Shown: positions 1 through 64,000 of the stretch, one piece after another
Layout of the letters: the number at the start of each line of letters is the position of its first letter
Numbering within the stretch: position 1 is the stretch's first letter
Virus record (IMG/VR): IMGVR_UViG_3300042259_000129
Source: a virus
Lineage: Duplodnaviria; Heunggongvirae; Uroviricota; Caudoviricetes
Strand: one strand, 5' to 3'
DNA length: 64,000 nt
Made by a program: the position numbers and the translations under genes
Notes under the pieces: generated by a model
What the model saw: only the letters and a program-made list of their open reading frames with translations
What the model was told of the DNA's origin: nothing
Database searches by the model: none

Positions 1-2134
1 AATTATGAGAGATCCTTCAAATATCTGTGTCTAAAGTGGGTTCTTCTACATATGTAGAAGAATTTATTAAAACAAAAATTTGCTCGGGTTCATCCAAATA
101 CACTACTATATTATTTTCATCAACAATTTCAATTTCATCAGGAATTATAAGTTCATTAGTAGCATTATATACTTGGATATTAAATATAGATGAATTTAGA
201 TTATGATTTATAGCTAAAGATGATACCTCTCCTATAGAAGGAAAAACATTAATGTCATTTTTTTGAGTTATAACAGCGTATCCAGCAGTAGCCTCTCCAA
301 AATATACATTAGTTAAATAATTTTCAGGAACAGATATAATTTCACTTGGATATATTTTTTGAGAATTACTATCATAAAAAGAAATAAAAAAATTAGAACC
401 AAAAAAGTGATAGAATGTCCATAAGTTTGATGGTGTAGTTTGAAAATGCACCATAGTAAATTTAGTTTTTGCGACTTCTATATCAGTAGGTACTATAGAA
501 TAAGAATCCTCATCTATAACAGTGAATGTGTCCGGATTTTCAGCAAAATCGTCTTTGAAGAAATCAGAAATATAATATTTTGTATCGAATTCTTCAACAT
601 TTGTCTCAATAATTTTTCTAGCTGATGTTATAGATCTTTTAATAAAAGCAAATAAATTACCAATATAATTTAATTTAATTTTAATTCTATTAGAATCTAA
701 GATTGTAATAGCTTCGGGATTAATGAGGGAAAGTTCAAAACTATAACATTGAATAATTGGGGTATACGTATTTAAATTATGATTTATTATGTATTCATTA
801 GAAGAATTTATATTAAAATATTCTATATGAGTATCTGAAAAAGTAATATTTGTTGTAAAACTTTTTGAATTTAAAAATACTTCTTGACTTTTAGAATATA
901 GTGGAATATAATTAGTAGTTAAATCTGTTAAAGGAGATATAAAAATATTATAATCAGCAACTCGATTTAAGGGTCTAAAAAATTCTCAATATTCATATAC
1001 TTTATCTGCTAATGTCTTATTAAAAATCTCAGTTTTATGAATAGGTGCATTGGTTAGATCAATTTCAACCTTATATGCAGTAGATAAACATTTCGTATCT
1101 TGATTTACAGGATAATCAAAAGTGTTATATTTTTTAGTTCAAATATCATAATAAGAATTAGGTAATGGTTTGATAATATCATAGTATCCATACCAGGGAT
1201 GTTCTTCATATGATTCGTTAGGAATTTCCCCAATAATGGTCTTATCATGCCATTTTTCGTAAAAGTTGATTAAATTATTAGAGCCTTTAGTAAGCAATTT
1301 TCAAATAGATCTTAATGCGGTAAATGTTCCTTTTTTCTTTACAAGGTTAATAAGTTCAGCAACAAAGCTTCTTTTTGCTTGATCTTCAATATCTAAGTCA
1401 TCAACATTAATACCAAATACAGCAGACATTAATGCGAGATATTTATCGTCAATTTCATATGCATCATAAATACTTGGAATATTCTTTTCTAAACTATATA
1501 TTTCGTTAAATATATAATCAAAATTATAATATAAGAATTTAGTTAATTTATCTGTCCGTTGATGTTCAGGTATACAATTAATAATATAATCTGTTATTCC
1601 ATAATATTGAATGCTATACAAATCCTCTATATTAGATTTCTTGTAAATATTACCAAGGTAAATAAAGGGTTTATTTACATTAATATAATTTTCAATAATA
1701 AAATCTAGTGTTGTTTGGTCTTTAAAATAATCAGCTGCATTATTCGTAAGCCAAAGATAAAAAGGGCTATCCTTTCTAAAATAAAGTTGATCTCCTTCAA
1801 CCACTGATGTAGTACCAACTAGATCAAAAATTTTGAAATAATAATTTTCTCCAATAACTTCAGTAAAAGTTGTTGAAGGAACTGATGTTTGATCATTTTT
1901 AAAAATTGAAAATTCATTCCCATTGATCGAATCTATAGTTACCCAAATGGATCTATAACCAAAACTTTCATCCTTAACAAATAATTCCTGGACAGGAGCA
2001 CCCTTAGTTACTATTGAAGTCTTAGGGCCTATCAAAGATGTTGAGCTTGAAGGGGTCTGAGAATAGTACCCCTTCAAGATAGAAAAATATGTTGAAATTA
2101 GAAAATATGGTATATCTGAAAATTTACCTTGCAT
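1..2134 (-). CDS. Baseplate wedge protein, gp7-like by synteny (follows gp6). Partial: continues past the window start. Contains at least 4 in-frame TGA codons (at 17, 986, 1139, 1301).
   Basis: Frame-walk from 2134 down to position 2 finds no TAA/TAG in this frame, only TGA. Three fragmented ORFs in the track share this frame. It sits immediately downstream of the gp6-like gene. Confidence 0.5.
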
Positions 2135-2137
2135 AAT

Positions 2138-3946
2138 TTATCCTTCATTTAAATATTGACAAGCTTCATCTAATAAAATAGGAAATTGATTAAATCCAAG
2201 TTTAATAGGTCTTAAAAAGTTGTTATATGTAGAACTGAGTTCATCTATGGTATACTGAGGGAAATTCTTATCATAATTAGGTTCATAAATTACGGTCTGA
2301 ACTCCAGATAATGATGTTGTAAATGTGAAAATGTCTCTAATTACAAGATTTTCAATTCCTCTAACATTAGAAAACTTATCATCATCTGATACTTTAGATA
2401 TGTCTAAAATGTAATTGTGAATTTCCTTGAAGTCTATAATTTCATTGAAATTTCTATTAGCATCATCAAAATAATATTTTAGTTTGTTTTCAACATCTGT
2501 CTTAACATTGTTAAAATTATACATTCTTTTGACTTTGATTCCAATATCAAATCCGAAGTATACAAGATCTGGGATAACAAATGTTTCAAAGTTGTTTAAA
2601 TATCTTCTTGGTTCTAAATAAGATTTAAGAGTATTAACAAAATCGGTACTATATTCTTGAGGTAAATTAACCTCTGCAGTTAATCCTGGAGTAATAATCC
2701 AATCAATAGCAGATAATGAAATTGTACTAGTGTCCCAATGAGAAGGAATTAACGATAGATAAACTTTATTATATTCTCTAGTATCACCGGGATTAACCTC
2801 TTGTTCTCCCCATGCATTTGCTTTTACAACATCAGAATGAGTTTCTAGATGAGAAGTATAATCTGCACCAGTTACATTCCTATATTGTGATTCTAAAACA
2901 CCTAGTGTAGAATTAATAAGCTCTGTAATTGATTCAGGATTAGAAGCATTATAGGATTCAAATTCATTAGATATGCTAATAAGATCTTTTTCTACATTGT
3001 AATCCTTTGTAATATTTTTAATAAAATATGAATTGAAAGTATCAAAGGAATTTTCAACTAATATAGGAATTTCCTGAGTGTTTTCAAAATCACTAAAAGT
3101 AAATGCAGCAACAGAACCATCTTCACCCAATGTTTTAATAATAAAAATTCTAATTTGATCAGTTACAGCGGGAACATTATTAGCTGAAGAGAATCTAATA
3201 TTGTATTGACCAAACTTATTATAATCTAATCGGTAAATGTTATCATTTTCTTCAATATTAGAATAATCCTTAATGAAGTTATCAACTCTGGTTCATGGAG
3301 TTCCATTTACATATAGAACAATAGATGTATTGTCATCTGTGTATATACCATCATCAGAGATACCGTGATCAAAATTAAAGAAAGGAAGGAAAATTGTGTT
3401 ATTAATTACATCTTCCCCGGTATAGGAAAGTGTTTCAATACTGCCCTGAGTCAGTGTTAAATCAAATTCATATGATCCTACAGCAGACGGAGAAACTGTA
3501 ATAGTCGTGTCTTGAGTTGTTAAATAAACAATTTCTTCTCCTGTCGCATCATCTGTTAATCCAGTTGAAATTGGATATCAAGCAGGAATAAACAATTGAT
3601 CTCCAGGTTGAGGAATTCCTTCAACTCATGGATCTACAGTCACTTCAACTGTTAAATTAACTTTTGCTGAAGAATATCCTTTAGGGTAATATCCTCTAAG
3701 GTTTGCCATCATTGAAGCAGTTTCATAAACCTCAGTAGATTCTATGAACATATTTTTAGCAAGCTTATTTAGATAGTATACATTCATTTCAGAAAGATAT
3801 GAAAGTAACTCAATAAGCATTGTAATATTGGCACCTTCAAAATTATAATCTTTAAAAGTTTCTGAATTTTGAAGAATAGAAATAAGCTTTTGTTTTAATG
3901 TTAGAAAATCTGCTTCTAAATATGTGGGGGTAAGATCTATTGTCAT
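2138..3946 (-). CDS. gp6: Baseplate wedge protein gp6-like (Baseplate_J family). About 600 aa with several in-frame TGA.
   Basis: N-terminus MTIDLTPTYLEADFLTLKQKLISILQNSETFKDYNFEG...ANLRGYYP resembles the T4 gp6 N-terminus. ORFs 3626..3946 and 2138..3130 are in one frame, joined only by TGA codons. Confidence 0.7.
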
Positions 3947-3954
3947 GATTCTTC

Positions 3955-4329
3955 CTATAATTTATAAAGAATATTTGTATATTCTTGGATATTTAAGAAA
4001 TTTTTAATTTTATACTGCAAAGTTATATCATATGAATTATGATCATAATTAGGAGCAATTAGAAGATCTGTTATTTCGATTCTAGAGTCCCATGCAGTAA
4101 TAGATGAAAAAAGCTCATTACCTATTTCTAGTGCAGTAATTTCATCTAATGGTTCAAATAAATAATTATATATATTTATAGCAAAAAGAGGCATCATTCT
4201 TCTGGATCCTCTCATTGTTCTAAAAATATTATCCAGAGAATTTCTTACTGCATCTTCATTTGTCATATCATTTATATCACCATTATTTTTCTTATCTAAT
4301 GTGATATCTATATCTTTTCAAATTGCCAT
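3955..4329 (-). CDS. gp25: Baseplate wedge protein gp25-like (GPW/gp25 family).
   Basis: The motif TMRGSRRMMPLFAINIYNYLFEP...ITAWDSRIEI matches the T4 gp25 core (RKGSRPFDPEFG...LFE...VERNIESAVRNYEPRI). One TGA near the N-terminus. Confidence 0.75.
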
Positions 4330-4335
4330 AATTAC

Positions 4336-5037
4336 CTACCATTTAGAAATATCATAATATTTACTTACAGTCTTTAAAGACTGCTCAATAGTTTGTTTAC
4401 TTTCAGCAGCTAAAGAATCTGCAGCAGAATCTAAATCAAGAACATTTTGTTTTAAAACAGAATCAAAATCTGGAATATTATCTAATAGTTTTGAAATATC
4501 AAACATTCCAGTATCTCCTAGTCCATTTGTTTCCAAGGTCCCTGTAATAGAAGTTAAAATAGTTTCTATTTTATCAGTTGGGATACAATCATTATTATCT
4601 GCTAAACATCCTAAAGTTTTATCAATTTTCTCAAGAAGTTTAGGAATCCCTAGCCCATCAACCAAAGATTTAACATTACCTAAATTTTGCATTAAAGTGC
4701 TGACATTTGCTATCCCGTCTATTGACCCAAAAATATTTGAAGAATAAGAGGAAGCATCATTTAATACACCAAATGCAGAGCTCATTACAGAATCTAAACA
4801 AGAACCAGTCAAACTTGTTGCTGAATTTAAAACATTACCCAATTCAGAAGAAGATGTGTTTCTTGCACTATTAATCTTACTTTCTAAATCTGTAATACCA
4901 ACCTGGGTTTTCATAGTATCTAAAGTTTCATTTAAAGTATACACAGCAGTGTTTATTTTACCTGTAGATGTATTAAATTCTGACATTAAAGTATCTATTT
5001 TTGAATTTAATGATTCGCATGGAGATAATGTTGCCAT
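4336..5037 (-). CDS. Hypothetical virion protein, Ser/Thr/Asn-rich, lying between gp5 and gp25.
   Basis: Intact 233-aa ORF ending in a TAG stop. Function unknown. Confidence 0.55.
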   Translation of the reverse strand: MATLSPCESLNSKIDTLMSEFNTSTGKINTAVYTLNETLDTMKTQVGITDLESKINSARNTSSSELGNVLNSATSLTGSCLDSVMSSAFGVLNDASSYSSNIFGSIDGIANVSTLMQNLGNVKSLVDGLGIPKLLEKIDKTLGCLADNNDCIPTDKIETILTSITGTLETNGLGDTGMFDISKLLDNIPDFDSVLKQNVLDLDSAADSLAAESKQTIEQSLKTVSKYYDISKW

Positions 5038-5047
5038 ATATAATTCC

Positions 5048-6793
5048 TTAATTTAGATTAATAGTTTCAGCAGTTATATTACAGGTTCCTTTAACTTCGA
5101 TATCATAATTACCACCAATAACAATTTTCTTATTAGAACCGACTTGATCATATTGATTTGCTTTAACATATGAAGTTTTATTATTGTTAATAGTTTCGTT
5201 TTTATCTCGCTCAACTAATGAATAACTATTTTGTTCTGTTATTTCATATTTATTACCAGAGTTTCTAATAACCATATTACCTTCATAATCTATTTCTACA
5301 TAGGTATTGGAGGGATGAAAAATATGAAGTCTTTGTTTATTTGGTGTACTATCAATCTCAATAACAATCCCTGAGTGAGTTGCAATTACAGTGTTATGTG
5401 GATACTCTGGTGCATATGCTGGAGAAGGTTCATTTCAAGTTCCCTTGTTTTGAGCAAGCTCTATTCCAGTTTTTACATTTTCCTTTTTAATATCGAGAAT
5501 TGTATCAGACCCGTTTTCCCTAAAAAGTCTATGAGCAGAAGGTTCATTTAATCTTCTTACTGTAGGGTATTCTGCATTAGGATCTGTAAATCCAACATCT
5601 TCTTGTGAAGGGGGTTCATATCCTTCTTGAAATGATTTTTTAAAATCTGAATCAGATAAAGCAATATCTTTTTCAAAATCTTCAGCCGTTGCAGTAGCAA
5701 GCTCTTCTGGCATTTCTTCTTCAGCAGGGGGATTCGTAACATTAGCTTTTGCTAGTGCCATTCTATGTTCTGCTTGATATCTTTGAGTTACACTATTCTT
5801 TACTGCGGGACTTGAACTTTTAAAATACTTGTCTACATTTGATCTTTCACTATAACATCTATTAATAATTTCTTCATCTGACATATCATTTGTTACGCCA
5901 GCATTTTTCATTATTCTTTCTGCTCCAGCAGGTCCATGTTGAACACTCATAGACCAAATCATATCTTGTACACCAGCACTTCTTTCATTTGCATTAATTG
6001 AAGTTGACTGATTTATTTTATTAGCTGCAGTATCATAATAATTAGCTTTTACATATGCTTTTTCATAATTATGGAAATTATCTGCTCCTATTTGGTTTAC
6101 AGATTGTCTCCATGCTTCTGAATATTCAGGGGTACCTGGTGTTAATCCTTCAAAATTTGCTTGTACTTCAGGAGGTAACGTTGCTACGAAAGGTTCTACA
6201 GTTCCTCTATTAGATGCAAACTGATATGATCCATAAGAAACACCACCAGGATCACCTTGGCCACTTGAAACAGCATAAGGACCAGCAGATCCGGATTCTC
6301 ATCTTTTACTCAAAGATCCGAGTTCACTACTATTTTGGAATTCAATATCATCAGGATTATTTTGAACTCTATCATAGATCTTTTTTGAATTTTCCCGCAT
6401 TCGTGTTTTGTAATCTACAGAACCTTCTTTAGCATCAGAATCGAACTGTGGGCTTGTTGGCACACCAGGAATTGAAGCAAAAAATCTTGGTTTAAAAATA
6501 TGACCATTTTCAAAAAATAGAAATACTTGACTTCCTTGAACAGGAACACACCAAGACCCAAATCCAGATACACCGCCCTCCATTAATGAATATGCTGGTT
6601 CTGCTCATGGAAGTTCATCTGTAGGAATGCCTTCAAATTGAGTTTTTACTTTTACATCAGTATGAATACCAAAAATTCTAATTCGACATCTTCCCCGTTT
6701 TTCTGGGTCATTGTTATCCTCGATGACCCCTCTCCAAATTCCAGAAATCTTTTCTGAACTTGGTTGAAATTCCATTGGATCATTTCTAATCAT
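5048..6793 (-). CDS. gp5: Baseplate hub and cell-puncturing device gp5-like. N-terminal OB fold, a central putative cell-wall hydrolase domain that is not T4-lysozyme-like, and a C-terminal beta-helix needle. Three in-frame TGA.
   Basis: The N-terminus DNNDPEKRGRCRIRIFGIHT...GIPTDELP[TGA] aligns with T4 gp5 DPKRLGRVRVRVVGLHP...GIPTEKLPW. The C-terminus has VxGxxxV-type repeats typical of the needle. Confidence 0.85.
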
Positions 6794-6801
6794 AGTAACT
6801 C

Positions 6802-8031
6802 CTAATTTGAAACATTTTTATTAACAGCATCTAAAAGCTCTTTGACATCACTTTCTTCGTATCCATTTTTAATACACACCATCTTTTGGGTGAATGCAGG
6901 TCTACTATGTGGAACAAAATGATGTGTTATACTTTTAATAAGATATTTACCTTGTAAATTTTTATTATATATTTCATCGGCCCAAATACTAGGCCAGTTT
7001 ACTTCAATGATTTCTCCGCATTTTCTTTTTTCATGACCTTTAACAGTAAAAGATATACATTGTTGTGTACTATATTTTTTTATCCAAAAATCATTAAAAA
7101 TATTATCTACAATCTTTTGATCGTTCTCGTTTGTATGTAGATGAAAAGAATTTACATTAGATATATCATTAAATAGAGATTTATTTCCTAATATAGTATG
7201 ATTTTTTAAAATATCTCTATATAGATATTCCTTTTTAATGAATAACTTTTTAGAATCATTAAATCCAAATCTTGTGCCGCCTGAAAGAAATCTTAATGCA
7301 GAATTATCAATTCCCATCATAGACCAGTTTAGAATTTTATTATAAAGGAAAAGATTAGGATCTTCAAATGTATATATTCCATCGTCTTCAGAACTTATCT
7401 TCATTAGCTTGGTTTGCTCCAGAAGTGTATTCAGAGTGATCAAATTAGTTCCACTAGTATTATTATAAAAACAATATCCGGTTTTACCAGAGGTGACCCC
7501 TGAAGCCCGTTTCATTAACCATTTAATACAGGTACCTAGGTTTCAGTATGGAGAGTAAAACCCTTCAATATATTCATTCGATTTTTCAAACTTGTCTCAT
7601 GTAGTTACACCCAACATTTTTTCACCAATGTCCTTTACAACATCGGTAATTCTCATTGGTCCCCATGATTTTGAAAATTGAAGAAAATGAACGGGAAAAA
7701 ACATCTTATCAGTAAAGAATAATTCAATAACATTTTTTCCAGTAGGGTCAACATTTTCAAGTTTATCAACTTTAGATATACTATAGATTCTAAATTCTTT
7801 GTCTATTGTTTCTTCTTCACCGTATGAAAGAGCCAATGTTTCATTACCAGTAAGAGGAGCAAATTCAACTAATCCTCTATTATCCTTCATAATAAGCTTA
7901 CCAGTCATAGACATAGAGAATATATCTTCAATAAAATAAAATTGAATTATATCTGAAGAATCTATAGTTACTAAACCCCTTGCAGTATTAATAACTAATG
8001 TAAATGTTCTGACATCTTCTTGTGAATTCAT
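6802..8031 (-). CDS. Baseplate hub subunit, gp27-like. About 410 aa with 2 in-frame TGA.
   Basis: Immediately upstream of gp5 with an AGGAG ribosome-binding site. Weak N-terminal pattern similarity to T4 gp27. ORFs 7597..8031 and 6802..7515 share one frame and are joined only by TGA. Confidence 0.45.
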
Positions 8032-8402
8032 TATGCATTTCCTATATTTCTAATCTCTTTTAGAATATTATATATATAAGAATTTTTTAAAATACGGATA
8101 ACCTTACCAGGGTATAGCTCTTCAAATGGATTTGTAATATTATTAACAATGCAAATTACCCATCATAGTTGTGGGGTATTATAAAATTTATAACTTATAT
8201 TATCTAATCAATCATTATTATCTATCTCGTATAATTCATAAAAGGAATTATCATTTAAAGAAGATAAATTTGTTATGTATGTTCTAAATATATTAAGATA
8301 ATATGTGTTATTTGAGATATCATCTAAAATAGTAAAAAGTTTTAACTGTGATGAATTAGATAAATTTTGTTTAGTATATTCATTATATTGGGAAAGATCC
8401 AT
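8028..8402 (-). CDS. Hypothetical protein, about 125 aa, with 1 TGA.
   Basis: GAGG ribosome-binding site. Ends with TAA overlapping the next start (TAATG). Confidence 0.5.
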
Positions 8403-8405
8403 GAT

Positions 8406-9179
8406 TTACCTCGAAGTCCTTATAATTCCACCCTGACTAAAAGTAGACCTATACAAAGGTTCAATATCTCTAAAAATAATAGTCAAATCACATAAACTAT
8501 AATAATTATTAATGATTGGACCCTTTCATAATGGAGCAATGTTGATAATTGCTGCATTTTTAACATTTATAATTTCTGATCCTACTGTATATACTTGAAA
8601 TATATAGGGGAAATTAATTAAAATAGTATCATCAGCCATTTCAGGGCATGTTAATTTTTCAAGTTCTCTAATAGGTTTTACTAAATTATTATATGGGTCT
8701 CCAGTCATATCCATCATAGGGATAGTTAAAGAATATTCCAAACGAGTAGAATCCTTATAAACCATAGCTGTATCTACTCTATAAGAGGGAACATCTACTT
8801 TAGCAGATTCTTGAACAGCTGATGATACTACTCTTTTGATAGTTTCTGTTGATGCAAAACTCTGACCTTCGTTAGGTTTTAGGCCCCCATATCCACCACC
8901 AACCGCATTTTTAACGCCCTGAAAATCTGTAAGTGCTGTGTGAATTTCTCCTACTTTAGAAGAAAGTCTACTTGCAAGACTTTCATACGTTTCCCAGCTA
9001 TGGGATACGTTTTCCTGTAGTTCTTCTGGTGCACAAAAAGTTCATGTATTTCTATCAGATTCATCAACATTGAGCTGATTTGCTCCACGTGCATATGCGC
9101 GTTGTGAAGTCAATTTTTTAGATACAAATTTTATTTTTACTAGATTTGTAAATGGTACTGGGACTAAATCATATTCCAT
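8406..9179 (-). CDS. Hypothetical tail or baseplate protein, about 257 aa, with 2 TGA.
   Basis: A continuous frame from ATG 9179 to TAA 8406. The start overlaps the upstream stop (TAATG). Confidence 0.5.
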
Positions 9180-10828
9180 TATAACATTCCTCCCAGAGTT
9201 GTTTTATTTAAAAATATCATACCAAAGTTTTCAATTTCATCAGGAGCTTCAATAAAAGTTCCAGATCCTGAACCACCTCTTGAATTTTGTATTGATGAAA
9301 CATTTACTTGTTGGTTAACAGGTTTTTCTTTTTGAGATTCCTGTTCTCGTTTTCTTGCTTCCTGTTTTGCTCTTTCTTCCATTCTTGAAAGAGACTTAAG
9401 CATTTCAACATCTCTTGCTAATTCTCTAGCTTTATTAGAAGAATCAAGTTCATTAACTGTATTAGAAGGAGATTCTACATCTTTAGAAAATAAACCAGAT
9501 GCTCAATCTTTTGTGTCATTCCAAAGAGACTTAGCTCCTTCTACTGCTTTATCTTTTGTTCCGGTAATACCTTCTTTAATTGAACTAAAAGAGGGCAACA
9601 TTTCTTTAAGTGAATCAAATGAAGGGATTAATGACAAAATTCAATTCTTAATTGATGTAATAAGATTGTCAGCCATCTCTTTAATTGCTTCTCATGTCTC
9701 CAGAAATTTTTCTTTTACTGGGTAGTTCAATACCCAATCTTTAATTTCTAATAGAGAATTTCAAACATTAGATAGAATATTAGGTAAATGAACTGTAAAG
9801 ATATTAAAGAAACTGTCAATAAAACCTTTGAATGCAGTTTTTAGGGTGTTTGCTGTATCTCCCTCTATACCAAATAAACTTAGTACCCAATCTGAAATCC
9901 AACCAACAAATTCAAAGATAGGATCAAAAAATCCTGTCACCATGTTAGTAATACCGGCTTGCATCTTCTCAAAGAAGGAGCCCTCTTTTCCAAAAAAACC
10001 TTCAAAGAAATCAATTACAGCCATTACCCCAGTAATAAACCAACCAATGACTGGGATCTTTGAAAAAAGTTTCATAAACCCAACACCAAATCCCTTAAAG
10101 AACCCAGCAAAGATTCTAAATTTACCAAAAAAATTTGAAATTGCTAAAAGGGCATTATCTACTCAGCCTCCGAAAAAAGCTCTAATTTTACCAAAAAAAT
10201 TGGTAAATACTTCTACTATTGGAGACATCTTTAAAAAAGTTAATACGCTTCTGATTCCGGCATATACTACTTTAAAAGGAATTAGAAAATATTCTATGAC
10301 ACCACCAATTCCTGCAGCAATACCCCCAGTGATTGCACCAAGAGCCAAACCAAGAACAACTAGCGGTGTAAAGAATCCGTCATCTTTATCCTTCTTTTCT
10401 TTTGGCTTGAACATGTCTCTTTTGTTTCAATCTTTGAAAATTTTAAAAATATTACCCAGAGTTTTTGTTTGCTTCTTTTCCTGATCTAATTGATCTTCTT
10501 CAACATCAGAACCAAAGAAAGAAAATAATTTTGAAAAAGTACCAACAGCAATATCCTTGACTCCAGATGCCAATGACTTAATATCATTCAACATAGAATT
10601 CAATGCTGAACCCATGATCTCAGTAGTACTAGATTGAATTGTACTAGATACTTTAGAAAAACCATTTCTAAGTTCATCGGGTACATCTGTTATTCGATCA
10701 TATGCATTTCGAGAAGCATTTGAAACTGCTTCACCAATGCCCTGAACAAATTTCTTAAAGCTGAATGGAATTCTAGTTGAATCTTGTAAGTCTCGTCTTA
10801 CGTTATCTCTTAATGTATCATTTGCCAT
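9179..10828 (-). CDS. Tail tape-measure or hub protein, gp29-like. Gly/Phe-rich with repeated hydrophobic segments. About 550 aa with at least 5 TGA.
   Basis: Four ORF fragments (10427..10828, 10163..10414, 9761..10075, 9179..9403) share one frame and are separated only by TGA. Repeated FFGKxxxFxxGF motifs. Confidence 0.5.
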
Positions 10829-11106
10829 ATTATCTCCAAAATAAAAAAGGATCTAAAAAATGTTAGAAACACTCTTTAGATCCTTATAGAATCCTTTGGA
10901 ATTATTCCAAGTGAGCTAAAATTATTTATTCATTTTTAACAATTCGTTTTCTTTTTTCTTATCTCTAATCAACAATGAAAGATATGCAGATCTTTCAAAA
11001 TCAACTAGTTCGCCAGATTCCATAACACTTATATTAACATATTTAGCTAATTGGTATTGTTCTTCAATTATAGAATTTAAAGTGCAATCCAATGTGAACA
11101 ATTTAA

Positions 11107-11841
11107 TTATTGAAAAAAATTATTAAGTGGTAGTGAATGTTCATCAACATTGGAACAATATTGACATTTTGTTCTAATGACTAGATCGATTCCAAAATCA
11201 TTTTCATCAAACCAGTTTTTAAGAGTATCATAATCTACACCAGGTAGATCGCCAACAAACATCATTTTGTCCTTTACAGGAATATTTTCATCAATACCAG
11301 AAGGAGATTCAATAGAAACAATGGATTGAGCCAAATTAGCAATAATCATCTCTACTTGTTTTTCAGAAACTGATAGAGATGGATCAATGACATCGTATCC
11401 TTCTTCTTGAAGTTTTCTTGTGGGAAATTCAAGATTTAAGACTAGTGCTCCACCCATAACTTCAATTTGTTTATTAATATCCTCTTTTACAGTTTTGATC
11501 TTTAAGTCGTTAAGATCAATCTTCTGGATATTGGGGGATTTACATTTCTCACATGTATGAGAATATGTGTGTACAGATCCCTTTGTTAGTTTTCTAATCT
11601 CAATAAAAAGGAAATATCTATCCTGGAGAACAAGCTCTTTTACATCCTTATTAACTACGGAAAAATTTAGAATTTCATCTAAAATCTTTTCTCCAAAAAT
11701 TGGATCGGATTCATTCTCATAAACCAAAAGTTTCTTCATTTGGTTTGTGGTAATAGGTTTAATTTTAATTTTTTCCCCTGAAGAAGGGAGATCCACAATT
11801 TTTTCATATACATCTAAATGCTTTTGAAAATTATAACTCAC
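11107..11841 (-). CDS. Hypothetical zinc-binding protein next to the tail tube gene.
   Basis: Intact 244-aa ORF with CxxC...CxxC motifs (HTCEKCKSP...CQYCSN). Follows gp19. Confidence 0.55.
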   Translation of the reverse strand: MSYNFQKHLDVYEKIVDLPSSGEKIKIKPITTNQMKKLLVYENESDPIFGEKILDEILNFSVVNKDVKELVLQDRYFLFIEIRKLTKGSVHTYSHTCEKCKSPNIQKIDLNDLKIKTVKEDINKQIEVMGGALVLNLEFPTRKLQEEGYDVIDPSLSVSEKQVEMIIANLAQSIVSIESPSGIDENIPVKDKMMFVGDLPGVDYDTLKNWFDENDFGIDLVIRTKCQYCSNVDEHSLPLNNFFQ

Positions 11842-11854
11842 AAAATCTCCTTAA

Positions 11855-12370
11855 TTAACCGATTGTTTCATGTCTAATGTACTTAAATGTGCAATCGAAC
11901 GTTACAATATCACGCGCGCTGTAATCTAAAGTTAATTCCCCAATTGTAGTAGGCCAAGCACCAATTAGTTTCATTTTATGAACTGGGTTGCCTGAAGTAT
12001 CAAGCTGCCAAACTTCCTGATCTACCATATAAGTAGCAGGAGCAGCATGAATATTTGTACGTGGATTGTGAATAGCTTCATGCCATCTTAGAAAATCTTT
12101 ACGCACTTGAGCTTTTGCGTCACATTTGAAAGTTACTGTCCAGTCTTCGAAAGTATGGGTTGCAGCAAGGGGCATAATGTTTCCCTGCCAATGAGTTTCA
12201 ATAGGATCAATAGTAGATCCAGGCATACTTGACGCATTAACTAGATATTTTGTAGCTTCTGTTCCTAGAGTGCCAAACGGGTTATTCAAATGAATAACAA
12301 AAGTATATTGGCGTGCCAAATCAGCATAGTTGCTTCTAAAAGCATCAATGTCAAAACCATTAATTGTCAT
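11855..12370 (-). CDS. gp19: Tail tube protein gp19-like.
   Basis: FEDWTVTFKCDAKAQ and LIGAWPTTIGELTLDYSARDIVTF match the T4 gp19 motifs (FDDWTVTV / KGLWPTNVGELQLDWDS). Confidence 0.85.
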   Translation of the reverse strand: MTINGFDIDAFRSNYADLARQYTFVIHLNNPFGTLGTEATKYLVNASSMPGSTIDPIETHWQGNIMPLAATHTFEDWTVTFKCDAKAQVRKDFLRWHEAIHNPRTNIHAAPATYMVDQEVWQLDTSGNPVHKMKLIGAWPTTIGELTLDYSARDIVTFDCTFKYIRHETIG

Positions 12371-12405
12371 TTTAAATAGGTCTCCTTGAAAATAGTTTCA
12401 TATAA

Positions 12406-12588
12406 TTATTTATATAAACTATCTCGTTCCTCTGGAAATAATCCATCTTCATCTAAAACTTTAGAACATTCTGAGCAACAGTATTCCCCAAAACCCATTA
12501 AGGTAACTGGTCCATGTGTTTCATATTTATCACTTACACCATTTGAAGTAATTTGTCTTGCACAAACACAACAATATTTTTTACTCAT
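12406..12588 (-). CDS. Small zinc-ribbon protein.
   Basis: CCVCARQ...CCSEC motifs in a 60-aa ORF. Confidence 0.45.
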   Translation of the reverse strand: MSKKYCCVCARQITSNGVSDKYETHGPVTLMGFGEYCCSECSKVLDEDGLFPEERDSLYK

Positions 12589-13825
12589 CTTTTAACACCT
12601 TTGTTATAAATTCTGCTACACAGCCTTCGTTCTTATCGTAAACAATACCTAACGCGGATTTTACTCCTTTGACATATCCCTTTGAATAATGCCAAGCATC
12701 AGTACCACATAGAGAAGGAAGAACTCTAACTTGTACACCATTGTAAACATCTCCCGAAATATATTCAGTCATTTTCTTTCTATGCCAATGGCCAATTTGA
12801 TACTCATAAAATTCTGATTTTGCTCAATGTTCTTTTGCTTCTCTTGCCATAAGTAAGGGTAAATTAGCATGCTTCTCTTCAGATCCGTGGGACAACCCAA
12901 TTAATGTAGATCCGTAATTGTAATATTTTCTTAGTGCTGGAGAATTATCTACATTAACATGTTTGTCTAATCTATATCAAGCATATAAAAATTCACCAAG
13001 ATAGAAACATGTTGCTTTATCATGATTACCGGGAACAATAATAACATCTACATCAGCAATTGCTCTACAATAGTCAATTACTTCAATAAGAGTTTCAGAT
13101 ACTACTCTGAAAACTTTTGTCCAACGTGAATCAGAATCCTGGGGTGTACCAGCAGATGTTTCGTTTCTGATACCATCAAAGTTAAAAAGATCATTTCCAA
13201 TTGGCATTAGAATTTTTTCAATATTAAGATGAGAAGCTTTATTGAGAAGATCTTTAATTGCATTAAGATAATATTTTTTAGCAATCTTAATATCATAAGA
13301 ATCCCCTGTTTCCATGTCCCACGCTAATTTAGCAAAATGATGATCTGTAATAGCAATCTCATACATACAAGGGAAAGATTTCTTCTTTCTTTCAATTGGT
13401 TCATATTTCTTAGGAAGAAGTTTGTATTGCTCCCTAATAATATCTAATGTAATGTCTTTTAGAATTTTCTTAAAAATAACTTTAGATTGTTTGTTTGTAT
13501 GGGGAGTAACATTACCAAGATCATCTTTAATAGGAGTTTCCCATTCATTATGAGTAATTCTTTCAATTTGTCAGAAATTTGGATTTAAATTGAATTTTTC
13601 AAAAAGATCTTCTTCTGTTACTTCTTCTGAAAATTCTCCTACAAATTCATCATTTGAAAAAACAAGTTCATCTTCATCAGTATAACAAAATTTATTAAAA
13701 CCCAATTCAACTTTTTCTACATGTCTGCTAACAGTTCCTCAGTCAATACCAAGTTTCTTTGCTGTGGCGGTTTTGTTTTTGTTTTGTTCTATATATACCT
13801 TATAAATTTCTTCACTACTATACAT
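12581..13825 (-). CDS. Calcineurin-like metallophosphoesterase with an N-terminal HTH domain. About 415 aa with 3 TGA.
   Basis: GNHD (IIVPGNHDKA) and GHxH (IGHWHRK) phosphoesterase motifs. The N-terminus KTATAKKLGIDWGTVSRHV looks HTH-like. GGAG ribosome-binding site. Fragments 12977..13366 and 12581..12772 are in frame across TGA. Confidence 0.65.
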
Positions 13826-13833
13826 TTTTTCTC

Positions 13834-14478
13834 CTAATTAACAATTGAAAATAATCTTACTTCTTCTTTAGAAGCTAAATCTACCATTACTCCAGAACAT
13901 GTGATTGTAGTAGATTCTTTATTATTTAATTTAAAAGTTGTACCATGTTGTACAGATTCATAATCTAAGAAAATAGCGGGGAACTCTAATATAACTGGGT
14001 TATCTAAATCATTATTTACAATAATATGAAAATCAATATACATAAACTGGTTAAGACCTGTATTAAAAGCACTTTTAATATCGACATGTAATTGAGCTAA
14101 AGCACTCTTATTTAAATTAAGAAATAGTTCATTATCATTTTTCACAGTAAAATAATAGGGAGGGGCAACATCAGATCTCCTCTTAATAATTACTGTATCA
14201 ATATCAACTACAGCATAATCCTTTACATCCTTTCTAACATGTTTGATTGATTTAATATTTAAAAAATATTTTTCCAATGTTGCTTGCAGAAAATTAGAAG
14301 ATTTTACAAATTCCTTTTCTGAGGGCACTTCAAAAACTAGTCGACCTGGTAAAACTACGCCATCTTCTTGAGAAGAAAAATGTGTAACATTACTTAAGTT
14401 AACTCTTGTGAATGTACTCTGATCACAACCCATAAAAAATAGACCCATACAAATTAGACACATAATTTTCTTAAACAT
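13834..14478 (-). CDS. Putative lipoprotein.
   Basis: N-terminal signal peptide with a lipobox (LFFMGC). Confidence 0.55.
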   Translation of the reverse strand: MFKKIMCLICMGLFFMGCDQSTFTRVNLSNVTHFSSQEDGVVLPGRLVFEVPSEKEFVKSSNFLQATLEKYFLNIKSIKHVRKDVKDYAVVDIDTVIIKRRSDVAPPYYFTVKNDNELFLNLNKSALAQLHVDIKSAFNTGLNQFMYIDFHIIVNNDLDNPVILEFPAIFLDYESVQHGTTFKLNNKESTTITCSGVMVDLASKEEVRLFSIVN

Positions 14479-14493
14479 AATATTTCTCCTTTT

Positions 14494-15213
14494 TTATTCT
14501 AAACATATTCCACGATACTCACAATAATCACAAAGATTATTTTCTTTTCTTTCAAAATTTTCACATCTTTCAATCTGGTCCACTTGCCAAAGAATTTCTC
14601 TCCATGTTTCCATATGGTTAAAATTATTTAATGTATATTCATGTTCCAATTCTACATAAACATATTTCCCTTTAAGATATTTTGGATTAAAAAGTTTATG
14701 AGCAACATAGCCATAGACCTCTAATTGGAAATTTGACTTAGGAAATCTTTGTAGTTTCTCAACTGAATCTCCTCCAGTTTTCCAATCAATTACATGTGCC
14801 TCATGATCATTATATTGAAACAAATCAATATATCCCATAAAGAAATGTTTAAATCCTTTGACAAGATCAACATCTCCATTTTCAGTAATAGCAAAAGGCT
14901 GTTCAACTAATTGTTTAAATTGCATAATATCCTGAAGATAAGGAAGGAAAAAATCACCTTTAACAAATTTAACTGCTAAAGACAATTCTTTCAAATATTC
15001 CTGTTCAGTCATTTCCTTAAATTCTGGTTTTTGAAATTTAGTTTTATTTCGTTTAAGAACATGTTCAACAATTGAATGTCAAAGTTTTCCCTTTTCAAAG
15101 TGTTTTACTGAAATATTTACTTGAGGTTTAATGATATATCTTCATTCAAACTTCTTAGGGCACTGTTGAAAACATTCAATTTTAGATACTGAATATGGTA
15201 GGTATTTATACAT
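14494..15213 (-). CDS. Cas4-like / RecB-family PD-(D/E)XK nuclease with a Cys cluster. About 240 aa with 2 TGA.
   Basis: N-terminal YSVSKIECFQQCPKKFEW, a core VIDWKTG...YVELEHEY, and C-terminal CDYCEYRGIC. This pattern of an N-terminal Cys plus three C-terminal Cys is typical of Cas4/AddB-type Fe-S nucleases. Confidence 0.65.
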
Positions 15214-15373
15214 TTAGTTCCTCTCCAATAAAAACCCATTCCTTGTAGAAGACAGATTTTCTACAAAATTTCCCAGCTAAAAGACAAAGATGATCAAAAT
15301 CTTTTGCTGTAATTACAACCACATCATAATCATGAGTTCCAAATTTAAATGCTTTTATTTTGTATCTTTTCAT
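15206..15373 (-). CDS. Small hypothetical protein (55 aa).
   Basis: ATG-to-TAA ORF overlapping the downstream start (ATGTATAA). Confidence 0.35.
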   Translation of the reverse strand: MKRYKIKAFKFGTHDYDVVVITAKDFDHLCLLAGKFCRKSVFYKEWVFIGEELNV

Positions 15374-15375
15374 AA

Positions 15376-15615
15376 TTAAATTGCGGGGTTCTTAATTTCC
15401 ATCCAATGGGTGGGCCAATCTATATAATGTGAATTCTGTTCAGTATATTCTTTTCTTTTTCTTTCAAACGTATATGCTTTAAACACATCTGGTAAACGTT
15501 TATTTTCTTCTTTGTCTCGATCAATTAATAATATATTTTGAGAGCCGCCAAAATAAAGAAGAATATGCTTTACATTATCCCCTGGATAAAAATCTTTAAC
15601 ACTATGCCAAATCAT
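15376..15615 (-). CDS. Hypothetical protein.
   Basis: 79-aa ORF with a TAA stop. Confidence 0.45.
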   Translation of the reverse strand: MIWHSVKDFYPGDNVKHILLYFGGSQNILLIDRDKEENKRLPDVFKAYTFERKRKEYTEQNSHYIDWPTHWMEIKNPAI

Positions 15616-15836
15616 TTTCTTTCTCCTTTTTTAAATTTTATATTTTTTAAAATTTGAAATTCTGAACAATTAAGAGTAACTTCATCAATTAAAATAAGTT
15701 TAATATCATTTGTTGAATACATTTGATCATTACAAAACCTATCAAGCAATTTTCTAATTTCAATTCCTATCTCTTTAGAAATTTCAATAGCTTCGGGTGT
15801 ATAAGTCTCATACCTTTCATTAAACAAAGATTTCAT
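15612..15836 (-). CDS. Hypothetical protein. First gene of the leftward cluster, next to the TnpB element.
   Basis: AAGGAA ribosome-binding site before ATG 15836. The longer ORF-track version (to 15938) would run into the repeat and TnpB region. Confidence 0.4.
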   Translation of the reverse strand: MKSLFNERYETYTPEAIEISKEIGIEIRKLLDRFCNDQMYSTNDIKLILIDEVTLNCSEFQILKNIKFKKGERK

Positions 15837-15849
15837 TTTTCGTTCCTTA

Positions 15850-15857
15850 TATAAATA
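15850..15857 (+). promoter_or_regulatory. T4-type late promoter (TATAAATA) oriented into tnpB.
   Basis: Exact TATAAATA match. gp55, the late sigma factor, is encoded at 23961. Confidence 0.45.
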
Positions 15858-15873
15858 GTTAAAAAACCAAAAT

Positions 15874-17103
15874 TTGTTTTCTATAAAGAGATATATAATA
15901 TTAAAATTAGGTTGTAAACAAACGATTAGATCATCCAAACATATTTTGAAGTATCAGACTGGTTCCAAGACGAAAGTCTTGAACAAGTTGTTTGACGACT
16001 TCAGAACAGATCTGTCTTGGTATATTGATCTAATCATTTCAAGTCAGCTTCCACTAACCAAGTTTATGTCTTCTAAGGATCTTCCATCAGGAATCATTAC
16101 TCATTCCCAATGGAAACAAATTCTTTATAAGACGGCTTCTGAAATAGTCAGGTCTCAATACAAACAAGCCTCTAATAGAAGATTTAAACACTATAAGAAA
16201 TTGTTTCATAAGTGTATTAGTGCAAATAAACATTGTTCTTTCACTGACAAGAGATTTAGTGAACTAAACCTCAAGCCAATTCACCAATCTAAGTTCTTTA
16301 GTAAACCCGATTTGAAGAATTTCTCCATCACATTAGATTCAAGATTGATTGATTTTCAATATGGGCTTCATTTCGATGAATTTGTAAGAATCAAGACCCC
16401 ATTATTTCATGAATCTAAGAAACGAGCTATTACAATCAATGTCCCTATTAAACATCATAAGCACAGTCGAAAATTCGATTCTTGGGAACGAAAGAACTCA
16501 GTTCGATTAACACTAAAGAACAATATAATGAATCTTGAATTGATCTACGAGAAAGAAGCACCAGCACTAAAGACCAATGGTTCTGTTCTTGGAATCGATC
16601 AGGGCTATAAGAAACTAATGTCTTGTTCAGATGGAACATTTCTTGGTTCTGAGATGGAATCAATCTACAAATTCATTTCCAACAAGAAGCAAGGTTCCAA
16701 ATCCTTCAAGAGGGCACTGATCCATAGGACCAATGAAACCAATCGAATTTGTAATTCACTAGATCTTTCAGATGTCAAAGAACTTGTGGTCGAAGACCTA
16801 AAGAACCTAAAACACAAGACAAAATTGTCAACAAATTTTATGAACAAGATGCAGCGCTGGGTTTACCCAGCAGTACTAAGCAAACTTGAATCCTTGGCTG
16901 AAATGAACGGTGTTCATTTCACGAAAGTGAATCCTGCTTATACTTCACAGACTTGTTCTAATTGCGGATGTGTGGACCCTGAGTCTCGCCAAGGCGAAGA
17001 CTTCAAGTGTTTGCATTGTGACCATGAGATTGATGCAGATTGAAATGCATCGATCAATATTGCCCGTTTGGGAATTTATAGTTCCCAAAGTCCAAAAAGC
17101 TAA
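15874..17103 (+). CDS. tnpB: TnpB-like RNA-guided nuclease (IS200/IS605 OrfB family). One in-frame TGA inside RuvC-III. Start codon uncertain.
   Basis: LGIDQGYKKLM (RuvC-I Asp), VVEDLKNLK (RuvC-II Glu), zinc finger CSNCGC...CLHCDHE, and DAD[TGA]NASINIARLG (RuvC-III). TnpB proteins typically end ..DADxNAAxNI... Confidence 0.8.
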
Positions 17104-17154
17104 TTTCAATGATTTTAGTAACTATCTATCATTAAGTTCTTATTTTCCTCTTCA

Positions 17155-17162
17155 TATAAATA
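17155..17162 (+). promoter_or_regulatory. T4-type late promoter (TATAAATA) upstream of gene 17189.
   Basis: Exact TATAAATA 27 nt upstream of the ATG. Part of the 22-bp repeat. Confidence 0.5.
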
Positions 17163-17188
17163 GTTAAAAACCATGGAGTTTGACAAAA

Positions 17189-17626
17189 ATGTTAGATAAA
17201 TCGCTCTCACAGTGTTTTGATATTGATGCTGCAAAACAGGAACTTAATGATGTTAAAAATCAATTGGATGAAGATGTAAACAATCCTAATGAAATTCTTC
17301 GCTCAAATATTGAACGTGCAGAAAGATTATTGGATAAAATTGAAACCGAGTGAGATGTGGGCACCACAAATGCAACTATTAGACTTGTTGAAATAGCAGC
17401 CAAATTGATTGATTGTATAACCTCTGCTGCAAACAGTATGTTAGCTAATGATGTTAGTTTGGAAACTACAAATCAAAAACAGGAATATTTGGATCTTAAG
17501 AAATTAGAATTTGAATTAAAGAAGAATAAAGAAGATAAGGTGTTACCATCAGGAGATAATAACACCTATAATCAAAATAATATTATTTTAACATCAAGAG
17601 AAGACATTTTGAAGTTAATGAAATAA
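17189..17626 (+). CDS. Hypothetical protein, 146 aa, with 1 TGA.
   Basis: The ATG 17189 frame runs to 17626 across one TGA. The track shows only the distal part, 17357..17626. Confidence 0.5.
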
Positions 17627-17711
17627 ATAATTTATATAACACTTAAGGAGGTGAAATAGTTTTAGTTTAATTTCTCCAGATAATTATTTATTAAAATATA
17701 AGAGGTAAAAC

Positions 17712-18929
17712 TTGAAAAAAAAGTATATTTTGGATACGAATGTATTAATGGAAGATCATTTATCTATTGAAATTCTCAGGAACGGTGTTGAAAATGAAAT
17801 CTATATCCCTAAAACTGTATTAGATGAATTAGATGGTCTGAAAAAGAATGTTGCCAAGAGACAACAAGTTTTTAGAGTTCTTGATGAACTTGAAAAACAT
17901 AAAGATTATATTCAAATTTTAGATACTCTTAGTTACGAAGAAAGATCTGATAATAAAATTTTAAATGAAATTCAAAATCTTCAAGACAAAGAAAAATATA
18001 CATTTGTAACAAATGACAGATTATTCAGATTTAAAACAGAGAAAGCCGGAATTAATGTGGAAGAATATAAAGCCTCGAATCCCTTTATGGTGGATTCTGA
18101 GAAATATTCTGGATTCATTGAACTATATAATGAGAAAGGGAAAATAGAAGATTTTAATAAATGACCCAATTCATTTCATTTTTCTGAAACTGGAAAGTTA
18201 ATGTACTATTCTGGTAAAGAGAAAAAAGTGTTTGAGGTCCCTGAAACATTAGAAGTATGAAAAATTAAGGGATGAGATGTTTATCAAAGAGCTCTCATTC
18301 AATTGCTACTAGATGATGATGTTCTAGTAACCTCAGTAATGGGAAATGCTGGTTGTGGAAAAAGCTTGATCGCGATAGCATGTGCATTACACTTGGTTTT
18401 ACAGGAAAAGAAACATAAGAAAATTTATATCACAACTTCAAATGTGGAAGCCACTGAGGAACTTGGGTTCAGACCTGGTGATGTAGATGAAAAGTTTTCC
18501 CCACTGATTAGACACATGAAAGAACTGATTCTGAAGTTACACGAGATTAGACCTGCAAATAAACTTTTTGTGGATCCAAGTGTTCAGATCAATAATTTAG
18601 AATTTAACCCAAGAGTTATTGAGTTGATCCCGTTAAACTTTCTCCGCGGAGCAACCCTCGAAAATGCCGTCGTTATCGTCGATGAACTCCAGAATCTTTC
18701 AAAAACTGAACTTAGAACATTAACAAGCAGATGTGGTGAGAATGTGAAGTTTATCGCCACAGGTGATTTAAACCAGATTGATAATCATCATTTAACCAAA
18801 GAAAATAATGGACTAAATTGGATTGTAAAAGCTTTTCAGGGTGACAAGAGATATGGTCACCTAAAGATGAATGGAAAGAGAGCTAGGGGACCTATATGTG
18901 AAATGACGAATGAGAGGTTCCAAAATTAA
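17712..18929 (+). CDS. phoH: PIN-domain plus PhoH-like ATPase (YlaK-type). About 405 aa with 3 TGA.
   Basis: N-terminal PIN signature KKYILDTNVLM. Walker A GNAGCGKSLIA, plus DELQN and a PhoH C-terminal region. Track fragments 17712..18164 and 18303..18929 share a frame. Confidence 0.75.
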
Positions 18930-18971
18930 ATTTTTATAAATAATATAAAGATAGTTTTTAACGGAGAAGTT

Positions 18972-19502
18972 ATGAAATCACTATTAGAAAGAATTGAATT
19001 ATTTGTAGAGGAAAAAGATTCTGAATACCAAAAGTTCTTTAAGAAAAAACTTAAGGAATATGGTGTTGATGAGCCTGATGAATTAAGTAAAGAAGATAAG
19101 AAAAAGTTTTATTCTGAAATCGAAAAAGAATGAGATAAAGAAGACGATCATGTCGATGAGTCTGAAGACGAAGATAAAGAAGAGTCAGACGATGAAGAAG
19201 ACGATGAAGAAGACGATGAAGAAGACGATGAAGAAGACGATGAAGAAGACGATGACGATGATGACAATCTTGACGAAGCAGCTGATCCTCTTGTCAAATT
19301 AAATAAAAAGAAGGCTGCCCTAGAAAAGAAAATTGAAGCTAAAAAAGATGCCTTGAGTTTGGCTAGAGAACGTAGAAGAATGAAGGGTAACAGTAAAGGG
19401 GTCCAGGGGGATAGAGAAATTAAATTATCATCTGAGATTTCATCTTTGGGCCAAGAGCTTCATATGATTAATGCTGAAATTAAAAAATTAGAGGGCAAGT
19501 AA
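18972..19502 (+). CDS. Acidic protein with a (DDEE)n repeat tract and a C-terminal coiled coil.
   Basis: One TGA. Tandem gaagacgatgaagaa units at 19186-19262. GGAG ribosome-binding site. Confidence 0.55.
19186..19262 (+). repeat. In-frame 15-bp tandem repeat (gaagacgatgaagaa), 5 copies, encoding (EDDEE)n.
   Basis: Directly visible in the sequence. Confidence 0.8.
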
Positions 19503-19931
19503 ATGTTGTTTGAAGAATACTTAGATGAAGAAGAATATCTTGAGGAACTTAACGAACTTCTATTTGACTTTATAGATTCTTTAGATCTAGAGAGTCTTTC
19601 TGATGAACAAAATGAAAGACTCGATGACCTTCTTGAATTCATCACTGATATGGAAATTGAATATTCAGACGATGAAGAATCCGATGATGAGGAAGAAGAT
19701 CTAGAAGAAGCTGTAAAGAAAAGAGTTGTTCGAAAAGGAAAAATTATTCGCAAGCTTATTTGTAAAAAGGGGTTCAAAGCAATGGGCTCGAAATGCGTAC
19801 GTATGGCGGCCTCAGAAAGACGACTTCGTAAGAAAATGGCTAAAAGATCTGCTAAAAAAAGAAAAACCAAGAAATCAAGCATGCTTAGACACAGGGCTAG
19901 ATCAATGAGATTAGCCAGAAGAATTCATTAA
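19503..19931 (+). CDS. Protein with an acidic N-terminal half and a highly basic C-terminal tail. Possibly a DNA-binding or internal protein.
   Basis: 142-aa ORF. The C-terminus is RKGKIIRKL...KRSAKKRKTKK...RLARRIH. Confidence 0.55.
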   Translation: MLFEEYLDEEEYLEELNELLFDFIDSLDLESLSDEQNERLDDLLEFITDMEIEYSDDEESDDEEEDLEEAVKKRVVRKGKIIRKLICKKGFKAMGSKCVRMAASERRLRKKMAKRSAKKRKTKKSSMLRHRARSMRLARRIH

Positions 19932-19956
19932 CCATTAGCTAAATAATAAAATTTAA

Positions 19957-19986
19957 GAAGGTCTGTCGAAAGATGGACCTTTTTTG
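19957..19986 (+). terminator. Rho-independent terminator.
   Basis: AAGGTCTGTC-GAAA-GATGGACCTT hairpin (10-bp stem with 2 G-U pairs and a GAAA tetraloop) followed by TTTTTT. Confidence 0.65.
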
Positions 19987-20000
19987 CTATAAATAATTAT

Positions 20001-20468
20001 ATGAGTTACATGCATAATCAATTTAATCCAAATAAACATACTTTATATAATCCTGTAAACCCCCAAAAATATATGGGAGACGTTTCAAAGATTATAAGTA
20101 GATCTTCTTATGAATGAAACTTTTATAGATGATTGGATACTAATGAACAGGTTCTACAATGATGCTCTGAACCAATTGGATTACCTTATGTAGATTGAAC
20201 TGGAAAACAAAGAAAATATTTCCCTGATATTGTTTTTAAATGTAAGACACCAAGTGGACAGGAAAAGATCTATATGGTAGAAATTAAACCATTTAAGGAA
20301 ACGATTCCACCTGTTACCAACAGTAGAAAAAAAGCTAAAACCCTATTACATGAAAAACAGACCTGGGAAACTAATATTAGAAAATGGGAAGCTGCAAAAA
20401 GGTATTGTAAAGCTAAAGGATGAGAGTTCAAATTAATTACAGAAAAAGAATTAGGCATGGGAAGATAA
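20001..20468 (+). CDS. Hypothetical protein, 155 aa, with 4 TGA. Conserved Trp/Tyr-rich core, possibly a nuclease fold.
   Basis: Continuous frame only if TGA is read as sense. No ORF of 60 aa or more in the track, because of the TGA density. Confidence 0.45.
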
Positions 20469-20472
20469 TCTA

Positions 20473-21579
20473 ATGGCAATAAAAGATGATATAAAAAATA
20501 TATTATTTAATAAAGGAAATCAAATACATTATAAAAATATTAAAAAGCTTGATAATGAATATAAATGATTATTGGATCGAATTTTAGATAAAACAAAATT
20601 TTTAAATAATATAAATCCAACAATTAAACAGCGAATTTGATATATTTTAAATGAAGTATCTGAAGTTGTTATGTGTAAGAATTGTGGTAAAGTTCCTCCA
20701 AAATTTAGAGAACGAGGATTAATTCAAGAAGAATTTTGTTCAAGAAAATGTATAGGGAAATATCATCTTAGTGGGGAAAAACATTATTATTTTAAAAATA
20801 AAACTATACCATATGAAGCAACTTTAGAATATATACAAATACATGGATATGATAAAATAGAAGGGCTAGAATGAAAACTAAACCCTAATAACTCCCTATT
20901 AATTCTTATAAAATGTCACCAATGTGGGAAATGGTATACACCAAAGATATGGGAGTTTGTTAATAAAAGGGGTGTTTTTTGTTGTAGTGAAGAATGTAAA
21001 ATAAAAAATCCATTATTTTCTTTAAATGGAAAAGATGGTGTAACGTTTCCGCATAAATGAAAAGGAAGAAGAGAATGAGCTTGGTTTGATACATATTCTC
21101 CTAAAATTTCTTTTTGCGAAGAAACAAAAAAGGAAGAAGAAACTGGAGCGTTGCTAGTAAAATGTATTCAATGTAAAGAATGATTCAGACCTAGTTTTAT
21201 TCAAGTTCTGCAACGTTTAAATGGTTTAAATGTTGGCAAAGGATATTTTTATTGTAGCGATAATTGTAAAGAAGTATGCCCAACATTTGGAAAAAGAAAA
21301 TATACATTGGGACATGAACCATATGCCCAATTAAATATACAGAATGAAATAAAACAGATTGTTTTTGAAAGAGACAATTATACATGTCAAATATGTGGAA
21401 AAACAAAAGAAGAATTGGGAAATGTTCATTTATGCTGCCACCATATAGATCCAATAAAGAATAATCCAGTTGAAAGCGCGGATGTAGATAATTGTATTAG
21501 TGTATGTAGAACCTGTCATAATATGATACATAGTAATAATTGTAATTATGGATTTCTAAGTACTTGTAAAGAACAATGA
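20473..21579 (+). CDS. Free-standing HNH endonuclease with N-terminal zinc fingers. About 368 aa with about 5 TGA.
   Basis: C-terminal HNH: CQICGKTKEE...HLCCHHIDP...N...CISVCRTCHNMIH. Several CxxC...C motifs upstream. Confidence 0.7.
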
Positions 21580-21594
21580 TAAAGGAACAAAACT

Positions 21595-22062
21595 ATGGCA
21601 ATTAAAATATCGCTTACCCATAAACATGGCAATATTACAATGAGATCTGGTGAATTCTATACATTCAATTACACTGGATTCGCTCATGATCCTAGACCTC
21701 ATATTCTTTTTATTAACAAAATTTCAGGAATACATCCCAAGTCAAATCATGAGCATCACTATATACAGGGCATTAACCTGACATATATCCCTAGACAGGA
21801 CAGAAGAAAATTTGTAGATGATTGGATTAAGAATTATTCAAAATCAAAAAATTTAAATTTCACATGACAATTAATAAAAAGAAAATACCCTTATATTGCA
21901 TTTGGAATTAGAAGATATTTTTGGAAGCCCCCTTATTATATGTCAAAAATGGAACATTTAGATACTATTGAAAAAATAGAAAAGGTTATTGTGGGCAATT
22001 GGGCCAAAGATTTCAGTAAAAAACTTAGAATGAAAATTGCTCAAATTTTCAAAAGAAGATAA
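21595..22062 (+). CDS. Hypothetical protein, 155 aa, with 1 TGA.
   Basis: Continuous frame 21595..22062. Confidence 0.5.
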
Positions 22063-22074
22063 AGAGGATTTGCT

Positions 22075-23130
22075 ATGCGGCTGTGGAAATTGTTATTTAT
22101 AACTTTAATTTTTACGTTAGATCTTTTGTTGATTACTAAACCAGTATCAACATCGAATTTGAATAAGAGTCTTTTATTACCAGTATTAAAAATTGCTATA
22201 GTTAATTCATATGATATTGACCATGTTTGTGGAAGCCCACAAACACAAGGCATAATTTCACAGTTGACAAAATGAAAGAATGATTATCAATTTGATATTC
22301 AAGTATGATACATGAAAACTGGTTTGACTTTTACAACACCAGAAGAAATAGAATACATATCAAAAAAAGTTATATGGGATATTAAAGCATTCGCCCCAGA
22401 TTATATCTTTACTGTTGATGATACTGCATTTAAGAACATAGGAATACCTTTTTCTAAAACTCATAAAATATTTTTTACCGGGATTAATAAACCTATTTTA
22501 GATTATGTTAATTCAGATAATATAGAAATATCAAAATATAGTGGTATAGAAGAATATATTACTTTAGATAAATTTTTTAAAATGCTTTCGAAAATAGAAG
22601 TTTATCCATCGAAGTTTTGAATATTATCAGATTCCAGCACAACTTCTTTTTTTCTAGCTGATCAATATAAAGAACAGATTAAAAAGAATACCTCATTTGA
22701 TGTTAATGTAATAGTTATAAATACAATTTCAGGATTAAGAGAAACATTAAATAAATTGCAAAGAGAAAAACTTGGTGTAATAATATATGCTTTTCAAACA
22801 TTAACAGATACTGATTATAATGTTGTAAAATCCAAAAAATCAGTTTTAGATGATATGTTTAAATATAATAGAAAACATTTAGAACTATGTGAAAATTTTT
22901 ATTATTCACAAAAGGGGATAGCTATGACAATTTCACCAGATTTTTATAAAATGGGGTCAGATACAGCAATATTATTTCAAGAAGCATTATTAAATAATAA
23001 TTGAGAATCTAAAATTTTGAGCTCTCAAACTAAATTTTCAATAAATATTAAAAGACTTGAGGAACTTAACTTCGGTTGAATATATAGTAAAATAATTGAA
23101 GAGGTAGACGGGTCTTATGCAGTATATTAA
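22075..23130 (+). CDS. Hypothetical secreted or membrane-anchored protein, 352 aa, with about 4 TGA.
   Basis: N-terminal hydrophobic segment (LLFITLIFTLDLLLI). Fragments 22075, 22312 and 22756 share one frame. Confidence 0.45.
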
Positions 23131-23422
23131 AGGGAAGATAGGATTATTTTTACATAAAATATTATCTAATCTTCATTATATTTCAGCAATCATCATAGGT
23201 ATTTTGTTTATAACTAATATGCTGTTTTATAAGTCAGAGGAAGTCAACCTGGAGGATGTATTATTAGATAAAACTTTTGAAAATGTTGATGAAATATACA
23301 TTAATAATGAATTCGGGAAGTCAATAATTTTAAAAGTTCCACATAGATCAAGGATCATAGTTCATAAGAAAGAACTTAATGAAAACAATTCCTTCTTAAT
23401 ACGGGTTGATGTTTTAAAATAG
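23117..23422 (+). CDS. Small membrane protein.
   Basis: Predicted transmembrane helix (AIIIGILFITNMLF). Confidence 0.5.
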   Translation: MQYIKGKIGLFLHKILSNLHYISAIIIGILFITNMLFYKSEEVNLEDVLLDKTFENVDEIYINNEFGKSIILKVPHRSRIIVHKKELNENNSFLIRVDVLK

Positions 23423-23453
23423 GAGGTGATGTGTAAATAATAAGGAGAACGAT

Positions 23454-23891
23454 ATGGTAGAATTATTTTTAAGTTTGCCATTTAGTATAGAGGTTTGAAA
23501 AACAATATCCATTTTATTATTAGCAGCCATATTTTTTCTAGTTAGAATTTACAATAGATATTTTAAATTAGAAGATTTGGTTGAACAAGATATTAAAGAA
23601 TTAAAAGAAACTTCTAAAAAACTAAATTTACATATGGAAAAAATACAAGAACAACACGAAGAATTTTTAAAAATTGTAGATAAATTTATAGGTGTTGTTA
23701 CAACTACAGATGATATTAGCTCAAAACAGAAAGAACAAATAGCTCTTCTAAATAAAATAGTAGATAATTTTAATGCACATGATGTCTGTAAATTAAAAGA
23801 AAATATAAAAGAAGATAATAGTGAATCATTAAATCTGAAGAAGTTGTTAGAGATGATATGTGATGAATATGAATTACACAAAAAAGATTAA
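23454..23891 (+). CDS. Membrane-anchored coiled-coil protein, 145 aa, with 1 TGA.
   Basis: AAGGAG ribosome-binding site. N-terminal transmembrane segment followed by K/E-rich coiled coil. Confidence 0.5.
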
Positions 23892-23960
23892 TTGTATTGT
23901 TTACAATTTAATTCCCCTGTTTTAAATTTATATAAATTTGAAATGGGGGTATTTTTTATT

Positions 23961-24449
23961 ATGGAACCTAAAACAAAGGAAACTAAATGTAATTATTATG
24001 TAAAGAATAAAGATCTTATTATTGAGATTGAAAAGCTTAAGAGCACCAATGTCTTTTCTGATACTTTAGGGAAATATATTATTCAGATTGTAAATGGTCT
24101 TTCTCATAGACCAAACTTTAATGGTTACACATATTTGGAAGATATGAAGTCAGATGCTCATGTAGCAATCATCAAAGGTCTCAGAAATTTTGATTTAGAA
24201 AAATCTAATAATCCATTCGCTTACATCACTCAGATTGCTTGAAATGCATTTATCGCATTTATAGGCAATGAAAAGAAAAAATCCAAAACAAAGAAAAGAT
24301 TATTTGATCTTAAAGAAATCATTCAAGAAGACGATTCTATGAGTGCTATCAACTATTCATATTATTGTGAAATTGAAGTTTTTGAAATAGATGAAGAGAC
24401 ACCTAATTTGAACAATTGTAATTTAGAAATATGTGAGGATAAAGAATAA
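23961..24449 (+). CDS. gp55: Late-transcription sigma factor gp55-like.
   Basis: KCNYYVKNKDL...GLSHRPNFNGYTY...AIIKGLRNFD...NPFAYITQIA[TGA]NAF aligns with T4 gp55 (KYNYVNNKEL...GLSKRFNFSGYTQ...ASIKGLHNFD...NPHAYITQACFNAF). Confidence 0.8.
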
Positions 24450-25435
24450 TGAAACATGCTCTTTTTACAGACCTTCATGTGGGTCTAAACATTAATAATG
24501 AAGTATGAGAAAAACTTCCAATTAAAGCTGTGGATTTTTTAACCACAGAATCAAGAAGAAGAAACATTAAATCAATAATTTTTCTTGGTGATTTTTATCA
24601 TGACAAGAAAGAATTATCTGTTAAGGCTATTGATTCTGCTAGGATAATTTGTGAAATGTTGAATGATTTTTCCACCTATATTATTTGTGGAAATCATGAT
24701 GCTTATTTTAAGCATACAAATGAACTTAATTCACTTCAAACTATTGATAAGTATGATAATATTAAGATTGTAAATGAACCAACTGTTATTTATGATAAGA
24801 TTGGGCTTTGCCCATGATCAAATGAGTACAAATCTTTAAATACCAAAATTCTAATGGGGCATTTTGATATTAAAGATTTTAAGATGAATGATAACACAAC
24901 ATCATTTCATGGAGAAGAAATTTCTTCTTTTAAGGATTATGAAATTGTTCTATCAGGTCATTATCATACTCAATCCCAAAAAGATAACATCATTTATATT
25001 GGCAATATGTATGGGCATAATTTTAATGATATTAATGCAAAAAGAGGGTTCCATATTTTTGATGATGAAACATTAGAATTGGAATTTGTTGAATTTATTG
25101 ATGCACCAAAATTTATTCATGTTTTTGACATGAATCTTGATGAAACCCTAATTAAAGGGAACATTGTTAAAATTTATTTCACAAAAGAATATTCAGAAAT
25201 GGATATTTTAGATTTCTTGACAAAAATCAAATCCCTAGAACCTTTACAAGTTGATGTTGATTATTCAAGAATTGAAATTGAAGATGTCAAAATGGATATT
25301 CCTACTGAGGAATTTTCAACATTAGATGAGAAACAATTATTCTTGACTTACCTTGATAAAATTTCTATCCCAGATCATTTAAAATTGACAATGTGTAAAA
25401 AGATACTTGAAGATTTATTCAAGCCAACTGAATAG
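24449..25435 (+). CDS. gp47: Recombination endonuclease subunit gp47-like (Mre11/SbcD metallophosphoesterase), with 2 TGA.
   Basis: ALFTDLHVG (motif I), FLGDFYHD (motif II), ICGNHDAYF (motif III), SGHYHT (motif V). Same overall pattern as T4 gp47. Confidence 0.8.
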
Positions 25436-25506
25436 TCTTTCTAAATCCAATCCATTCAAAAGGTAATTAGATTTTTCTAGTTACCTTTTTTCATAATTAT
25501 TTCCTG

Positions 25507-25872
25507 TATTGTTTCACCAATCAATATAATTCTATATACTATACCCTCCGTACCAAGTTAATATATTAACTACCCTGCCGGGATTCAATTGTAAACAGGG
25601 AAAATGAGATCAGATGATAAAATATGCTCAATGAGGAAAATAAGTCCGGAAATCTCGAGATTTTCACACTTTTCCGGAAGCCTAATTATTTCAATAACTT
25701 AGAAATCCACCAAAATCTTAGTTTTCCTAATAATATCAATAACTTACGAGAAAACTGGGGAAAACTATGAAAAAAGGTGTATAAAACATTACGATTCCGA
25801 TGAGTTTTGAAAAAGCTAATAATTTCAATAATTTAGGATTCCACTTTTTAGTGTACTTCTTCTAAGAGATTG
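25507..25872 (+). repeat. Copy 1 of a ~370-bp noncoding repeat module, inside a 480-bp gene-free region.
   Basis: Shares a 63-bp block (tattgtttcaccaatcaatataattctatatactataccctccgtaccaagttaatatattaacta) and a 70-bp block (taattatttcaataacttagaaatccaccaaaatcttagttttcctaataatatcaataacttacgagaaa) with copy 2 (47765..48142). Confidence 0.8.
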
Positions 25873-25919
25873 GTTATTCTAAATTCATCTTAACCACACA
25901 AACCAAATCGGAGATTAAG

Positions 25920-26288
25920 ATGTTTGCTATTATTAATGATAACAATGAACGACTTGCAAATGCTTACACATTCAAATTTGTGGATGATTCTAAAAGATGT
26001 TGTCTTTGGAAGAATGAAGCTCCTGCTTTAAGGCTTATTGAAAAGTTGAAAAATGAAAATCTTGGAACCCTCAGGGTTATTGAAGTTTCTGAAATTCCTG
26101 TACCTGGAAAGAGAAGAAGGAAGTCCAAAGAAGAAACGAAAGTTCAGGAAGAAAACATTGAATTCGATGAGACTTCTTTCTTCGAATCTGGATATAATGA
26201 AAAGTGTCTTCGCTGTGAGGGTGACTGTAAGCAGTCTGCCCTGGCAAAAATCATTCGTTGCCCTAGTTTTAGAAAAATTAAAAAATAA
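25920..26288 (+). CDS. Hypothetical protein.
   Basis: Intact 122-aa ORF. Confidence 0.5.
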   Translation: MFAIINDNNERLANAYTFKFVDDSKRCCLWKNEAPALRLIEKLKNENLGTLRVIEVSEIPVPGKRRRKSKEETKVQEENIEFDETSFFESGYNEKCLRCEGDCKQSALAKIIRCPSFRKIKK

Positions 26289-26352
26289 GTTTACATTGTC
26301 GAAAGTTTTTGTTAAGTTCTTTTTATCAACACAATAACAATGGAGAAATCAA

Positions 26353-26628
26353 ATGAATTCTTATTTTGAAAAAGTCGAACCCATGGACGGTGAACAAATT
26401 GCCCAGGAACTCGGAACTACCCGTCAGTATGTTTGTAATACATTAAAATCTGCCCTTCGCAAAATCTACAAGTCCCTCAAGAAGAAAAATCCTGACATGA
26501 CCCCCTTTGAAATTGTAAATGCCATCCGGGAATTTTTTGGAATTGAAGATACCGATGAAATTCGAATTTTCTTCAATGCCTTCCCTCCTGATGTTCGCGA
26601 AGAAGTAGAAAATTTTATGAAAGTTTAA
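26353..26628 (+). CDS. Small HTH protein resembling sigma-70 region 4.
   Basis: IAQELGTTRQYVCNTLKSALRKI resembles sigma region 4.2 / LuxR-type HTH. Confidence 0.5.
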   Translation: MNSYFEKVEPMDGEQIAQELGTTRQYVCNTLKSALRKIYKSLKKKNPDMTPFEIVNAIREFFGIEDTDEIRIFFNAFPPDVREEVENFMKV

Positions 26629-26703
26629 AAAAACTGTTTACAAACTTTCAAAAATTTTATATTCTAATCTCAACACAACAACAAATAACACAGGAGATTA
26701 AAA

Positions 26704-27528
26704 ATGGCTACTCCCGCTACTACCACTTTCAATCCCTTCTTTGAAGTAGAACGTACCCCTGTTTTTGCAAAGTATGGGAACAAGGAAATTCAGTTGGCAA
26801 AGGATGTTCTTATCAATACTGAAACCGGACGCCCTGTGGGTATGGTTGGTAAGGATTATAAGGTTATTACTAATAATGAAGTCAACGAGCTTTTTGGAGA
26901 AGCCTTCTCGAAGTACAAGGTTAAGCAGACCATGGATTTCATTAAGAAGGGTGGGGAAACTTGGGTTCGTCGAATCGTCTTCGAAGATGATGAACTGACT
27001 TTCGAAGTTGCTAATGGCGATATTTCCCATGTTATGCTTGAAATTTATAACGGATTTAATACAACCATCCGATATGGATATAATCTCAGCCTTTTCAGGA
27101 GCATCTGTTCCAATGGAATGGTTTTTGGTAAAAAGAATCTCTTTGGATTAAATTTCACTCACAACTCAGATCAGCTCGAAACAATTCGATCCACATTTGA
27201 AATTGGTGCTAAGTCCATTGGCGAAGAAATTATCCCGATTTGGCAGAAGTGGACGAAGATCCCTCATACCATGAATGATATGGAAGTTTTCCTTGATTCT
27301 CGTGATTATGTCAATAATGACAAGATGAAGGAAAGAATCCTTGTAACTTATGAAGAAGTGATGAATCGTGAAAAACATGATGAAACCCGATTTGGTGCAT
27401 TCAATGCTATCACTGAAATCATGACTCACCAGACTTCTACTCGCCGCGAAGATACTTCTAACATTTTTGGAAATGCATATCGCAAGTATGAAAGACTTGC
27501 TATGGATATGTATGCCCTTCCTATGTAA
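26704..27528 (+). CDS. DUF932-like phage/plasmid-associated protein.
   Basis: 274 aa. The N-terminal pattern FNPFFEVERTPVF...GRPVGMVGKDYKVITNNEV resembles the DUF932 family. Confidence 0.4.
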   Translation: MATPATTTFNPFFEVERTPVFAKYGNKEIQLAKDVLINTETGRPVGMVGKDYKVITNNEVNELFGEAFSKYKVKQTMDFIKKGGETWVRRIVFEDDELTFEVANGDISHVMLEIYNGFNTTIRYGYNLSLFRSICSNGMVFGKKNLFGLNFTHNSDQLETIRSTFEIGAKSIGEEIIPIWQKWTKIPHTMNDMEVFLDSRDYVNNDKMKERILVTYEEVMNREKHDETRFGAFNAITEIMTHQTSTRREDTSNIFGNAYRKYERLAMDMYALPM

Positions 27529-27553
27529 ATAAAATTTTGGGAGAGATGAACGT

Positions 27554-27745
27554 ATGGACGTCATAGCAGACCTTGAATCTGCCCTGGAAGAATCCAGCTC
27601 TCCCAATCTTTCTCTTAAAATAAAATACATTAACCTTATCAGGGAGATTGAACATGAACAAGAATTAACTAAATTTAGGTGTTTACAATATGAAATTCAC
27701 AAATTAGAAAAAGAATTATTCAAACAATATACAGAAGGAGTTTAA
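27554..27745 (+). CDS. Small hypothetical protein.
   Basis: 63-aa ORF. Confidence 0.35.
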   Translation: MDVIADLESALEESSSPNLSLKIKYINLIREIEHEQELTKFRCLQYEIHKLEKELFKQYTEGV

Positions 27746-27746
27746 A

Positions 27747-28130
27747 ATGTCACATCTTATTGAATATGTTCGTAAAAAGGGTAGAATTGTTGGATTTGAT
27801 TATGATGAAGAGGGAATTGCTACTCCTTATAGAGAAAAGGGAACTCCTTATGGGTGTCTCTATGCAAAAACATTTTGCGATCTTAATGGAGAATGCAAGA
27901 TTATAGTAGGTTGGAGTCTTTGTAATAAGAAAGATGTATTTACAAAGGATGATGCAGTGTCTATTGCCGCTGAAAGGCCTTTTGATTATGAATTTGGTTC
28001 GAAGATGCCTATTCCATCTTCTCTTGAAAAACAATTTGTTAAGTTTTGTAAACGCGCAAAGAAGTTTTATAAGCTCAATAATTTTACCCATAAGTATGTT
28101 ATCTATAAGGAAGTACCTCTCGATGTTTAA
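27747..28130 (+). CDS. Hypothetical protein.
   Basis: 127-aa ORF. Confidence 0.5.
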   Translation: MSHLIEYVRKKGRIVGFDYDEEGIATPYREKGTPYGCLYAKTFCDLNGECKIIVGWSLCNKKDVFTKDDAVSIAAERPFDYEFGSKMPIPSSLEKQFVKFCKRAKKFYKLNNFTHKYVIYKEVPLDV

Positions 28131-28479
28131 AGTTGACAAGGAAGACGGTCTTTTTACTCTAAATTCCGTCTTCCTTGTTTTTAGAGATAAAAAGCTATTA
28201 TATTTTTTAACTTTTAGAGATTTGTCTGATACATCTAAAACATTTGATGTTTGGTATATTAATGACTTTGGTAGAGTTGACTATAGTTTAATTACTGACT
28301 TTGAAATTCCTTGGAAAAAAGGTAATGATTCATTAAGTGCCAAACACGTTTCAAGAGTCATTACACAAATTGAAAAATATGGATTTGATATTTGGTTTTG
28401 GCCTGAAACAATTAAGAATCAATCTATAAAAGATTTTTATTTACAAAAGGTTAAACCTAAATTAAAATTAACTTATTAA
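28123..28479 (+). CDS. Hypothetical protein.
   Basis: 118-aa ORF from the ATG at 28123, in frame with track ORF 27934..28479. Confidence 0.45.
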   Translation: MFKVDKEDGLFTLNSVFLVFRDKKLLYFLTFRDLSDTSKTFDVWYINDFGRVDYSLITDFEIPWKKGNDSLSAKHVSRVITQIEKYGFDIWFWPETIKNQSIKDFYLQKVKPKLKLTY

Positions 28480-28485
28480 CAACAT

Positions 28486-28563
28486 GGCCCTGTAACTCAG
28501 TTGGAATAGAGTACGATCCTTCTAAGTTCGATGTCACAAGTTCGATTCTTGTCAGGGTCACCA
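28486..28563 (+). tRNA. tRNA-Arg (anticodon UCU) with an encoded CCA end.
   Basis: Manual cloverleaf fold. Acceptor GGCCCTG/CAGGGTC, D-arm ACTC..GAGT, anticodon loop CTTCTAA, T-arm ACAAG-TTCGATT-CTTGT. Confidence 0.75.
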
Positions 28564-28566
28564 TTT

Positions 28567-28640
28567 ACCCCTATAGTTCAGTTGGTTAGAACCCCCGGCT
28601 CATAACCGGAATGTCCCAAGTTCAAATCTTGGTAGGGGTA
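28567..28640 (+). tRNA. tRNA-Met or Ile2 (anticodon CAU). No encoded CCA.
   Basis: Manual cloverleaf fold. Acceptor ACCCCTA/TAGGGGT, D-arm GTTC..GAAC, anticodon loop CTCATAA, T-arm CCAAG-TTCAAAT-CTTGG. Confidence 0.7.
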
Positions 28641-28661
28641 CAATCTTCAAAGGAAAACATT

Positions 28662-28883
28662 ATGATCAGAGAAAAACAGAACAAAGAAATGATTATTGAT
28701 TTGACTGGTCCTGAAGGTAATGCCTTTTGCCTATTAGGTTATGCAAAAAGTTTTGCTAAACATCTTTCATATTCAAAAGAAGAAATCGAAGAACTGATTA
28801 GTGATATGATGAATGGTGATTATGAACATCTAGTTACTGTGTTTGATAGTCATTTTGGTCATTTTGTAATTCTGGAACGATAA
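28662..28883 (+). CDS. Small hypothetical protein.
   Basis: ATG just downstream of the tRNA-Met gene. The track ORF 28611 start lies inside the tRNA. Confidence 0.45.
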   Translation: MIREKQNKEMIIDLTGPEGNAFCLLGYAKSFAKHLSYSKEEIEELISDMMNGDYEHLVTVFDSHFGHFVILER

Positions 28884-28899
28884 AAACAGGGGGATTATT

Positions 28900-29307
28900 A
28901 TGTCTTATCCAGACCTTGATTTAATTAAAGAATACACAGATTTGTTTCTATCAAAGTCTATCACCTCACTGAAAACAACTCAAATAGTTGATCTTATTAA
29001 TCATTTAAGAGAACATAATAATGAGCTTATTAAAGAAAACAAAAGTATGAAATTGAATCCCAACAAAAATAAAAACAAGTATATTAAAATTAGTAAAAAA
29101 TTTTATAAACCTAGTGAGCAGTTATGGAATAGAATTACATTTTATATTGATGAAGAAATATGGCTTAATCATAAACGTAGTGATGTTGTATCATCGACTT
29201 CTTATTATAGACTACTGTCCCTAGCTGATGTGGTTATTAAAAACGATCAAATAATTAAATATCGTTTTGCTGATCTTGAAGATATTTTTGATAATATCCT
29301 TCTATAA
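28900..29307 (+). CDS. Hypothetical protein.
   Basis: 135-aa ORF. Confidence 0.5.
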   Translation: MSYPDLDLIKEYTDLFLSKSITSLKTTQIVDLINHLREHNNELIKENKSMKLNPNKNKNKYIKISKKFYKPSEQLWNRITFYIDEEIWLNHKRSDVVSSTSYYRLLSLADVVIKNDQIIKYRFADLEDIFDNILL

Positions 29308-29318
29308 AGGTGAATAGC

Positions 29319-29843
29319 ATGAAAGAATTTTTAGAAGATAAGATTGATGATATTGTGTGGATTTGGAAGAAAATCCAGAACTTCTATTATGATATCAAAT
29401 ATGGTATTAAAAATCTTATCATTTGGTTCCCTATTATCTGGAAAGATAGAAGCTGGGATTATTCGTATATGTTTCCTATTTGGGAAAAGAAATTTGATTT
29501 GATGATTGAATCATTCAAGAGAGGAAGCAAGTATGTTTGTGGTTGTGAAAAACACATTAAAAGATTAAAAATTTGTAAAGAAATTTGTAGAAGACAGAAA
29601 GATGATTGGTGGTATCATGAAAATGGATTTATGTTTCATGATAAGAAATGGGGAACCCTCGATTGTTCTGTAGAAAACGGATTTTTTAAAACACATCGAG
29701 AAAATGTAAAGACTCCTGAAGATGAAAAAATTGAAACCCAACAATTTTTGAATATACATAAACTTGTTGAACAACATAAGAAAGAAGATATGAATATGCT
29801 TTTAAATTACATTAACAAGTATTGGCAAAGTTGGTGGTGGTAA
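29319..29843 (+). CDS. Hypothetical Trp/Cys-rich protein.
   Basis: 175-aa ORF using TGG for Trp many times (ends ...QSWWW). Confidence 0.5.
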   Translation: MKEFLEDKIDDIVWIWKKIQNFYYDIKYGIKNLIIWFPIIWKDRSWDYSYMFPIWEKKFDLMIESFKRGSKYVCGCEKHIKRLKICKEICRRQKDDWWYHENGFMFHDKKWGTLDCSVENGFFKTHRENVKTPEDEKIETQQFLNIHKLVEQHKKEDMNMLLNYINKYWQSWWW

Positions 29844-30076
29844 TGAAAGTCTTCTGTAAAGATTGCCGATATATTGATTGGATTCCGGTAGATGGACCTC
29901 GAATGGCTGAAGCTAGATGTAAAAGGATAAAAGAATATAAACAGAGAGATACTCCTCTCGAAGTTATAACAACACCAAGATATTGTAATCCATATTCCGA
30001 CAATCTATTAAACAAATGTCCTTATTTTGAAGAAAAACAATCACTTCTAAATTGTATTTTTAATTGGAGTTGATAG
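29843..30076 (+). CDS. Small Cys-rich protein.
   Basis: CKDCRY...CKRIK...C motifs. Ends ...NWS-TGA(W)-TAG. Confidence 0.45.
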
Positions 30077-30336
30077 ATGTTTACATTTTTTAAAGAAGAT
30101 TTTTAAAACAAAACAAACTTCTGATCCGTTTATTAAGAAAGATGATTTATTTTATTTGTCATATGGTGATGGAAATCCTTTCTTTGTAGACGAATATAGA
30201 TTTGTAACAATTAAAGATGTGAAAGATGGATGGGTTTTATATGCTATGCATCCTTTAGGAAAACATAGAATGTTTCAAAATGAAACAATGGAAATTAAAG
30301 AGTTTTTAAACATTTATAAAAAGGTGGAAAAGTAAA

Positions 30337-30789
30337 ATGACAATTCAGGAACAACTACAGAAAGCTATGATTGAGGCTCTAAAGGCTGGTAATTCAATTC
30401 GTAAGGATAATATTAAATTCCTAATTGGCCAGTTTCAGACAGCATCCAAGAACAAAGAAAAAACTGTTACTGACGAAGAAGCTATTAAGATTATCAAGAA
30501 TATTGTTAAATCTGTTAAGGAAGTAACTATCCCAAATCTTATTCAGAACCCTATACAGGGAATTGGGCTAGACACACCAAATCCAAAACTCACAGAAGCA
30601 TATGATTTTATTGAACTTTGTGAATCAATTCTACCTCAAATGGCAACAGAAGAAGAAATTAGAAATTTTCTAAAAACAGTTGACTTTTCTCAGTTTAAGA
30701 ATAAGATGCAAGCTATTGGTGTTGTTACAAAACACTTTAATGGCAATGTAGATGGAAATCTTGTGAAATCTATTGTAATGGAGATGTAA
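30337..30789 (+). CDS. GatB/YqeY-domain protein.
   Basis: MTIQEQLQKAMIEALKAGNSIRKDNIKFLIGQFQTASKN... follows the YqeY family pattern. Confidence 0.6.
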   Translation: MTIQEQLQKAMIEALKAGNSIRKDNIKFLIGQFQTASKNKEKTVTDEEAIKIIKNIVKSVKEVTIPNLIQNPIQGIGLDTPNPKLTEAYDFIELCESILPQMATEEEIRNFLKTVDFSQFKNKMQAIGVVTKHFNGNVDGNLVKSIVMEM

Positions 30790-30791
30790 AA

Positions 30792-30980
30792 ATGAGTAAG
30801 TATGCATTTACTTTTGGTTGTGGTCAAAAACACGCAAATTGTTATGTTGTGATTGAAGGGTCTTTTGATGAATCCCGAAAAAGAATGTTTGAAATGTATG
30901 GCCCTGAATGGTCTTTCCAGTATGAATATGATGATAACTTTTTAGAAATTGCTAATAAATGGCGATGGAGGGAAATCTAG
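30792..30980 (+). CDS. Small hypothetical protein.
   Basis: 62-aa ORF. Confidence 0.4.
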   Translation: MSKYAFTFGCGQKHANCYVVIEGSFDESRKRMFEMYGPEWSFQYEYDDNFLEIANKWRWREI

Positions 30981-30981
30981 A

Positions 30982-31344
30982 ATGACCATTGATAACATTG
31001 ATGAACTCTACGAGGAAATTAAAAAGTTAAAATTAAAGCAGAAAGAAATTTTTGATTATATTTCCGTATATATTAAAAACAAAAGCATTCCTATTAATGA
31101 GAGATGGGATATGTTTCGTAACAATGAAGATATGTTTCCTAAATCTGAGTGGATTATTCATTACAAAGAATTAGAAAGTAATAATATAAACTACTATGAC
31201 GATTTCAACTACGAGAGACATGAAACAGTTAATTTAGTAAATTTGGTTGAACGTGTAGAAGATTACGATCTTGATATTGATATTGACAAATTGAAGGAAG
31301 AGGTATTAGAACATGGATATTCCAACTTTAATTTTGATTGGTAA
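30982..31344 (+). CDS. Hypothetical acidic protein.
   Basis: GGAGGG ribosome-binding site, then ATG 30982. Confidence 0.5.
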   Translation: MTIDNIDELYEEIKKLKLKQKEIFDYISVYIKNKSIPINERWDMFRNNEDMFPKSEWIIHYKELESNNINYYDDFNYERHETVNLVNLVERVEDYDLDIDIDKLKEEVLEHGYSNFNFDW

Positions 31345-31364
31345 TGAGGATAATTATGAATGAC

Positions 31365-31571
31365 TATGTTAAGTTGTATGTATGGGGGGCTATTCTTTTG
31401 TGTGTGTTTGCTTTTTCGTTTGGGTATGCTGCGCCCTATCTAATTTCGGCTGCAAACACTGAACTTTTTTTCCTTGGGGTGTTTACAATTGCTGTATCCC
31501 CAATTATGATTGCTTTTATCATTATGAAGAAGATTTTACCTATTGTTAGAAAACTTAAATCAAAGGAGTAG
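31365..31571 (+). CDS. Small two-transmembrane-helix membrane protein. Possibly an NfeD-like partner of the SPFH protein.
   Basis: Two hydrophobic helices in a 68-aa ORF immediately upstream of the SPFH gene. Confidence 0.45.
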   Translation, partial: YVKLYVWGAILLCVFAFSFGYAAPYLISAANTELFFLGVFTIAVSPIMIAFIIMKKILPIVRKLKSKE

Positions 31572-31574
31572 TTT

Positions 31575-32432
31575 ATGAAAAATCTTGTTTATCTAATTCT
31601 GTTTATGGTGTTGACTTTTGGAAGTGTAGCTTGTACCAAAGTACCTTCTGGCAATGTTGGTGTGAAGGTTTATCTTCTTGGTGGAAATAAAGGGGTTGAC
31701 ACTGAAGAGCTTGGTGTTGGACGATATTGGATTGGTTGGAATGAAGAACTATATATTTTTCCAACATATACTCAGAATTATGTTTGGTCTGCAGATTCTC
31801 GTGAAGGTTCTCCTGATGATGAATCAATTACGTTTCAGACAAAGGAAGGTCTTTCTGTAAATGCTGATATTGGTATTGCGTATCACATTGATCCAAATAA
31901 GGTTAATGATATTTTCCAGAAGTATCGTAAGGGTGTAGAAGAAATTACTGACATTTATCTAAGGAATATTGTGCGAGATGCTTTTGTCGTAGCATCTTCA
32001 AATAAGCCTGTTGAATTTGTTTATGGTGAAGGTAAGGCTGCTCTTCGTGATGAAGTTGAATCAATTGTAAAGAGTAAGGTTGAACCTATTGGTATTATTA
32101 TTGAACAGATTTCCTTTGTTGGTGATCTTCGTCTTCCTGGATCCGTAATTACAGCACTTAACGCTAAAATTGAGGCCACGCAGACTGCACAAAGGGTTGA
32201 AAATCAAGTCCGCGAAGCTGAAGCCGAGGCCCGTAAGAAAATTGCTGCCGCACAAGGCGAGGCAGAATCTATTAAGCTTGTAGCTCTTGCACAGGCCGAA
32301 GCAAATAAAATCCTATCTAACTCAATTACTGCTACTCTTGTTGAATATAAACGAATTGAAAAGTGGAACGGAATTATGCCAACATATATGGCAGGAACAA
32401 TGCCGTCCCCGATGCTATCGATTAAAGAATAA
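31575..32432 (+). CDS. SPFH/band-7 (stomatin/prohibitin/HflK-C-like) protein with a lipoprotein-type signal.
   Basis: Signal peptide and lipobox (TFGSVAC), an SPFH core, and a C-terminal Ala/Glu-rich coiled coil (REAEAEARKKIAAAQGEAE). Confidence 0.65.
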   Translation: MKNLVYLILFMVLTFGSVACTKVPSGNVGVKVYLLGGNKGVDTEELGVGRYWIGWNEELYIFPTYTQNYVWSADSREGSPDDESITFQTKEGLSVNADIGIAYHIDPNKVNDIFQKYRKGVEEITDIYLRNIVRDAFVVASSNKPVEFVYGEGKAALRDEVESIVKSKVEPIGIIIEQISFVGDLRLPGSVITALNAKIEATQTAQRVENQVREAEAEARKKIAAAQGEAESIKLVALAQAEANKILSNSITATLVEYKRIEKWNGIMPTYMAGTMPSPMLSIKE

Positions 32433-32505
32433 AGAATTTTATTTACAATAGATAAGTGGCTTGATAGATTATTTTTATCAAGTCACTTTTAATATTGGAG
32501 TTCAT

Positions 32506-32898
32506 ATGTCTTATCAAATTAAAATTTATTATCGCGCCGGAGATTCTTTCTCAACATCTGATGAGACTTCTATTCTTGAGTATGAATGGAAGAATCTTGA
32601 TATTGCTAAAAAGAATCTAAAAAGAATCAAAGCACATTACGAATGGTTTACATATGCAACCCAACCTCCTCATGTAAATGAAGAGAAATGGTTAAAAAAT
32701 GTTCCTAAGTTTTGCGTTAAAGCAACTTTTTATAAAGCAACTTCAAGATATGATTATGCTATCAAATTACTTCATGATGATGGAGAAAGAGAATATCAAC
32801 TTTATCCATTTTGGTGTGGTTACTATGAACATTTATATGGTGCAAAAATTGTAATTGATTCAGAAGATAAAGATATGTCATTTGGTGATGTAAATTAA
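32506..32898 (+). CDS. Hypothetical protein.
   Basis: GGAG ribosome-binding site before ATG 32506. Confidence 0.45.
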   Translation: MSYQIKIYYRAGDSFSTSDETSILEYEWKNLDIAKKNLKRIKAHYEWFTYATQPPHVNEEKWLKNVPKFCVKATFYKATSRYDYAIKLLHDDGEREYQLYPFWCGYYEHLYGAKIVIDSEDKDMSFGDVN

Positions 32899-32911
32899 GG
32901 GGGTGTAAATT

Positions 32912-33205
32912 ATGGCAACATGGCATAATGGTGGCTGGGATTTTGTTGAGGTTGGAAAAAGATACCAATATAAAGAATCCGGTCTTATTGGTGAAATTGA
33001 AATATTAGAAGACAATTCCACGGATGATGAATATTCTTTTAAAGTTAAATTTGTAAAGGCTGTATGGGATTTTGGTGACACGCCTTTTTGTATTTCAGCA
33101 TCAAAATCCTTAAACGCATATTATAATGGTATGGTTAACATTTATGAGCATGAAGAATATTATATTCCAAATGGATATAAGTATAACTATGAGGAATTCA
33201 AATAA
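32912..33205 (+). CDS. Hypothetical protein.
   Basis: 97-aa ORF. Confidence 0.45.
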   Translation: MATWHNGGWDFVEVGKRYQYKESGLIGEIEILEDNSTDDEYSFKVKFVKAVWDFGDTPFCISASKSLNAYYNGMVNIYEHEEYYIPNGYKYNYEEFK

Positions 33206-33621
33206 TGATAATCAATGAAACTCAGGGAAACCTGTTCAATTTTGTTAAAAAAGATACTGTGGTTGCTCATTGTATTGCAGCAGATGCTGAAATGGGTGCT
33301 GGTATTGCGGTTGATTTTGTGAAAAATTATCCACAAATTAAAAGACTTCGAAATGAAGTTCTTGAAGTAGGGAAAACTTATTATGTTTCCCCAGTATTAA
33401 ATATTGTAACAAAAAGACGAAGTTCCGGTAAACCCTCTTATGAGTCTATGTGCTTTGCACTCCAAAATATGGCAGAGGTAATGAGAAATAACATCATTAC
33501 AGAAGTCTATATGCCTAAAATTGGTTGTGGGCTTGATAGGTTATCTTGGCCCGCAGTTAAGGAACAACTTAAATATGTATTTGGAGACAGTGAGGTAACT
33601 TTTAATGTCTACTATCTATAA
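33205..33621 (+). CDS. Macro-domain protein (ADP-ribose binding/hydrolase).
   Basis: QGNLFNF...DTVVAHCIAADAEMGAGIAVDF...KIGCGLDRLSW follows the Macro-domain signature (GNLx...D.IVNAAN..L..GGGV...I). Confidence 0.7.
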   Translation: MIINETQGNLFNFVKKDTVVAHCIAADAEMGAGIAVDFVKNYPQIKRLRNEVLEVGKTYYVSPVLNIVTKRRSSGKPSYESMCFALQNMAEVMRNNIITEVYMPKIGCGLDRLSWPAVKEQLKYVFGDSEVTFNVYYL

Positions 33622-34099
33622 TATATTTGATGAAAACAGTATTGAAACTTTTAGGGGAGAACATGTCTTTCTAAGTAATTTTTATTTTTCCTTTGTTCTA
33701 TATAATGATATTGTATGGAAAACTGCTGAACATGCTTATCAAGCATCCAAAACCCTTGATCCAAAAGAGAAAAAATGGATTATAGATTGCCCTACTCCCC
33801 ATCTTGTCAAAGAAATAGGGAAGAAATTGACATTAAGAGAAGATTGGAATAATGTAAAAGTTCAAATAATGAGAGACATTATATATGAAAAATTTGAATA
33901 TAATAAGAGTATTAAAGAAAAACTTATAGCAACACACCCCTATATATTAATCGAAGGAAACTTATGGCATGATAATTTTTGGGGTGTATGTAAATGTGAA
34001 AAATGTAAAAAAGTAAAAGTAAAACATAATCATCTAGGCTTTATTTTAATGGAATTAAGAAACCGTTATGTAAATGAAAATTTGTTTTTTAAGGAATAA
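33605..34099 (+). CDS. NADAR-domain protein (YbiA/DUF1768 family; ADP-ribose processing or reversal of DNA ADP-ribosylation).
   Basis: FRGEHVFLSNFY...WKTAEHAYQASK...LIEGNLWHDNFWGVC...HLGFILMELR matches the NADAR conserved pattern (F.G.Y.FLSNF...EH.YQA.K...W..K...GxN.LG.iLM.vR). Confidence 0.7.
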   Translation: MSTIYNIFDENSIETFRGEHVFLSNFYFSFVLYNDIVWKTAEHAYQASKTLDPKEKKWIIDCPTPHLVKEIGKKLTLREDWNNVKVQIMRDIIYEKFEYNKSIKEKLIATHPYILIEGNLWHDNFWGVCKCEKCKKVKVKHNHLGFILMELRNRYVNENLFFKE

Positions 34100-34102
34100 T
34101 AA

Positions 34103-36130
34103 ATGTCTATAATTCATTTAGAAGAAGTCAAGATAAAGAATTTTCTATCATATGGATCTAATGTTTCAACATTTAAAATTGACCACGGGCTGACTTTGAT
34201 CTCAGGGCAAAACAAGGATACTTCACGATCAAATGGAGCAGGGAAATCTGGTTTAAATGAAAGTATTGTTTGGGCATTGTTTGGCAAAACAATTAAAGAT
34301 ATTACTAAAGATCAAATAGTAAATTGGAAGAATAAGAAAAAATGCTTGGTAGAAATTTCATTCTCTATTGATGGGATTAAATATAGGATTGAACGAGGAA
34401 TCAAACCTAATGTTCTAAAAATTTACAAGGGCGATAAAGAACTTGATTCTTTAGCTTCTGTCACAGATTTTCAAAAATATCTCGAAGAAGAAATTTTGAA
34501 AATTGATTACAAAACCTTTATTTCCTTGTTCTATTATAATCCAAATAACTTCGTTTCAATCTTTGATATTCCTAAAGCTCAGAAAAGAAAATTTCTAGAG
34601 AACATTTTCAATCTTGAAGCATACTCAGATATAAAGAATAAGATTAATAAAAAAGTTTCTAATATTGATAGTGCAATATTAGAGAACAAAACTTCTGTTT
34701 CGAAAAATGAAGAGAGAATTTCTTCATTAGAAATAAATGTTTCAAAATACACTTCTGATATTCGAAGTATTGACATTTCAGATACTCACTTACAGTTACT
34801 TCAGGAACAACTCAACGATATCCCGGATGATCTTCCTTCAAAAGAAGATATTGAGAAATATGAACAAAAGATTAAAGATATTGAAGTAGTTAAAAATAAA
34901 GCTGAAATAGCTTTTTCAGAAAAGAATGCTCTTCTAAAGGGAATTAGTTATGACCCTAATGCTGCTGACAAGTTAGAAGAATGTAAGAAGAATTTTACTA
35001 GTGTAAACTACGATGAGGAACTTGAAAAGCTTCTTTATGATGAGTGTTTCGATTATAAGGTAAAGAAAGAATCCATCCTTTCAGATCTGAAAAAGGTCTC
35101 ACAAAAAGGGCAATATGAAGATCTTGATAATTGTCCTATTTGTGGATCTAAAATGAATAATGAATCTATTAGAGAACACAAAGCAAAAGAAAAAGATAGA
35201 TTAAACAAGGAGCTTACTGAAGTAGAAGAAAAGGAAAACCTCCTTATTTCTAAGCATAATGATATTAAAAAATCTAATATGGATTATAAGTATTATGAAT
35301 CTGAAATTGAAAGATTAACAAAAGTAATTGAAGAAAATAGTAAGTATTTAGAGATTATGGAATCTATTAAGACTCTAAAGGAAACAAAAGAAAAATTCTC
35401 TAATACTGTATTTAATTGCAATTCAAAATTGAAAGAAATGAAGGAAAGGGCCTCATTGTACAATAGAGATCTTCTTCTTTCTCAGATTGAAAATGAAAAA
35501 AATAGAATTGAAGAAAGAAAAGCTCAGATTGAGAAGCTTGAAGAATACAAAGCAAATGCTATTTCTGAACTGAGTCTTCTGAAGAGTGAAAATGTTGAAC
35601 TCAAAAAGAAGAATACTAATCTTAGTCTTTTGAAGGATTATTATTCCTTCCTGAAGAAGCTCTGTGGTGATGACCAGATTAAGCAATATGCCATTAGTAG
35701 TCTAGTACCTATCATTAACCAGAGAGCTAACCATTACCTCTCAGAGGCAGCCGTAGGGTTTTATATCAAGCTTGATGGATGGCTGGATTGTGAAATCAAG
35801 GGAGCTGGAATTTCTAATGCAACAGCCAGTAGTCTTTCCGGGGGAGAAAAGAAATCTTTAGAATTGGCTCTTCAATTTGCTCTTTATGACATTTCAAAAT
35901 TAAAATGCAAAAATCTCCCAAACATTCTTATTCTTGATGAAATTTTGGATTCTTCTGTAGATGTTAAAGGTATTGAAAATCTTATGAATATTGTAACTAT
36001 CAAACAACGTGAAGACAATCTTGCTACATTCATTGTTTCTCATAGAAAAGAAATTAGTTCGTTTACATTTGATCGTAGGTTTAATATTATTAAATCTAAT
36101 GGATATAGCTCTATTAAGGAGGAAGTATAA
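34103..36130 (+). CDS. gp46: Recombination-related ATPase gp46-like (Rad50/SbcC).
   Basis: Walker A GQNKDTSRSNGAGKSG, zinc hook CPICG, ABC signature LSGGEKKSLELAL, Walker B ILILDEILD. 675 aa with no TGA. Confidence 0.8.
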   Translation: MSIIHLEEVKIKNFLSYGSNVSTFKIDHGLTLISGQNKDTSRSNGAGKSGLNESIVWALFGKTIKDITKDQIVNWKNKKKCLVEISFSIDGIKYRIERGIKPNVLKIYKGDKELDSLASVTDFQKYLEEEILKIDYKTFISLFYYNPNNFVSIFDIPKAQKRKFLENIFNLEAYSDIKNKINKKVSNIDSAILENKTSVSKNEERISSLEINVSKYTSDIRSIDISDTHLQLLQEQLNDIPDDLPSKEDIEKYEQKIKDIEVVKNKAEIAFSEKNALLKGISYDPNAADKLEECKKNFTSVNYDEELEKLLYDECFDYKVKKESILSDLKKVSQKGQYEDLDNCPICGSKMNNESIREHKAKEKDRLNKELTEVEEKENLLISKHNDIKKSNMDYKYYESEIERLTKVIEENSKYLEIMESIKTLKETKEKFSNTVFNCNSKLKEMKERASLYNRDLLLSQIENEKNRIEERKAQIEKLEEYKANAISELSLLKSENVELKKKNTNLSLLKDYYSFLKKLCGDDQIKQYAISSLVPIINQRANHYLSEAAVGFYIKLDGWLDCEIKGAGISNATASSLSGGEKKSLELALQFALYDISKLKCKNLPNILILDEILDSSVDVKGIENLMNIVTIKQREDNLATFIVSHRKEISSFTFDRRFNIIKSNGYSSIKEEV

Positions 36131-36576
36131 TGGATGAATGGAAGCGGGGGTTATCAGATGTAGAAATTACAAAAAGAATTTGGGATATCGTTAAAGATGA
36201 TAAGTATCTAGGTAAAGAGCTTGCTTATTATAATGAGGAAAATGAAGTAATATCCCTTTTAGATGGAAATTTAACTTTAACTGTCTTTGAAAATGATATT
36301 ATTATTGGATTCTCTTGTGAATTAGATTCTGCTAAAAGAATTATTGCTATATATACTTATCTAAGTGGTCTTATACATATTAAAGATTTAAAAATTGTTG
36401 ATGAATATTACATTTCATTTGATGAAAATGATATGCCAGAAATGTTATATGGCCATGAAGCAAGAATGAAATTTTTACAAGATAAATGTTTTAATGTTTT
36501 TAAAAATTTATTAGAAAATAAAAATATGAAAGATTATTTAGAAGATCTTAATATTGAAGATATGTATAAATGTTAA
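36130..36576 (+). CDS. Hypothetical protein.
   Basis: 148-aa ORF overlapping the gp46 stop (TAATGG). Confidence 0.5.
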   Translation: MDEWKRGLSDVEITKRIWDIVKDDKYLGKELAYYNEENEVISLLDGNLTLTVFENDIIIGFSCELDSAKRIIAIYTYLSGLIHIKDLKIVDEYYISFDENDMPEMLYGHEARMKFLQDKCFNVFKNLLENKNMKDYLEDLNIEDMYKC

Positions 36577-36588
36577 GGAGAAAAAAAT

Positions 36589-37638
36589 ATGACAACATTA
36601 AAAGAATTGAAAGCTAAAATTAATAAAAAAGTTAAGGGTGTACATTGTGAAATTTTAAGTGATAGTGAAATCATGAATTGTGATTCTTGAATCAGTACCC
36701 CAAGTTATGATTTAAATAGAATTATTTCTGGGGATCTTTTTAAGGGGCTGCCTGTTAGATCTATGAATTTTTTAGCTGGCATGGAAGCATCTTTTAAATC
36801 TTCATTTGCATGTATCTGTGCAGCTAATTCACAAAAAGAAGGATATAAAGTAATTATCATAGATACTGAAGGGGGACTATCAGGGGAATTTGTAAAAAGA
36901 TGGGGTCTAGACCCTGATGAGATATTATATATTTATGAACCAATTGTAGATAATGTAAGCTCTATTTTTGGACAATTACTTGAAGAAGAAGATGAAAAAT
37001 TTTTAATTATTTTAGATTCTATTGGCGGTCTTGAATCAAATAAACTTCTATCAGATGCTTCAGATGGAAATGTTAAATCAGATCAAGGTGGCCTCGCAAG
37101 AAAAATTAAGCAAATGATGAAGTTATTCACCACAATCATTAAAAAGAAAAGTTCCATTGGTATTTATACCGGGCATACATACGGAAGTCCAAATGCTGGT
37201 CTTTATGCTACTGAAGAAGAAATAGGTGGTGGTAAAGCTTGTAAATATTTAGCCGATTGTATTATTATGCTCAAAAAGTCAAAGAAATATGATAAAGATA
37301 AAACAGTAATTGGAAATGTAGTTAAAGCATACACGTTAAAAAATAGATTTTACCCTGCATTTAATAGATGTGAGGTTGATATTGATTATGTACATGGTAT
37401 TAACAAAGTTCATGGTATGTTTGATTTAGCTGAAAAATTTGGATTTATTACTAAGGCAGGGGCTGGTTGATGTACAAATGTTATAACAGGTGAAAAAGTT
37501 CAGGGAATCGAAAAAACTATTCCATGATTTAACAGGGAAATGTTAGAAAAAATAAATAATGAACTTAAAGCTACTGGATATAGTACGATCGATGAAGAAC
37601 TTAAGGAATCACTAAAAGATGTTTCTTTAGAAGAATAA
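36589..37638 (+). CDS. uvsX: UvsX-like RecA-family recombinase, with 3 TGA.
   Basis: Walker-like FLAGMEASFKSSF, then ...FGFITKAGAG[TGA]CTNV aligning with T4 UvsX LGFVVKPKNGWYAREF. Confidence 0.8.
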
Positions 37639-37696
37639 TATCTGGCGCCAATTTTAAAAACTCCTTTTTATAAATAAAATAAAAGGGAGTTTTTTG

Positions 37697-39187
37697 ATGT
37701 CAATAATATGTCTTATATGCAATATAGAATGTAAATCTATGAAAGCACTTAAAACACATTTAACAAAAAAACATAATATATCTTTTAAATTTTATTATGA
37801 TAATAATCTTAAAGTAGATAATATGGACGGTATATGTAAGTTATGTAAAACAAATGAAACATATTTTATAAGTTCTTCTGGCAAATATAAACCATTGTGC
37901 GAAAAATGCGGCAAATCCAGGAGTATTCATGCACTAAAAATTTTATATGGAGAGGAAGAAGGAACTAGAAGATACAATGAAATCTGTGCTGGTTGTAGTA
38001 GAGACTTAGCATTCTTCACCAACAAATATGGAGAGGAAGAAGGAACTAGAAGATACAATGAATGAGTTAATAAAACAAAAAATAATAAACAAAATTTTAT
38101 AAAACGACACGGGGAAGAAGAAGGATTAAAGAAATATGACGAATATTGTTTATCAAAATCTTTATCTAAAGAAAAATTTATTTATAAGCATGGAGAGGAA
38201 GAAGGAACTAGAAGATACAATGAATGATCAAAATCACATCTTACATTAGAAGAATATATATCAAAGCATGGAGAGGAAGAAGGAACTAGAAGATACAATG
38301 AATGAGTAAATTCTGCTAAAAATTCCAAAGAAAACTTTATTATTAGATATGGAGAGGAAGAAGGATTAAAGAAATATAATGAATATTGTAATAAAGTTGG
38401 CTGTGGTTTAAACAATTTGATTAGAATATATGGAGAGGAAGAAGGAACTAGAAGATATAAAGAAGTTTGCAGTAACAAAAAAGGCATTGGCTCTTTAAAA
38501 TATTGTATTAATAGATACGGAAAGGAAGAAGGAGCTTCTTTTTATAATAGATGAAGTAAGTCTAGTGTGCCTACATTAGATAATATGATTAGAATATATG
38601 GAAAGGAAGAAGGAACTAGAAGACATACCATATTTAGAGAAAAATCAAAACAAAATTTACACAATTTTATAGATAGATATGGAGAAGATGAGGGCATAAA
38701 AAGATATAATTTGTTTTGTGAAAGATCATCAGGAAATACTAGGTCGGTTTCCAAAGAATCCTTAAAGTTATTTTATGAATTGATAGATTGATTATTTGAA
38801 GAGAATATTGCAGATTTTAAAGATATTAAATGTGGTATACCAGAAAGTTCTGAATTGTGTATAACATACAATAATAGAAAAAATAGATTTATGTTTGATT
38901 TTACATTATTTGATAAACTTATAATAGAATATAATGGCAATGGATCTCATGTAAGAGATACATGATCTATAGATAAAAAAGAACAATGAAGGCATGTTTG
39001 AGACAAAGAATGTGACTATATTAAAGCACTTGAAAGGGACGCCTTTAAAAATAATATCGCTATTAATGCTGGTTATAAAATTCTTACTGTATGAGCAGAA
39101 GATAAATTTGAAGAAAATTTAAAGTTATGTAAAAAATTTATATTGGAAGAAATGATTGATGAAGAAACTGGAGAAGTAATTCTCTAA
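37697..39187 (+). CDS. Zinc-finger protein with 11 tandem YGEEEGTRRYNEW-type repeats and a C-terminal Vsr/DUF559-like (PD-(D/E)XK) endonuclease-type domain. About 497 aa.
   Basis: N-terminal CLICNIEC...H..H and CKLCK...CEKCGK. Repeats xxYGEEEG(T/L)(R/K)(R/K)YNE(W/Y). C-terminal FDFTLFDKLIIEYNGNGSHV...ILTVWAED. Confidence 0.55.
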
Positions 39188-39196
39188 TTAGGAAAA

Positions 39197-39256
39197 ATGA
39201 CTAATAAGTTATACATATAACTCATTAAAGAGCTTAATGTATAACTTATTAGTCAA
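39197..39256. terminator. Long inverted repeat (stem about 20 bp) at a convergent transcription boundary. Probably a bidirectional terminator.
   Basis: ATGACTAATAAGTTATACAT ... ATGTATAACTTATTAGTCA are near-perfect reverse complements. Confidence 0.55.
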
Positions 39257-39257
39257 A

Positions 39258-39749
39258 TTACATTTTGTATTTGATTTGCAACTTCTTTAAAATTCTTTTT
39301 GTTCCAAAATGAATAGGCGCAGGAATATCTTTAAAAGATGTAATTCATTTATAAGCTGAATGTTCCCAATTTAACTTTGGTTCAAATATCTCATCCACAG
39401 TTATTATAAAGGTTGTAAAAGTAAAATCTCCATCCTCAAAAATATCAAATGGTTTTTCTGAAATTTTAAAGGTGCCATTATATCGCAGTTCTTCTTTAAA
39501 TTCTCTTTTGGCTGTTATTTTTGGTCATTTATCAGAATCATCAACTTTTCCCGAAACAACAATGCTTCAAGTTCCTGCCTCTTTGACTTTTTTCCATCCG
39601 TCTATAGTATCTTTTTGTCTTTGAAGAACTAGGAAGGCTTTTTCCTTTTTAGCATATACAATGGCACCAGCAGCCGCCTTTCCAAAATAGGACCTTTTAG
39701 AATCACCACTCTTTAGATCCATTCTCAAAAATTTAATAAATTGTGTCAT
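39258..39749 (-). CDS. NUDIX hydrolase-like protein, with 3 TGA.
   Basis: Nudix-box-like AKREFKEELRYNG downstream of GKAAAGAIVYAKK. Starts right after a terminator hairpin. Confidence 0.5.
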
Positions 39750-39756
39750 AATGAAA

Positions 39757-39772
39757 GGGAGCCGAAGCTCCC
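39757..39772 (-). terminator. Hairpin GGGAGC-CGAA-GCTCCC downstream of the giant ORF.
   Basis: 6-bp GC-rich stem with a tetraloop. The identical element recurs at 58915-58930. Confidence 0.5.
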
Positions 39773-39778
39773 GTCTCC

Positions 39779-42700
39779 TTAACCTTTACATTCATCAACT
39801 AACATCAGAAACTGAGAATATAAACCTTCGGGGTCATCTACCATAAACTCATCAGTAAATGGAACTCGAACTACACCATTAAGATCTTTATCCGTATGGA
39901 AGGTTATACCGATACCAAACTGATTTGAATCAACATACATCTTGTTAGATTTCTTAATAACTTTCTTTTCAAAATCTTCCCAAGGCATAATTTCTTTAGC
40001 AGTTGGTACTGTACACTGATGAAACACAAATGTAATAACATTTTTACTTTTAATCATTTCTTGCTCCTGAAGATAATCTGCAAATCGTTTAAAATACTTG
40101 TTTTCTTTTAAAGCATTAGGATATTTAGCTTTAAGTTCTTTAATTCTTTTCTTATTTGTGAACATTACTTTATGAGCTTTTACAATGTTAATTTGAGCTT
40201 GAGGTCAACAAATTGCTCATTCGGGAGAACGAATTGAGTCGTTTCCGGTACCTGCAACATGATGATGAAGTCCATAATCCCCTAGATTTACTTCACATTC
40301 ATAGATTGTCCCAACTGTTCCTTCTCTTCTTGAGTAACCATCATCTCCAAGATATTGAGCAGCCTTTTCAATAACATTAGTTACATAAATTCCACCAACA
40401 GTATCTATTGTTCTCCAATGATATAAATCTGTTGGATAATCACTATATGTAACTCGTTTACCAGATTCTCGTGATGATACAGGAAAATATCCATTTTCTA
40501 AATATTCAATATAATCATTAGACTCTTCAATAGCATCTCCATCACTTTTAGGTTTAACTAAAAGCATATTATGAATATCAAGCATTCTGCCAACAGTAGA
40601 AGAATCGTTTGCAGGAATAACAGTAAACCCAAATCTTAAAATAAAGTTTGATGCTGTTAATCCTGAAGCATGGAAAGCTGGAATAAGTTCACTAGCTCCA
40701 AATCTTGTTCTAAATTGATCAAATTCAGGATATTTCATATTAACATTAAAGGATTCAATAAATTCAACAGCAGAATTTCCATGTTTTCCATTATAATATT
40801 TAGAATATTCAACAGACTTTTCATTAAGCTGATCTTGAGTTTCCTCAATTTTTTCCAAATTGATATCTGGAATGAGAGCATCTCCCTTTAATACTTGTTC
40901 AACACGCACAAAGTAATCTGCCCATTTTTCTCTTGGCTTCTTTCTAAGCATTGCTCCCTTAAATTCAAAGTTATTATATTTCAATAATGTTTTGATTCTA
41001 GAAGGGGTTAATTTAATTGAGGGTTTTAAAGGGTTATCATCATTGAAAATATCTTTTAATAGTGGATAAATCAAAAGTTGATCTTTCAATGTATTAACTA
41101 ATGAATTAGCAATTTTATTAGGAAATGCATCTAATAGATCATCAAGTTTTTGAAGTTTATCTTTATCAGATAACATATCTAACATGATATATTCAAGACT
41201 ATTGGTCTTATTTAAAAGTCTTTTACCAGAACTAATTTTATCCCAAACCCCTTGAACATTATCATTCTTAAAATATTCTATTAGGGCATCTACTCCATAA
41301 TCGTCATATAACTTTCCAATCATGAAAGAATTTCGATCTAAATATTCCGCAATATTTTCAGTAGCTTCCTTAGATGTATAGTATCCTGCTCTATTAAGAT
41401 ATTTTAATCTTCAATCATTATCTTCATGATTTAATAAGAAATCATTTATTTTGTCTTTTGAATCGAAATATTCTAAGGCAAAAGATTTTTTTAATTCATC
41501 TTGTTCATATACCGGAAAGTTATATACATAATCATATACATTTTTTTTATATCTTTCATCGTCCATATTGTCTGCTAAAAATTGTTGAACAAAAGCTTTA
41601 TCTAAAAATCCTTTCGAAATTAAATAATTAAAATCTCTTAGAATATGAAGACCTGAAATCTTAATTTTATATTTTACATGTTCTAACCATATATCTTTAT
41701 ATGAATTAAAAGTTTTTAAATTAAACCTATAGTCTTTAACTGAAAAGAAACCATATGTACTATCATCATTCTCTTTAATTATAGTTTTAATGGCTGCGTC
41801 TATCTTTATGCTTTTTGATAAATCATAATCACTATTTTCAAAATATTTAATAAAATTCTGTAATCTGTATGCTACTATTTTATTTAAATCTATAAACAAA
41901 TCGGGGTTCTTAAATATAAAATCTGCTTCAATTCCCCAATTTTGCACCGTACTCATATCGAACTTATCATCTATTAATTTTGTTAATAGTGTATAAAAAA
42001 GTAGAAACTCAGGCATAGATGTATTAAGCTTCCTAAAAATATTTTTAATAACTTTAACTTCGCCAATAATATATTTGGGGTGATAATTGTTTTTTGAGTC
42101 TCTTTCTATAGTTTTGACCAAATACGCAAATTTGGTCCAGTTTCCTTTATATGCAAAATAATTCAAACAATAAAGTCCAACCAAACTAAATTCTTCTCGT
42201 TCACTAATATAAACATCTATCCATTTAAATCCTGGGCCAGTCTCAAGTGCAAGATCCTCAATCAAATATGAATGATCTGTTTGATATTCTTTATGTAAAA
42301 AAAATGCCAAAGTAAGATACTTTCTAAGATCATCATTACTTGATTTTACTCGTTCAATAAATTCAGAATATGGTAAATTATAGTGTTCAATATATTCTTT
42401 TAAAGTTCAATTATTATCTTTCAAATGTTTTAAATAAAATTCATGAAAGGAGGTTGGATTTGTTCTCTTCACTAACTCAGAATTAAGAATTTCATATGAT
42501 AATTTATCACCAATTTTGTCTTTAAGTGTCAACATTGAATCAGCTCATCTATATGCTGCACTTTTTTTATCATCTAATAAAATCCATTTTTTTGCTATTT
42601 CTTTTGATGATCTACTCTCAATAGAAATCACAACATTTATAGTATCCAAAGTCATATATTCAGCAAAATGCCCTAAATAATCTACAATTTCAATTTTTTG

Positions 42701-43984
42701 ATCCCCATAAATGCCATGAATAAGAGTCTCAAAATCGTTTCCCCGCAGCATAATAATTGCTCTAATTATATTTTTTTCATTCAAACAATCTGGGAATGTA
42801 GATTTAAGAATAGAATCTAATTCATCAATATATTTGTCAGGAACTTTAGAAGCAATTTTTAAAGAGCCTCTTCATTCTGAAAAATATTTTTTTAAATCTT
42901 CAATAAAAAAAGAAGAAAAAGTTGTATATAGATCTTTTATATTATCTTTCATCTGAAGAGTTCTAACCATATATCTAAAATCAAAAAGAAGTGAATCTTT
43001 AAATGCATATTCAATAAAATATGGAGACAATCTAGAAAAATCTCCTTTAATTGGGGTATATAATTTTTCGATTGTAGGGAATTGCTTTTTGATTTCATCT
43101 GGAATTTCGTCAAACAAAAACTGCTTCATTACTGTTCTTGAAGGAGTATATCTCATATAAAGACTTCTAACAATAGTTTGAATATCACTAGAAGATTTAC
43201 TATTAGAAACCAGATACATTAGAAGATAATATGTGCTTAATTCAAGATCTAGTTGATTTGCATTAGTATATAAAGTAATATCCTGCCAAGTTGGAGCAGG
43301 AATTTCTTTTGGCTCATCAGTAGGGATAACTTGAGTTTTAACAGGAATATTTGTAGTCTTAGGTTCGCCTGTTAATGCAGATTTGACTGACGAAACTTTT
43401 GGGACAACAGTATCAACAGTTACAGGTGCGTCTGTAGCATCCTGGGTACTATCTGAAGGACTTGAAAGCCTTTTATATAATACCCTAAATTCATGTGCTC
43501 TCTTATGCTGCATCGCTAAACTGTAGAGTTCTGGAAGCATATCAGATAAAGTTTTATTTCCTTTCTTAAAATCTTTAAGAAGAGCGGAAATTTGTGGATA
43601 TGGGTATAAAGATGAAACTTTTATTCTTTTGATAATTTCGTCTCTAAACATATTTTCGTCCAGCCCACCCAATGTTCCCATTTTAATTTTGGCGAGCATT
43701 TTGGTAATCTTGGTCATAGTCATGTCAGGTATAACTTTTTTGTCATCAATGACTTTCAAAATAACCATTAGATCAGAATCTGTATCAGTAACTTTGTCTA
43801 GTCTTACTGTAGACTGTTTAAAATATTGAATGAGTTTGTTCTCATCTTTATATTTTGCATACAGACCAAGAAAGCCAAGAAAATTAATCCAAAATTCATT
43901 TGTAATTTTCTTTTCTTTTGCAAGGAATTTATCTTTCCCTTCTTGATCTTTTCATATATGATTTTCTATTAAATAATCTCTCAT
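39779..43984 (-). CDS. Giant hypothetical protein, 1401 aa, with at least 8 in-frame TGA. Function unknown. The C-terminal third has a speculative R...STV...ExE arrangement reminiscent of ADP-ribosyltransferases.
   Basis: Five track ORFs (42872, 42545, 41411, 40217, 39779) share one frame and are joined only by TGA. ATG at 43984 with a GGAG ribosome-binding site, preceded by a TAA. Confidence 0.6.
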
Positions 43985-44019
43985 TTAAACTGACTCCTAC
44001 TAAAGCATATTTTAATTAT

Positions 44020-44304
44020 TTATTCAATTTCATCTTTTCCTTCTTTCTCTGAAGGAATTTCTTCTTTATCTAACATTTCTAAAAGGCCTTTAAATTCACC
44101 AATATGAACTTTTTCTTCTCGAGCAACATCAAGAAGAACTTCCTTTACTTTTTTGTTTTTTACTTTTCTAGCCATCAATTGATAAAGAACAATAGCATCC
44201 TGTTCAGCAACAATAGCCATTCTTAAAATTTCATCATCAGTTTTATCATTGAGATTCATCTCATTAGATAACATCTCATTAAGCATAAATTCTTTAAATT
44301 TCAT
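44020..44304 (-). CDS. Small ferritin-like (rubrerythrin-type diiron) protein.
   Basis: ILRMAIVAEQDAIVLYQLMA...VAREEKVHIGEF (ExxH motif). Confidence 0.4.
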   Translation of the reverse strand: MKFKEFMLNEMLSNEMNLNDKTDDEILRMAIVAEQDAIVLYQLMARKVKNKKVKEVLLDVAREEKVHIGEFKGLLEMLDKEEIPSEKEGKDEIE

Positions 44305-45722
44305 TAAGGTTCTTTTAACTCCTTCTCTATTACTTCAAACTTTTCTTTATCATAAAATCTTAATCTAATATCGCCGTATTTTGGGAACCATTTGTTATTA
44401 TGATCTACCAAATCGTATATAATAGCACCATTTTTTGATGCATGTTTACGTAAAACCCGGCCTATAGATTGGAGTATCCTGATTTTCGACTTATAGGGGG
44501 CAGCAAAAATAAGATGCCCTAAATTAGGTATATTGATCCCTGTACTAAACGTCCCGTATGTTGCGCAAATTATATATTTTTTATCGGGGTTTTGTATCAC
44601 TTTTTGTCTTCAGATCTCTCTATCTGATGTATCCATAGATCCAGAAATGAATACTATATTGTCTTCCTCACATAACCCGCGATCCAATAAAAATCGTTTA
44701 AGGAATTCACCTTCTGTTTCAACTTTACCAACTAAAAGTAAAACAGTTTTATTAATACTATTAAGAATATTACATATATTGTTTAATCTAAAAGAATTTC
44801 TAAATATCTCATCTTTTGCTTCATTATAGTCAGTAGAAAATTTTGTATTATATTTAATATGATACATTACAATTTTACTATCTGAGATGTATCCTAAGTC
44901 TGCAAGTTCTGATGCTGGTACTTCAACAACTATAGGACCCAAGTAACTTTTTACATTCATAGTTTCAAGTCTTGCTTCAGGCATTGTACCAGTACAGCCA
45001 ATTCGATAGTCTGCATTTGAAGCTTTTAAAATATCCCTAATAACTGTGGCTCTAGCGCCATGTACTTCATCAATAATTACACAATCAAAATTCTCTACTT
45101 GAGAAACATTATGTGATAAAGATTGTCAGGTTGAAATAACAATCTTCTTATCCCATTCTTTAAATTTTGAATATACACGGCCAAGATCTTCTTTATAAAA
45201 TCCATAGTCTAAGATATCTTTATAAAATTGCTCTACCAGTGAAGTAGTAGGGACAATTATCATAGCATTTGAAATTTTCTTGCTATGAAGAAGATTTTTG
45301 ATTATACCAGCAATAATATAGCTTTTTCCTGCAGAAGTTGCGGCCCTAATAATACATTTTTTATATTTTAATGCTTTACGAATACATTCTTCTTGGTATG
45401 GGCGATAATCCCAGGGCTCACATTTTTCTAATTCAATATTATCAAAACTTGAATCCTGTTTGAGAAACTCTTTTACTTCATCATCTATAATCAGTTGGGT
45501 TTTGGGATAATTCTTTTTGTAAAATGAAAGAAATTCAGTCAATAATCCATAAGGAAGAATCTTATCATAGATACTAAACAAATAAATTTTTCCATCTCAA
45601 TGTCCAACTTTAAACTTTGGACTAAAAGCATACCCAGGAGCATATTCAGAAAAATGATCTTTTAATTTTAATAAAATTTCTCTATCATCACAATCTACAA
45701 ATATATGTAATCTGTCATACAT
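44304..45722 (-). CDS. uvsW: UvsW-like SF2 DNA helicase, with 3 TGA.
   Basis: The N-terminus HIFVDCDDREILLKLKDHFSEYAPGYAFSPKFKVGH[TGA]DGKIYLF aligns with T4 UvsW VRIDCEESTFHELRDFFSFEADGYRFNPRFRYGNWDGRIRLL. Also AATSAGKS, DEVH, TGT and QSIGRVLR helicase motifs. Confidence 0.85.
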
Positions 45723-45736
45723 TTTTAAAGTAATCA

Positions 45737-46144
45737 TTAGATTCTCTTATTAGCAAATTCTTTCATACTCCAATACTGTCTATCAAGACCTTTTACACAG
45801 AGCTCAAAGAATGCTATACGAATTTTTTGTTTTCTCAAAATCTCTTTCATTTTAAGATATTTTGGATCTTTAGGCAAATAGTATTTTTCTATTTCCTTGT
45901 TTGAGAGTTCTTCTTCAGATTGAAATCGATACTTGTGATAAAGTTCACCAACAAGTTTTTCTTGAAGCTCTTCAAGTTCTTCATATCTGATTTTTTCTTT
46001 AAGTAATTGATCTTGAAATCTAATTACTTGATAAGGATTATCTTGTAGCTTTTGAGAAATATTCAATTCATCAAAAGCTACAAGTTCATATATTGGATAT
46101 TCTTTAAGTAGATCATCAACAATTTTATCTTTATCAATTGCCAC
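45737..46144 (-). CDS. uvsY: UvsY-like recombination mediator.
   Basis: Size (135 aa), position upstream of uvsW, and the C-terminal AFFELCVKGL..YW resembling T4 UvsY ILLDFCSGAL..YW. Confidence 0.55.
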   Translation of the reverse strand: MAIDKDKIVDDLLKEYPIYELVAFDELNISQKLQDNPYQVIRFQDQLLKEKIRYEELEELQEKLVGELYHKYRFQSEEELSNKEIEKYYLPKDPKYLKMKEILRKQKIRIAFFELCVKGLDRQYWSMKEFANKRI

Positions 46145-46160
46145 AAATTTTCTCCTAAAA

Positions 46161-46700
46161 CTATTTTAGATGGGGATATTTGTCAAAGAAACCCTCAGCC
46201 TTGAGATCATCTCAATCTCCGATAATATCTACGTCATATGGGGTCTTATTATTTGTAACTTCATTATCCATTCTTTTAATAATTATATCTCTTATTTGTT
46301 CAGTTTTAACATCAATTGATCTAGGAGCAAATCCTTCTGTCCAATCAAGAACATTCATGAAAAATGTATCAGCATCAATTTCTTTTCCTAAATTTGATGT
46401 GGCATATTCATATTCTTTGGCCTTTTTTTGATTGAAGGACCAAGCATTTAAAATTTGTTCTTCTTTTAAATCTTTTAGTGCAAATCCTTTATCACCTTTC
46501 TTTAGGTTGATAATTCCTTCAGGGAAAATGTGTTTAAAATTTTTAATGAAAAGAAAAATATAATCTTTAGCTCATTTATTTCTCAATTCAAAATTCTTTT
46601 TATGAAAAGCTTTAAATTCCTGCTTTGTCATATCTGAATAGAATTTTGTATTTACATTTTCATCAAGCATTAATTGTTTTAATTTATTTCTTATTTCCAT
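46161..46700 (-). CDS. Hypothetical protein, 179 aa, with 2 TGA.
   Basis: Continuous frame from ATG 46700 to TAG 46161. Partly overlaps plus-strand track ORF 46180..46431. Confidence 0.5.
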
Positions 46701-46714
46701 TTTAATAAAAACTC

Positions 46715-47689
46715 CTATGATAGTAAATAATGTTGAATTCTACCTTCAATAGAATTCTCAAATAATTTTAATTTTTTAGGTAGAACAACTATTGAAACAT
46801 CCCTATCCTTAACAACTCTTTCAAAAGAAGAATCACTAAAAGAACATTGTAAAGGAACAACATACATTGAAGAAGTTGGAGTTAATAGAACTATAGATGT
46901 CGAAATATAATCTGAGGGTTCTTCTCTAATAGGGCAAAATTTTGTATTTCTATCTAAATTTTTAGAAGTTAGATTTTTTAATGTTGTTAAAACTTCTAAT
47001 GGATGATTTGGTTCTTCTTTTTCTATAGCATCAATGACAGTATCTCTTCTCATTATAGAAGACTTATAACCTTCTCCATCTTCTTTAGTATAACCAGCAT
47101 CTTTTAAAAAAATTCCATGATTAGTTCTAACAACCAAATTATAGTCTTTAATTTCTTTAACTTTTACATTATAATCTTCAGGGACAATATGTTTAAGTAA
47201 GATTTTCTTTACATCTTCATCATCTTCAATTGGATCAATTTCTAAATTCCTTAAAATGGCTTCTTTGGTTTTATTATGAAGAAATATTTCTAAATAGAAA
47301 AGTTTTTCCCCATCTGAGACTATTGTATTACCTTCGAATCTTTCTTCAACCAAAGTATCAACAACATCTTTGATATTATCCATTTTAAGAACTTGTCTTA
47401 AGATAATCCCATTTCTATTAGTTTTTCTATTTTTAATAGATAGTCTAACTTTACCGTCTTTCTTATCTTCATGATTTTGCAAAGCAACAGAAACTAACAT
47501 TATGCCTTTTGAATTAATACCTTCAGTCCAATCATTATATTCATCAATTAGAAATGCTGATGAAATCCCATCATGAGAATAATATTTCAAGGAGTATTTT
47601 GGTTTATACGCTCTATCCCTAATTTTATAGAGGAATCATTGTTCCTTGTTATTTCTATTTTTTAATTTTAAGCCAATTGCTACACACAT
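46715..47689 (-). CDS. Hypothetical protein with an N-terminal Met-Cys. Possibly an Ntn-hydrolase-like protein. About 324 aa with 1 TGA.
   Basis: ATG at 47689 gives MCVAIGLKL.... Cys2 immediately after Met is typical of N-terminal-nucleophile hydrolases. This is speculative. Confidence 0.4.
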
Positions 47690-47764
47690 CTAGCTTTTAC
47701 CTCATCCAAATTAATATAGTTTATAAATTATTTATCAAAAATTCATAAGTACATATTACCAAAA

Positions 47765-48142
47765 TATTGTTTCACCAATCAATATAATTCTATATACTAT
47801 ACCCTCCGTACCAAGTTAATATATTAACTATCATATTTCTCCGGAGTTGTAAATAGAGAAAATTCAAGTTTATACCACATCTCGAATATTTTTTTATCAG
47901 AAAGTCTGGAAATTTTGAGATTTTTCATGTTTCCAGGAAGCTTAATTATTTCAATAACTTAGAAATCCACCAAAATCTTAGTTTTCCTAATAATATCAAT
48001 AACTTACGAGAAATCCACCAAAATCTATAGAAAAACGTAATGTTTTATACATCATTTTCTTAGGATTTCGAATAGTTAATAATTTTAATAATTTAGGATT
48101 TCTTAAAATCCTCTTTTTCTCCATTAGAAATTTCTATAAATA
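47765..48142 (+). repeat. Copy 2 of the ~370-bp noncoding repeat module, in a divergent intergenic region.
   Basis: Same blocks as 25507..25872. It also carries an internal duplication of aaatccaccaaaatct. Confidence 0.8.
48135..48142 (+). promoter_or_regulatory. T4-type late promoter (TATAAATA).
   Basis: 35 nt upstream of ATG 48177. Confidence 0.5.
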
Positions 48143-48176
48143 ATTAAAACACAATAAAGTTTTTTAGAGGAATAAT

Positions 48177-48980
48177 ATGACTAGAGCTGATTTAAGAGCA
48201 AGATTAAAAAGAGATTTGGGGTATCCATATAACAAAGTTGAAGTCACAGATGATCATCTAAATGATGCCATCGATGATGCTTTGGAAAAATGAGAAGAAT
48301 GAGCAGTAGGTAATTCTACAAAAGAATATTATTTTACTATGCCACTGTCTGCTGGTCAATATGAATATGTCCTACCAGCATATGTTACAGACGTACTGGG
48401 CTTCAAATCTGACACATGGAGTACAGGTATTAATACTCTCTTTACCATTGAGAATTTTTTATACACACAAGGATATATTGACCCCCAACAGTTTATGGGA
48501 TCTGGTGGACTAATTGGGTATCAGCTTGCTATGGATTATATTGAAACATTAGAAAGATATATGCCTGAGCAATATACATTTAAGTATGCTAGACACAAAA
48601 AGATTCTTAACTTGAGTCCTACTCCTGTTTTAAAAGATGTCAGAACTATTAATGGAACTGAATGGGATTTTGCTGGATATCTTTTAGTTAGATGTATGGC
48701 ATATGATGGATCCTTTGTTGATGGCTGAACCTATTTAGATTTTGAAGATCAAGCACTTAGTGAAGGTTGAGTTAAAAAATATGCATTAGCAAAACTAAAA
48801 ACAACATTAGGTCAAATTAGAAGAAAGTTTTCAAGTTATAATTCAATAGGAAATACTGGAATAACTTTGGATGGTGCTGAATTAATTTCTGAAGGCAAAG
48901 AAGAAATGGATAGACTAATAGAAGAAATTGATACTAACTATGCCTATGAAGGGTATGGTATTACAATGGGAGCAATATAA
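48177..48980 (+). CDS. Virion structural protein, possibly a neck or head-completion component. 267 aa with 3 TGA.
   Basis: Late promoter upstream. Frame continuous across TGA. Confidence 0.45.
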
Positions 48981-49273
48981 TGGAAAAGAAACTTGGGTGG
49001 ATTTGTCCTAAATGTGGAAAGTGTTTAAGTCCTTATGTAAACGAATGTGAATGTTATAAAGTAGTAATAAATAACAATCCTCATGTACCAATGGAGATTG
49101 AGAATCCTTTAAAAACTTTTAAATGGGTAAAAGATTGGCCTACGCCTTATGAGGATCAACCAAAGTTTAAATTTTATACAGCTGGATCAAGCGACAATCC
49201 TTGTGAAGGTTGTCTAAGTAAAGGAAAGCCTTTTTGTCATTGCACTATTGGTGGATCAAAAGTAACTTATTAA
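48980..49273 (+). CDS. Zinc-ribbon protein.
   Basis: CPKCGKC...CEC...CEGC...CHC motifs. Confidence 0.5.
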   Translation: MEKKLGWICPKCGKCLSPYVNECECYKVVINNNPHVPMEIENPLKTFKWVKDWPTPYEDQPKFKFYTAGSSDNPCEGCLSKGKPFCHCTIGGSKVTY

Positions 49274-49282
49274 GGATTTAAA

Positions 49283-49633
49283 ATGGAAAAAATAGAACTA
49301 CCTACACATATTTCTGGGGATTGGTGAAATGGTATGGGGCCTATTACTGTTAGGGTAAATGGCGATCCATTGGATTTAACATCCACAGAAATTAAAATGC
49401 AAATAAGAAGAGGAAGGAAACCTTCTGATGCCGTATTAGCAGAATGGTCAACAACAGATGGAACTATTCAAATCATAGATGGTTCTAATGGTGTTTTTAA
49501 TATTTCTGGTCGTGTTCTTACTCTTCCCGGAGGAAATTTATTTTCTGATGTGCAAGTTAAGACACAAGATGAAAGATACTTCACCATTATTCCAGAAATA
49601 GTTTGAAATGTTATAAATGATATAACAAGGTAA
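49283..49633 (+). CDS. Hypothetical structural protein, 116 aa, with 2 TGA.
   Basis: Continuous frame. Confidence 0.45.
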
Positions 49634-49637
49634 TATT

Positions 49638-49898
49638 ATGGGAAATGTATTTGATGTAAATATCGAAGGTATAAAAGATAATAAATATAGTATTGAGGTA
49701 GATCTTCTTTCTAATGATATTTCAGTAGAGGTTATAAAGGAAGAAAGATCATATGATATATCCATTGAAACAGCAAATTTTTCATCTTTGGTAAGCCCCA
49801 ATGATGGAAATAGATTATCAAGAACTGTTGAAGGTGGGTTATTTGTTCCAGAGATAGATTTTGATTTAACTTCCATTTATGAGGAAGCTAAAGTATAG
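49638..49898 (+). CDS. Hypothetical protein.
   Basis: 86-aa ORF. Confidence 0.45.
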   Translation: MGNVFDVNIEGIKDNKYSIEVDLLSNDISVEVIKEERSYDISIETANFSSLVSPNDGNRLSRTVEGGLFVPEIDFDLTSIYEEAKV

Positions 49899-49907
49899 GG
49901 GATTAAA

Positions 49908-50096
49908 ATGACAAGTGAAGAAACATTAGCGAACTTTGCAAATGCAGTTGGCACAGATATTAAACAATTAAGTGAAGCTATAAATATTTTTCAAATAGAA
50001 AATGTTAGTGATAGTGATTTATTACAATATTCAAGTTCTCTAGGAAAATGAAAAAATATTAAAAAGGAAACTATCTTAGATGGTGGTAATTTTTAA
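49908..50096 (+). CDS. Small hypothetical protein, with 1 TGA.
   Basis: 62 aa. Confidence 0.35.
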
Positions 50097-50107
50097 AGGA
50101 AACATAA

Positions 50108-51553
50108 ATGTCAAATACTATTAGAATTAAAAGACGCGCTATAGGTGGTGCCATAGGTGCCCCTTCTTCTCTTGAAAATGCAGAATTAGCATTTAATGAG
50201 GCAGATGATACTTTGTATTATGGTAAAGGAACAGGTGGTGTAGGGGGTTCTGCTACAACTATAGAACCTATTGGTGGTATAGGAGCCTTTGTTTCAAAAA
50301 ATAATATTGATCAAACTATAGACGGAGAAAAAACTTTTGTAGGTACAGTTATTGCTCCAACTCAGGATTCTACTGATGATTCAACAAAGGTAGCTACAAC
50401 AGCTTTTGTAAAATCAATAGGATATGTTCCTGCCCCTACTGGTGTAGTTACGGGAACATTTACAAAGGTTACTATAAATTCAAACGGATATGTTACGCTA
50501 GGTTCAACACTTAGTGCTTCTGATATCCCTTCATTAACAGCTTCCAAAATATCTGATTTTGATACCCAAGTAAGATTATCCGGTTTAGACCAAATGGCCG
50601 AACCAGAATCAAATGTATCATTTAATGATGTTAGAATTACAAATCTTGCAACACCTGTTAATGATAATGATGCTGCAAATAAATTATATGTTGATACTGC
50701 AATTCAGGGCATTAAACCAAAGAACTCTGTAAAGGCAGCGACAACAGGTAATATCACATTATCTGCAACACAAACAATTGATGATATTTCTGTTATAGAT
50801 GGGGATAGAGTATTAGTAAAAAACCAAACAACAAGTTCACAGAATGGTATTTATATTGTTTCTGGTAGTGCATGGACTCGCGCTGCGGATATGAATTCAT
50901 GGGATGAAGTTGTTTCAGCATTCGTATTTGTTGAGGAAGGTACTACAAACGCCGATACTGGTTGGTTATGTTCCGCAAATAGTGGTGGTACATTAGATAC
51001 AACGGCGATTACATGGGTTCAGTTTTCAAGCGCAGGATCAATAACTGCTGGGACGGGTTTATCAAAAGATGGCAATACACTTAATGTTGGTGCAGGAACG
51101 GGTATCACAGTTGGTGCTGATGATGTTGCTTTAACAGGACAGTCTTTAGCATTACATAATTTATCTACAAATGGGTTAATAACAAGAACTGGATCTGGAA
51201 CTGTTACTTCAAGAACTATTTCTACTTCAGGAACTGGCATATCCGTCGCAGATGGAAATGGCGTATCAGCTAACCCAACTATTTCATTGTCTACTGCATT
51301 GTCTACTGTTGGTACCTTAACCCCAGCAGCTGATAGAATTGCTTATTATACAAGTGCTTCTACTGCCTCCTTAACAGCATTAACATCTTTTGGTAGATCA
51401 TTAATTGATGATGATAATGCTTCAACTGCAAGAACTACTTTAGGATTAGGAACAATTGCTACTCAAGCAGCATCAAGCGTTGCAATTACTGGCGGCTCAA
51501 TTACAAACTTAACAACTTTTGATGGGATCACTATTGACGGTGGAACATTCTAA
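50108..51553 (+). CDS. Tail fibre-like protein.
   Basis: N-terminal anchor motif IRIKRRAIGGAIGAPSSLENAELAFNEADDTLYYGKG. The rest is Gly/Thr/Ser-rich and beta-rich. A TATAAATA lies at 49982. Confidence 0.6.
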   Translation: MSNTIRIKRRAIGGAIGAPSSLENAELAFNEADDTLYYGKGTGGVGGSATTIEPIGGIGAFVSKNNIDQTIDGEKTFVGTVIAPTQDSTDDSTKVATTAFVKSIGYVPAPTGVVTGTFTKVTINSNGYVTLGSTLSASDIPSLTASKISDFDTQVRLSGLDQMAEPESNVSFNDVRITNLATPVNDNDAANKLYVDTAIQGIKPKNSVKAATTGNITLSATQTIDDISVIDGDRVLVKNQTTSSQNGIYIVSGSAWTRAADMNSWDEVVSAFVFVEEGTTNADTGWLCSANSGGTLDTTAITWVQFSSAGSITAGTGLSKDGNTLNVGAGTGITVGADDVALTGQSLALHNLSTNGLITRTGSGTVTSRTISTSGTGISVADGNGVSANPTISLSTALSTVGTLTPAADRIAYYTSASTASLTALTSFGRSLIDDDNASTARTTLGLGTIATQAASSVAITGGSITNLTTFDGITIDGGTF

Positions 51554-51643
51554 ATAAATAAAAATAAGAAATATTTTATGGGGATATTTCTATATCCCCT
51601 TTTTTTATTCCTGCTTCTTTAAGCGTACAAGGAGTCCATCTTT

Positions 51644-52054
51644 ATGGCAAATACTATTATTCACAAAAAGTCTTCTGTGGCATCAAAATCTCCTCTTATT
51701 GGAGATTTGTCTCTTGGTGAAATAGCAATCAATACTTTTGATGGTGTACTTTATTTAAAAAAGAATAATGGAACAGAATCTATTATTCCAATTAAAGAAA
51801 TAACAAAATCTAATGTTGAAGCTGTTTTAACCGGTACAATATTTACACATACCCACTCATATGAACACACTCAAAGTTCTGCTTCCACAACATGAACAAT
51901 TAATCATAATTTAAATTCAAGATTAGTACAAATAATTGCTGCTGATTCTTCTTATCTCCAAATTTTCCCGGATTCTGTTTCTTTTACCTCTGTCAATCAG
52001 GTTGTTTTAACCTTCTCAGAAAGTGTTTCGGGTTATGCTAAGATTTCTCGATAA
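51644..52054 (+). CDS. Second tail fibre-like protein sharing the N-terminal anchor motif, with 1 TGA.
   Basis: KKSSVASKSPLIGDLSLGEIAINTFDGVLYLKK parallels the N-terminus of 50108. Confidence 0.5.
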
Positions 52055-52076
52055 ATAGTTATATGAGGAATACAAA

Positions 52077-52745
52077 ATGACTTTAGATGTAAATTTTAAA
52101 CCTGAATGAGAGCTTTTAGACTTTCAACAGGTAGAACAAGAATATGAATTGTTTGATTCAATTGCCTCGGAATTTAATGATGTTTCTGGTTTTGCAATTG
52201 AGTATTATGTATTAGATGCTCAAAATGGAAACATAGATCTTCTATATGGAGAAATTCCTAATATGAATTGGAATGGTCCATATAGAACAAAAATTATATA
52301 TGAACCTACAAATGAAACAGAAGTATTAAATTCTTTTGGGTTCTCATCTGATGATGTTATTACATCAATGATGATGACAAAATCAGTTTTTTCAAGAGAT
52401 ATTTCATATGATTTTATTCCTAAAGTTGGTGATGTTATTAAAACTTTATGAAATAACAAAATGTATGAAATTACTGATGTTGGTGCCGAATCTAAAATTT
52501 TTCAGGGCAAAAAAATGGTTTGAGATTTTATTTGTAAACCATTCAGACACAGTTCACAAAGTGCTTCAGCAGATGAGATTGTTTTCAATACACCGAATGA
52601 TATTGATTTCCCTGGAATCAACTTTGAATATATATCAAAACCTCTATCAGCATTCGGCGACAACGATACAGTAGAAGAAGAATCTGATGCTATTGACAAT
52701 AATAGTGTAGATTCTTCTTATTATGGATATGATACTTTAGATTAG
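52077..52745 (+). CDS. Neck protein, gp14-like by synteny (immediately before gp15). With 3 TGA.
   Basis: Position only. No strong motif match recognised. Confidence 0.35.
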
Positions 52746-52753
52746 GATAAACT

Positions 52754-53461
52754 ATGGATACATTTTTTCATTATCATACATTACGAAAAACAACTATTCA
52801 ATTTCTTAATATTTTTAACAATATTAAGATTGCTAAATATAATTCAGATGGATCAGTAAGGGAATTTGTAACTGTTCCTTTAAAGTATGCACCAAAAGAA
52901 AAGTTTTATTATTGATTATATGAAAGGAAACATGAAATAAAACTACCAATGATGAGTGCTTATATTACAAGTATTTCTCCTGCGATAAATGAACGAGGAA
53001 CAAATAAACATATGAAAGTCTTGTCTTGTGATAGACAGTTATATCATAAGACATTAGTTCCATATACTATTGAATATGAGCTTGCAATTTCTACATTGTT
53101 TCATAATGAAATAGATCAAATTTTTGAACAAATTATTCCTTATTTTACTCCATATGTAATTACAAGGGTATCAATTCCTGAAATAGATAATCATTTTGAT
53201 TGTAAAGTCATTTTAGAATCTATTTCCCCTGATATGGAAACAGATATCCCAGAAGATGATTATAGAATGATAAATTGAAAATTAAATTTTACTGTTCATA
53301 CATTTGCATTACAGCCAATAAGTGCTGGAAAATACATTGAGGAAATTTTTCTTGAAATGAGAAATAATGATTTAGTGTATGAAACTATGCATTTATCTGG
53401 ATATATGAATGATGATAATCAAGTAATAAGCTCATATGAACTTATTCCTGGAGACGCATAA
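52754..53461 (+). CDS. gp15: Tail sheath stabiliser / terminator gp15-like, with 2 TGA.
   Basis: LRKTTIQFLNIFNNIKI...EFVTVPLKYAPKEKF...YELAISTLFHNEIDQIFEQIIPYFTPYV...RMIN[TGA]KLNFTVH aligns with T4 gp15 FRRYATLMGDLFSNIQI...FIRVPITYASKEHF...YELSIFTRYEDDMFQIVEQILPYFQPHF...RRIEWSLTFEVNGW. Confidence 0.8.
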
Positions 53462-53958
53462 TGGGCTGCACTACTTTAAATATAGCTTCTGGAAATAACT
53501 TTCAATTATATTTCCCTGTTTTACCTTTTTCTACTGAATTACAAGACAGTAAGGAACTAACACTAAATCTGTTCAATGTTGTTATTCCTAGTATGTCATT
53601 TGACAGTACACCAATAAGTTGGCAGGGATGAGACACAAAAAGAGCAGATGGAACTTTACTTTTTGCAGACTTCACTTTTGATTTCATGATTGATGAAGAA
53701 TTCAAAAACTGACAAGTTCTTTTTGATTGAATGACAAACATCAACAACAATAAAGATGTATTAAGTAAGCACCCCAGAACTTATACTACAGATTCTTATA
53801 TTATGATTATGGATAATTTTGGAAAAAGTATTTTAAAATTAAAATTGATAAATTGTTTCCCTATGGATTTGGGAACAGTAACATTATCTTATAGAGAGGG
53901 TGAAACTTACATTGAATGTAATGCAACAATTTCTTATGATAGAATGGAAAGAGGATAA
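53461..53958 (+). CDS. Tail-tube-fold protein, paralogue of gp19 (gp3- or gp54-like), with 3 TGA.
   Basis: FADFTFDFMIDEEF...LINCFPMDLGTVTLSYREGE parallels the gp19 FEDWTVTF...LIGAWPTTIGELTLDY pattern. Confidence 0.55.
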
Positions 53959-53963
53959 AAATA

Positions 53964-53971
53964 TATAAATA
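53964..53971 (+). promoter_or_regulatory. T4-type late promoter (TATAAATA).
   Basis: About 50 nt upstream of the gp18 start. Confidence 0.5.
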
Positions 53972-54021
53972 TAATTATAATCTAATGATTCTTAGATTCT
54001 AATTTATGGAGGAAACAATAC

Positions 54022-55962
54022 ATGAGTTTCGGAATTTCGCCGGGCGTGGCGACGAGGGAAGTGGATCTAAGCACCACAATTCCTGCAGTAGCAACTTCTA
54101 TTGCTGTAAACGTCCTAAGAAAAACATACAAAGGCCCTGAATACGAACAGTATTTAGTAACAAATACAGATGAACTTATTGATGCATTTGGTAAACCTGC
54201 TGATAGTTCTTTTATTGATATTCTGTCTTCTGCAGGATATCTTAAATATGGAAGCATGCTCTATTGTACAAGGGTTATGCCTACTGATGCTACTTTTGCT
54301 GGTACAAAAATTTTAACTGGAACAAATTCTACCCAGGAAGCCACTGCTAACTTCACTTTTGAAGCTACTGGAACTGTTGAAGGAACTGAAGATGATGGTC
54401 CTTATACCTATACCTCATTAGGAACAACTGATATGAAGATGTTCCCTGAAATGGTAGACACTTTAATGGGTGAAGATGACCCACTTTGGGTACTTGCTAA
54501 ATATCGTGGTGAATTTGGAAACAATACTCGTTTACTTGTTTATGACAAGGCCACATATGATGCTGTTAAGTATTTTGATACACAGACTGAAACATTTGAT
54601 ATTCCTTCTGGCGTATCTTTAACTGCTTCAGCTACGGCAGCAGTATCTGGAATGTGGGTAGATTATGAAGCTAATCCCGATTTTGGAACTCCTGGTTACC
54701 AGGATGATCTTCCATTTGTTGTAATTCGTGATCTCGATACTCCTATGACTGATGAAAAACAATTCACAATCGTAGTCCAAGCTAAAGATCAGGGTTCAAC
54801 AATATGGGAAGACAAAGAGGTCTTCATTGTTTCTTCTGATGAAAATTCAATTGATGATTCCGGCGTTTCTAATTTTGTTGAGACTGTTGTAAATGAACAG
54901 TCAAAGTATATTAATGTAGCTTTGAATCCTGTCTTTAAAACAACTACAGAAATTGATTCGCCCGCGATTGGGGCCATTATGACTCGTATGGCCACCCTTT
55001 CTGGTGGAAAGAATGGTGTATTTGGAAGACATGAAGATGTAACTGTTCAGGCTGGTGAAGATGCTGCTTGTATTGAAGCATATAATCTTTATGCTAATCC
55101 TGAAGAAATTGATGTCAATCTCTTTATCGAATCAGATAAGGGTGTAACTGTAAAAACCTACCTTGTAGAGCTTTGTGAATCAATTCGTAGAGATTGTTTT
55201 GTTGTACTTGATGTTCTAAGATCCCATGTTCTAAACAACAAAGGTTCTGAAACATTAGATATGGTAAAATGGAGAAAAGGACAAGCTGGTTCTACATTTA
55301 ATCCTAATACTTCATATGCTGCTCTATATGGTAACTGGATCGAAGTATTTGATACTTGGAACAAAAAATATCGTTGGCTTCCTCTCTCCGGTCATATGGC
55401 TGGTCTATATGCTCATACAGATGATGTAGCTGATGCATGGTGAGCACCTGCTGGATTGAATAGAGCTATTCTAACTGGTGTTCGTAGACTTGCTTTTAAT
55501 CCTACTGAAGGAAATCGAGATGCAATGTATGTTGCAGGAATTAACCCTGTTGTTTCTTTTAGTGGTCAGGGCAAAGTAGTTTGAGGACAGAAGACCCTAT
55601 TAGATAAACAGAGTGCATTTAATAGAATTAATGTTCGCAGGTTGTTCCTCATATTGGAAAAAGCCATCGCAAAAAGTGCCAAATACTTTTTATTCGAGAT
55701 GAACGATGAAATTACTTGGATGTTAATGACCAATATGATTGAGCCTTTCCTTCGTGATATTCAGGGCCGCCGTGGCATTTATGCCTTCAAGGTCCAGATT
55801 GATGAAACAACTAATACCCCAGAAAGAATTGATCGTAACGAGCTAGTTGGGAATATATGGATCCAGCCCGCCAGAGCAGTCGAGTTTATCCGGCTTAACT
55901 TTATCGCAACAAAAACTGGGGCTAACTTCGATGAACTAATTGGAGCAGGTGCGGTTTCTTAA
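54022..55962 (+). CDS. gp18: Tail sheath protein gp18-like, 646 aa, with 2 TGA.
   Basis: The C-terminal 200 aa align closely with T4 gp18 (RWLPLSGHMAGLYAHTDDV...INVRRLF...IDRNELVGNIWIQPARAVEFIRLNFIATKTGANFDEL versus RWVPLAADIAGLCARTDNV...INVRRLF...IDRNEFVATFYIQPARSINYITLNFVATATGADFDEL). Confidence 0.9.
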
Positions 55963-55976
55963 TTTTTTATTTACAA

Positions 55977-55984
55977 TATAAATA
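55977..55984 (+). promoter_or_regulatory. T4-type late promoter (TATAAATA).
   Basis: Exact match just after the gp18 stop. Confidence 0.4.
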
Positions 55985-56098
55985 AAATATCTTATCTTTA
56001 AATTTAATGGAGAAGGACAACACCGGCCAGTGCTGAGGGTTGCTCCCACATCCCTCTAACTTCTCTTTAAATTTCAAATTCTATGGGAGTAGACTATC

Positions 56099-58051
56099 AT
56101 GATTATTTGTTGAGACAATCTAGAAAAACATAATATTAAATTAAGCAATAGAGGAAATTTTAGAGGTAATGATGGTACATATTATTATCATGATTTATGT
56201 CTAGAATGTGGTGAGCCTTTTTTAAGTAAAGGAAAACATAATATACAATATTGTTCATATGAATGTATGACTAAGTCTCAAATATATAGAGAAAAAATTG
56301 GAAATGAAAAAGCACTTCTTAATGAATCTACTGATATTATATTAACAAAAGAGGAAATTTTAGAATTAAGAGTTAAATACCCCAAAAGATATATTAAAAT
56401 ATTAAAAAACAAATATCCAAAAACAATACAACAAATAGAATTGTTTTTTAATGACATTAAATCCAATATTACTAACAGTATATTATCTCAAAAAATATTC
56501 CATTATGTTTTTAATTTAAAAAATATTCCTGTATGCCCTCTTTGTGGAAATATATTACCATTTAACACATTATTAGAGTCATGGGGATATAGAAAATTTT
56601 GTTCAAGAATATGTGCTATAAATAATCCAGATTTAATAAGAAAACGTGATCCTAACCAAGATGTTAAAAAGGAAAGAAATAATAGAGGAATTAAAATTTT
56701 AAAATCTTCAGATATTAAAGTTTATTCATTAGAAAGAACCAATAAAATTTTTCTTTTATTTTTAGCTAAATTCAATTATGATTTTCAAAATGTTGCCATA
56801 AAAATTCTTAACAAGTCCCCAAAATTATATAAAAGTATAAACATCTATTATGCGGATTTTACTCATAGAGAAATATATTACCTTATTCTAAATAATAATC
56901 CAAAAGAAAGAATATGTTATATTTGTAAAAAAGAGAAAACACCATTATTAAGAAATGGTTATAGAAGCTATTGTACTAATTGTGGAAATAAACATAGTAA
57001 TATTATTGCGAGATTTAAAAAATATCCATTAATATATAATTATTGTAAAGATAATGATTATGAAATGATAGCATCTAGATATGAATTTGCTCTTAGTCCT
57101 CTAAAAACGACCGATGTTAAATGTTTAAGATGTAAAAATATCAGACCATTATCTATAGAATTAATAAATAAAGGAGTTTCTTGTTCCTGTAGAGTTAAGG
57201 GAGGAACTAGTAAGGCAGAAAACGAAATAGCAAAATTTTTGAATATTAATCATCGCAGGGGAAATAAAGAAATTTTAGATGGTCTTGAGATAGATATCTT
57301 TATTCCAAATTCCAATTTGGGGATTGAATATGATGGTATATATTATCATTCTGAAATTTCAGGAAATAAAAATAAAAAATATCATATAAATAAGACAGAT
57401 ATTTGTGATGAAAATAATATTCAACTTATTCATATATTTGAAACGGAATGGAAAGATAAACAATCTATAGTTAAATCTGCACTTCTTTCTAAGTTGGGTA
57501 TTTTTGAAAATAGAATATATGCTAGAAAATGCGAAATAAGATCTCTTACTTTTGAAGAATCTAATATCTTTCTTCTTCAAAATCACCTCCAAGGATATTG
57601 TAATTCGTCTATTAGATATGGGCTTTTTTATAATGATGAACTTGTTTCATGTATGACTTTTGGTAAGAGAAAAATAACAGGAAAAACTAAACTTGAGCTT
57701 TTAAGATTTTGTAATAAACTTAATACACAAGTCATTGGGGGAGCAAGTAAATTATTTAAACACTTTGTTAGAAACAATGAATTTGAAGAAATAATTTCCT
57801 ATGCAGATCGTAGATGGTCTAATGGTAATTTATATGAACAACTTGGGTTTGAATTTAGTCATAAGAGTGCTCCGTCCTATTGGTACATTATTAATGGGAA
57901 GTTGGTACATAGATCCGTTTATATGAAACATAAATTACCAAGTTTATTAAAGGATTTTGATCCTAATCTTACTGAATGGGAAAATATGCAAATGAATGGA
58001 TTTGATAGAATTTGGGATTGTGGGTGTTTAGTTTATAGGTATGCAAGGTAG
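56099..58051 (+). CDS. Multi-zinc-finger protein with a Vsr/DUF559-like (PD-(D/E)XK) endonuclease-type domain. About 650 aa with 1 TGA.
   Basis: At least six CxxCG...C knuckles (CLECGEPF..CSYEC, CPLCGNILPF..CSRIC, CYICKKE..CTNCGNK, CLRCKN...). The core LEIDIFIPNSNLGIEYDGIYYHSE...IQLIHIFETEW is the same domain family as the C-terminus of 37697..39187. ATG 56099 is upstream of track ORF 56267, in frame across one TGA. Confidence 0.55.
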
Positions 58052-58058
58052 AAATATT

Positions 58059-58208
58059 ATGAAAATAGAGAATATAGATGATTATAAAAAAGCTATAGAT
58101 GAATTATTTAGGATTGAACTTGTTGGCTATGAAAATCATGAAGAAGAATATATTAATAAACTTATTAAAAAAATACAAAAATTTGAAAATGAAAAATTAA
58201 AAGAATAA
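58059..58208 (+). CDS. Small hypothetical protein (49 aa).
   Basis: ATG-to-TAA, followed by a terminator. Confidence 0.35.
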   Translation: MKIENIDDYKKAIDELFRIELVGYENHEEEYINKLIKKIQKFENEKLKE

Positions 58209-58211
58209 AAA

Positions 58212-58237
58212 GGAGCCCAAAGGCTCCTTTTTATTTT
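58212..58237 (+). terminator. Rho-independent terminator.
   Basis: GGAGCC-CAAA-GGCTCC followed by TTTTTATTTT. Confidence 0.7.
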
Positions 58238-58282
58238 ATAATATTTTTATCTAATTCTAAAATAAACCTAATTCACACTCAT

Positions 58283-58663
58283 TTATTCCTCCACTTTAAA
58301 TCTATTAATTAAGTCATATGAATCCTTTCCAGAGATACCCCATCCATAAAGAAAATAATCAATATCATACATTCCATAGGGGGACTCCTCAGCTTCCATC
58401 AAAATCTCAAACGCTCTCTTCCAAGAACAATTACATGTTTTTCTCACTTCAGAGATTTTTTCTTCAAACTTTGCCAAATCTGCTTTTTCTTGAGCTTCCT
58501 GTTCTTCAATCTGGCGAGAGATCTCATCATCCAGGGATTTTATGGCATTCAGAAATTCTTCCATTGTGTTGAAGGGGAAATATCGGGGGCGAAAACCATG
58601 AGCATCCCTGTGCATATCAGAATAGAGCTGCCAATCTTCAGGGGTAAAAATCTTGAGGTTCAT
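58283..58663 (-). CDS. Hypothetical protein.
   Basis: 126-aa ORF. Confidence 0.5.
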   Translation of the reverse strand: MNLKIFTPEDWQLYSDMHRDAHGFRPRYFPFNTMEEFLNAIKSLDDEISRQIEEQEAQEKADLAKFEEKISEVRKTCNCSWKRAFEILMEAEESPYGMYDIDYFLYGWGISGKDSYDLINRFKVEE

Positions 58664-58665
58664 GA

Positions 58666-58809
58666 TTATTCCTCCTTTCCTATATTAAAAAGGTAATTAA
58701 GAAATTGATCCCCAGATTCAAACTCCATTTCAAATTCAGGTTCCTTTCCATATTGAGCAATAAACTTTTCCTTGTAGAGAGCAATTTCACATTCAGTTGG
58801 GATATACAT
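58666..58809 (-). CDS. Small hypothetical protein (47 aa).
   Basis: ATG-to-TAA ORF with a GGAGG ribosome-binding site for the next gene inside its 3' end. Confidence 0.3.
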   Translation of the reverse strand: MYIPTECEIALYKEKFIAQYGKEPEFEMEFESGDQFLNYLFNIGKEE

Positions 58810-58909
58810 TTTGATCTCCTGGGTTATTTGTTGTTGTGTTAAGATTAGAATATAAAAGTTTTGAAAGTTTGTAAACAGTTTTAAGAAAAAATTTCAAAAT
58901 ATGTAAACA

Positions 58910-58935
58910 AAAAAGGGAGCCGAAGCTCCCTTTTA
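58910..58935 (-). terminator. Terminator hairpin GGGAGC-CGAA-GCTCCC plus a T-run, downstream of gp23.
   Basis: On the minus strand the stem is followed by TTTTTTG. Same hairpin sequence as at 39757. Confidence 0.65.
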
Positions 58936-58957
58936 ATTGTTAATAAAAAACAATATT

Positions 58958-60199
58958 TTACGGCATTTCCGTAATAACGCTACGGATATAGTAATTTTCG
59001 GCGCCAAAGATATTGCTATGAAGGGCATATCGGCTCATTAGACCTATTGTGGGGTTGAATGAGTTCTCAAAAGTTGCTCTGCTTAATAGAAGTTGAATAA
59101 ATGGGCAATAAATTATTCCGGCATCCATACCTGAGCCGCCAGCACCCTTGTAACCAACAGTTAGTTCGTCTACAGTAGCGAAAGTATCACGGATAACTTT
59201 CATACGACCGTCTAGTGTACCAATGATTTCAACAGAGGTATTAGCAGTGTTTACATTACCAGATACAGGAGCAATTGTGAAACTGGAAGTTCCTTCAAGA
59301 GCTGCGCATACAGTAGGATTAGCAACTACGAAGTTACCAGCACCACGACGGGTTGTGATAGCAATGCGGTTAGCCATACGAACGGTACGATTGTAAAGGT
59401 TACGATATTTTTCATGTTCCCAGCGGCCATCAAAATGAGCAGAAGAAGCCCAAGATAGAGTGCCGAGCTGACCATCTACATAAGAGTAAGCATTGGTATT
59501 AGCAGCAGTTTTTACAGCATCAATGATTTCACGGTCAATTTCAGCCTGAATTTCATAACCAAGGATATCAAGCATTTCAGATTCGATGTCAAGACCATGC
59601 ATAGCATTAAGATCCTGAGCAACTTCTAAGGACCAGCGGCTGCGTAGCTTACGGGTCTTAGCTTCAATCTGAGCTTTTTCGATGGTTAGGTTAACTTCCT
59701 TGATCTGATCGCCAGTACCAATACCTAGACCAACAGCAGGAGAAGTACTAGAACCTAGAATTTCACCAGCAGAAGTAACCATAGAGCCAGTGTATGACTT
59801 ATCTACAGTGTTGTAACCAAGTTCAGTGTTAGAACCAGAGTTGTAAGTCTGACCAGCGCGGAAACGAAGAGCGAAAGCTAGACCAACAGGGGAGGTCATA
59901 GGCTGAACACCAACGGTTTCGTGAGCAATTAGATTAGGGAAAGTTCTACGAACCATGGGAATAGCAATCTTGTGGAATTCACCAGAAGTTGCATAGTTAG
60001 AGCCAAAAGAACCATCTGTATAAGATGCTTCATTAACCATATTCTGTTCTTTTAGATAATTGAACTCATTCTCAAGCATAATAGCTGTCATGGTTTCAAT
60101 TTTATTATCTTTAATCTTGCCTACCTTGGCAACGACTTTTTCCTCGTTGATAAGTGGATTCCACTTTTCTACTAGCTGATTAACGTTAATTTTAGACAT
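58958..60199 (-). CDS. gp23: Major capsid protein gp23-like.
   Basis: LVEKWNPLI, MVRRTFPNLIAHETVGVQPMTSPVGLAFALR and TVGYKGAGGSGMDAGIIYCPF match the T4 gp23 hallmark segments. 413 aa with no TGA. Confidence 0.9.
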   Translation of the reverse strand: MSKINVNQLVEKWNPLINEEKVVAKVGKIKDNKIETMTAIMLENEFNYLKEQNMVNEASYTDGSFGSNYATSGEFHKIAIPMVRRTFPNLIAHETVGVQPMTSPVGLAFALRFRAGQTYNSGSNTELGYNTVDKSYTGSMVTSAGEILGSSTSPAVGLGIGTGDQIKEVNLTIEKAQIEAKTRKLRSRWSLEVAQDLNAMHGLDIESEMLDILGYEIQAEIDREIIDAVKTAANTNAYSYVDGQLGTLSWASSAHFDGRWEHEKYRNLYNRTVRMANRIAITTRRGAGNFVVANPTVCAALEGTSSFTIAPVSGNVNTANTSVEIIGTLDGRMKVIRDTFATVDELTVGYKGAGGSGMDAGIIYCPFIQLLLSRATFENSFNPTIGLMSRYALHSNIFGAENYYIRSVITEMP

Positions 60200-60237
60200 T
60201 TTATTAAATTCCTCCTAAGAATTGTTCCTTATAAATT

Positions 60238-60245
60238 TATTTATA
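60238..60245 (-). promoter_or_regulatory. Late promoter (TATAAATA on the minus strand) for gp23. Part of a 45-bp promoter-plus-RBS cassette duplicated at 61438.
   Basis: AAATTCCTCCTAAGAATTGTTCCTTATAAATTTATTTATA is present upstream of both gp23 and gp22. Confidence 0.6.
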
Positions 60246-60430
60246 GTTTCTAATTTTCAATTTAGAAATTAGATTTTTGGCTTTGGTAACTATAAATTGC
60301 CAAATAGATTTTTTAAAATCAAATAATGCCTAGTATTGATTATACATAATTTTAATAATATTTTTAAAAGAATACCATTCTTTTAAAGTTTATTATGTAT
60401 ATATCTATTTATATTTTTTCGTTTTAAGTT

Positions 60431-61399
60431 TTAGATAAAGTTAAGATATTTAGAAACGAAAGAGTTATCCTCTTCCTTTTCTTCTGTGATTAGGGGTGTT
60501 GCAACACCATCGCCTTCAGCTTCAACTAGATCAGGATATTCTTTCTTAAGTTCTTTTCTATCCCAACCACCATCTTTAAGTAGCCATTCTACAGCAGTCT
60601 TTTTGTCTTTTGCATCAAAAGATACTTCAGACTCAGATACTGCTTTAGCAGATACACCAGCTTTCTTTAATTCGGAAACTGCCTTTTTAGGATCAACTAC
60701 TTTTACTGTTACCATCTTTTCAGTAATAACTTCTTCCTCTGTTAGAGTATCAACAATGATATCAAACTTCTTGTCAATAACTTCTTTATCAGTGATACCT
60801 TCAAGGATGGAGAAAACTTTTTCCTTCTGGGATTCAGTTAGACCTTCACACTTCTCATAAATATAAAGGGTGACTGAAGCTTCATGAAGTAGCTGCTTTC
60901 CGTTTAAGAATTTTTCTGTTAAATGATTCTTTTCATCACGGAGTTTTAGAATTTCATCTTTAGCTTCGGAAAGAAGAGACTTAGCTTCTTCATTGACTAG
61001 ACCTTCATCAATACCAAGACGAACCTTAAACTGCTCAATTAGATCGGAGTATAGTTCACCCTTACGAGCAAATTCCTTGATGTTTTCGGGGATCTGAAGT
61101 TTTTCAGCAAGAATATCATCTACGAAAAGAGAAAACTTTTCAGCAAGAGTGTCCTTATAAGTTTCAAACTTCTCTTCATATTCCTGTACAAGCTCTTCCT
61201 TTAAAGAAGTTTTTTCTTCTTCAAGAGCAGCCTCAACCATTTCTTTGGCTAGAACCTCAGCCTTTTCCCTGGAAAGCTCTTCGACTTTCTCATCTACTTT
61301 AGTATTGATAAGATCAGAGATCTTTGTTTCTACTTCGGTAACTACAGACTCATCAAGAGCTTCAACACCAAGTAGTTTGGTAATGTCCTTAATATTCAT
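60431..61399 (-). CDS. gp22: Prohead core scaffold protein gp22-like.
   Basis: Highly acidic E/K-rich coiled-coil protein lying between gp21 and gp23. Confidence 0.7.
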   Translation of the reverse strand: MNIKDITKLLGVEALDESVVTEVETKISDLINTKVDEKVEELSREKAEVLAKEMVEAALEEEKTSLKEELVQEYEEKFETYKDTLAEKFSLFVDDILAEKLQIPENIKEFARKGELYSDLIEQFKVRLGIDEGLVNEEAKSLLSEAKDEILKLRDEKNHLTEKFLNGKQLLHEASVTLYIYEKCEGLTESQKEKVFSILEGITDKEVIDKKFDIIVDTLTEEEVITEKMVTVKVVDPKKAVSELKKAGVSAKAVSESEVSFDAKDKKTAVEWLLKDGGWDRKELKKEYPDLVEAEGDGVATPLITEEKEEDNSFVSKYLNFI

Positions 61400-61437
61400 T
61401 AGTATAAATTCCTCCTAAGAATTGTTCCTTATAAATT

Positions 61438-61445
61438 TATTTATA
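61438..61445 (-). promoter_or_regulatory. Late promoter (TATAAATA on the minus strand) for gp22.
   Basis: Same cassette as at 60238. Confidence 0.6.
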
Positions 61446-61460
61446 ATTTTTAAATTCAAA

Positions 61461-61697
61461 TTATTCGTAATCTTGATCTTTTAAATAGTTTTTGGCATCT
61501 TTAAGAGTTTCAAAAGTAGGTTTTGAACCTCCAGCTTTAAAAACAATATAAAAATCTTGATATTTTCCTTTTGGTCCATATGGCTCAGTTTTCATAAGGG
61601 TCCAATCTTTCCCCTTTTCTACAACAGAATCTGTTTTAGGATTCCTAGCTATAGACCCTTCGTTCAAATATTCATCAATTTTTTCAATTAGTTTCAT
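61461..61697 (-). CDS. Small hypothetical protein inserted between gp21 and gp22.
   Basis: 78-aa ORF. Confidence 0.45.
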   Translation of the reverse strand: MKLIEKIDEYLNEGSIARNPKTDSVVEKGKDWTLMKTEPYGPKGKYQDFYIVFKAGGSKPTFETLKDAKNYLKDQDYE

Positions 61698-61705
61698 TTT
61701 TTCCC

Positions 61706-62293
61706 CTAGATGTTTTTAGAAATCTGATCGATTACTTGAAAAATCCTCTTTCTATATTCTTGTTTAGCTTGTTCAATAAGCTTTTCTTGATTAGAAGTAC
61801 CAAAATCTACACCCTCTAACACGCCATTAACCCAGCTCCCCAAGTTGGATGGTTGGCTAACAATGTCCCAACAAATTAGATTAAAGTCTTCATTAACATG
61901 ATTTGTTTTTTCGTTTACAGTTCCAAGACCACGAGAGCTAATACCAATTCGAGCACCATCTTCAATTAGATTTTTTACAATCTGGCCACATGGAGTTGAA
62001 AGAACTTTTGCTTTTCCCATGACATGATTTCCCTCTCAAACAAGGTCCTCAATTAAAATAGCAGCACGCTCAAGGGTAATTGTATTTGAAGAGGGGTGTT
62101 CAAGTTCACCTAAAGCAGATTTATTTGAAATATTTTCTCTAAGCTTATCTACTTCTCTTTCAAGAATTCGCTTTGGGTAAATTCGGCCGTTGCGATTTCT
62201 TTCTTCAGCAGTTGAAAAAATTCCCTCAATAAAAAGAGACTTTTCGCTCTTCTTTGTTGAAATATTATATGTTGTTTCCGTAATAAGTTTCAC
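61706..62293 (-). CDS. gp21: Prohead core protease gp21-like, with 1 TGA and a GTG start.
   Basis: ERNRNGRIYP, GELEHP and IGISSRGLGTV match T4 gp21 (ERNRNGRVY, YLDHP, LGISSRGLGSV). GGAGG ribosome-binding site before the GTG. Confidence 0.85.
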
Positions 62294-62298
62294 GGTGT

Positions 62299-62466
62299 CT
62301 ATTCCTCCGGTTTTTCTAAAGTAAATACATCATTTTGAAGTTCAAGTTCTCTCTTAAAATAATCATTAATTGAGGAATCTAATTCCTTTGAAAGGACTTC
62401 TTTTGATGTTTCATAATCATCTTCTGCAAATGCATTGAAAGCCTTAATAAAATTTTCCTTATTCAT
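62299..62466 (-). CDS. Small acidic protein, possibly a gp68-like prohead core component.
   Basis: 55 aa. Late promoter at 62483-62490. Confidence 0.35.
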   Translation of the reverse strand: MNKENFIKAFNAFAEDDYETSKEVLSKELDSSINDYFKRELELQNDVFTLEKPEE

Positions 62467-62482
62467 AACAAGCTCCTATAAT

Positions 62483-62490
62483 TATTTATA
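62483..62490 (-). promoter_or_regulatory. Late promoter (TATAAATA on the minus strand).
   Basis: Exact match about 15 nt upstream of the 62466 start. Confidence 0.45.
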
Positions 62491-62614
62491 CAATTTATAA
62501 TGCAAATAATGCTATTAGAGATCCAAATGAAATTAAATACAGGCCACTCTGATAAAAGAAAGAGGTTTTTTGGTGTTCTCATTTCTCATATCTATAGTTA
62601 TTTTCTGCATTCAC

Positions 62615-63004
62615 TCAAAGTTCTCTATATTGGAGAGATTTTTGTCTTTCTAGTTCCAAAAATTCCTTTAGTGCATTAATAGTATTTATATGAAGATTAA
62701 CTAATGTTTCCTGTTCCAATGCTACTTTCTTGTATGTAATAGCAATTTCTAAAAGGGCCCCTATTTTGGCATATTCCTGAGGACTAAGTAAAATGAATTT
62801 TGCTTGCTCAATAGGTACTTCTTTAAATCTATCATCCAAATAAATTGGATTTATCTTGTCTGGCTTCTTAATAGGTGATAAATCCAATTTATATTCAGTG
62901 GTCTTTTCAAATTTAATTTCGGGGGGCTGAAAGGGTTCAAAATGCTTTGGAGCACACCCAACAAAAAATAAAATTAAACAAATAAACAAAATTACTTTTT
63001 TCAT
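62615..63004 (-). CDS. Putative lipoprotein.
   Basis: MKKVILFICLILFFVGC lipobox. Confidence 0.5.
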   Translation of the reverse strand: MKKVILFICLILFFVGCAPKHFEPFQPPEIKFEKTTEYKLDLSPIKKPDKINPIYLDDRFKEVPIEQAKFILLSPQEYAKIGALLEIAITYKKVALEQETLVNLHINTINALKEFLELERQKSLQYREL

Positions 63005-63006
63005 TA

Positions 63007-63321
63007 TAGTTCGTCTCATCCTGTATCTATTCTGTCTTGGACTGTTTTAATGTCTGAATCTTTTTTTGCAGCTTTAACTTTCTCCGCTCCATCCTTAATG
63101 ACTGTATTAACATTTTGCGTTTGATAGTCTGCTGCCTCCTCTTCTTTTGAAATATTAGGATGCACATATTCATCTTCAGAGACCTTGTCTAAAATCGGTT
63201 TAGAAGGAATATTGACTTTACCTTCTGGCCTCTTAGAGAATAAAGATCTAAGGAAGATTGCCCCTATAGCAAGTATTACTGTTCATACAGCAACAAAAAA
63301 CGGTTTGATTTCAAATTTCAT
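63007..63321 (-). CDS. Small membrane protein with 2 TGA. Possibly a gp67-like prohead core protein.
   Basis: Transmembrane segment TVILAIGAIFL. Starts at the portal stop (TAATG). Confidence 0.4.
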
Positions 63322-64000
63322 TACATATCCTCCTCTTCTCCAATGCCAAATAATTCTTTATCAAGTTTAAATCCTTCGGCATTCGCCTTTAGATCATCAT
63401 CATCCATATCAAGATATTTTTTCATAAGATATGATTTTGAAAATTCTGCATTTGAAACAAGAGAATTATAGTTGTTAAATCTTGTTTCTCTTCCTTTCTG
63501 CTCAATTTGATCTTTATATGAATTTGGGCAATTCATAGTAATAGCAAATGAGTATTCATCTAATCCATATTGTTTTAATAATCCTTTGAATTCAAGATGA
63601 ATTAAAAATGTTTTTAGAAGCATCCTACAAAATTTGTCCTGTTGATTTTCCAAAAACACAGATCATTTGATTTCATCTCTAGGGATTTCCCCAAAATTTG
63701 ATCCACCACCAAATAGATTATCGCCACTTCTATTGTCCTGAGTATTCTGAACTCGGGTGATAGGATATTTTAGTGCTTTGTATAGTTTCTTTTGAAAGTA
63801 ATAAATATCACCCAATTCAGCAAATCCTGAAGGGTTACCCCCTACTGTAGAAACCGAACTTGCTCTACCTGAGCTAGATGTAGGTAAGAAAAAATTCTCA
63901 CTAATTGACATTACATTTGTTGCTTTTTTCAATAGCCCAGTTTCAGGATCAAATGATTCTTTTGTTGAAAGCTTTTGTTTCATTTTTTCAACAAACTGCA
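63321..64000 (-). CDS. gp20: Portal protein gp20-like, C-terminal part only (partial at the window edge). With 1 TGA.
   Basis: Position immediately upstream of the gp67/68-21-22-23 module. Track ORFs 63663..63983 and 63321..63659 are in frame across a TGA. Confidence 0.6.

Follow-up and report, generated by a model that had tools for sequence, protein, structure and literature searches.

A 4.2-kb frame on the minus strand of the window, a 64,000-nucleotide stretch of DNA from a virus of the Caudoviricetes (IMG/VR record IMGVR_UViG_3300042259_000129), is a single real gene from a T4-like phage in which TGA stands for Trp, and its product belongs to a previously described family of giant proteins of phages that carry a PARP-like ADP-ribosyltransferase (ART) domain. 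We propose, with a probability of roughly 55%, that this 1401-residue ART is made late in infection, packaged in the virion and injected, so that its life history would parallel that of T4 Alt. The coordinates of the features discussed below are collected in Table 1.

Table 1. Features of the giant gene, its product and associated elements in the window.
Feature	Coordinates	Strand	Evidence
T4 late-promoter-like -10 element, AATAAATA	44017..44024	-	motif starts 40 nt 5' of ATG
GGAG ribosome-binding site	43994..43997	-	sequence; 13-10 nt 5' of ATG
Giant gene, 1401 codons plus TAA, TGA = Trp	39779..43984	-	translation; phrog_18612 match; full-length relatives P0001-P0004
Leader, aa 1-7, MRDYLIE, with L-I-E at its end; candidate gp21-type cleavage site and propeptide for capsid targeting	43964..43984	-	family motif
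Conserved all-alpha N-terminal domain, aa 8-175	43460..43963	-	alignment; pLDDT 91-97 in model of relative
Disordered linker, Pro/Thr/Val/Asp-rich, aa 176-235	43280..43459	-	pLDDT 31-46 in relative's model; alignment
Fast-evolving all-alpha middle, solenoid-like, aa 236-1039	40868..43279	-	all-helical model of relative
Predicted PARP-like ART domain, aa 1040-1290	40115..40867	-	family profile, AlphaFold model, Foldseek, PF00644 in relative P0009
His1105, motif P-A-F-H-A-S-G	40670..40672	-	H in 107/109 relatives; aligned to PARP1 'LWHGS' (HMMER)
Clade-specific 62-aa insertion, donor-site region, between G-R-M-L and G-G-I-Y	40394..40579	-	also in P0001-P0004
Tyr1200, in G-G-I-Y	40385..40387	-	109/109 relatives; HMMER alignment to PARP1
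Glu1255, predicted catalytic Glu, in S-P-E-W	40220..40222	-	E in 109/109, S1253 in 109/109; next codon TGA
Two TGA codons, 1256 and 1260, in S-P-E-W-A-I-C-W-P just past predicted catalytic Glu	40205..40219	-	W1256 = W in 98/109
Conserved C-terminal alpha/beta domain, aa 1291-1401	39782..40114	-	motifs F-x-d-G-x-I-P, G-P; pLDDT ~87-96 past low-confidence connector
Stem-loop GGGAGC-TTCG-GCTCCC, 6-bp GC stem, TTCG loop	39757..39772	-	between giant-gene stop and NUDIX start codon
NUDIX hydrolase gene, 163 aa	39258..39749	-	Pfam NUDIX E 3.9e-11; phrog_1198; Nudix-box core R-E-F-K-E-E intact
gp21-type prohead core serine protease, presumed processing enzyme	61706..62293	-	Pfam Peptidase_S77, E 7.5e-37

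Results

A single gene masked by TGA codons

Frame 1 of the minus strand runs for 1401 sense codons to its TAA without an internal TAA or TAG that might have been overlooked, and a further in-frame TAA lies immediately 5' of the ATG at 43984. The preliminary description of this DNA had proposed one giant gene, hidden by eight or more TGA codons and preceded by a GGAG ribosome-binding site. Both the site and the start codon are present and the proposal of one gene is upheld, while the number of in-frame TGA codons is corrected to seven (codons 11, 371, 480, 526, 858, 1256 and 1260). When read with the standard code, the frame splits into at least six listed ORF pieces. Throughout the window, coding density rises from 0.68 with code 11 to 0.89 when TGA is taken as sense; 118 TGA and 172 TGG codons are then in frame, and the chosen ORFs stop at TAA (63) or TAG (15), with TGA never serving as a terminator. 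The Trp aligned to codon 1256 in most family members is found also in the standard-code cultured phages Aeh1 and Ps15, codon 11 is aligned to Y, W or F in 115 of 120 relatives, and in IMG/VR relatives the gene, read with the standard code, is mostly one open frame of ~1000-1430 aa.

No suppressor tRNA-Trp(UCA) was found in the window, whose tRNAs are only tRNA-Arg(TCT) and tRNA-Met(CAT), or in the related loci L003, L048 and L049; such a tRNA may be encoded elsewhere in the genome or supplied by the host. Its absence from the window, together with the JGI gene calls that fragment this region on a sister contig, would suit the alternative that the TGAs are true stops, so that the pieces are separate or form a pseudogene, or that TGA specifies a residue other than Trp. 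We judge this to be highly improbable, because homology is continuous over all seven TGAs, the aligned sites in standard-code relatives hold W or another aromatic residue, the gain in coding density is window-wide, and a stop at TGA would sever the catalytic strand one residue past the predicted catalytic Glu. Like other phages in which TGA is recoded as Trp (code 4), the window uses TGA as sense and terminates only at TAA and TAG; unlike them, it is a T4-like myophage genome of ~30% G+C and is without a suppressor tRNA.

The C-terminal third contains a PARP-like ART domain

Direct searches of Pfam and of PDB sequences with the window protein returned nothing relevant; the protein reaches no Pfam ART model, and no Pfam PARP match appeared even at E values up to 10; the PARP domain surfaced only through family profiles and structure. 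When a 35-sequence family profile was compared with PDB sequences, the listed matches were all to PARP1, PARP2, PARP3 and tankyrase (E 5.9e-8). An AlphaFold model of residues 1044-1407 of relative P0001, which is 76% identical to the window protein over the ART core, had a pLDDT of 85.7, and the best 50 Foldseek matches of this model in the PDB were all PARP1 (E ~3e-8, probability 1.00). A further relative, P0009, passes the Pfam PARP model (PF00644) with 29.7 bits against a cutoff of 26.7. By profile, predicted fold and invariant residues, the segment from about residue 1040 to 1290 is a PARP-like ART of the H-Y-E clade.

The residues that are nearly or fully invariant in the family are those that would be expected of such an enzyme. 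We take H1105, Y1200, K1207, Y1211 and E1255 to be equivalent to H862, Y896, K903, Y907 and E988 of PARP1, K1207 and Y1211, which follow Tyr1200, each being present in 109 of 109 relatives. The Glu equivalence was aligned by hand (SPEW-AICWPQAQINIV against NEY-IVYDIAQVNL) because the HMMER profile match ends before that strand. Compared with the catalytic domains of PARP1, PARP2, PARP3 and tankyrase (PF00644), the phage domain shares their fold, as modelled in P0001, at ~14-16% identity; the Tyr of PARP1 'G-Y-M-F' is aligned to Arg or Lys, and the WGR, BRCT, zinc-finger and helical regulatory domains of eukaryotic PARPs were not detected in the phage protein.

The window protein departs from its family in two ways. 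Its nicotinamide-site motif reads H-A-S-G (Ala codon GCT), as in P0005 and P0006, Ala being found in its nearest relatives too, whereas the Gly of the H-G-S/T motif (PARP1 G863), a conserved but not a defining residue of PARP-like ARTs, is kept in 105 of 109 relatives. Furthermore, the 62-residue insertion near the donor site that it shares with its clade occupies a site at which 108 of 108 other relatives have two residues only. Both changes could alter ART activity.

That an ART domain lies near the C-terminus had been suggested earlier, from an R...S-T-V...Y-E-C-E arrangement thought to resemble the R-S-ExE triad of Alt-like enzymes. The domain stands, and the proposed check by structure prediction yields a model of the relative's C-terminal part that matches PARP1 ART domains; the triad and the likeness to Alt do not, the domain belonging with the H-Y-E and not the R-S-E clade, with E1255 as its predicted catalytic Glu. 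Among 109 relatives R1092 is Arg in 29 (27%), T1130 is Thr in 11 (10%), E1229 is Glu in 73 (67%) and E1231 is Glu in 43 (39%), while R1094 is not conserved. No R-S-E enzyme is among the listed profile or fold matches, and the Alt, VIP2 and exotoxin families are absent from the Pfam and PHROG matches of the window protein.

Family membership and architecture

The giant protein matches phrog_18612 (E 9.8e-82), a family of 265 clusters at 50% identity in a representative search, with typical lengths of 1000-1570 aa and with members in T4-like phages of Aeromonas, Stenotrophomonas, Ralstonia and Pseudomonas; the exhaustive family search was made with a TGA-free fragment of the window protein (aa 859-1255). 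Matches in T4-like phages, some of them annotated as ART or PARP, were also returned by tblastn, and megablast found no relative of the window among deposited phage genomes. The full-length relatives P0001-P0004 have 1400-1419 aa and 35-53% identity, and cultured phages with a family member include Aeh1, phiAS5, Ps15, Mendera, RSP15 and pf16. The PARP-like domain of phage Aeh1 was noted in 2005 (prior literature: PMC1266365, PMC9503650), and giant proteins of this kind include Aeh1 ORF131c (1211 aa), Stenotrophomonas phage Ps15 SmaMPs15_000165 (1202 aa) and the 'PART' family (Iyer et al., 2022). The Aeh1 and Ps15 proteins are 27-31% identical to the window protein across the C-terminal 400 residues and have in common with it the invariant H/Y/K/Y/E residues and an architecture of conserved N-terminal domain, linker, large helical middle, PARP-like ART and C-terminal domain. 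The window gene differs in its seven TGA codons for Trp, in a product ~200 aa longer, in the insertion and in H-A-S-G in place of H-G-T-G.

Residues 8-175 are the most conserved part of the protein within the clade, at 84% identity to P0001. The middle is only 20-32% identical to P0001-P0004; its sequence conservation is limited to 4-7 close relatives, and jackhmmer recruited only eight proteins with it. The N-terminal, middle and ART models were all built on sub-sequences of P0001, not on the window protein. Fold searches gave no specific relative for residues 8-175 and only weak HEAT/ARM-type matches for the middle (TM <0.25); taken together, the hits of both regions were generic alpha-solenoids at that same level or family members, with neither Alt nor known head proteins among them. 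At 160 kDa, the protein would need to unfold to traverse the tail, a requirement that speaks against the proposed packaging and injection.

A candidate propeptide and a late-promoter motif

The window protein begins with MRDYLIE, followed by NHIW. A leader of 4-23 residues ending in [L/I/V/F]-x-E is present in 109 of 120 relatives, and among the leader-bearing relatives the Glu is invariant and the residue two before it is L, I, V or F in 100%; by chance, [LIV]-x-E falls within the first 14 residues in ~15% of window ORFs. The model of the relative is of low confidence at residues 1-6. In T4, Alt is cut by gp21 at ITE-6 (PMC5694885), and the propeptides of internal proteins span 10-19 aa (PMC5694885, PMC9026906). 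A family-wide leader matching the T4 gp21 cleavage motif appears, at the level of sequence, to be a new observation; the conserved E-N-S-L-Y could, however, have a structural role and not mark a site of cleavage.

The AATAAATA element upstream of the giant gene shares nucleotides with the preceding gene's stop codon. Its relaxed form, NATAAATA, is present here while the exact TATAAATA is absent. Late-type motifs precede the window's major capsid, scaffold, sheath and gp13 genes by 42-58 nt, a spacing similar to the 40 nt of the giant gene. In the family, NATAAATA lies 34-65 nt upstream of 24 of 35 genes as compared with 28 of 364 other ORFs (Fisher p 4e-16), a statistic that counts the motif only and includes near-duplicate loci; a scan for sigma-70 promoters gave 60 sites with 58 expected, and so no enrichment. 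This late-promoter-like motif, read from sequence, likewise appears not to have been described before for these genes.

The preliminary description had called the protein possibly injected, and this suggestion gains indirect backing from the L-x-E leader, the late-promoter motif and the gp21-type protease, from which we infer packaging and injection. A literature search found no virion proteomics or biochemistry for any family member.

The gene neighbourhood is variable

A NUDIX gene does lie downstream, past a GC hairpin, as had been described; NCBIfam gives it no finer class. In locus L003 the sequence between the two genes differs and a stem forms at the equivalent place. The giant gene was seen next to a NUDIX gene only in the window, in its sister contig, at 91-93% identity, and in a single relative at 50% identity (loci L003 and L048). 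Because no NUDIX, ARG or NadR gene was detected within three genes of the giant gene in 44 IMG/VR relatives by phmmer, whose sensitivity is limited, we rejected ART plus NUDIX as a conserved two-gene system. The downstream NUDIX protein plausibly handles ADP-ribose or NAD-derived products, in a weak, clade-specific link.

Elsewhere in the family other neighbours occur. Aeh1 ORF132c, annotated as ADP-ribosylglycohydrolase-like, adjoins the homologue ORF131c, and in Ps15 NadR and phosphoribosyltransferase genes lie near the homologue. Whereas members of the known family have gp32/dexA or ARG beside the gene, the neighbours in the window are a ferritin-like gene and NUDIX, and include UvsW. In many relatives the gene sits between replication-type gp32 and dexA, away from the head genes, a location that speaks against packaging.

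Discussion

The textbook case of instant host takeover is T4 Alt, which is injected and ADP-ribosylates. In the life history that we propose for the window protein, a T4-type late promoter of its own would drive the gene, the short leader ending in L-I-E would steer the product into the prohead core, and the phage gp21-type protease would clip the leader after Glu7. The protein would then be packaged along with the DNA and, upon ejection into the next host, its ART domain would modify host targets at the onset of infection. With its C-terminal third the protein would bind NAD+ and attach ADP-ribose, singly or in chains, to a macromolecular target, while head incorporation and target recognition may be the tasks of the conserved N-terminal domain and of the helical, fast-evolving middle.

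The parallel with Alt is thus one of proposed life history: a late-made ART, a short propeptide ending in (I/L)-x-E (ITE-6 in Alt, LIE-7 in the window protein), a gp21-type protease in the phage and a delivery linked to DNA, as we propose for the window protein (PMC5694885). It does not extend to kinship of sequence or clade, Alt being an R-S-E and the window protein an H-Y-E enzyme. The window protein is, moreover, twice the size of Alt, and its packaging is one that we infer.

An active PARP-like ART might also stay unpackaged and act late in infection in the cell that produces it, for instance by modifying proteins or nucleic acids of the host or the phage, by countering NAD+- or ADPr-based defence, or by regulating the replication and recombination proteins encoded nearby. 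This is possible, at odds clearly short of even. The evidence for an ART (profile, model and Foldseek) is identical under this reading, and it draws on the UvsW, gp32 and dexA neighbours and on the recurrent, varied NAD/ADPr genes nearby in the window, Aeh1 and Ps15. A purely intracellular enzyme, however, needs neither a leader nor a late-promoter motif, and an L/I-x-E leader combined with a dedicated late-promoter motif is the T4 style for packaged proteins such as Alt.

It is unlikely that the protein is the toxin half of a phage ART/ADPr-hydrolase toxin-antitoxin or superinfection-exclusion pair. An ART-ARG pair has already been proposed to act so in Aeromonas phages, and the hydrolase-like genes beside Aeh1 ORF131c and beside the window gene could be read in the same way; nevertheless, neither ARG nor NUDIX was picked up in the phmmer survey of relatives described above, a build of 1200-1500 aa with a conserved N-terminal domain and a late promoter is unlike that of compact toxin-antitoxin toxins, and protein-linked ADP-ribose is not usually removed completely by NUDIX enzymes. 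The large size and helical, solenoid-like body, along with the clade's G-to-A change in the nicotinamide-site motif and its 62-aa insertion, could also suggest a structural or scaffolding virion protein with a catalytically dead ART-like domain. We consider this more improbable still, since the PARP active-site H, Y, K, Y and E are 98-100% conserved over 109 diverse relatives, the window protein included, and such conservation is not expected of a dead domain.

Beyond the packaged, injected ART that we favour for the window phage, we advance as a tentative and rather doubtful extension that a whole family of T4-like phages, the TGA-recoded window phage among them, packages an enzyme of PARP type of ~140-160 kDa by means of a T4-style propeptide and injects it, with the hypervariable helical middle as a rapidly evolving target-recognition module.

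Standard-code gene calling shatters such genes in recoded phages, as happened with the sister contig at JGI, and it ends the protein a single residue past the predicted catalytic glutamate, so that enzymes of this kind are invisible in default annotations. The family-wide leader and late-promoter motif make the role of an uncharacterized giant PARP-domain protein directly testable. If the proposal is true, this would be the first phage-delivered ART of the H-Y-E (PARP) clade, possibly poly-ADP-ribosylating bacterial targets as infection begins, and an enzyme of PARP type may share the delivery route of Alt in many T4-like phages, among them those of Aeromonas, Stenotrophomonas, Pseudomonas and Ralstonia and uncultured ones.

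Reading frame and TGA recoding

Translation of the window gives the giant gene 1401 sense positions in which TGA is the sole interruption; an in-frame TAA lies immediately 5' of its ATG, and the first TAA or TAG of the frame is the terminal TAA. The preliminary description had the frame hidden by eight or more TGA codons. The frame stands, as no TAA or TAG that might split it was found by codon scan before the terminal TAA, but the in-frame TGAs number exactly seven (codons 11, 371, 480, 526, 858, 1256 and 1260). The proposed start at 43984, with its GGAG, was also borne out. Under the standard code the region falls into pieces of 298, 79, 42, 299, 368 and 128 aa, and JGI standard-code gene calls break the gene of a sister contig, L048, into at least six pieces. 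This contig (JGI 3300042278, contig Ga0451661_000200, 131 kb) is 91-93% identical to the window in the ADP-ribosyltransferase (ART) region; in its public standard-code annotation, UvsW and further genes are likewise shattered into numerous short ‘hypothetical proteins’.

TGA recoding extends to the whole window. ORF coverage in greedy sets is 68% with code 11 and reaches 89% when TGA is sense, as against 71% when TAG, and 79% when TAA, is made sense instead. The 78 code-4 ORFs contain 118 in-frame TGA and 172 TGG codons, and stop at TAA (63) or TAG (15). The genes for the major capsid protein, scaffold and gp46-like ATPase and a 481-aa ORF, presumably highly expressed, are free of TGA. Of tRNAs the window has just Arg(TCT) and Met(CAT), and no tRNA-Trp(UCA) was found in it.

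Four of the seven giant-gene TGAs lie opposite W in the full-length metagenomic relatives P0001-P0004, and the residue opposite TGA 11 is aromatic (Y, W or F) in 115 of 120 relatives. Of 109 diverse family members, 98 have W opposite TGA 1256, including those of the standard-code cultured phages Aeh1 and Ps15; to judge from the alignment, W at this position is evidence independent of recoded relatives. In all but a few of 44 IMG/VR loci, the homologue is one open frame of ~1000-1430 codons in the standard code. The giant gene is a real gene and a correct example of TGA recoding.

Features of the window and of the giant protein
Feature	Position	Strand	Remarks
Giant gene	39779-43984	-	
Terminal TAA of giant gene	39781-39779	-	
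GGAG	13-10 nt upstream of giant-gene ATG 43984	-	
Stem-loop GGGAGC/GCTCCC	39757-39781	-	between giant-gene stop and NUDIX ATG
NUDIX gene	39258-39749	-	
496-aa ORF	37697-39187	+	convergent with NUDIX gene
Ferritin-like gene	44020-44304	-	94 aa; directly 5' of giant gene
179-aa ORF	46161-46700	-	same minus-strand cluster
481-aa ORF	50108-51553		
650-aa ORF	56099-58051	+	Cys-rich; immediately 3' of sheath gene
gp21-type prohead protease	61706-62293	-	Pfam Peptidase_S77, E 7.5e-37
tRNAs	28486-28641		
NATAAATA site (example of 12)	48135-48142	+	
NATAAATA site (example of 12)	60238-60245	-	
NATAAATA site (example of 12)	61438-61445	-	
NATAAATA site (example of 12)	53964-53971	+	
UvsW helicase	upstream of giant gene		same orientation
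Head genes			major capsid, scaffold, portal proteins
Other genes			gp13 and gp15 homologues; baseplate hub/lysozyme, wedge, tape-measure-like proteins; gp46/47-type nuclease
N-terminal domain	~aa 1-175		conserved (mapped on giant protein)
Variable linker	between N-terminal domain and middle region		conservation mapping
Middle region	~aa 236-900		conserved in 4-7 close relatives only, 20-32% identity
C-terminal part	last 450 residues		conserved (conservation mapping)

A PARP-like ADP-ribosyltransferase domain

We put the probability that the giant protein carries an ART domain at about 0.9. A 35-sequence profile searched against all PDB sequences gave 70 matches (best E 5.9e-8), and the 60 of these that were listed are all PARP1, PARP2, PARP3 or tankyrase; ‘PaFHGTG’ fell on PARP1 ‘LWHGSR’ and ‘GRMLGDGIYFSNVIDKVAQY’ on a 20-letter PARP1 stretch. 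The domain was modelled with AlphaFold2 on a proxy, P0001 residues 1044-1407, which is 76% identical to the window protein over the ART core (mean pLDDT 85.7), and when this model was compared with the PDB by Foldseek, every one of the 50 best hits was a PARP1 catalytic/ART domain (probability 1.00, E ~3e-8). The window protein alone does not reach the gathering threshold of Pfam PARP; a 31% identical relative, P0009, lies above it.

In a 109-sequence C-terminal alignment the (near-)invariant residues are H1068-G1069, P-a-F-H1105-G-T-G, R1117, G1119, G-R-M-L (1132-1135), G-i-Y1200, K1207, Y1211, S1253-P-E1255-W and Q1264. In standard PARP1 numbering, H1105, Y1200, K1207 and Y1211 are equivalent to H862, Y896, K903 and Y907. 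The HMMER match ends before E1255, and the alignment was therefore extended by eye; on this alignment the invariant E1255 (S-P-E-W-x-V) corresponds to PARP1 E988 (Y-N-E-Y-I-V). The domain belongs to the H-Y-E (PARP-like) clade of ARTs and not to the R-S-E (Alt-like) clade, of which T4 Alt is a member. The earlier suggestion of an ART near the C-terminus was accordingly right in kind, given the PDB profile matches, the P0001 model with its Foldseek hits and the Pfam PARP match of P0009, but the Alt-like R...S-T-V...Y-E-C-E triad on which it drew is poorly conserved (R1092 27%, T1130 10%, E1229 67%, E1231 39%).

Two features set apart the lineage to which the window belongs. After the catalytic His, where Gly is usually invariant, it has Ala (H-A-S-G, as in P0005 and P0006), and between G-R-M-L and G-G-I-Y it has, like P0001-P0004, a 62-residue insertion that 108 other relatives lack.

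Family and protein layout

The giant protein matches PHROG 18612, labelled ‘unknown function’, at E 9.8e-82. With tblastn, homologues of ~1200 aa were found in T4-like phages whose hosts are Stenotrophomonas, Aeromonas, Ralstonia and Pseudomonas; in three of these records the gene already bears the annotation ‘ADP-ribosyltransferase’ or ‘poly(ADP-ribose) polymerase catalytic domain protein’. Cultured phages with a family member include Aeromonas phages Aeh1 and phiAS5, Stenotrophomonas phages Ps15 and Mendera, Pseudomonas phage pf16 and Ralstonia phage RSP15. When the stop-free fragment aa 859-1255 served as query in an exhaustive HMMER search, 265 clusters (50% identity) came up at E <= 0.001, mostly of 1000-1570 aa.

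In a model of P0001 residues 1-1043 (pLDDT 80.5), the N-terminal domain is compact and all-alpha, and a disordered linker (aa 180-227) separates it from a long body that is likewise all-alpha. Foldseek detected only weak HEAT/ARM-type solenoid likeness to PDB entries (TM < 0.25) and, among viral models, nothing beyond members of the family, the phiAS5 protein being one. At the C-terminus, 110 residues make up a conserved alpha/beta domain of their own. The regions outside the ART domain may serve in head incorporation and target recognition.

Candidate leader, predicted late promoter and possible packaging

The source is a T4-like myophage of ~30% G+C, for which no close relative was found among deposited phage genomes. 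In T4, the prohead protease gp21 cleaves after the Glu of (L/I)-x-E, strips 10-19-residue capsid-targeting propeptides off internal proteins and shortens Alt by six residues at the motif ITE-6 (PMC9026906, PMC5694885). In 109 of 120 family members, the protein opens with a leader of 4-23 residues whose last three positions are hydrophobic (L in 79, I in 21, V in 7, F in 2), unconstrained and invariantly Glu, after which the family has N-S/T-L/I/F-Y/W; the window protein reads MRDYLIE then NHIW, so that its candidate leader end is LIE-7 where Alt has ITE-6. In the model of the P0001 N-terminal domain, confidence is very high everywhere except at residues 1-6, where it is low. The gp21-type protease gene has a GTG start and three in-frame TGAs, and ATG-only calling gave a spurious plus-strand ORF instead; its product begins VKLITE, itself an I-x-E motif.

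The T4 late-promoter element is TATAAAT (PMC3037559). Among family genes with a placeable start, 24 of 35 have the form NATAAATA 34-65 nt before that start, compared with 28 of 364 other ORFs of the same loci (Fisher p 4e-16, the true significance being lower because some loci are near-duplicates). In the window, AATAAATA begins 40 nt upstream of the giant-gene ATG, a spacing like that of the capsid, scaffold, sheath and gp13 genes. Because NATAAATA motifs stand 13-77 nt upstream of 12 of the 78 window ORFs, including gp13, major capsid, scaffold and sheath, the phage appears to use T4-type late promoters, as predicted from these motifs.

By analogy, the leader and late-promoter motif, together with the gp21-type protease, suggest an Alt-style route, in which the giant protein would be clipped after L-I-E, packaged and then injected. 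The possible injection raised in the preliminary description gains from these features, but we regard the chances of packaging as about even: in ~15% of window ORFs an [LIV]-x-E falls close to the N-terminus by chance, and in many relatives the gene sits between gp32 and dexA and not among head genes, which counts against packaging. We found no report in the literature of virion proteomics for any family member.

The neighbouring ferritin-like protein matches Pfam Rubrerythrin at E 1.6e-11 and, below cutoff, the NCBIfam encapsulin ferritin-like cargo EncB family at E 1.6e-14. In its leader, MKFKEFMLNE, residue 8 is L and residue 10 is E, the two positions that reportedly matter when the capsid-targeting sequence of T4 IPIII is processed. 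This leader is conserved in L048 and in L003, a 50%-identical related locus, and the protein could, by analogy, be a second packaged candidate. The 179-aa ORF starts MEIRNKLKQLMLDE (LDE-14), its L003 counterpart MSIVNKLKNLMLNE and an extra 145-aa ORF in L003 (9564-10001) MDLLKRINSYMNE; on weak statistics, the minus-strand cluster may encode several internal head proteins.

Neighbouring genes

The 163-aa NUDIX-fold protein (Pfam E 3.9e-11, with no finer subfamily match) has an intact R-E-x2-E-E core of the Nudix box, as read from the sequence. Its adjacency to the giant gene, noted earlier, holds in the window, L003 and L048; in 44 IMG/VR loci, phmmer detected no NUDIX gene beside the homologue. 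Aeh1 has an ADP-ribosylglycohydrolase-like neighbour instead, and in Ps15 NadR and a phosphoribosyltransferase are encoded at a distance of 3 kb. As the neighbour varies by phage in this way, a fixed ART and NUDIX two-gene system is rejected in favour of a loose recurrent tie to NAD/ADP-ribose metabolism.

The stem-loop between the two genes keeps its position in L003 (~14236-14280, 50% identical) with a different sequence, CGGGAAGA/TCTTCCCG. The sole Shine-Dalgarno sequence, AAGGAG, lies 5' of the stem, and the NUDIX ATG 7-8 nt 3' of it. The stem-loop could act in termination or attenuation; alternatively, it could draw the Shine-Dalgarno sequence near the start codon, as hairpins do in T4 genes 25 and 38.

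The 496-aa ORF encodes a C2H2-type zinc finger at its N-terminus and repeats ‘YGEEEGTRRYNEW’ ~13 times in tandem (phrog_22677, five matched stretches). It uses nine TGA and no TGG codons and has TATAAATA 28 nt upstream; it is possibly a mobile or endonuclease-type gene. The 650-aa ORF may likewise be a candidate inserted mobile or endonuclease-like gene.

Conclusion

The ART assignment is not new, since a PARP-like ART joined to a large unrelated domain was listed in bacteriophage Aeh1 by Otto et al. 2005 (PMC1266365), and the PART (PARP) family was placed among the most frequent viral ARTs by Iyer et al. 2022 (PMC9503650). Giant phage PARP-like ADP-ribosyltransferases are a known family, and the giant gene is a new, somewhat divergent member of it. 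To what is known of this family the present analysis adds, in testable form, a family-wide propeptide-like leader and a late-promoter motif.

What the first reader, a model, noticed from the sequence alone, without database searches (positions are those of the whole stretch)
47700..48177. Copy 2 of the noncoding module sits in a divergent promoter region and ends in a late promoter
The second copy lies between the start of the leftward gene at 47689 and the rightward late gene at 48177. It carries an extra internal duplication (aaatccaccaaaatct twice). A TATAAATA sits at its 3' edge (48135). Copy 1 has no late promoter there. The two copies have therefore diverged at their ends while keeping the core, which suggests the core itself is under selection.
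Basis: seen in the sequence. Interest (0 to 1): 0.5.

Follow-up and report, generated by a model that had tools for sequence, protein, structure and literature searches.

The report
Repeated intergenic control cassette, T4-like phage
The flagged interval holds one copy of a roughly 340-base non-coding cassette that an uncultivated T4-like phage places in front of several gene clusters; it is most likely a set of protein-binding sites and promoter elements, which makes it a moderately interesting variant of known phage regulatory repeats.

Summary
Copy 2 (47765-48102) lies between a leftward gene starting at 47689 and a gp13-like late gene starting at 48177. AAATCCACCAAAATCT occurs twice in it, and TATAAATA sits at 48135.

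The phage is a distant T4 relative that reads TGA as Trp. The "core" is a mosaic:
- Three islands are near-identical between the copies: a 66-nt block A, a 65-nt pair of 20-nt boxes, and a third box.
- The sequence between the islands matches no better than the flanks (44-49%).

The same islands recur at three or more other intergenic loci in related contigs, always pointing toward the downstream genes. Box 1 and box 2 are 45 nt apart in 7 of 7 loci.

The late promoter lies outside the repeat. Copy 1 has an early-type promoter at the same place (TGTACT-N17-TATTCT).

The box core TCAATAACTTAG fits the IHF consensus. It also occurs in pairs or arrays in about 20 unrelated viral contigs.

Best reading (confidence about 0.4): a DNA-level upstream control cassette, made of architectural or regulator binding sites plus a bidirectional promoter/operator block, placed ahead of promoters specific to each gene cluster. 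Rivals are a leader or non-coding RNA, a replication origin, and a recombination relic kept similar by gene conversion.

It is a new variant of the PeSL type of cassette.

The parts
47690..47764 (.). 5' flank specific to copy 2. It carries the ribosome-binding site (GAGGT on the minus strand, 47700-47704) of the leftward gene that starts at 47689.
   Evidence: Sequence read. This stretch is 49% identical to the equivalent flank of copy 1, which is background level.
47765..47830 (+). Block A, 66 nt, identical to 25507-25572. It has promoter-like hexamers on both strands: on the plus strand TTCACC-16-TATACT at 47771-47798, and on the minus strand TTGGTA-16-TAGAAT at 47814-47787.
   Evidence: The block is also 100% identical in L001. 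The promoter matches are 9 of 12 only and are not more frequent than in shuffled sequence.
47814..47829 (.). Perfect 16-nt palindrome AGTTAATATATTAACT inside block A, a candidate operator. The same palindrome is at 25556-25571 in copy 1.
   Evidence: Read directly from the sequence. Folded as RNA it is weak (z -1.5).
47831..47904 (+). Diverged spacer. Only TTGTAAAyAGrGAAAAT is shared among the copies.
   Evidence: 46% identity between the copies; alignments.
47905..47937 (+). Hairpin HP1: TCTGGAAA ... TTTCCAGG. In copy 1 it is TCCGGAAA ... TTTCCGGA at 25645-25678. One C-G pair has changed to U-A, a compensatory change.
   Evidence: The z-scores are -1.9 and -1.6, so the structure is weak. In L001 the pair is broken (C.A mismatch).
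47943..47962 (+). Box 1, TAATTATTTCAATAACTTAG (copy 1: 25683-25702).
   Evidence: six matches in the window with 3 or fewer mismatches against 0.5 expected. All are on the plus strand and all lie in the two modules.
47963..47978 (+). First AAATCCACCAAAATCT, inside the 25-nt spacer between box 1 and box 2.
47988..48007 (+). Box 2, TAATAATATCAATAACTTAC (copy 1: 25728-25747). It contains a perfect WATCAANNNNTTR and starts 45 nt after box 1.
   Evidence: The 45-nt spacing holds in 7 of 7 loci.
48011..48026 (+). Second AAATCCACCAAAATCT. This is a same-length patch; copy 1 reads AAACTGGGGAAAACT at the equivalent position.
48008..48076 (+). Remnant of hairpin HP2. Its loop, GTAATGTTTTATAC (48037-48050), is the reverse complement of the loop in copy 1, GTATAAAACATTAC (25779-25792).
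   Evidence: Folding z-scores are -1.6 for copy 2 and -0.05 for copy 1. The equivalent hairpin is strong in L028 (z -6.2) and L168 (z -5.3).
48077..48102 (+). Box 3, TAATAATTTTAATAATTTAG, plus GATTTC. This is the last conserved island (copy 1: 25817-25842).
   Evidence: 24 of 26 identical.
48095..48122 (+). Small hairpin AGGATTT/AAATCCT followed by TCTTTTTCTCC. It is weakly terminator-like and specific to copy 2.
   Evidence: z -0.5. A sub-threshold Rfam match covers it.
48135..48142 (+). T4-type late promoter TATAAATA, outside the repeat, 35 nt before the ATG at 48177. The ribosome-binding site GAGG is at 48167-48170.
   Evidence: gp55-like sigma factor. In L003 a half-module is likewise followed by TATAAATA.
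25458..25489 (+). Copy 1 context: a strong terminator hairpin after the gp47-like gene, immediately upstream of block A.
   Evidence: -16 kcal/mol, z -7.45.
25507..25842 (+). Copy 1 of the cassette, from block A to box 3.
25852..25880 (+). Flank specific to copy 1: an early-type promoter TGTACT-N17-TATTCT, followed by a CA-rich leader and GGAGATTAAGATG. It resembles the cassette at 26630-26703 and 58809-58882, and L168 14082-14110.

Best explanation
The interval holds copy 2 of a roughly 340-nt intergenic control cassette of a distant T4-like phage that reads TGA as Trp. The cassette acts as double-stranded DNA placed upstream of promoters.

It has two working parts:
1. Block A is an invariant 66-nt stretch. 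It has host-type promoter hexamers on both strands and a 16-nt perfect palindrome. I read it as a bidirectional promoter/operator.
2. Three 20-nt boxes (TAATnATnTCAATAAyTTAG) follow. Boxes 1 and 2 are held exactly 45 nt apart. I read the boxes as binding sites for a sequence-specific architectural or regulatory protein. That protein could be a host bending protein of the IHF type or a phage factor.

The cassette sits at the head of gene clusters. It is followed by a promoter that belongs to the individual cluster: an early-type promoter in copy 1 and the late promoter TATAAATA in copy 2.

What is shown: the anatomy, copy number, orientation, spacing, mosaic conservation and promoter classes. 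What is inferred: protein binding and any regulatory effect.
For: Conservation is in short sequence islands, not in structure.
- Identity between the copies is 66/66, 72/73 and 24/26 in the three islands, against 44-46% between them.
- Hairpin HP2 has decayed in the window (z -0.05 and -1.6). HP1 is weak.

The boxes are non-random.
- There are 6 matches against 0.5 expected, all in the two modules and all on one strand.
- Box 1 to box 2 spacing is 45 nt in all 7 loci, although the spacer sequences have diverged.
- Box 2 is a perfect WATCAANNNNTTR. That consensus is otherwise depleted in the window, 6 against 14.6 expected, and 2 of the 6 are box 2.

The box core recurs in other phages.
- TCAATAACTTAG occurs as pairs or arrays in about 20 unrelated IMG/VR contigs with GC 0.23-0.59. 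The chance expectation for such pairs is about 0.05.
- In some contigs (L196, L197, L209) the copies form inverted pairs, which fits binding to double-stranded DNA.
- Across 70 sites there is an A-tract at -16 to -13 and a C at -9. This matches the layout of the lambda H' IHF site as I recall it.
- One copy lies next to cos and the small terminase gene of Xanthomonas phage CP1.

Position fits an upstream element.
- Every copy is intergenic and co-oriented with the downstream genes.
- Single boxes in relatives lie 8-26 nt upstream of the -35 hexamer of TTTACA-N16/17-TAnnnT promoters.
- The promoter downstream differs by gene class: early-type at 25852-25880 and late at 48135.
Against: - No binding protein is identified. 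No HU/IHF homologue was found in about 200 kb of held loci, and the host is unknown. One relative of the polymerase is labelled as coming from a Bacilli MAG, a group that has no IHF.
- Boxes 1 and 3 deviate from the IHF core (TTTCAA in place of WATCAA). The boxes in L168 lack the C altogether.
- The spacings of 45 and 89 nt are not whole numbers of helical turns.
- The promoter hexamers in block A score 9 of 12 and are no more frequent than in shuffled sequence.
- All boxes point the same way as the genes. In relatives they lie between a stop codon and a hairpin. This fits an RNA element equally well.
- Only 5 to 7 distinct copies exist, all from one phage lineage.
Confidence: 0.4

Rival explanations
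1. Transcribed element. Block A is an early promoter whose transcript carries HP1, the boxes and HP2, either as a long 5' leader or as a free RNA of about 250-300 nt. The boxes would then be RNA sites, for example for a processing nuclease, an antiterminator of the nut type (linear box plus hairpin), or a translational regulator.
For: - All copies and all boxes are co-oriented with the genes.
- In L186 a canonical TTTACA-N16-TATAAT promoter lies about 55 nt upstream of box 1, so the boxes there would be transcribed.
- In relatives a box lies between the stop codon and a hairpin: after gp32, before the DNA polymerase gene, and at L168 13901-14030. The hairpin stems there change in a compensatory way.
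- HP1 shows one C-G to U-A change.
- HP2 is strong in L028 and L168 (z -6.2 and -5.3).
Against: - No Rfam family matches, even at E up to 10.
- HP2 is degenerate in both window copies, and its loop is inverted between copies. An inverted loop keeps a DNA palindrome but changes the RNA loop sequence.
- Conservation lies in linear blocks.
- The half-modules in L003 and L028 lack block A.
- The related motif in other phages occurs in both orientations and as inverted pairs.
Confidence: 0.22
2. Recombination relic. The copies are junction sequences of the PeSL type, kept similar by gene conversion or recent duplication. They matter mainly as substrates for shuffling gene modules, and the sequence islands have no function of their own.
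For: - The phage has cassettes of the PeSL type: a stem-loop, then TTTACA-N17-TATTCT, a leader and a ribosome-binding site, repeated at 26630-26703 and 58809-58882 at 95% identity.
- Copy 1 lies between a terminator hairpin and such a promoter.
- Perfect identity over 66 and 71 nt next to background-level sequence is the pattern that conversion tracts leave.
- The neighbours differ at every locus.
- PeSLs are described in PMC4122927.
Against: - The same islands are invariant in every copy.
- The 45-nt spacing is kept even where the spacer sequence has diverged (L168, L186).
- Single boxes are conserved between relatives whose DNA polymerases are 86-92% identical, while the adjacent coding sequence and hairpins have changed.
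Confidence: 0.15
3. Origin of DNA replication. It would combine a promoter that supplies a primer RNA (as at T4 oriF/oriG), direct repeats acting like iterons, bending-protein sites and AT-rich hairpins, and would be present in several copies per genome.
For: - Each cassette has three direct 20-nt repeats, IHF-like cores, a promoter-like block and an AT-rich context.
- The neighbouring genes are often replication or recombination genes: gp47/gp46 and a UvsW homologue in the window, gp41 and primase in L001, DNA polymerase in L003.
Against: - The spacing of 45 and 89 nt is unlike known iteron arrays.
- Single boxes occur at ordinary gene junctions.
- No initiator gene is associated with the cassette.
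- GC skew switches follow gene orientation only.
Confidence: 0.1
4. The boxes are tandem promoters for a phage-specific transcription enzyme, either a single-subunit RNA polymerase or an alternative sigma factor.
For: - The 20-nt conserved motif always faces the genes and is followed by G and purines.
- Two contigs that carry the related motif encode a T7-like RNA polymerase: CP1 ORF33, and L201 with a 27% identical homologue.
Against: - No RNA polymerase homologue was found in the held T4-like loci.
- The experimentally confirmed Xp10 RNA polymerase promoters lie in 43-bp repeats of unrelated sequence (PMC4331800).
- Some boxes sit directly upstream of strong terminator hairpins.
- In L196 the motifs form convergent inverted pairs.
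Confidence: 0.07

Closest known systems
PeSL / PmSL cassettes of T4-type phages (Arbiol et al. 2010; Comeau et al. 2014, PMC4122927)
   Same: - Repeated, short, non-coding cassettes in T4-like genomes at the junctions between gene modules.
- They combine a stem-loop and a host-type promoter.
- Their neighbours vary from copy to copy.
- The promoter consensus in this lineage (TTTACA-N17-TAttwT) matches the T4/PST form TTTACW-N17-TAYWAT.
   Different: - This cassette is three to five times longer.
- Its conserved parts are a 66-nt block and three 20-nt boxes that PeSLs lack.
- It does not include the ribosome-binding site or start codon.
- It sits upstream of a separate promoter, early or late, that belongs to the individual gene cluster.
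- No indel between close relatives has been linked to it.
IHF binding sites (WATCAANNNNTTR with an upstream A-tract, e.g. lambda attP H' and cosB I1)
   Same: - Box 2 matches the core perfectly, and boxes 1 and 3 match with one mismatch.
- Box 3 of copy 1 has AAAAAGC, then 7 nt, then the core, as in H'.
- The related motif lies next to cos and the small terminase gene in phage CP1.
   Different: - The boxes conserve about 20 nt, including the four 'N' positions (TAAC) and the following G. That is more specific than IHF needs.
- No IHF/HU gene and no host are known.
- Binding has not been tested.
RIP/BIME-type bacterial intergenic repeats (palindromic units flanking an IHF site); cited from my own knowledge
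   Same: A mosaic intergenic repeat that combines hairpins with a core of the IHF type, located between transcription units.
   Different: Those are repeats of enterobacterial chromosomes with conserved palindromic units. Here the hairpins vary or have decayed, and the element is in a phage genome.
Lambda nut sites (linear boxA plus boxB hairpin in early leaders)
   Same: A conserved linear box followed by a hairpin, located downstream of early promoters and at the heads of operons.
   Different: - The hairpin sequences are not conserved, and several look like true terminators.
- There is no similarity to boxA.
- No N-like factor is known.

Membership tests
PeSL (promoter-early stem-loop) cassette | A stem-loop (terminator) immediately upstream of the promoter. 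| tested here: inconclusive
   Copy 1 has one: the hairpin at 25458-25489 (z -7.45) lies 17 nt before block A. Copy 2 has none, because a divergent gene start is there instead.
PeSL (promoter-early stem-loop) cassette | A sigma-70-like promoter with -35 and -10 hexamers about 17 nt apart, inside the repeat. | tested here: inconclusive
   Block A has TTCACC-16-TATACT, a 9 of 12 match. The number of such matches in the region does not exceed that in shuffled sequence.
PeSL (promoter-early stem-loop) cassette | The ribosome-binding site and start codon of the downstream gene directly follow the promoter, within the cassette. | tested here: not met
   Block A lies about 350-410 nt from the start codons. 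The ribosome-binding site and start codon are in the non-repeated flank.
PeSL (promoter-early stem-loop) cassette | Association with insertions, deletions or replacements between closely related genomes. | not testable with these tools
   No complete pair of close relatives could be fetched. The neighbours do differ at each locus.
IHF binding site | The core WATCAANNNNTTR. | tested here: inconclusive
   Box 2 is perfect in both copies. Boxes 1 and 3 have TTTCAA. The L168 boxes have TTAATAAC, without the C.
IHF binding site | Bound by IHF of the host. | not testable with these tools
   The host is unknown, and no HU/IHF homologue is present in the held loci.
Structured non-coding RNA | A secondary structure conserved with covariation, or a match to a described family. 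| tested here: not met
   Rfam gives nothing. HP2 has z -0.05 and -1.6 in the window, and its loop is inverted between copies. HP1 has z -1.6 and -1.9 with a single compensatory pair.
Promoter of a phage single-subunit RNA polymerase | The phage encodes such a polymerase. | tested here: inconclusive
   tblastn with the CP1 polymerase finds nothing in the window or in 13 related loci. Much of the genome was not available.
Miniature transposable element (MITE) | Terminal inverted repeats and a target-site duplication at the ends of the repeat. | tested here: not met
   No inverted repeat pairs the module ends (and inspection of the alignments). The sequences next to the repeat differ, with no duplicated target.
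T4-type late promoter (for the TATAAATA at 48135) | TATAAATA about 6-50 nt upstream of a late gene, in a phage that encodes a gp55-type sigma factor. | tested here: met
   - The gp55-like gene is at 23943-24449.
- The motif is 35 nt upstream of the gp13-like gene.
- There are 24 sites against 14.8 expected, and 9 of them lie 6-51 nt before a co-oriented start codon.
- Activity has not been tested.

The most novel reading that the evidence does not exclude
The 20-nt box is the recognition site of a conserved factor, not yet identified, that many unrelated phages share. Its core TCAATAACTTAG recurs in pairs and arrays in about 20 viral contigs with GC 23-59%. In this lineage three such sites plus block A would form an enhancer-like or architectural hub. 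That hub could be plugged in front of either early or late promoters, or could double as a replication origin, to coordinate the switch between gene classes in a phage that also changes the meaning of TGA.
Probability: 0.2. Interest if true: 0.65.

Novelty: new variant of a known kind. Interest (0 to 1): 0.4.

Why it matters
- Repeated regulatory cassettes are thought to drive module shuffling and gene timing in T4-like phages, but they are known only from a few cultivated groups.
- This one comes from a deep, uncultivated lineage that reads TGA as Trp, and it has a richer make-up: an invariant promoter/operator block plus three precisely spaced boxes.
- It pairs with either an early or a late promoter, so it gives a concrete handle on how such phages organise their transcription units.
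- The box core also recurs in many unrelated phages. It may therefore mark a common factor-binding site, possibly for IHF, which would help in annotating phage regulatory regions.

Tried and rejected
- Rfam, at gathering thresholds on the whole window and at E up to 10 on both copies, gave only the two tRNAs and noise.
- blastn of the interval against 50,697 phage records gave no match.
- Exact scans for TTTCAATAACTTAGAAATCC in metagenome and GTDB genome contigs gave only chance 20-mers in sequences of unrelated GC content. There is thus no sign that the cassette comes from a host.
- Scans of IMG/VR for block A and for the HP2 loop found no copies beyond contigs of the sample series 3300042259/69/71/72.
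- Extending the window by about 6-7 kb on each side revealed no third copy.
- Whole-module RNA folds were inconsistent between the copies.
- No small ORF is conserved. The 70-aa ORF at 25624-25836 is absent from copy 2.
- I considered the single-subunit RNA polymerase promoter idea for the widespread motif and ranked it low. The validated Xp10 promoters are unrelated, the CP1 site lies beside cos, and L196 has convergent inverted pairs.
- A crude test of motif orientation against the neighbouring genes in the other phages was uninformative, with 25 of 51 co-oriented, because the ORF calls were noisy.
- I could not settle whether the L001-L004 contigs belong to the same genome as the window. 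They share no gene with it except a TnpB copy, and they come from the same samples.
Full report
**Context**

The window is about 30% GC. It is densely coding only if TGA is read as a sense codon.
- TGA codons at residues 47 and 204 of the UvsW-like helicase align with Trp in T4 UvsW (2oca_A), so TGA encodes Trp.
- PHROG matches identify a T4-like phage: a gp55 late sigma factor (23943-24449), a gp47/SbcD-like nuclease (24449-25435), a UvsW-like helicase (44304-45737, minus strand) and a gp13-like head-tail adaptor (48177-48980).
- The DNA polymerase of related contigs is under 60% identical to any polymerase among 50,697 cultivated phage records; the listed top hits are about 32%. The lineage is therefore distant and uncultivated.
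- The same phage occurs at about 100% identity in several JGI and Logan samples.

**Check of the observation**

- The leftward ORF runs 46715-47689 and the rightward ORF starts at 48177, leaving a 487-nt gap.
- A second copy of most of that gap lies 22,258-22,260 nt upstream, in the 484-nt gap at 25436-25919. An HMM built from five copies finds exactly two in the window.
- AAATCCACCAAAATCT is at 47963 and 48011, and once in copy 1 at 25703.
- TATAAATA is at 48135-48142.

- The second 16-mer is a same-length patch, not an insertion.
- TATAAATA lies 33 nt beyond the last conserved base of the repeat.

**Anatomy**

Identity between the two copies is a mosaic.

| Segment | Identity between copies |
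|---|---|
| 5' flanks | 47-49% |
| Block A (25507-25572 = 47765-47830) | 66/66 |
| Next ~80 nt | 46% |
| HP1 | 68% |
| Box 1 to box 2 | 72/73 |
| HP2 region | 44% |
| Box 3 | 24/26 |
| 3' flank | 43% |
| Downstream coding | 41% |

Gapped alignment of unrelated sequence in this window gives 41-49%. Ungapped random 70-mers average 29%.

- Block A has promoter-like hexamers on both strands and a perfect 16-nt palindrome.
- HP1 (TCCGGAAA/TTTCCGGA) shows one C-G to T-A compensatory change in copy 2, but it is thermodynamically weak.
- The boxes follow TAATnATnTCAATAAyTTAG. There are six matches in the window against 0.5 expected, all on the plus strand and all in the two modules.
- The HP2 loop is reverse-complemented between copy 1 and L003 on one side and copy 2, L001 and L028 on the other. 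This is the mark of a small inversion across a DNA palindrome.
- HP2 is a strong hairpin in L028 and L168 (z -6.2 and -5.3) but has decayed in both window copies (z -0.05 and -1.6).

**Other copies**

Exact-word scans of IMG/VR found the cassette only in contigs from the same sample series.
- L001/L002 carry a full copy, between a gp41-like helicase gene and a divergent gene.
- L003/L004 carry a half copy (boxes and HP2) after an RNA ligase gene, followed by TATAAATA.
- L028/L038 carry HP1, the boxes and a strong HP2, followed by a TTTACA-N17-TAAATT promoter and a run of small genes without TGA.

The neighbouring proteins at these loci have no homologues in the window except a TnpB copy. Whether these contigs are other parts of the same genome or a sister phage could not be settled.

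More distant relatives were reached through DNA polymerase homologues that are 73-92% identical.
- L168 (13901-14110) has a diverged half-cassette: two boxes 45 nt apart, a different but strong hairpin, and then TGTACA-N17-TATTCT.
- L186 has TTTACA-N16-TATAAT, then two boxes 45 nt apart.
- In L168 and L170, single boxes lie right after the gp32 stop codon, before a terminator whose stem has changed in a compensatory way. A further box lies just upstream of the promoter/hairpin of the DNA polymerase gene.
- L171, the most distant relative, has no box.

Box 1 to box 2 spacing is 45 nt in 7 of 7 loci, although the spacer sequences differ. Every copy points toward the genes downstream.

**What follows the cassette**

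The lineage uses early promoters of the T4 type.
- TTTACA-N16-18-TAnnnT occurs 15 times against 7.9 expected. The sites cluster in the block without TGA at 25920-36576.
- A 74-nt cassette of promoter, leader and ribosome-binding site is repeated at 26630-26703 and 58809-58882. This is the PeSL architecture described for T4, RB49 and KVP40 relatives (PMC4122927).

The 3' flank of copy 1 carries a diverged member of that family: TGTACT-N17-TATTCT at 25852-25880, followed by a CA-rich leader and GGAGATTAAGATG. The 3' flank of copy 2 carries TATAAATA instead. Nine of the 24 TATAAATA sites in the window lie 6-51 nt before a co-oriented start codon, and the phage has a gp55 homologue.

The divergence "at the ends" is therefore a swap of promoter class. 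It matches the genes served: early genes without TGA after copy 1, and a neck protein gene after copy 2.

**The box**

The box core fits the IHF consensus WATCAANNNNTTR. Box 2 fits perfectly. That consensus is otherwise depleted in the window, 6 against 14.6 expected, and two of the six are box 2.

Searching IMG/VR for two copies of TCAATAACTTA(G) that lie 20-50 nt apart returned 27 stretches against about 0.05 expected by chance. About 20 of these are from unrelated contigs with GC 0.23-0.59.
- The motif there reads (A)AATCAATAACTTAG.
- It forms direct arrays of up to six copies and, in L196, L197 and L209, inverted pairs.
- Across 70 sites there is an A-tract at -16 to -13 and a C at -9. As far as I recall, this is the layout of the lambda H' site.
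- One copy lies beside cos and the small terminase gene of Xanthomonas phage CP1.

I considered that the motif might be a promoter for a single-subunit RNA polymerase, because CP1 and L201 encode one. The evidence is against it.
- The validated Xp10 promoters lie in unrelated 43-bp repeats (PMC4331800).
- Convergent inverted pairs make no sense for promoters.
- No such polymerase is seen in the held T4-like loci.

No HU/IHF gene was found either, and the host is unknown. The "TAAC" in the wider family is partly fixed by my search pattern. Its uniformity within arrays still suggests a recognition more specific than generic IHF binding.

**Interpretation**

Four facts point to a DNA-level element made of protein-binding sites and promoter elements, rather than a folded RNA.
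- Conservation lies in short linear islands.
- The spacing of boxes 1 and 2 is strict.
- The hairpins are decaying, and one loop is inverted between copies.
- The related motif occurs in both orientations elsewhere.

The position of the cassette, at the heads of gene clusters and upstream of a promoter specific to each cluster, fits an upstream control or architectural cassette. I put this at about 0.4.

The main rival, at about 0.22, is a transcribed leader or non-coding RNA in which the boxes act as RNA sites. The strict co-orientation with genes and the recurring order of stop codon, box, then hairpin support it. A recombination relic maintained by gene conversion (0.15), a replication origin (0.10) and tandem phage-specific promoters (0.07) remain possible.

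**Comparison and novelty**

The closest described system is the PeSL/PmSL family. The cassette fails one defining feature: the ribosome-binding site and start codon are not part of it. It also adds components that PeSLs lack.

I therefore file it as a new variant of a known kind of phage regulatory repeat, not as a PeSL member. Specialist interest is moderate. It would rise if the box proves to be a factor-binding site shared across phages.

Noticed in passing
whole window; 25920-36576: The phage reads TGA as Trp: there are 122 in-frame TGA against 179 TGG, and two TGA codons align with Trp of T4 UvsW. One 10.7-kb block of about 25 mostly small genes right after copy 1 has no TGA at all, as expected for early genes translated before a change of code.
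   Followed up: partly
26630-26703 (+) and 58809-58882 (-): A second repeat family, 74 nt and 95% identical: GTTTACA-N17-TATTCT, a CA-rich leader and CAGGAGATyAAAAATG, placed upstream of two unrelated genes. The second copy is preceded by the terminator GGGAGCTTCGGCTCCC. This is a textbook PeSL-type cassette. The 3' flank of copy 1 (25852-25919) is a diverged third member.
   Followed up: partly
16066-17103 (+); L003 11074-12358; L172 10503-11624: A TnpB / Cas12f-like (PF07282) gene of an IS element. It is 88% identical in DNA, and 95.7% in protein, to a copy in a different context in a related contig.
   Followed up: partly
IMG/VR loci L173, L179, L188, L189, L191, L193-L211; Xanthomonas phage CP1 43843: The motif (A)AATCAATAACTTAG occurs in pairs, in arrays of up to six copies 34-60 nt apart, and in inverted pairs, in about 20 unrelated viral contigs with GC 0.23-0.59. 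It matches the IHF consensus and has an A-tract upstream. In CP1 it lies beside cos and the small terminase gene.
   Followed up: partly
window, both strands: The IHF consensus WATCAANNNNTTR is under-represented: 6 sites against 14.6 expected, and all 100 shuffles had at least 6. Two of the six sites are box 2 of the cassettes.
   Followed up: no
39779-43984 (-): A 1401-aa ORF containing 7 TGA codons has no Pfam match at E up to 0.01. The 324-aa and 179-aa genes next to copy 2 have no Pfam or PHROG match either.
   Followed up: no
37697-39187 (+): A protein with about ten tandem 27-aa repeats (YGEEEGTRRYNEW..., 81-nt period). It contains 9 TGA codons and begins 21 nt after a TATAAATA.
   Followed up: no
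19110-19285 and 19647-19723: A highly acidic Asp/Glu repeat with a 12-nt period, perfect over 5.8 copies. The greedy ORF call put a reverse-strand ORF here, which is probably wrong.
   Followed up: no
39757-39772 and 58915-58930: An identical GC-rich hairpin, GGGAGCCGAAGCTCCC, used as a terminator at two convergent or bidirectional junctions.
   Followed up: no
L172 6923-7273; L171 14191-14541; L003 7567-7917: Related contigs encode a small protein with an RF-1/GGQ domain near the DNA polymerase gene. This may bear on the reassignment of TGA.
   Followed up: no
window 25762 (start of Logan contigs L048, L049, L051, L052): Independent short-read assemblies of the same phage break right after the 71-nt exact repeat of the cassette. 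The repeat therefore fragments assemblies of this genome.
   Followed up: yes
26353-26628 (+): A 91-aa protein, the second gene after copy 1, has weak matches to Sigma70 region 4 and HTH domains (E about 1e-3, below the Pfam cut-off). It is a possible small regulator.
   Followed up: no
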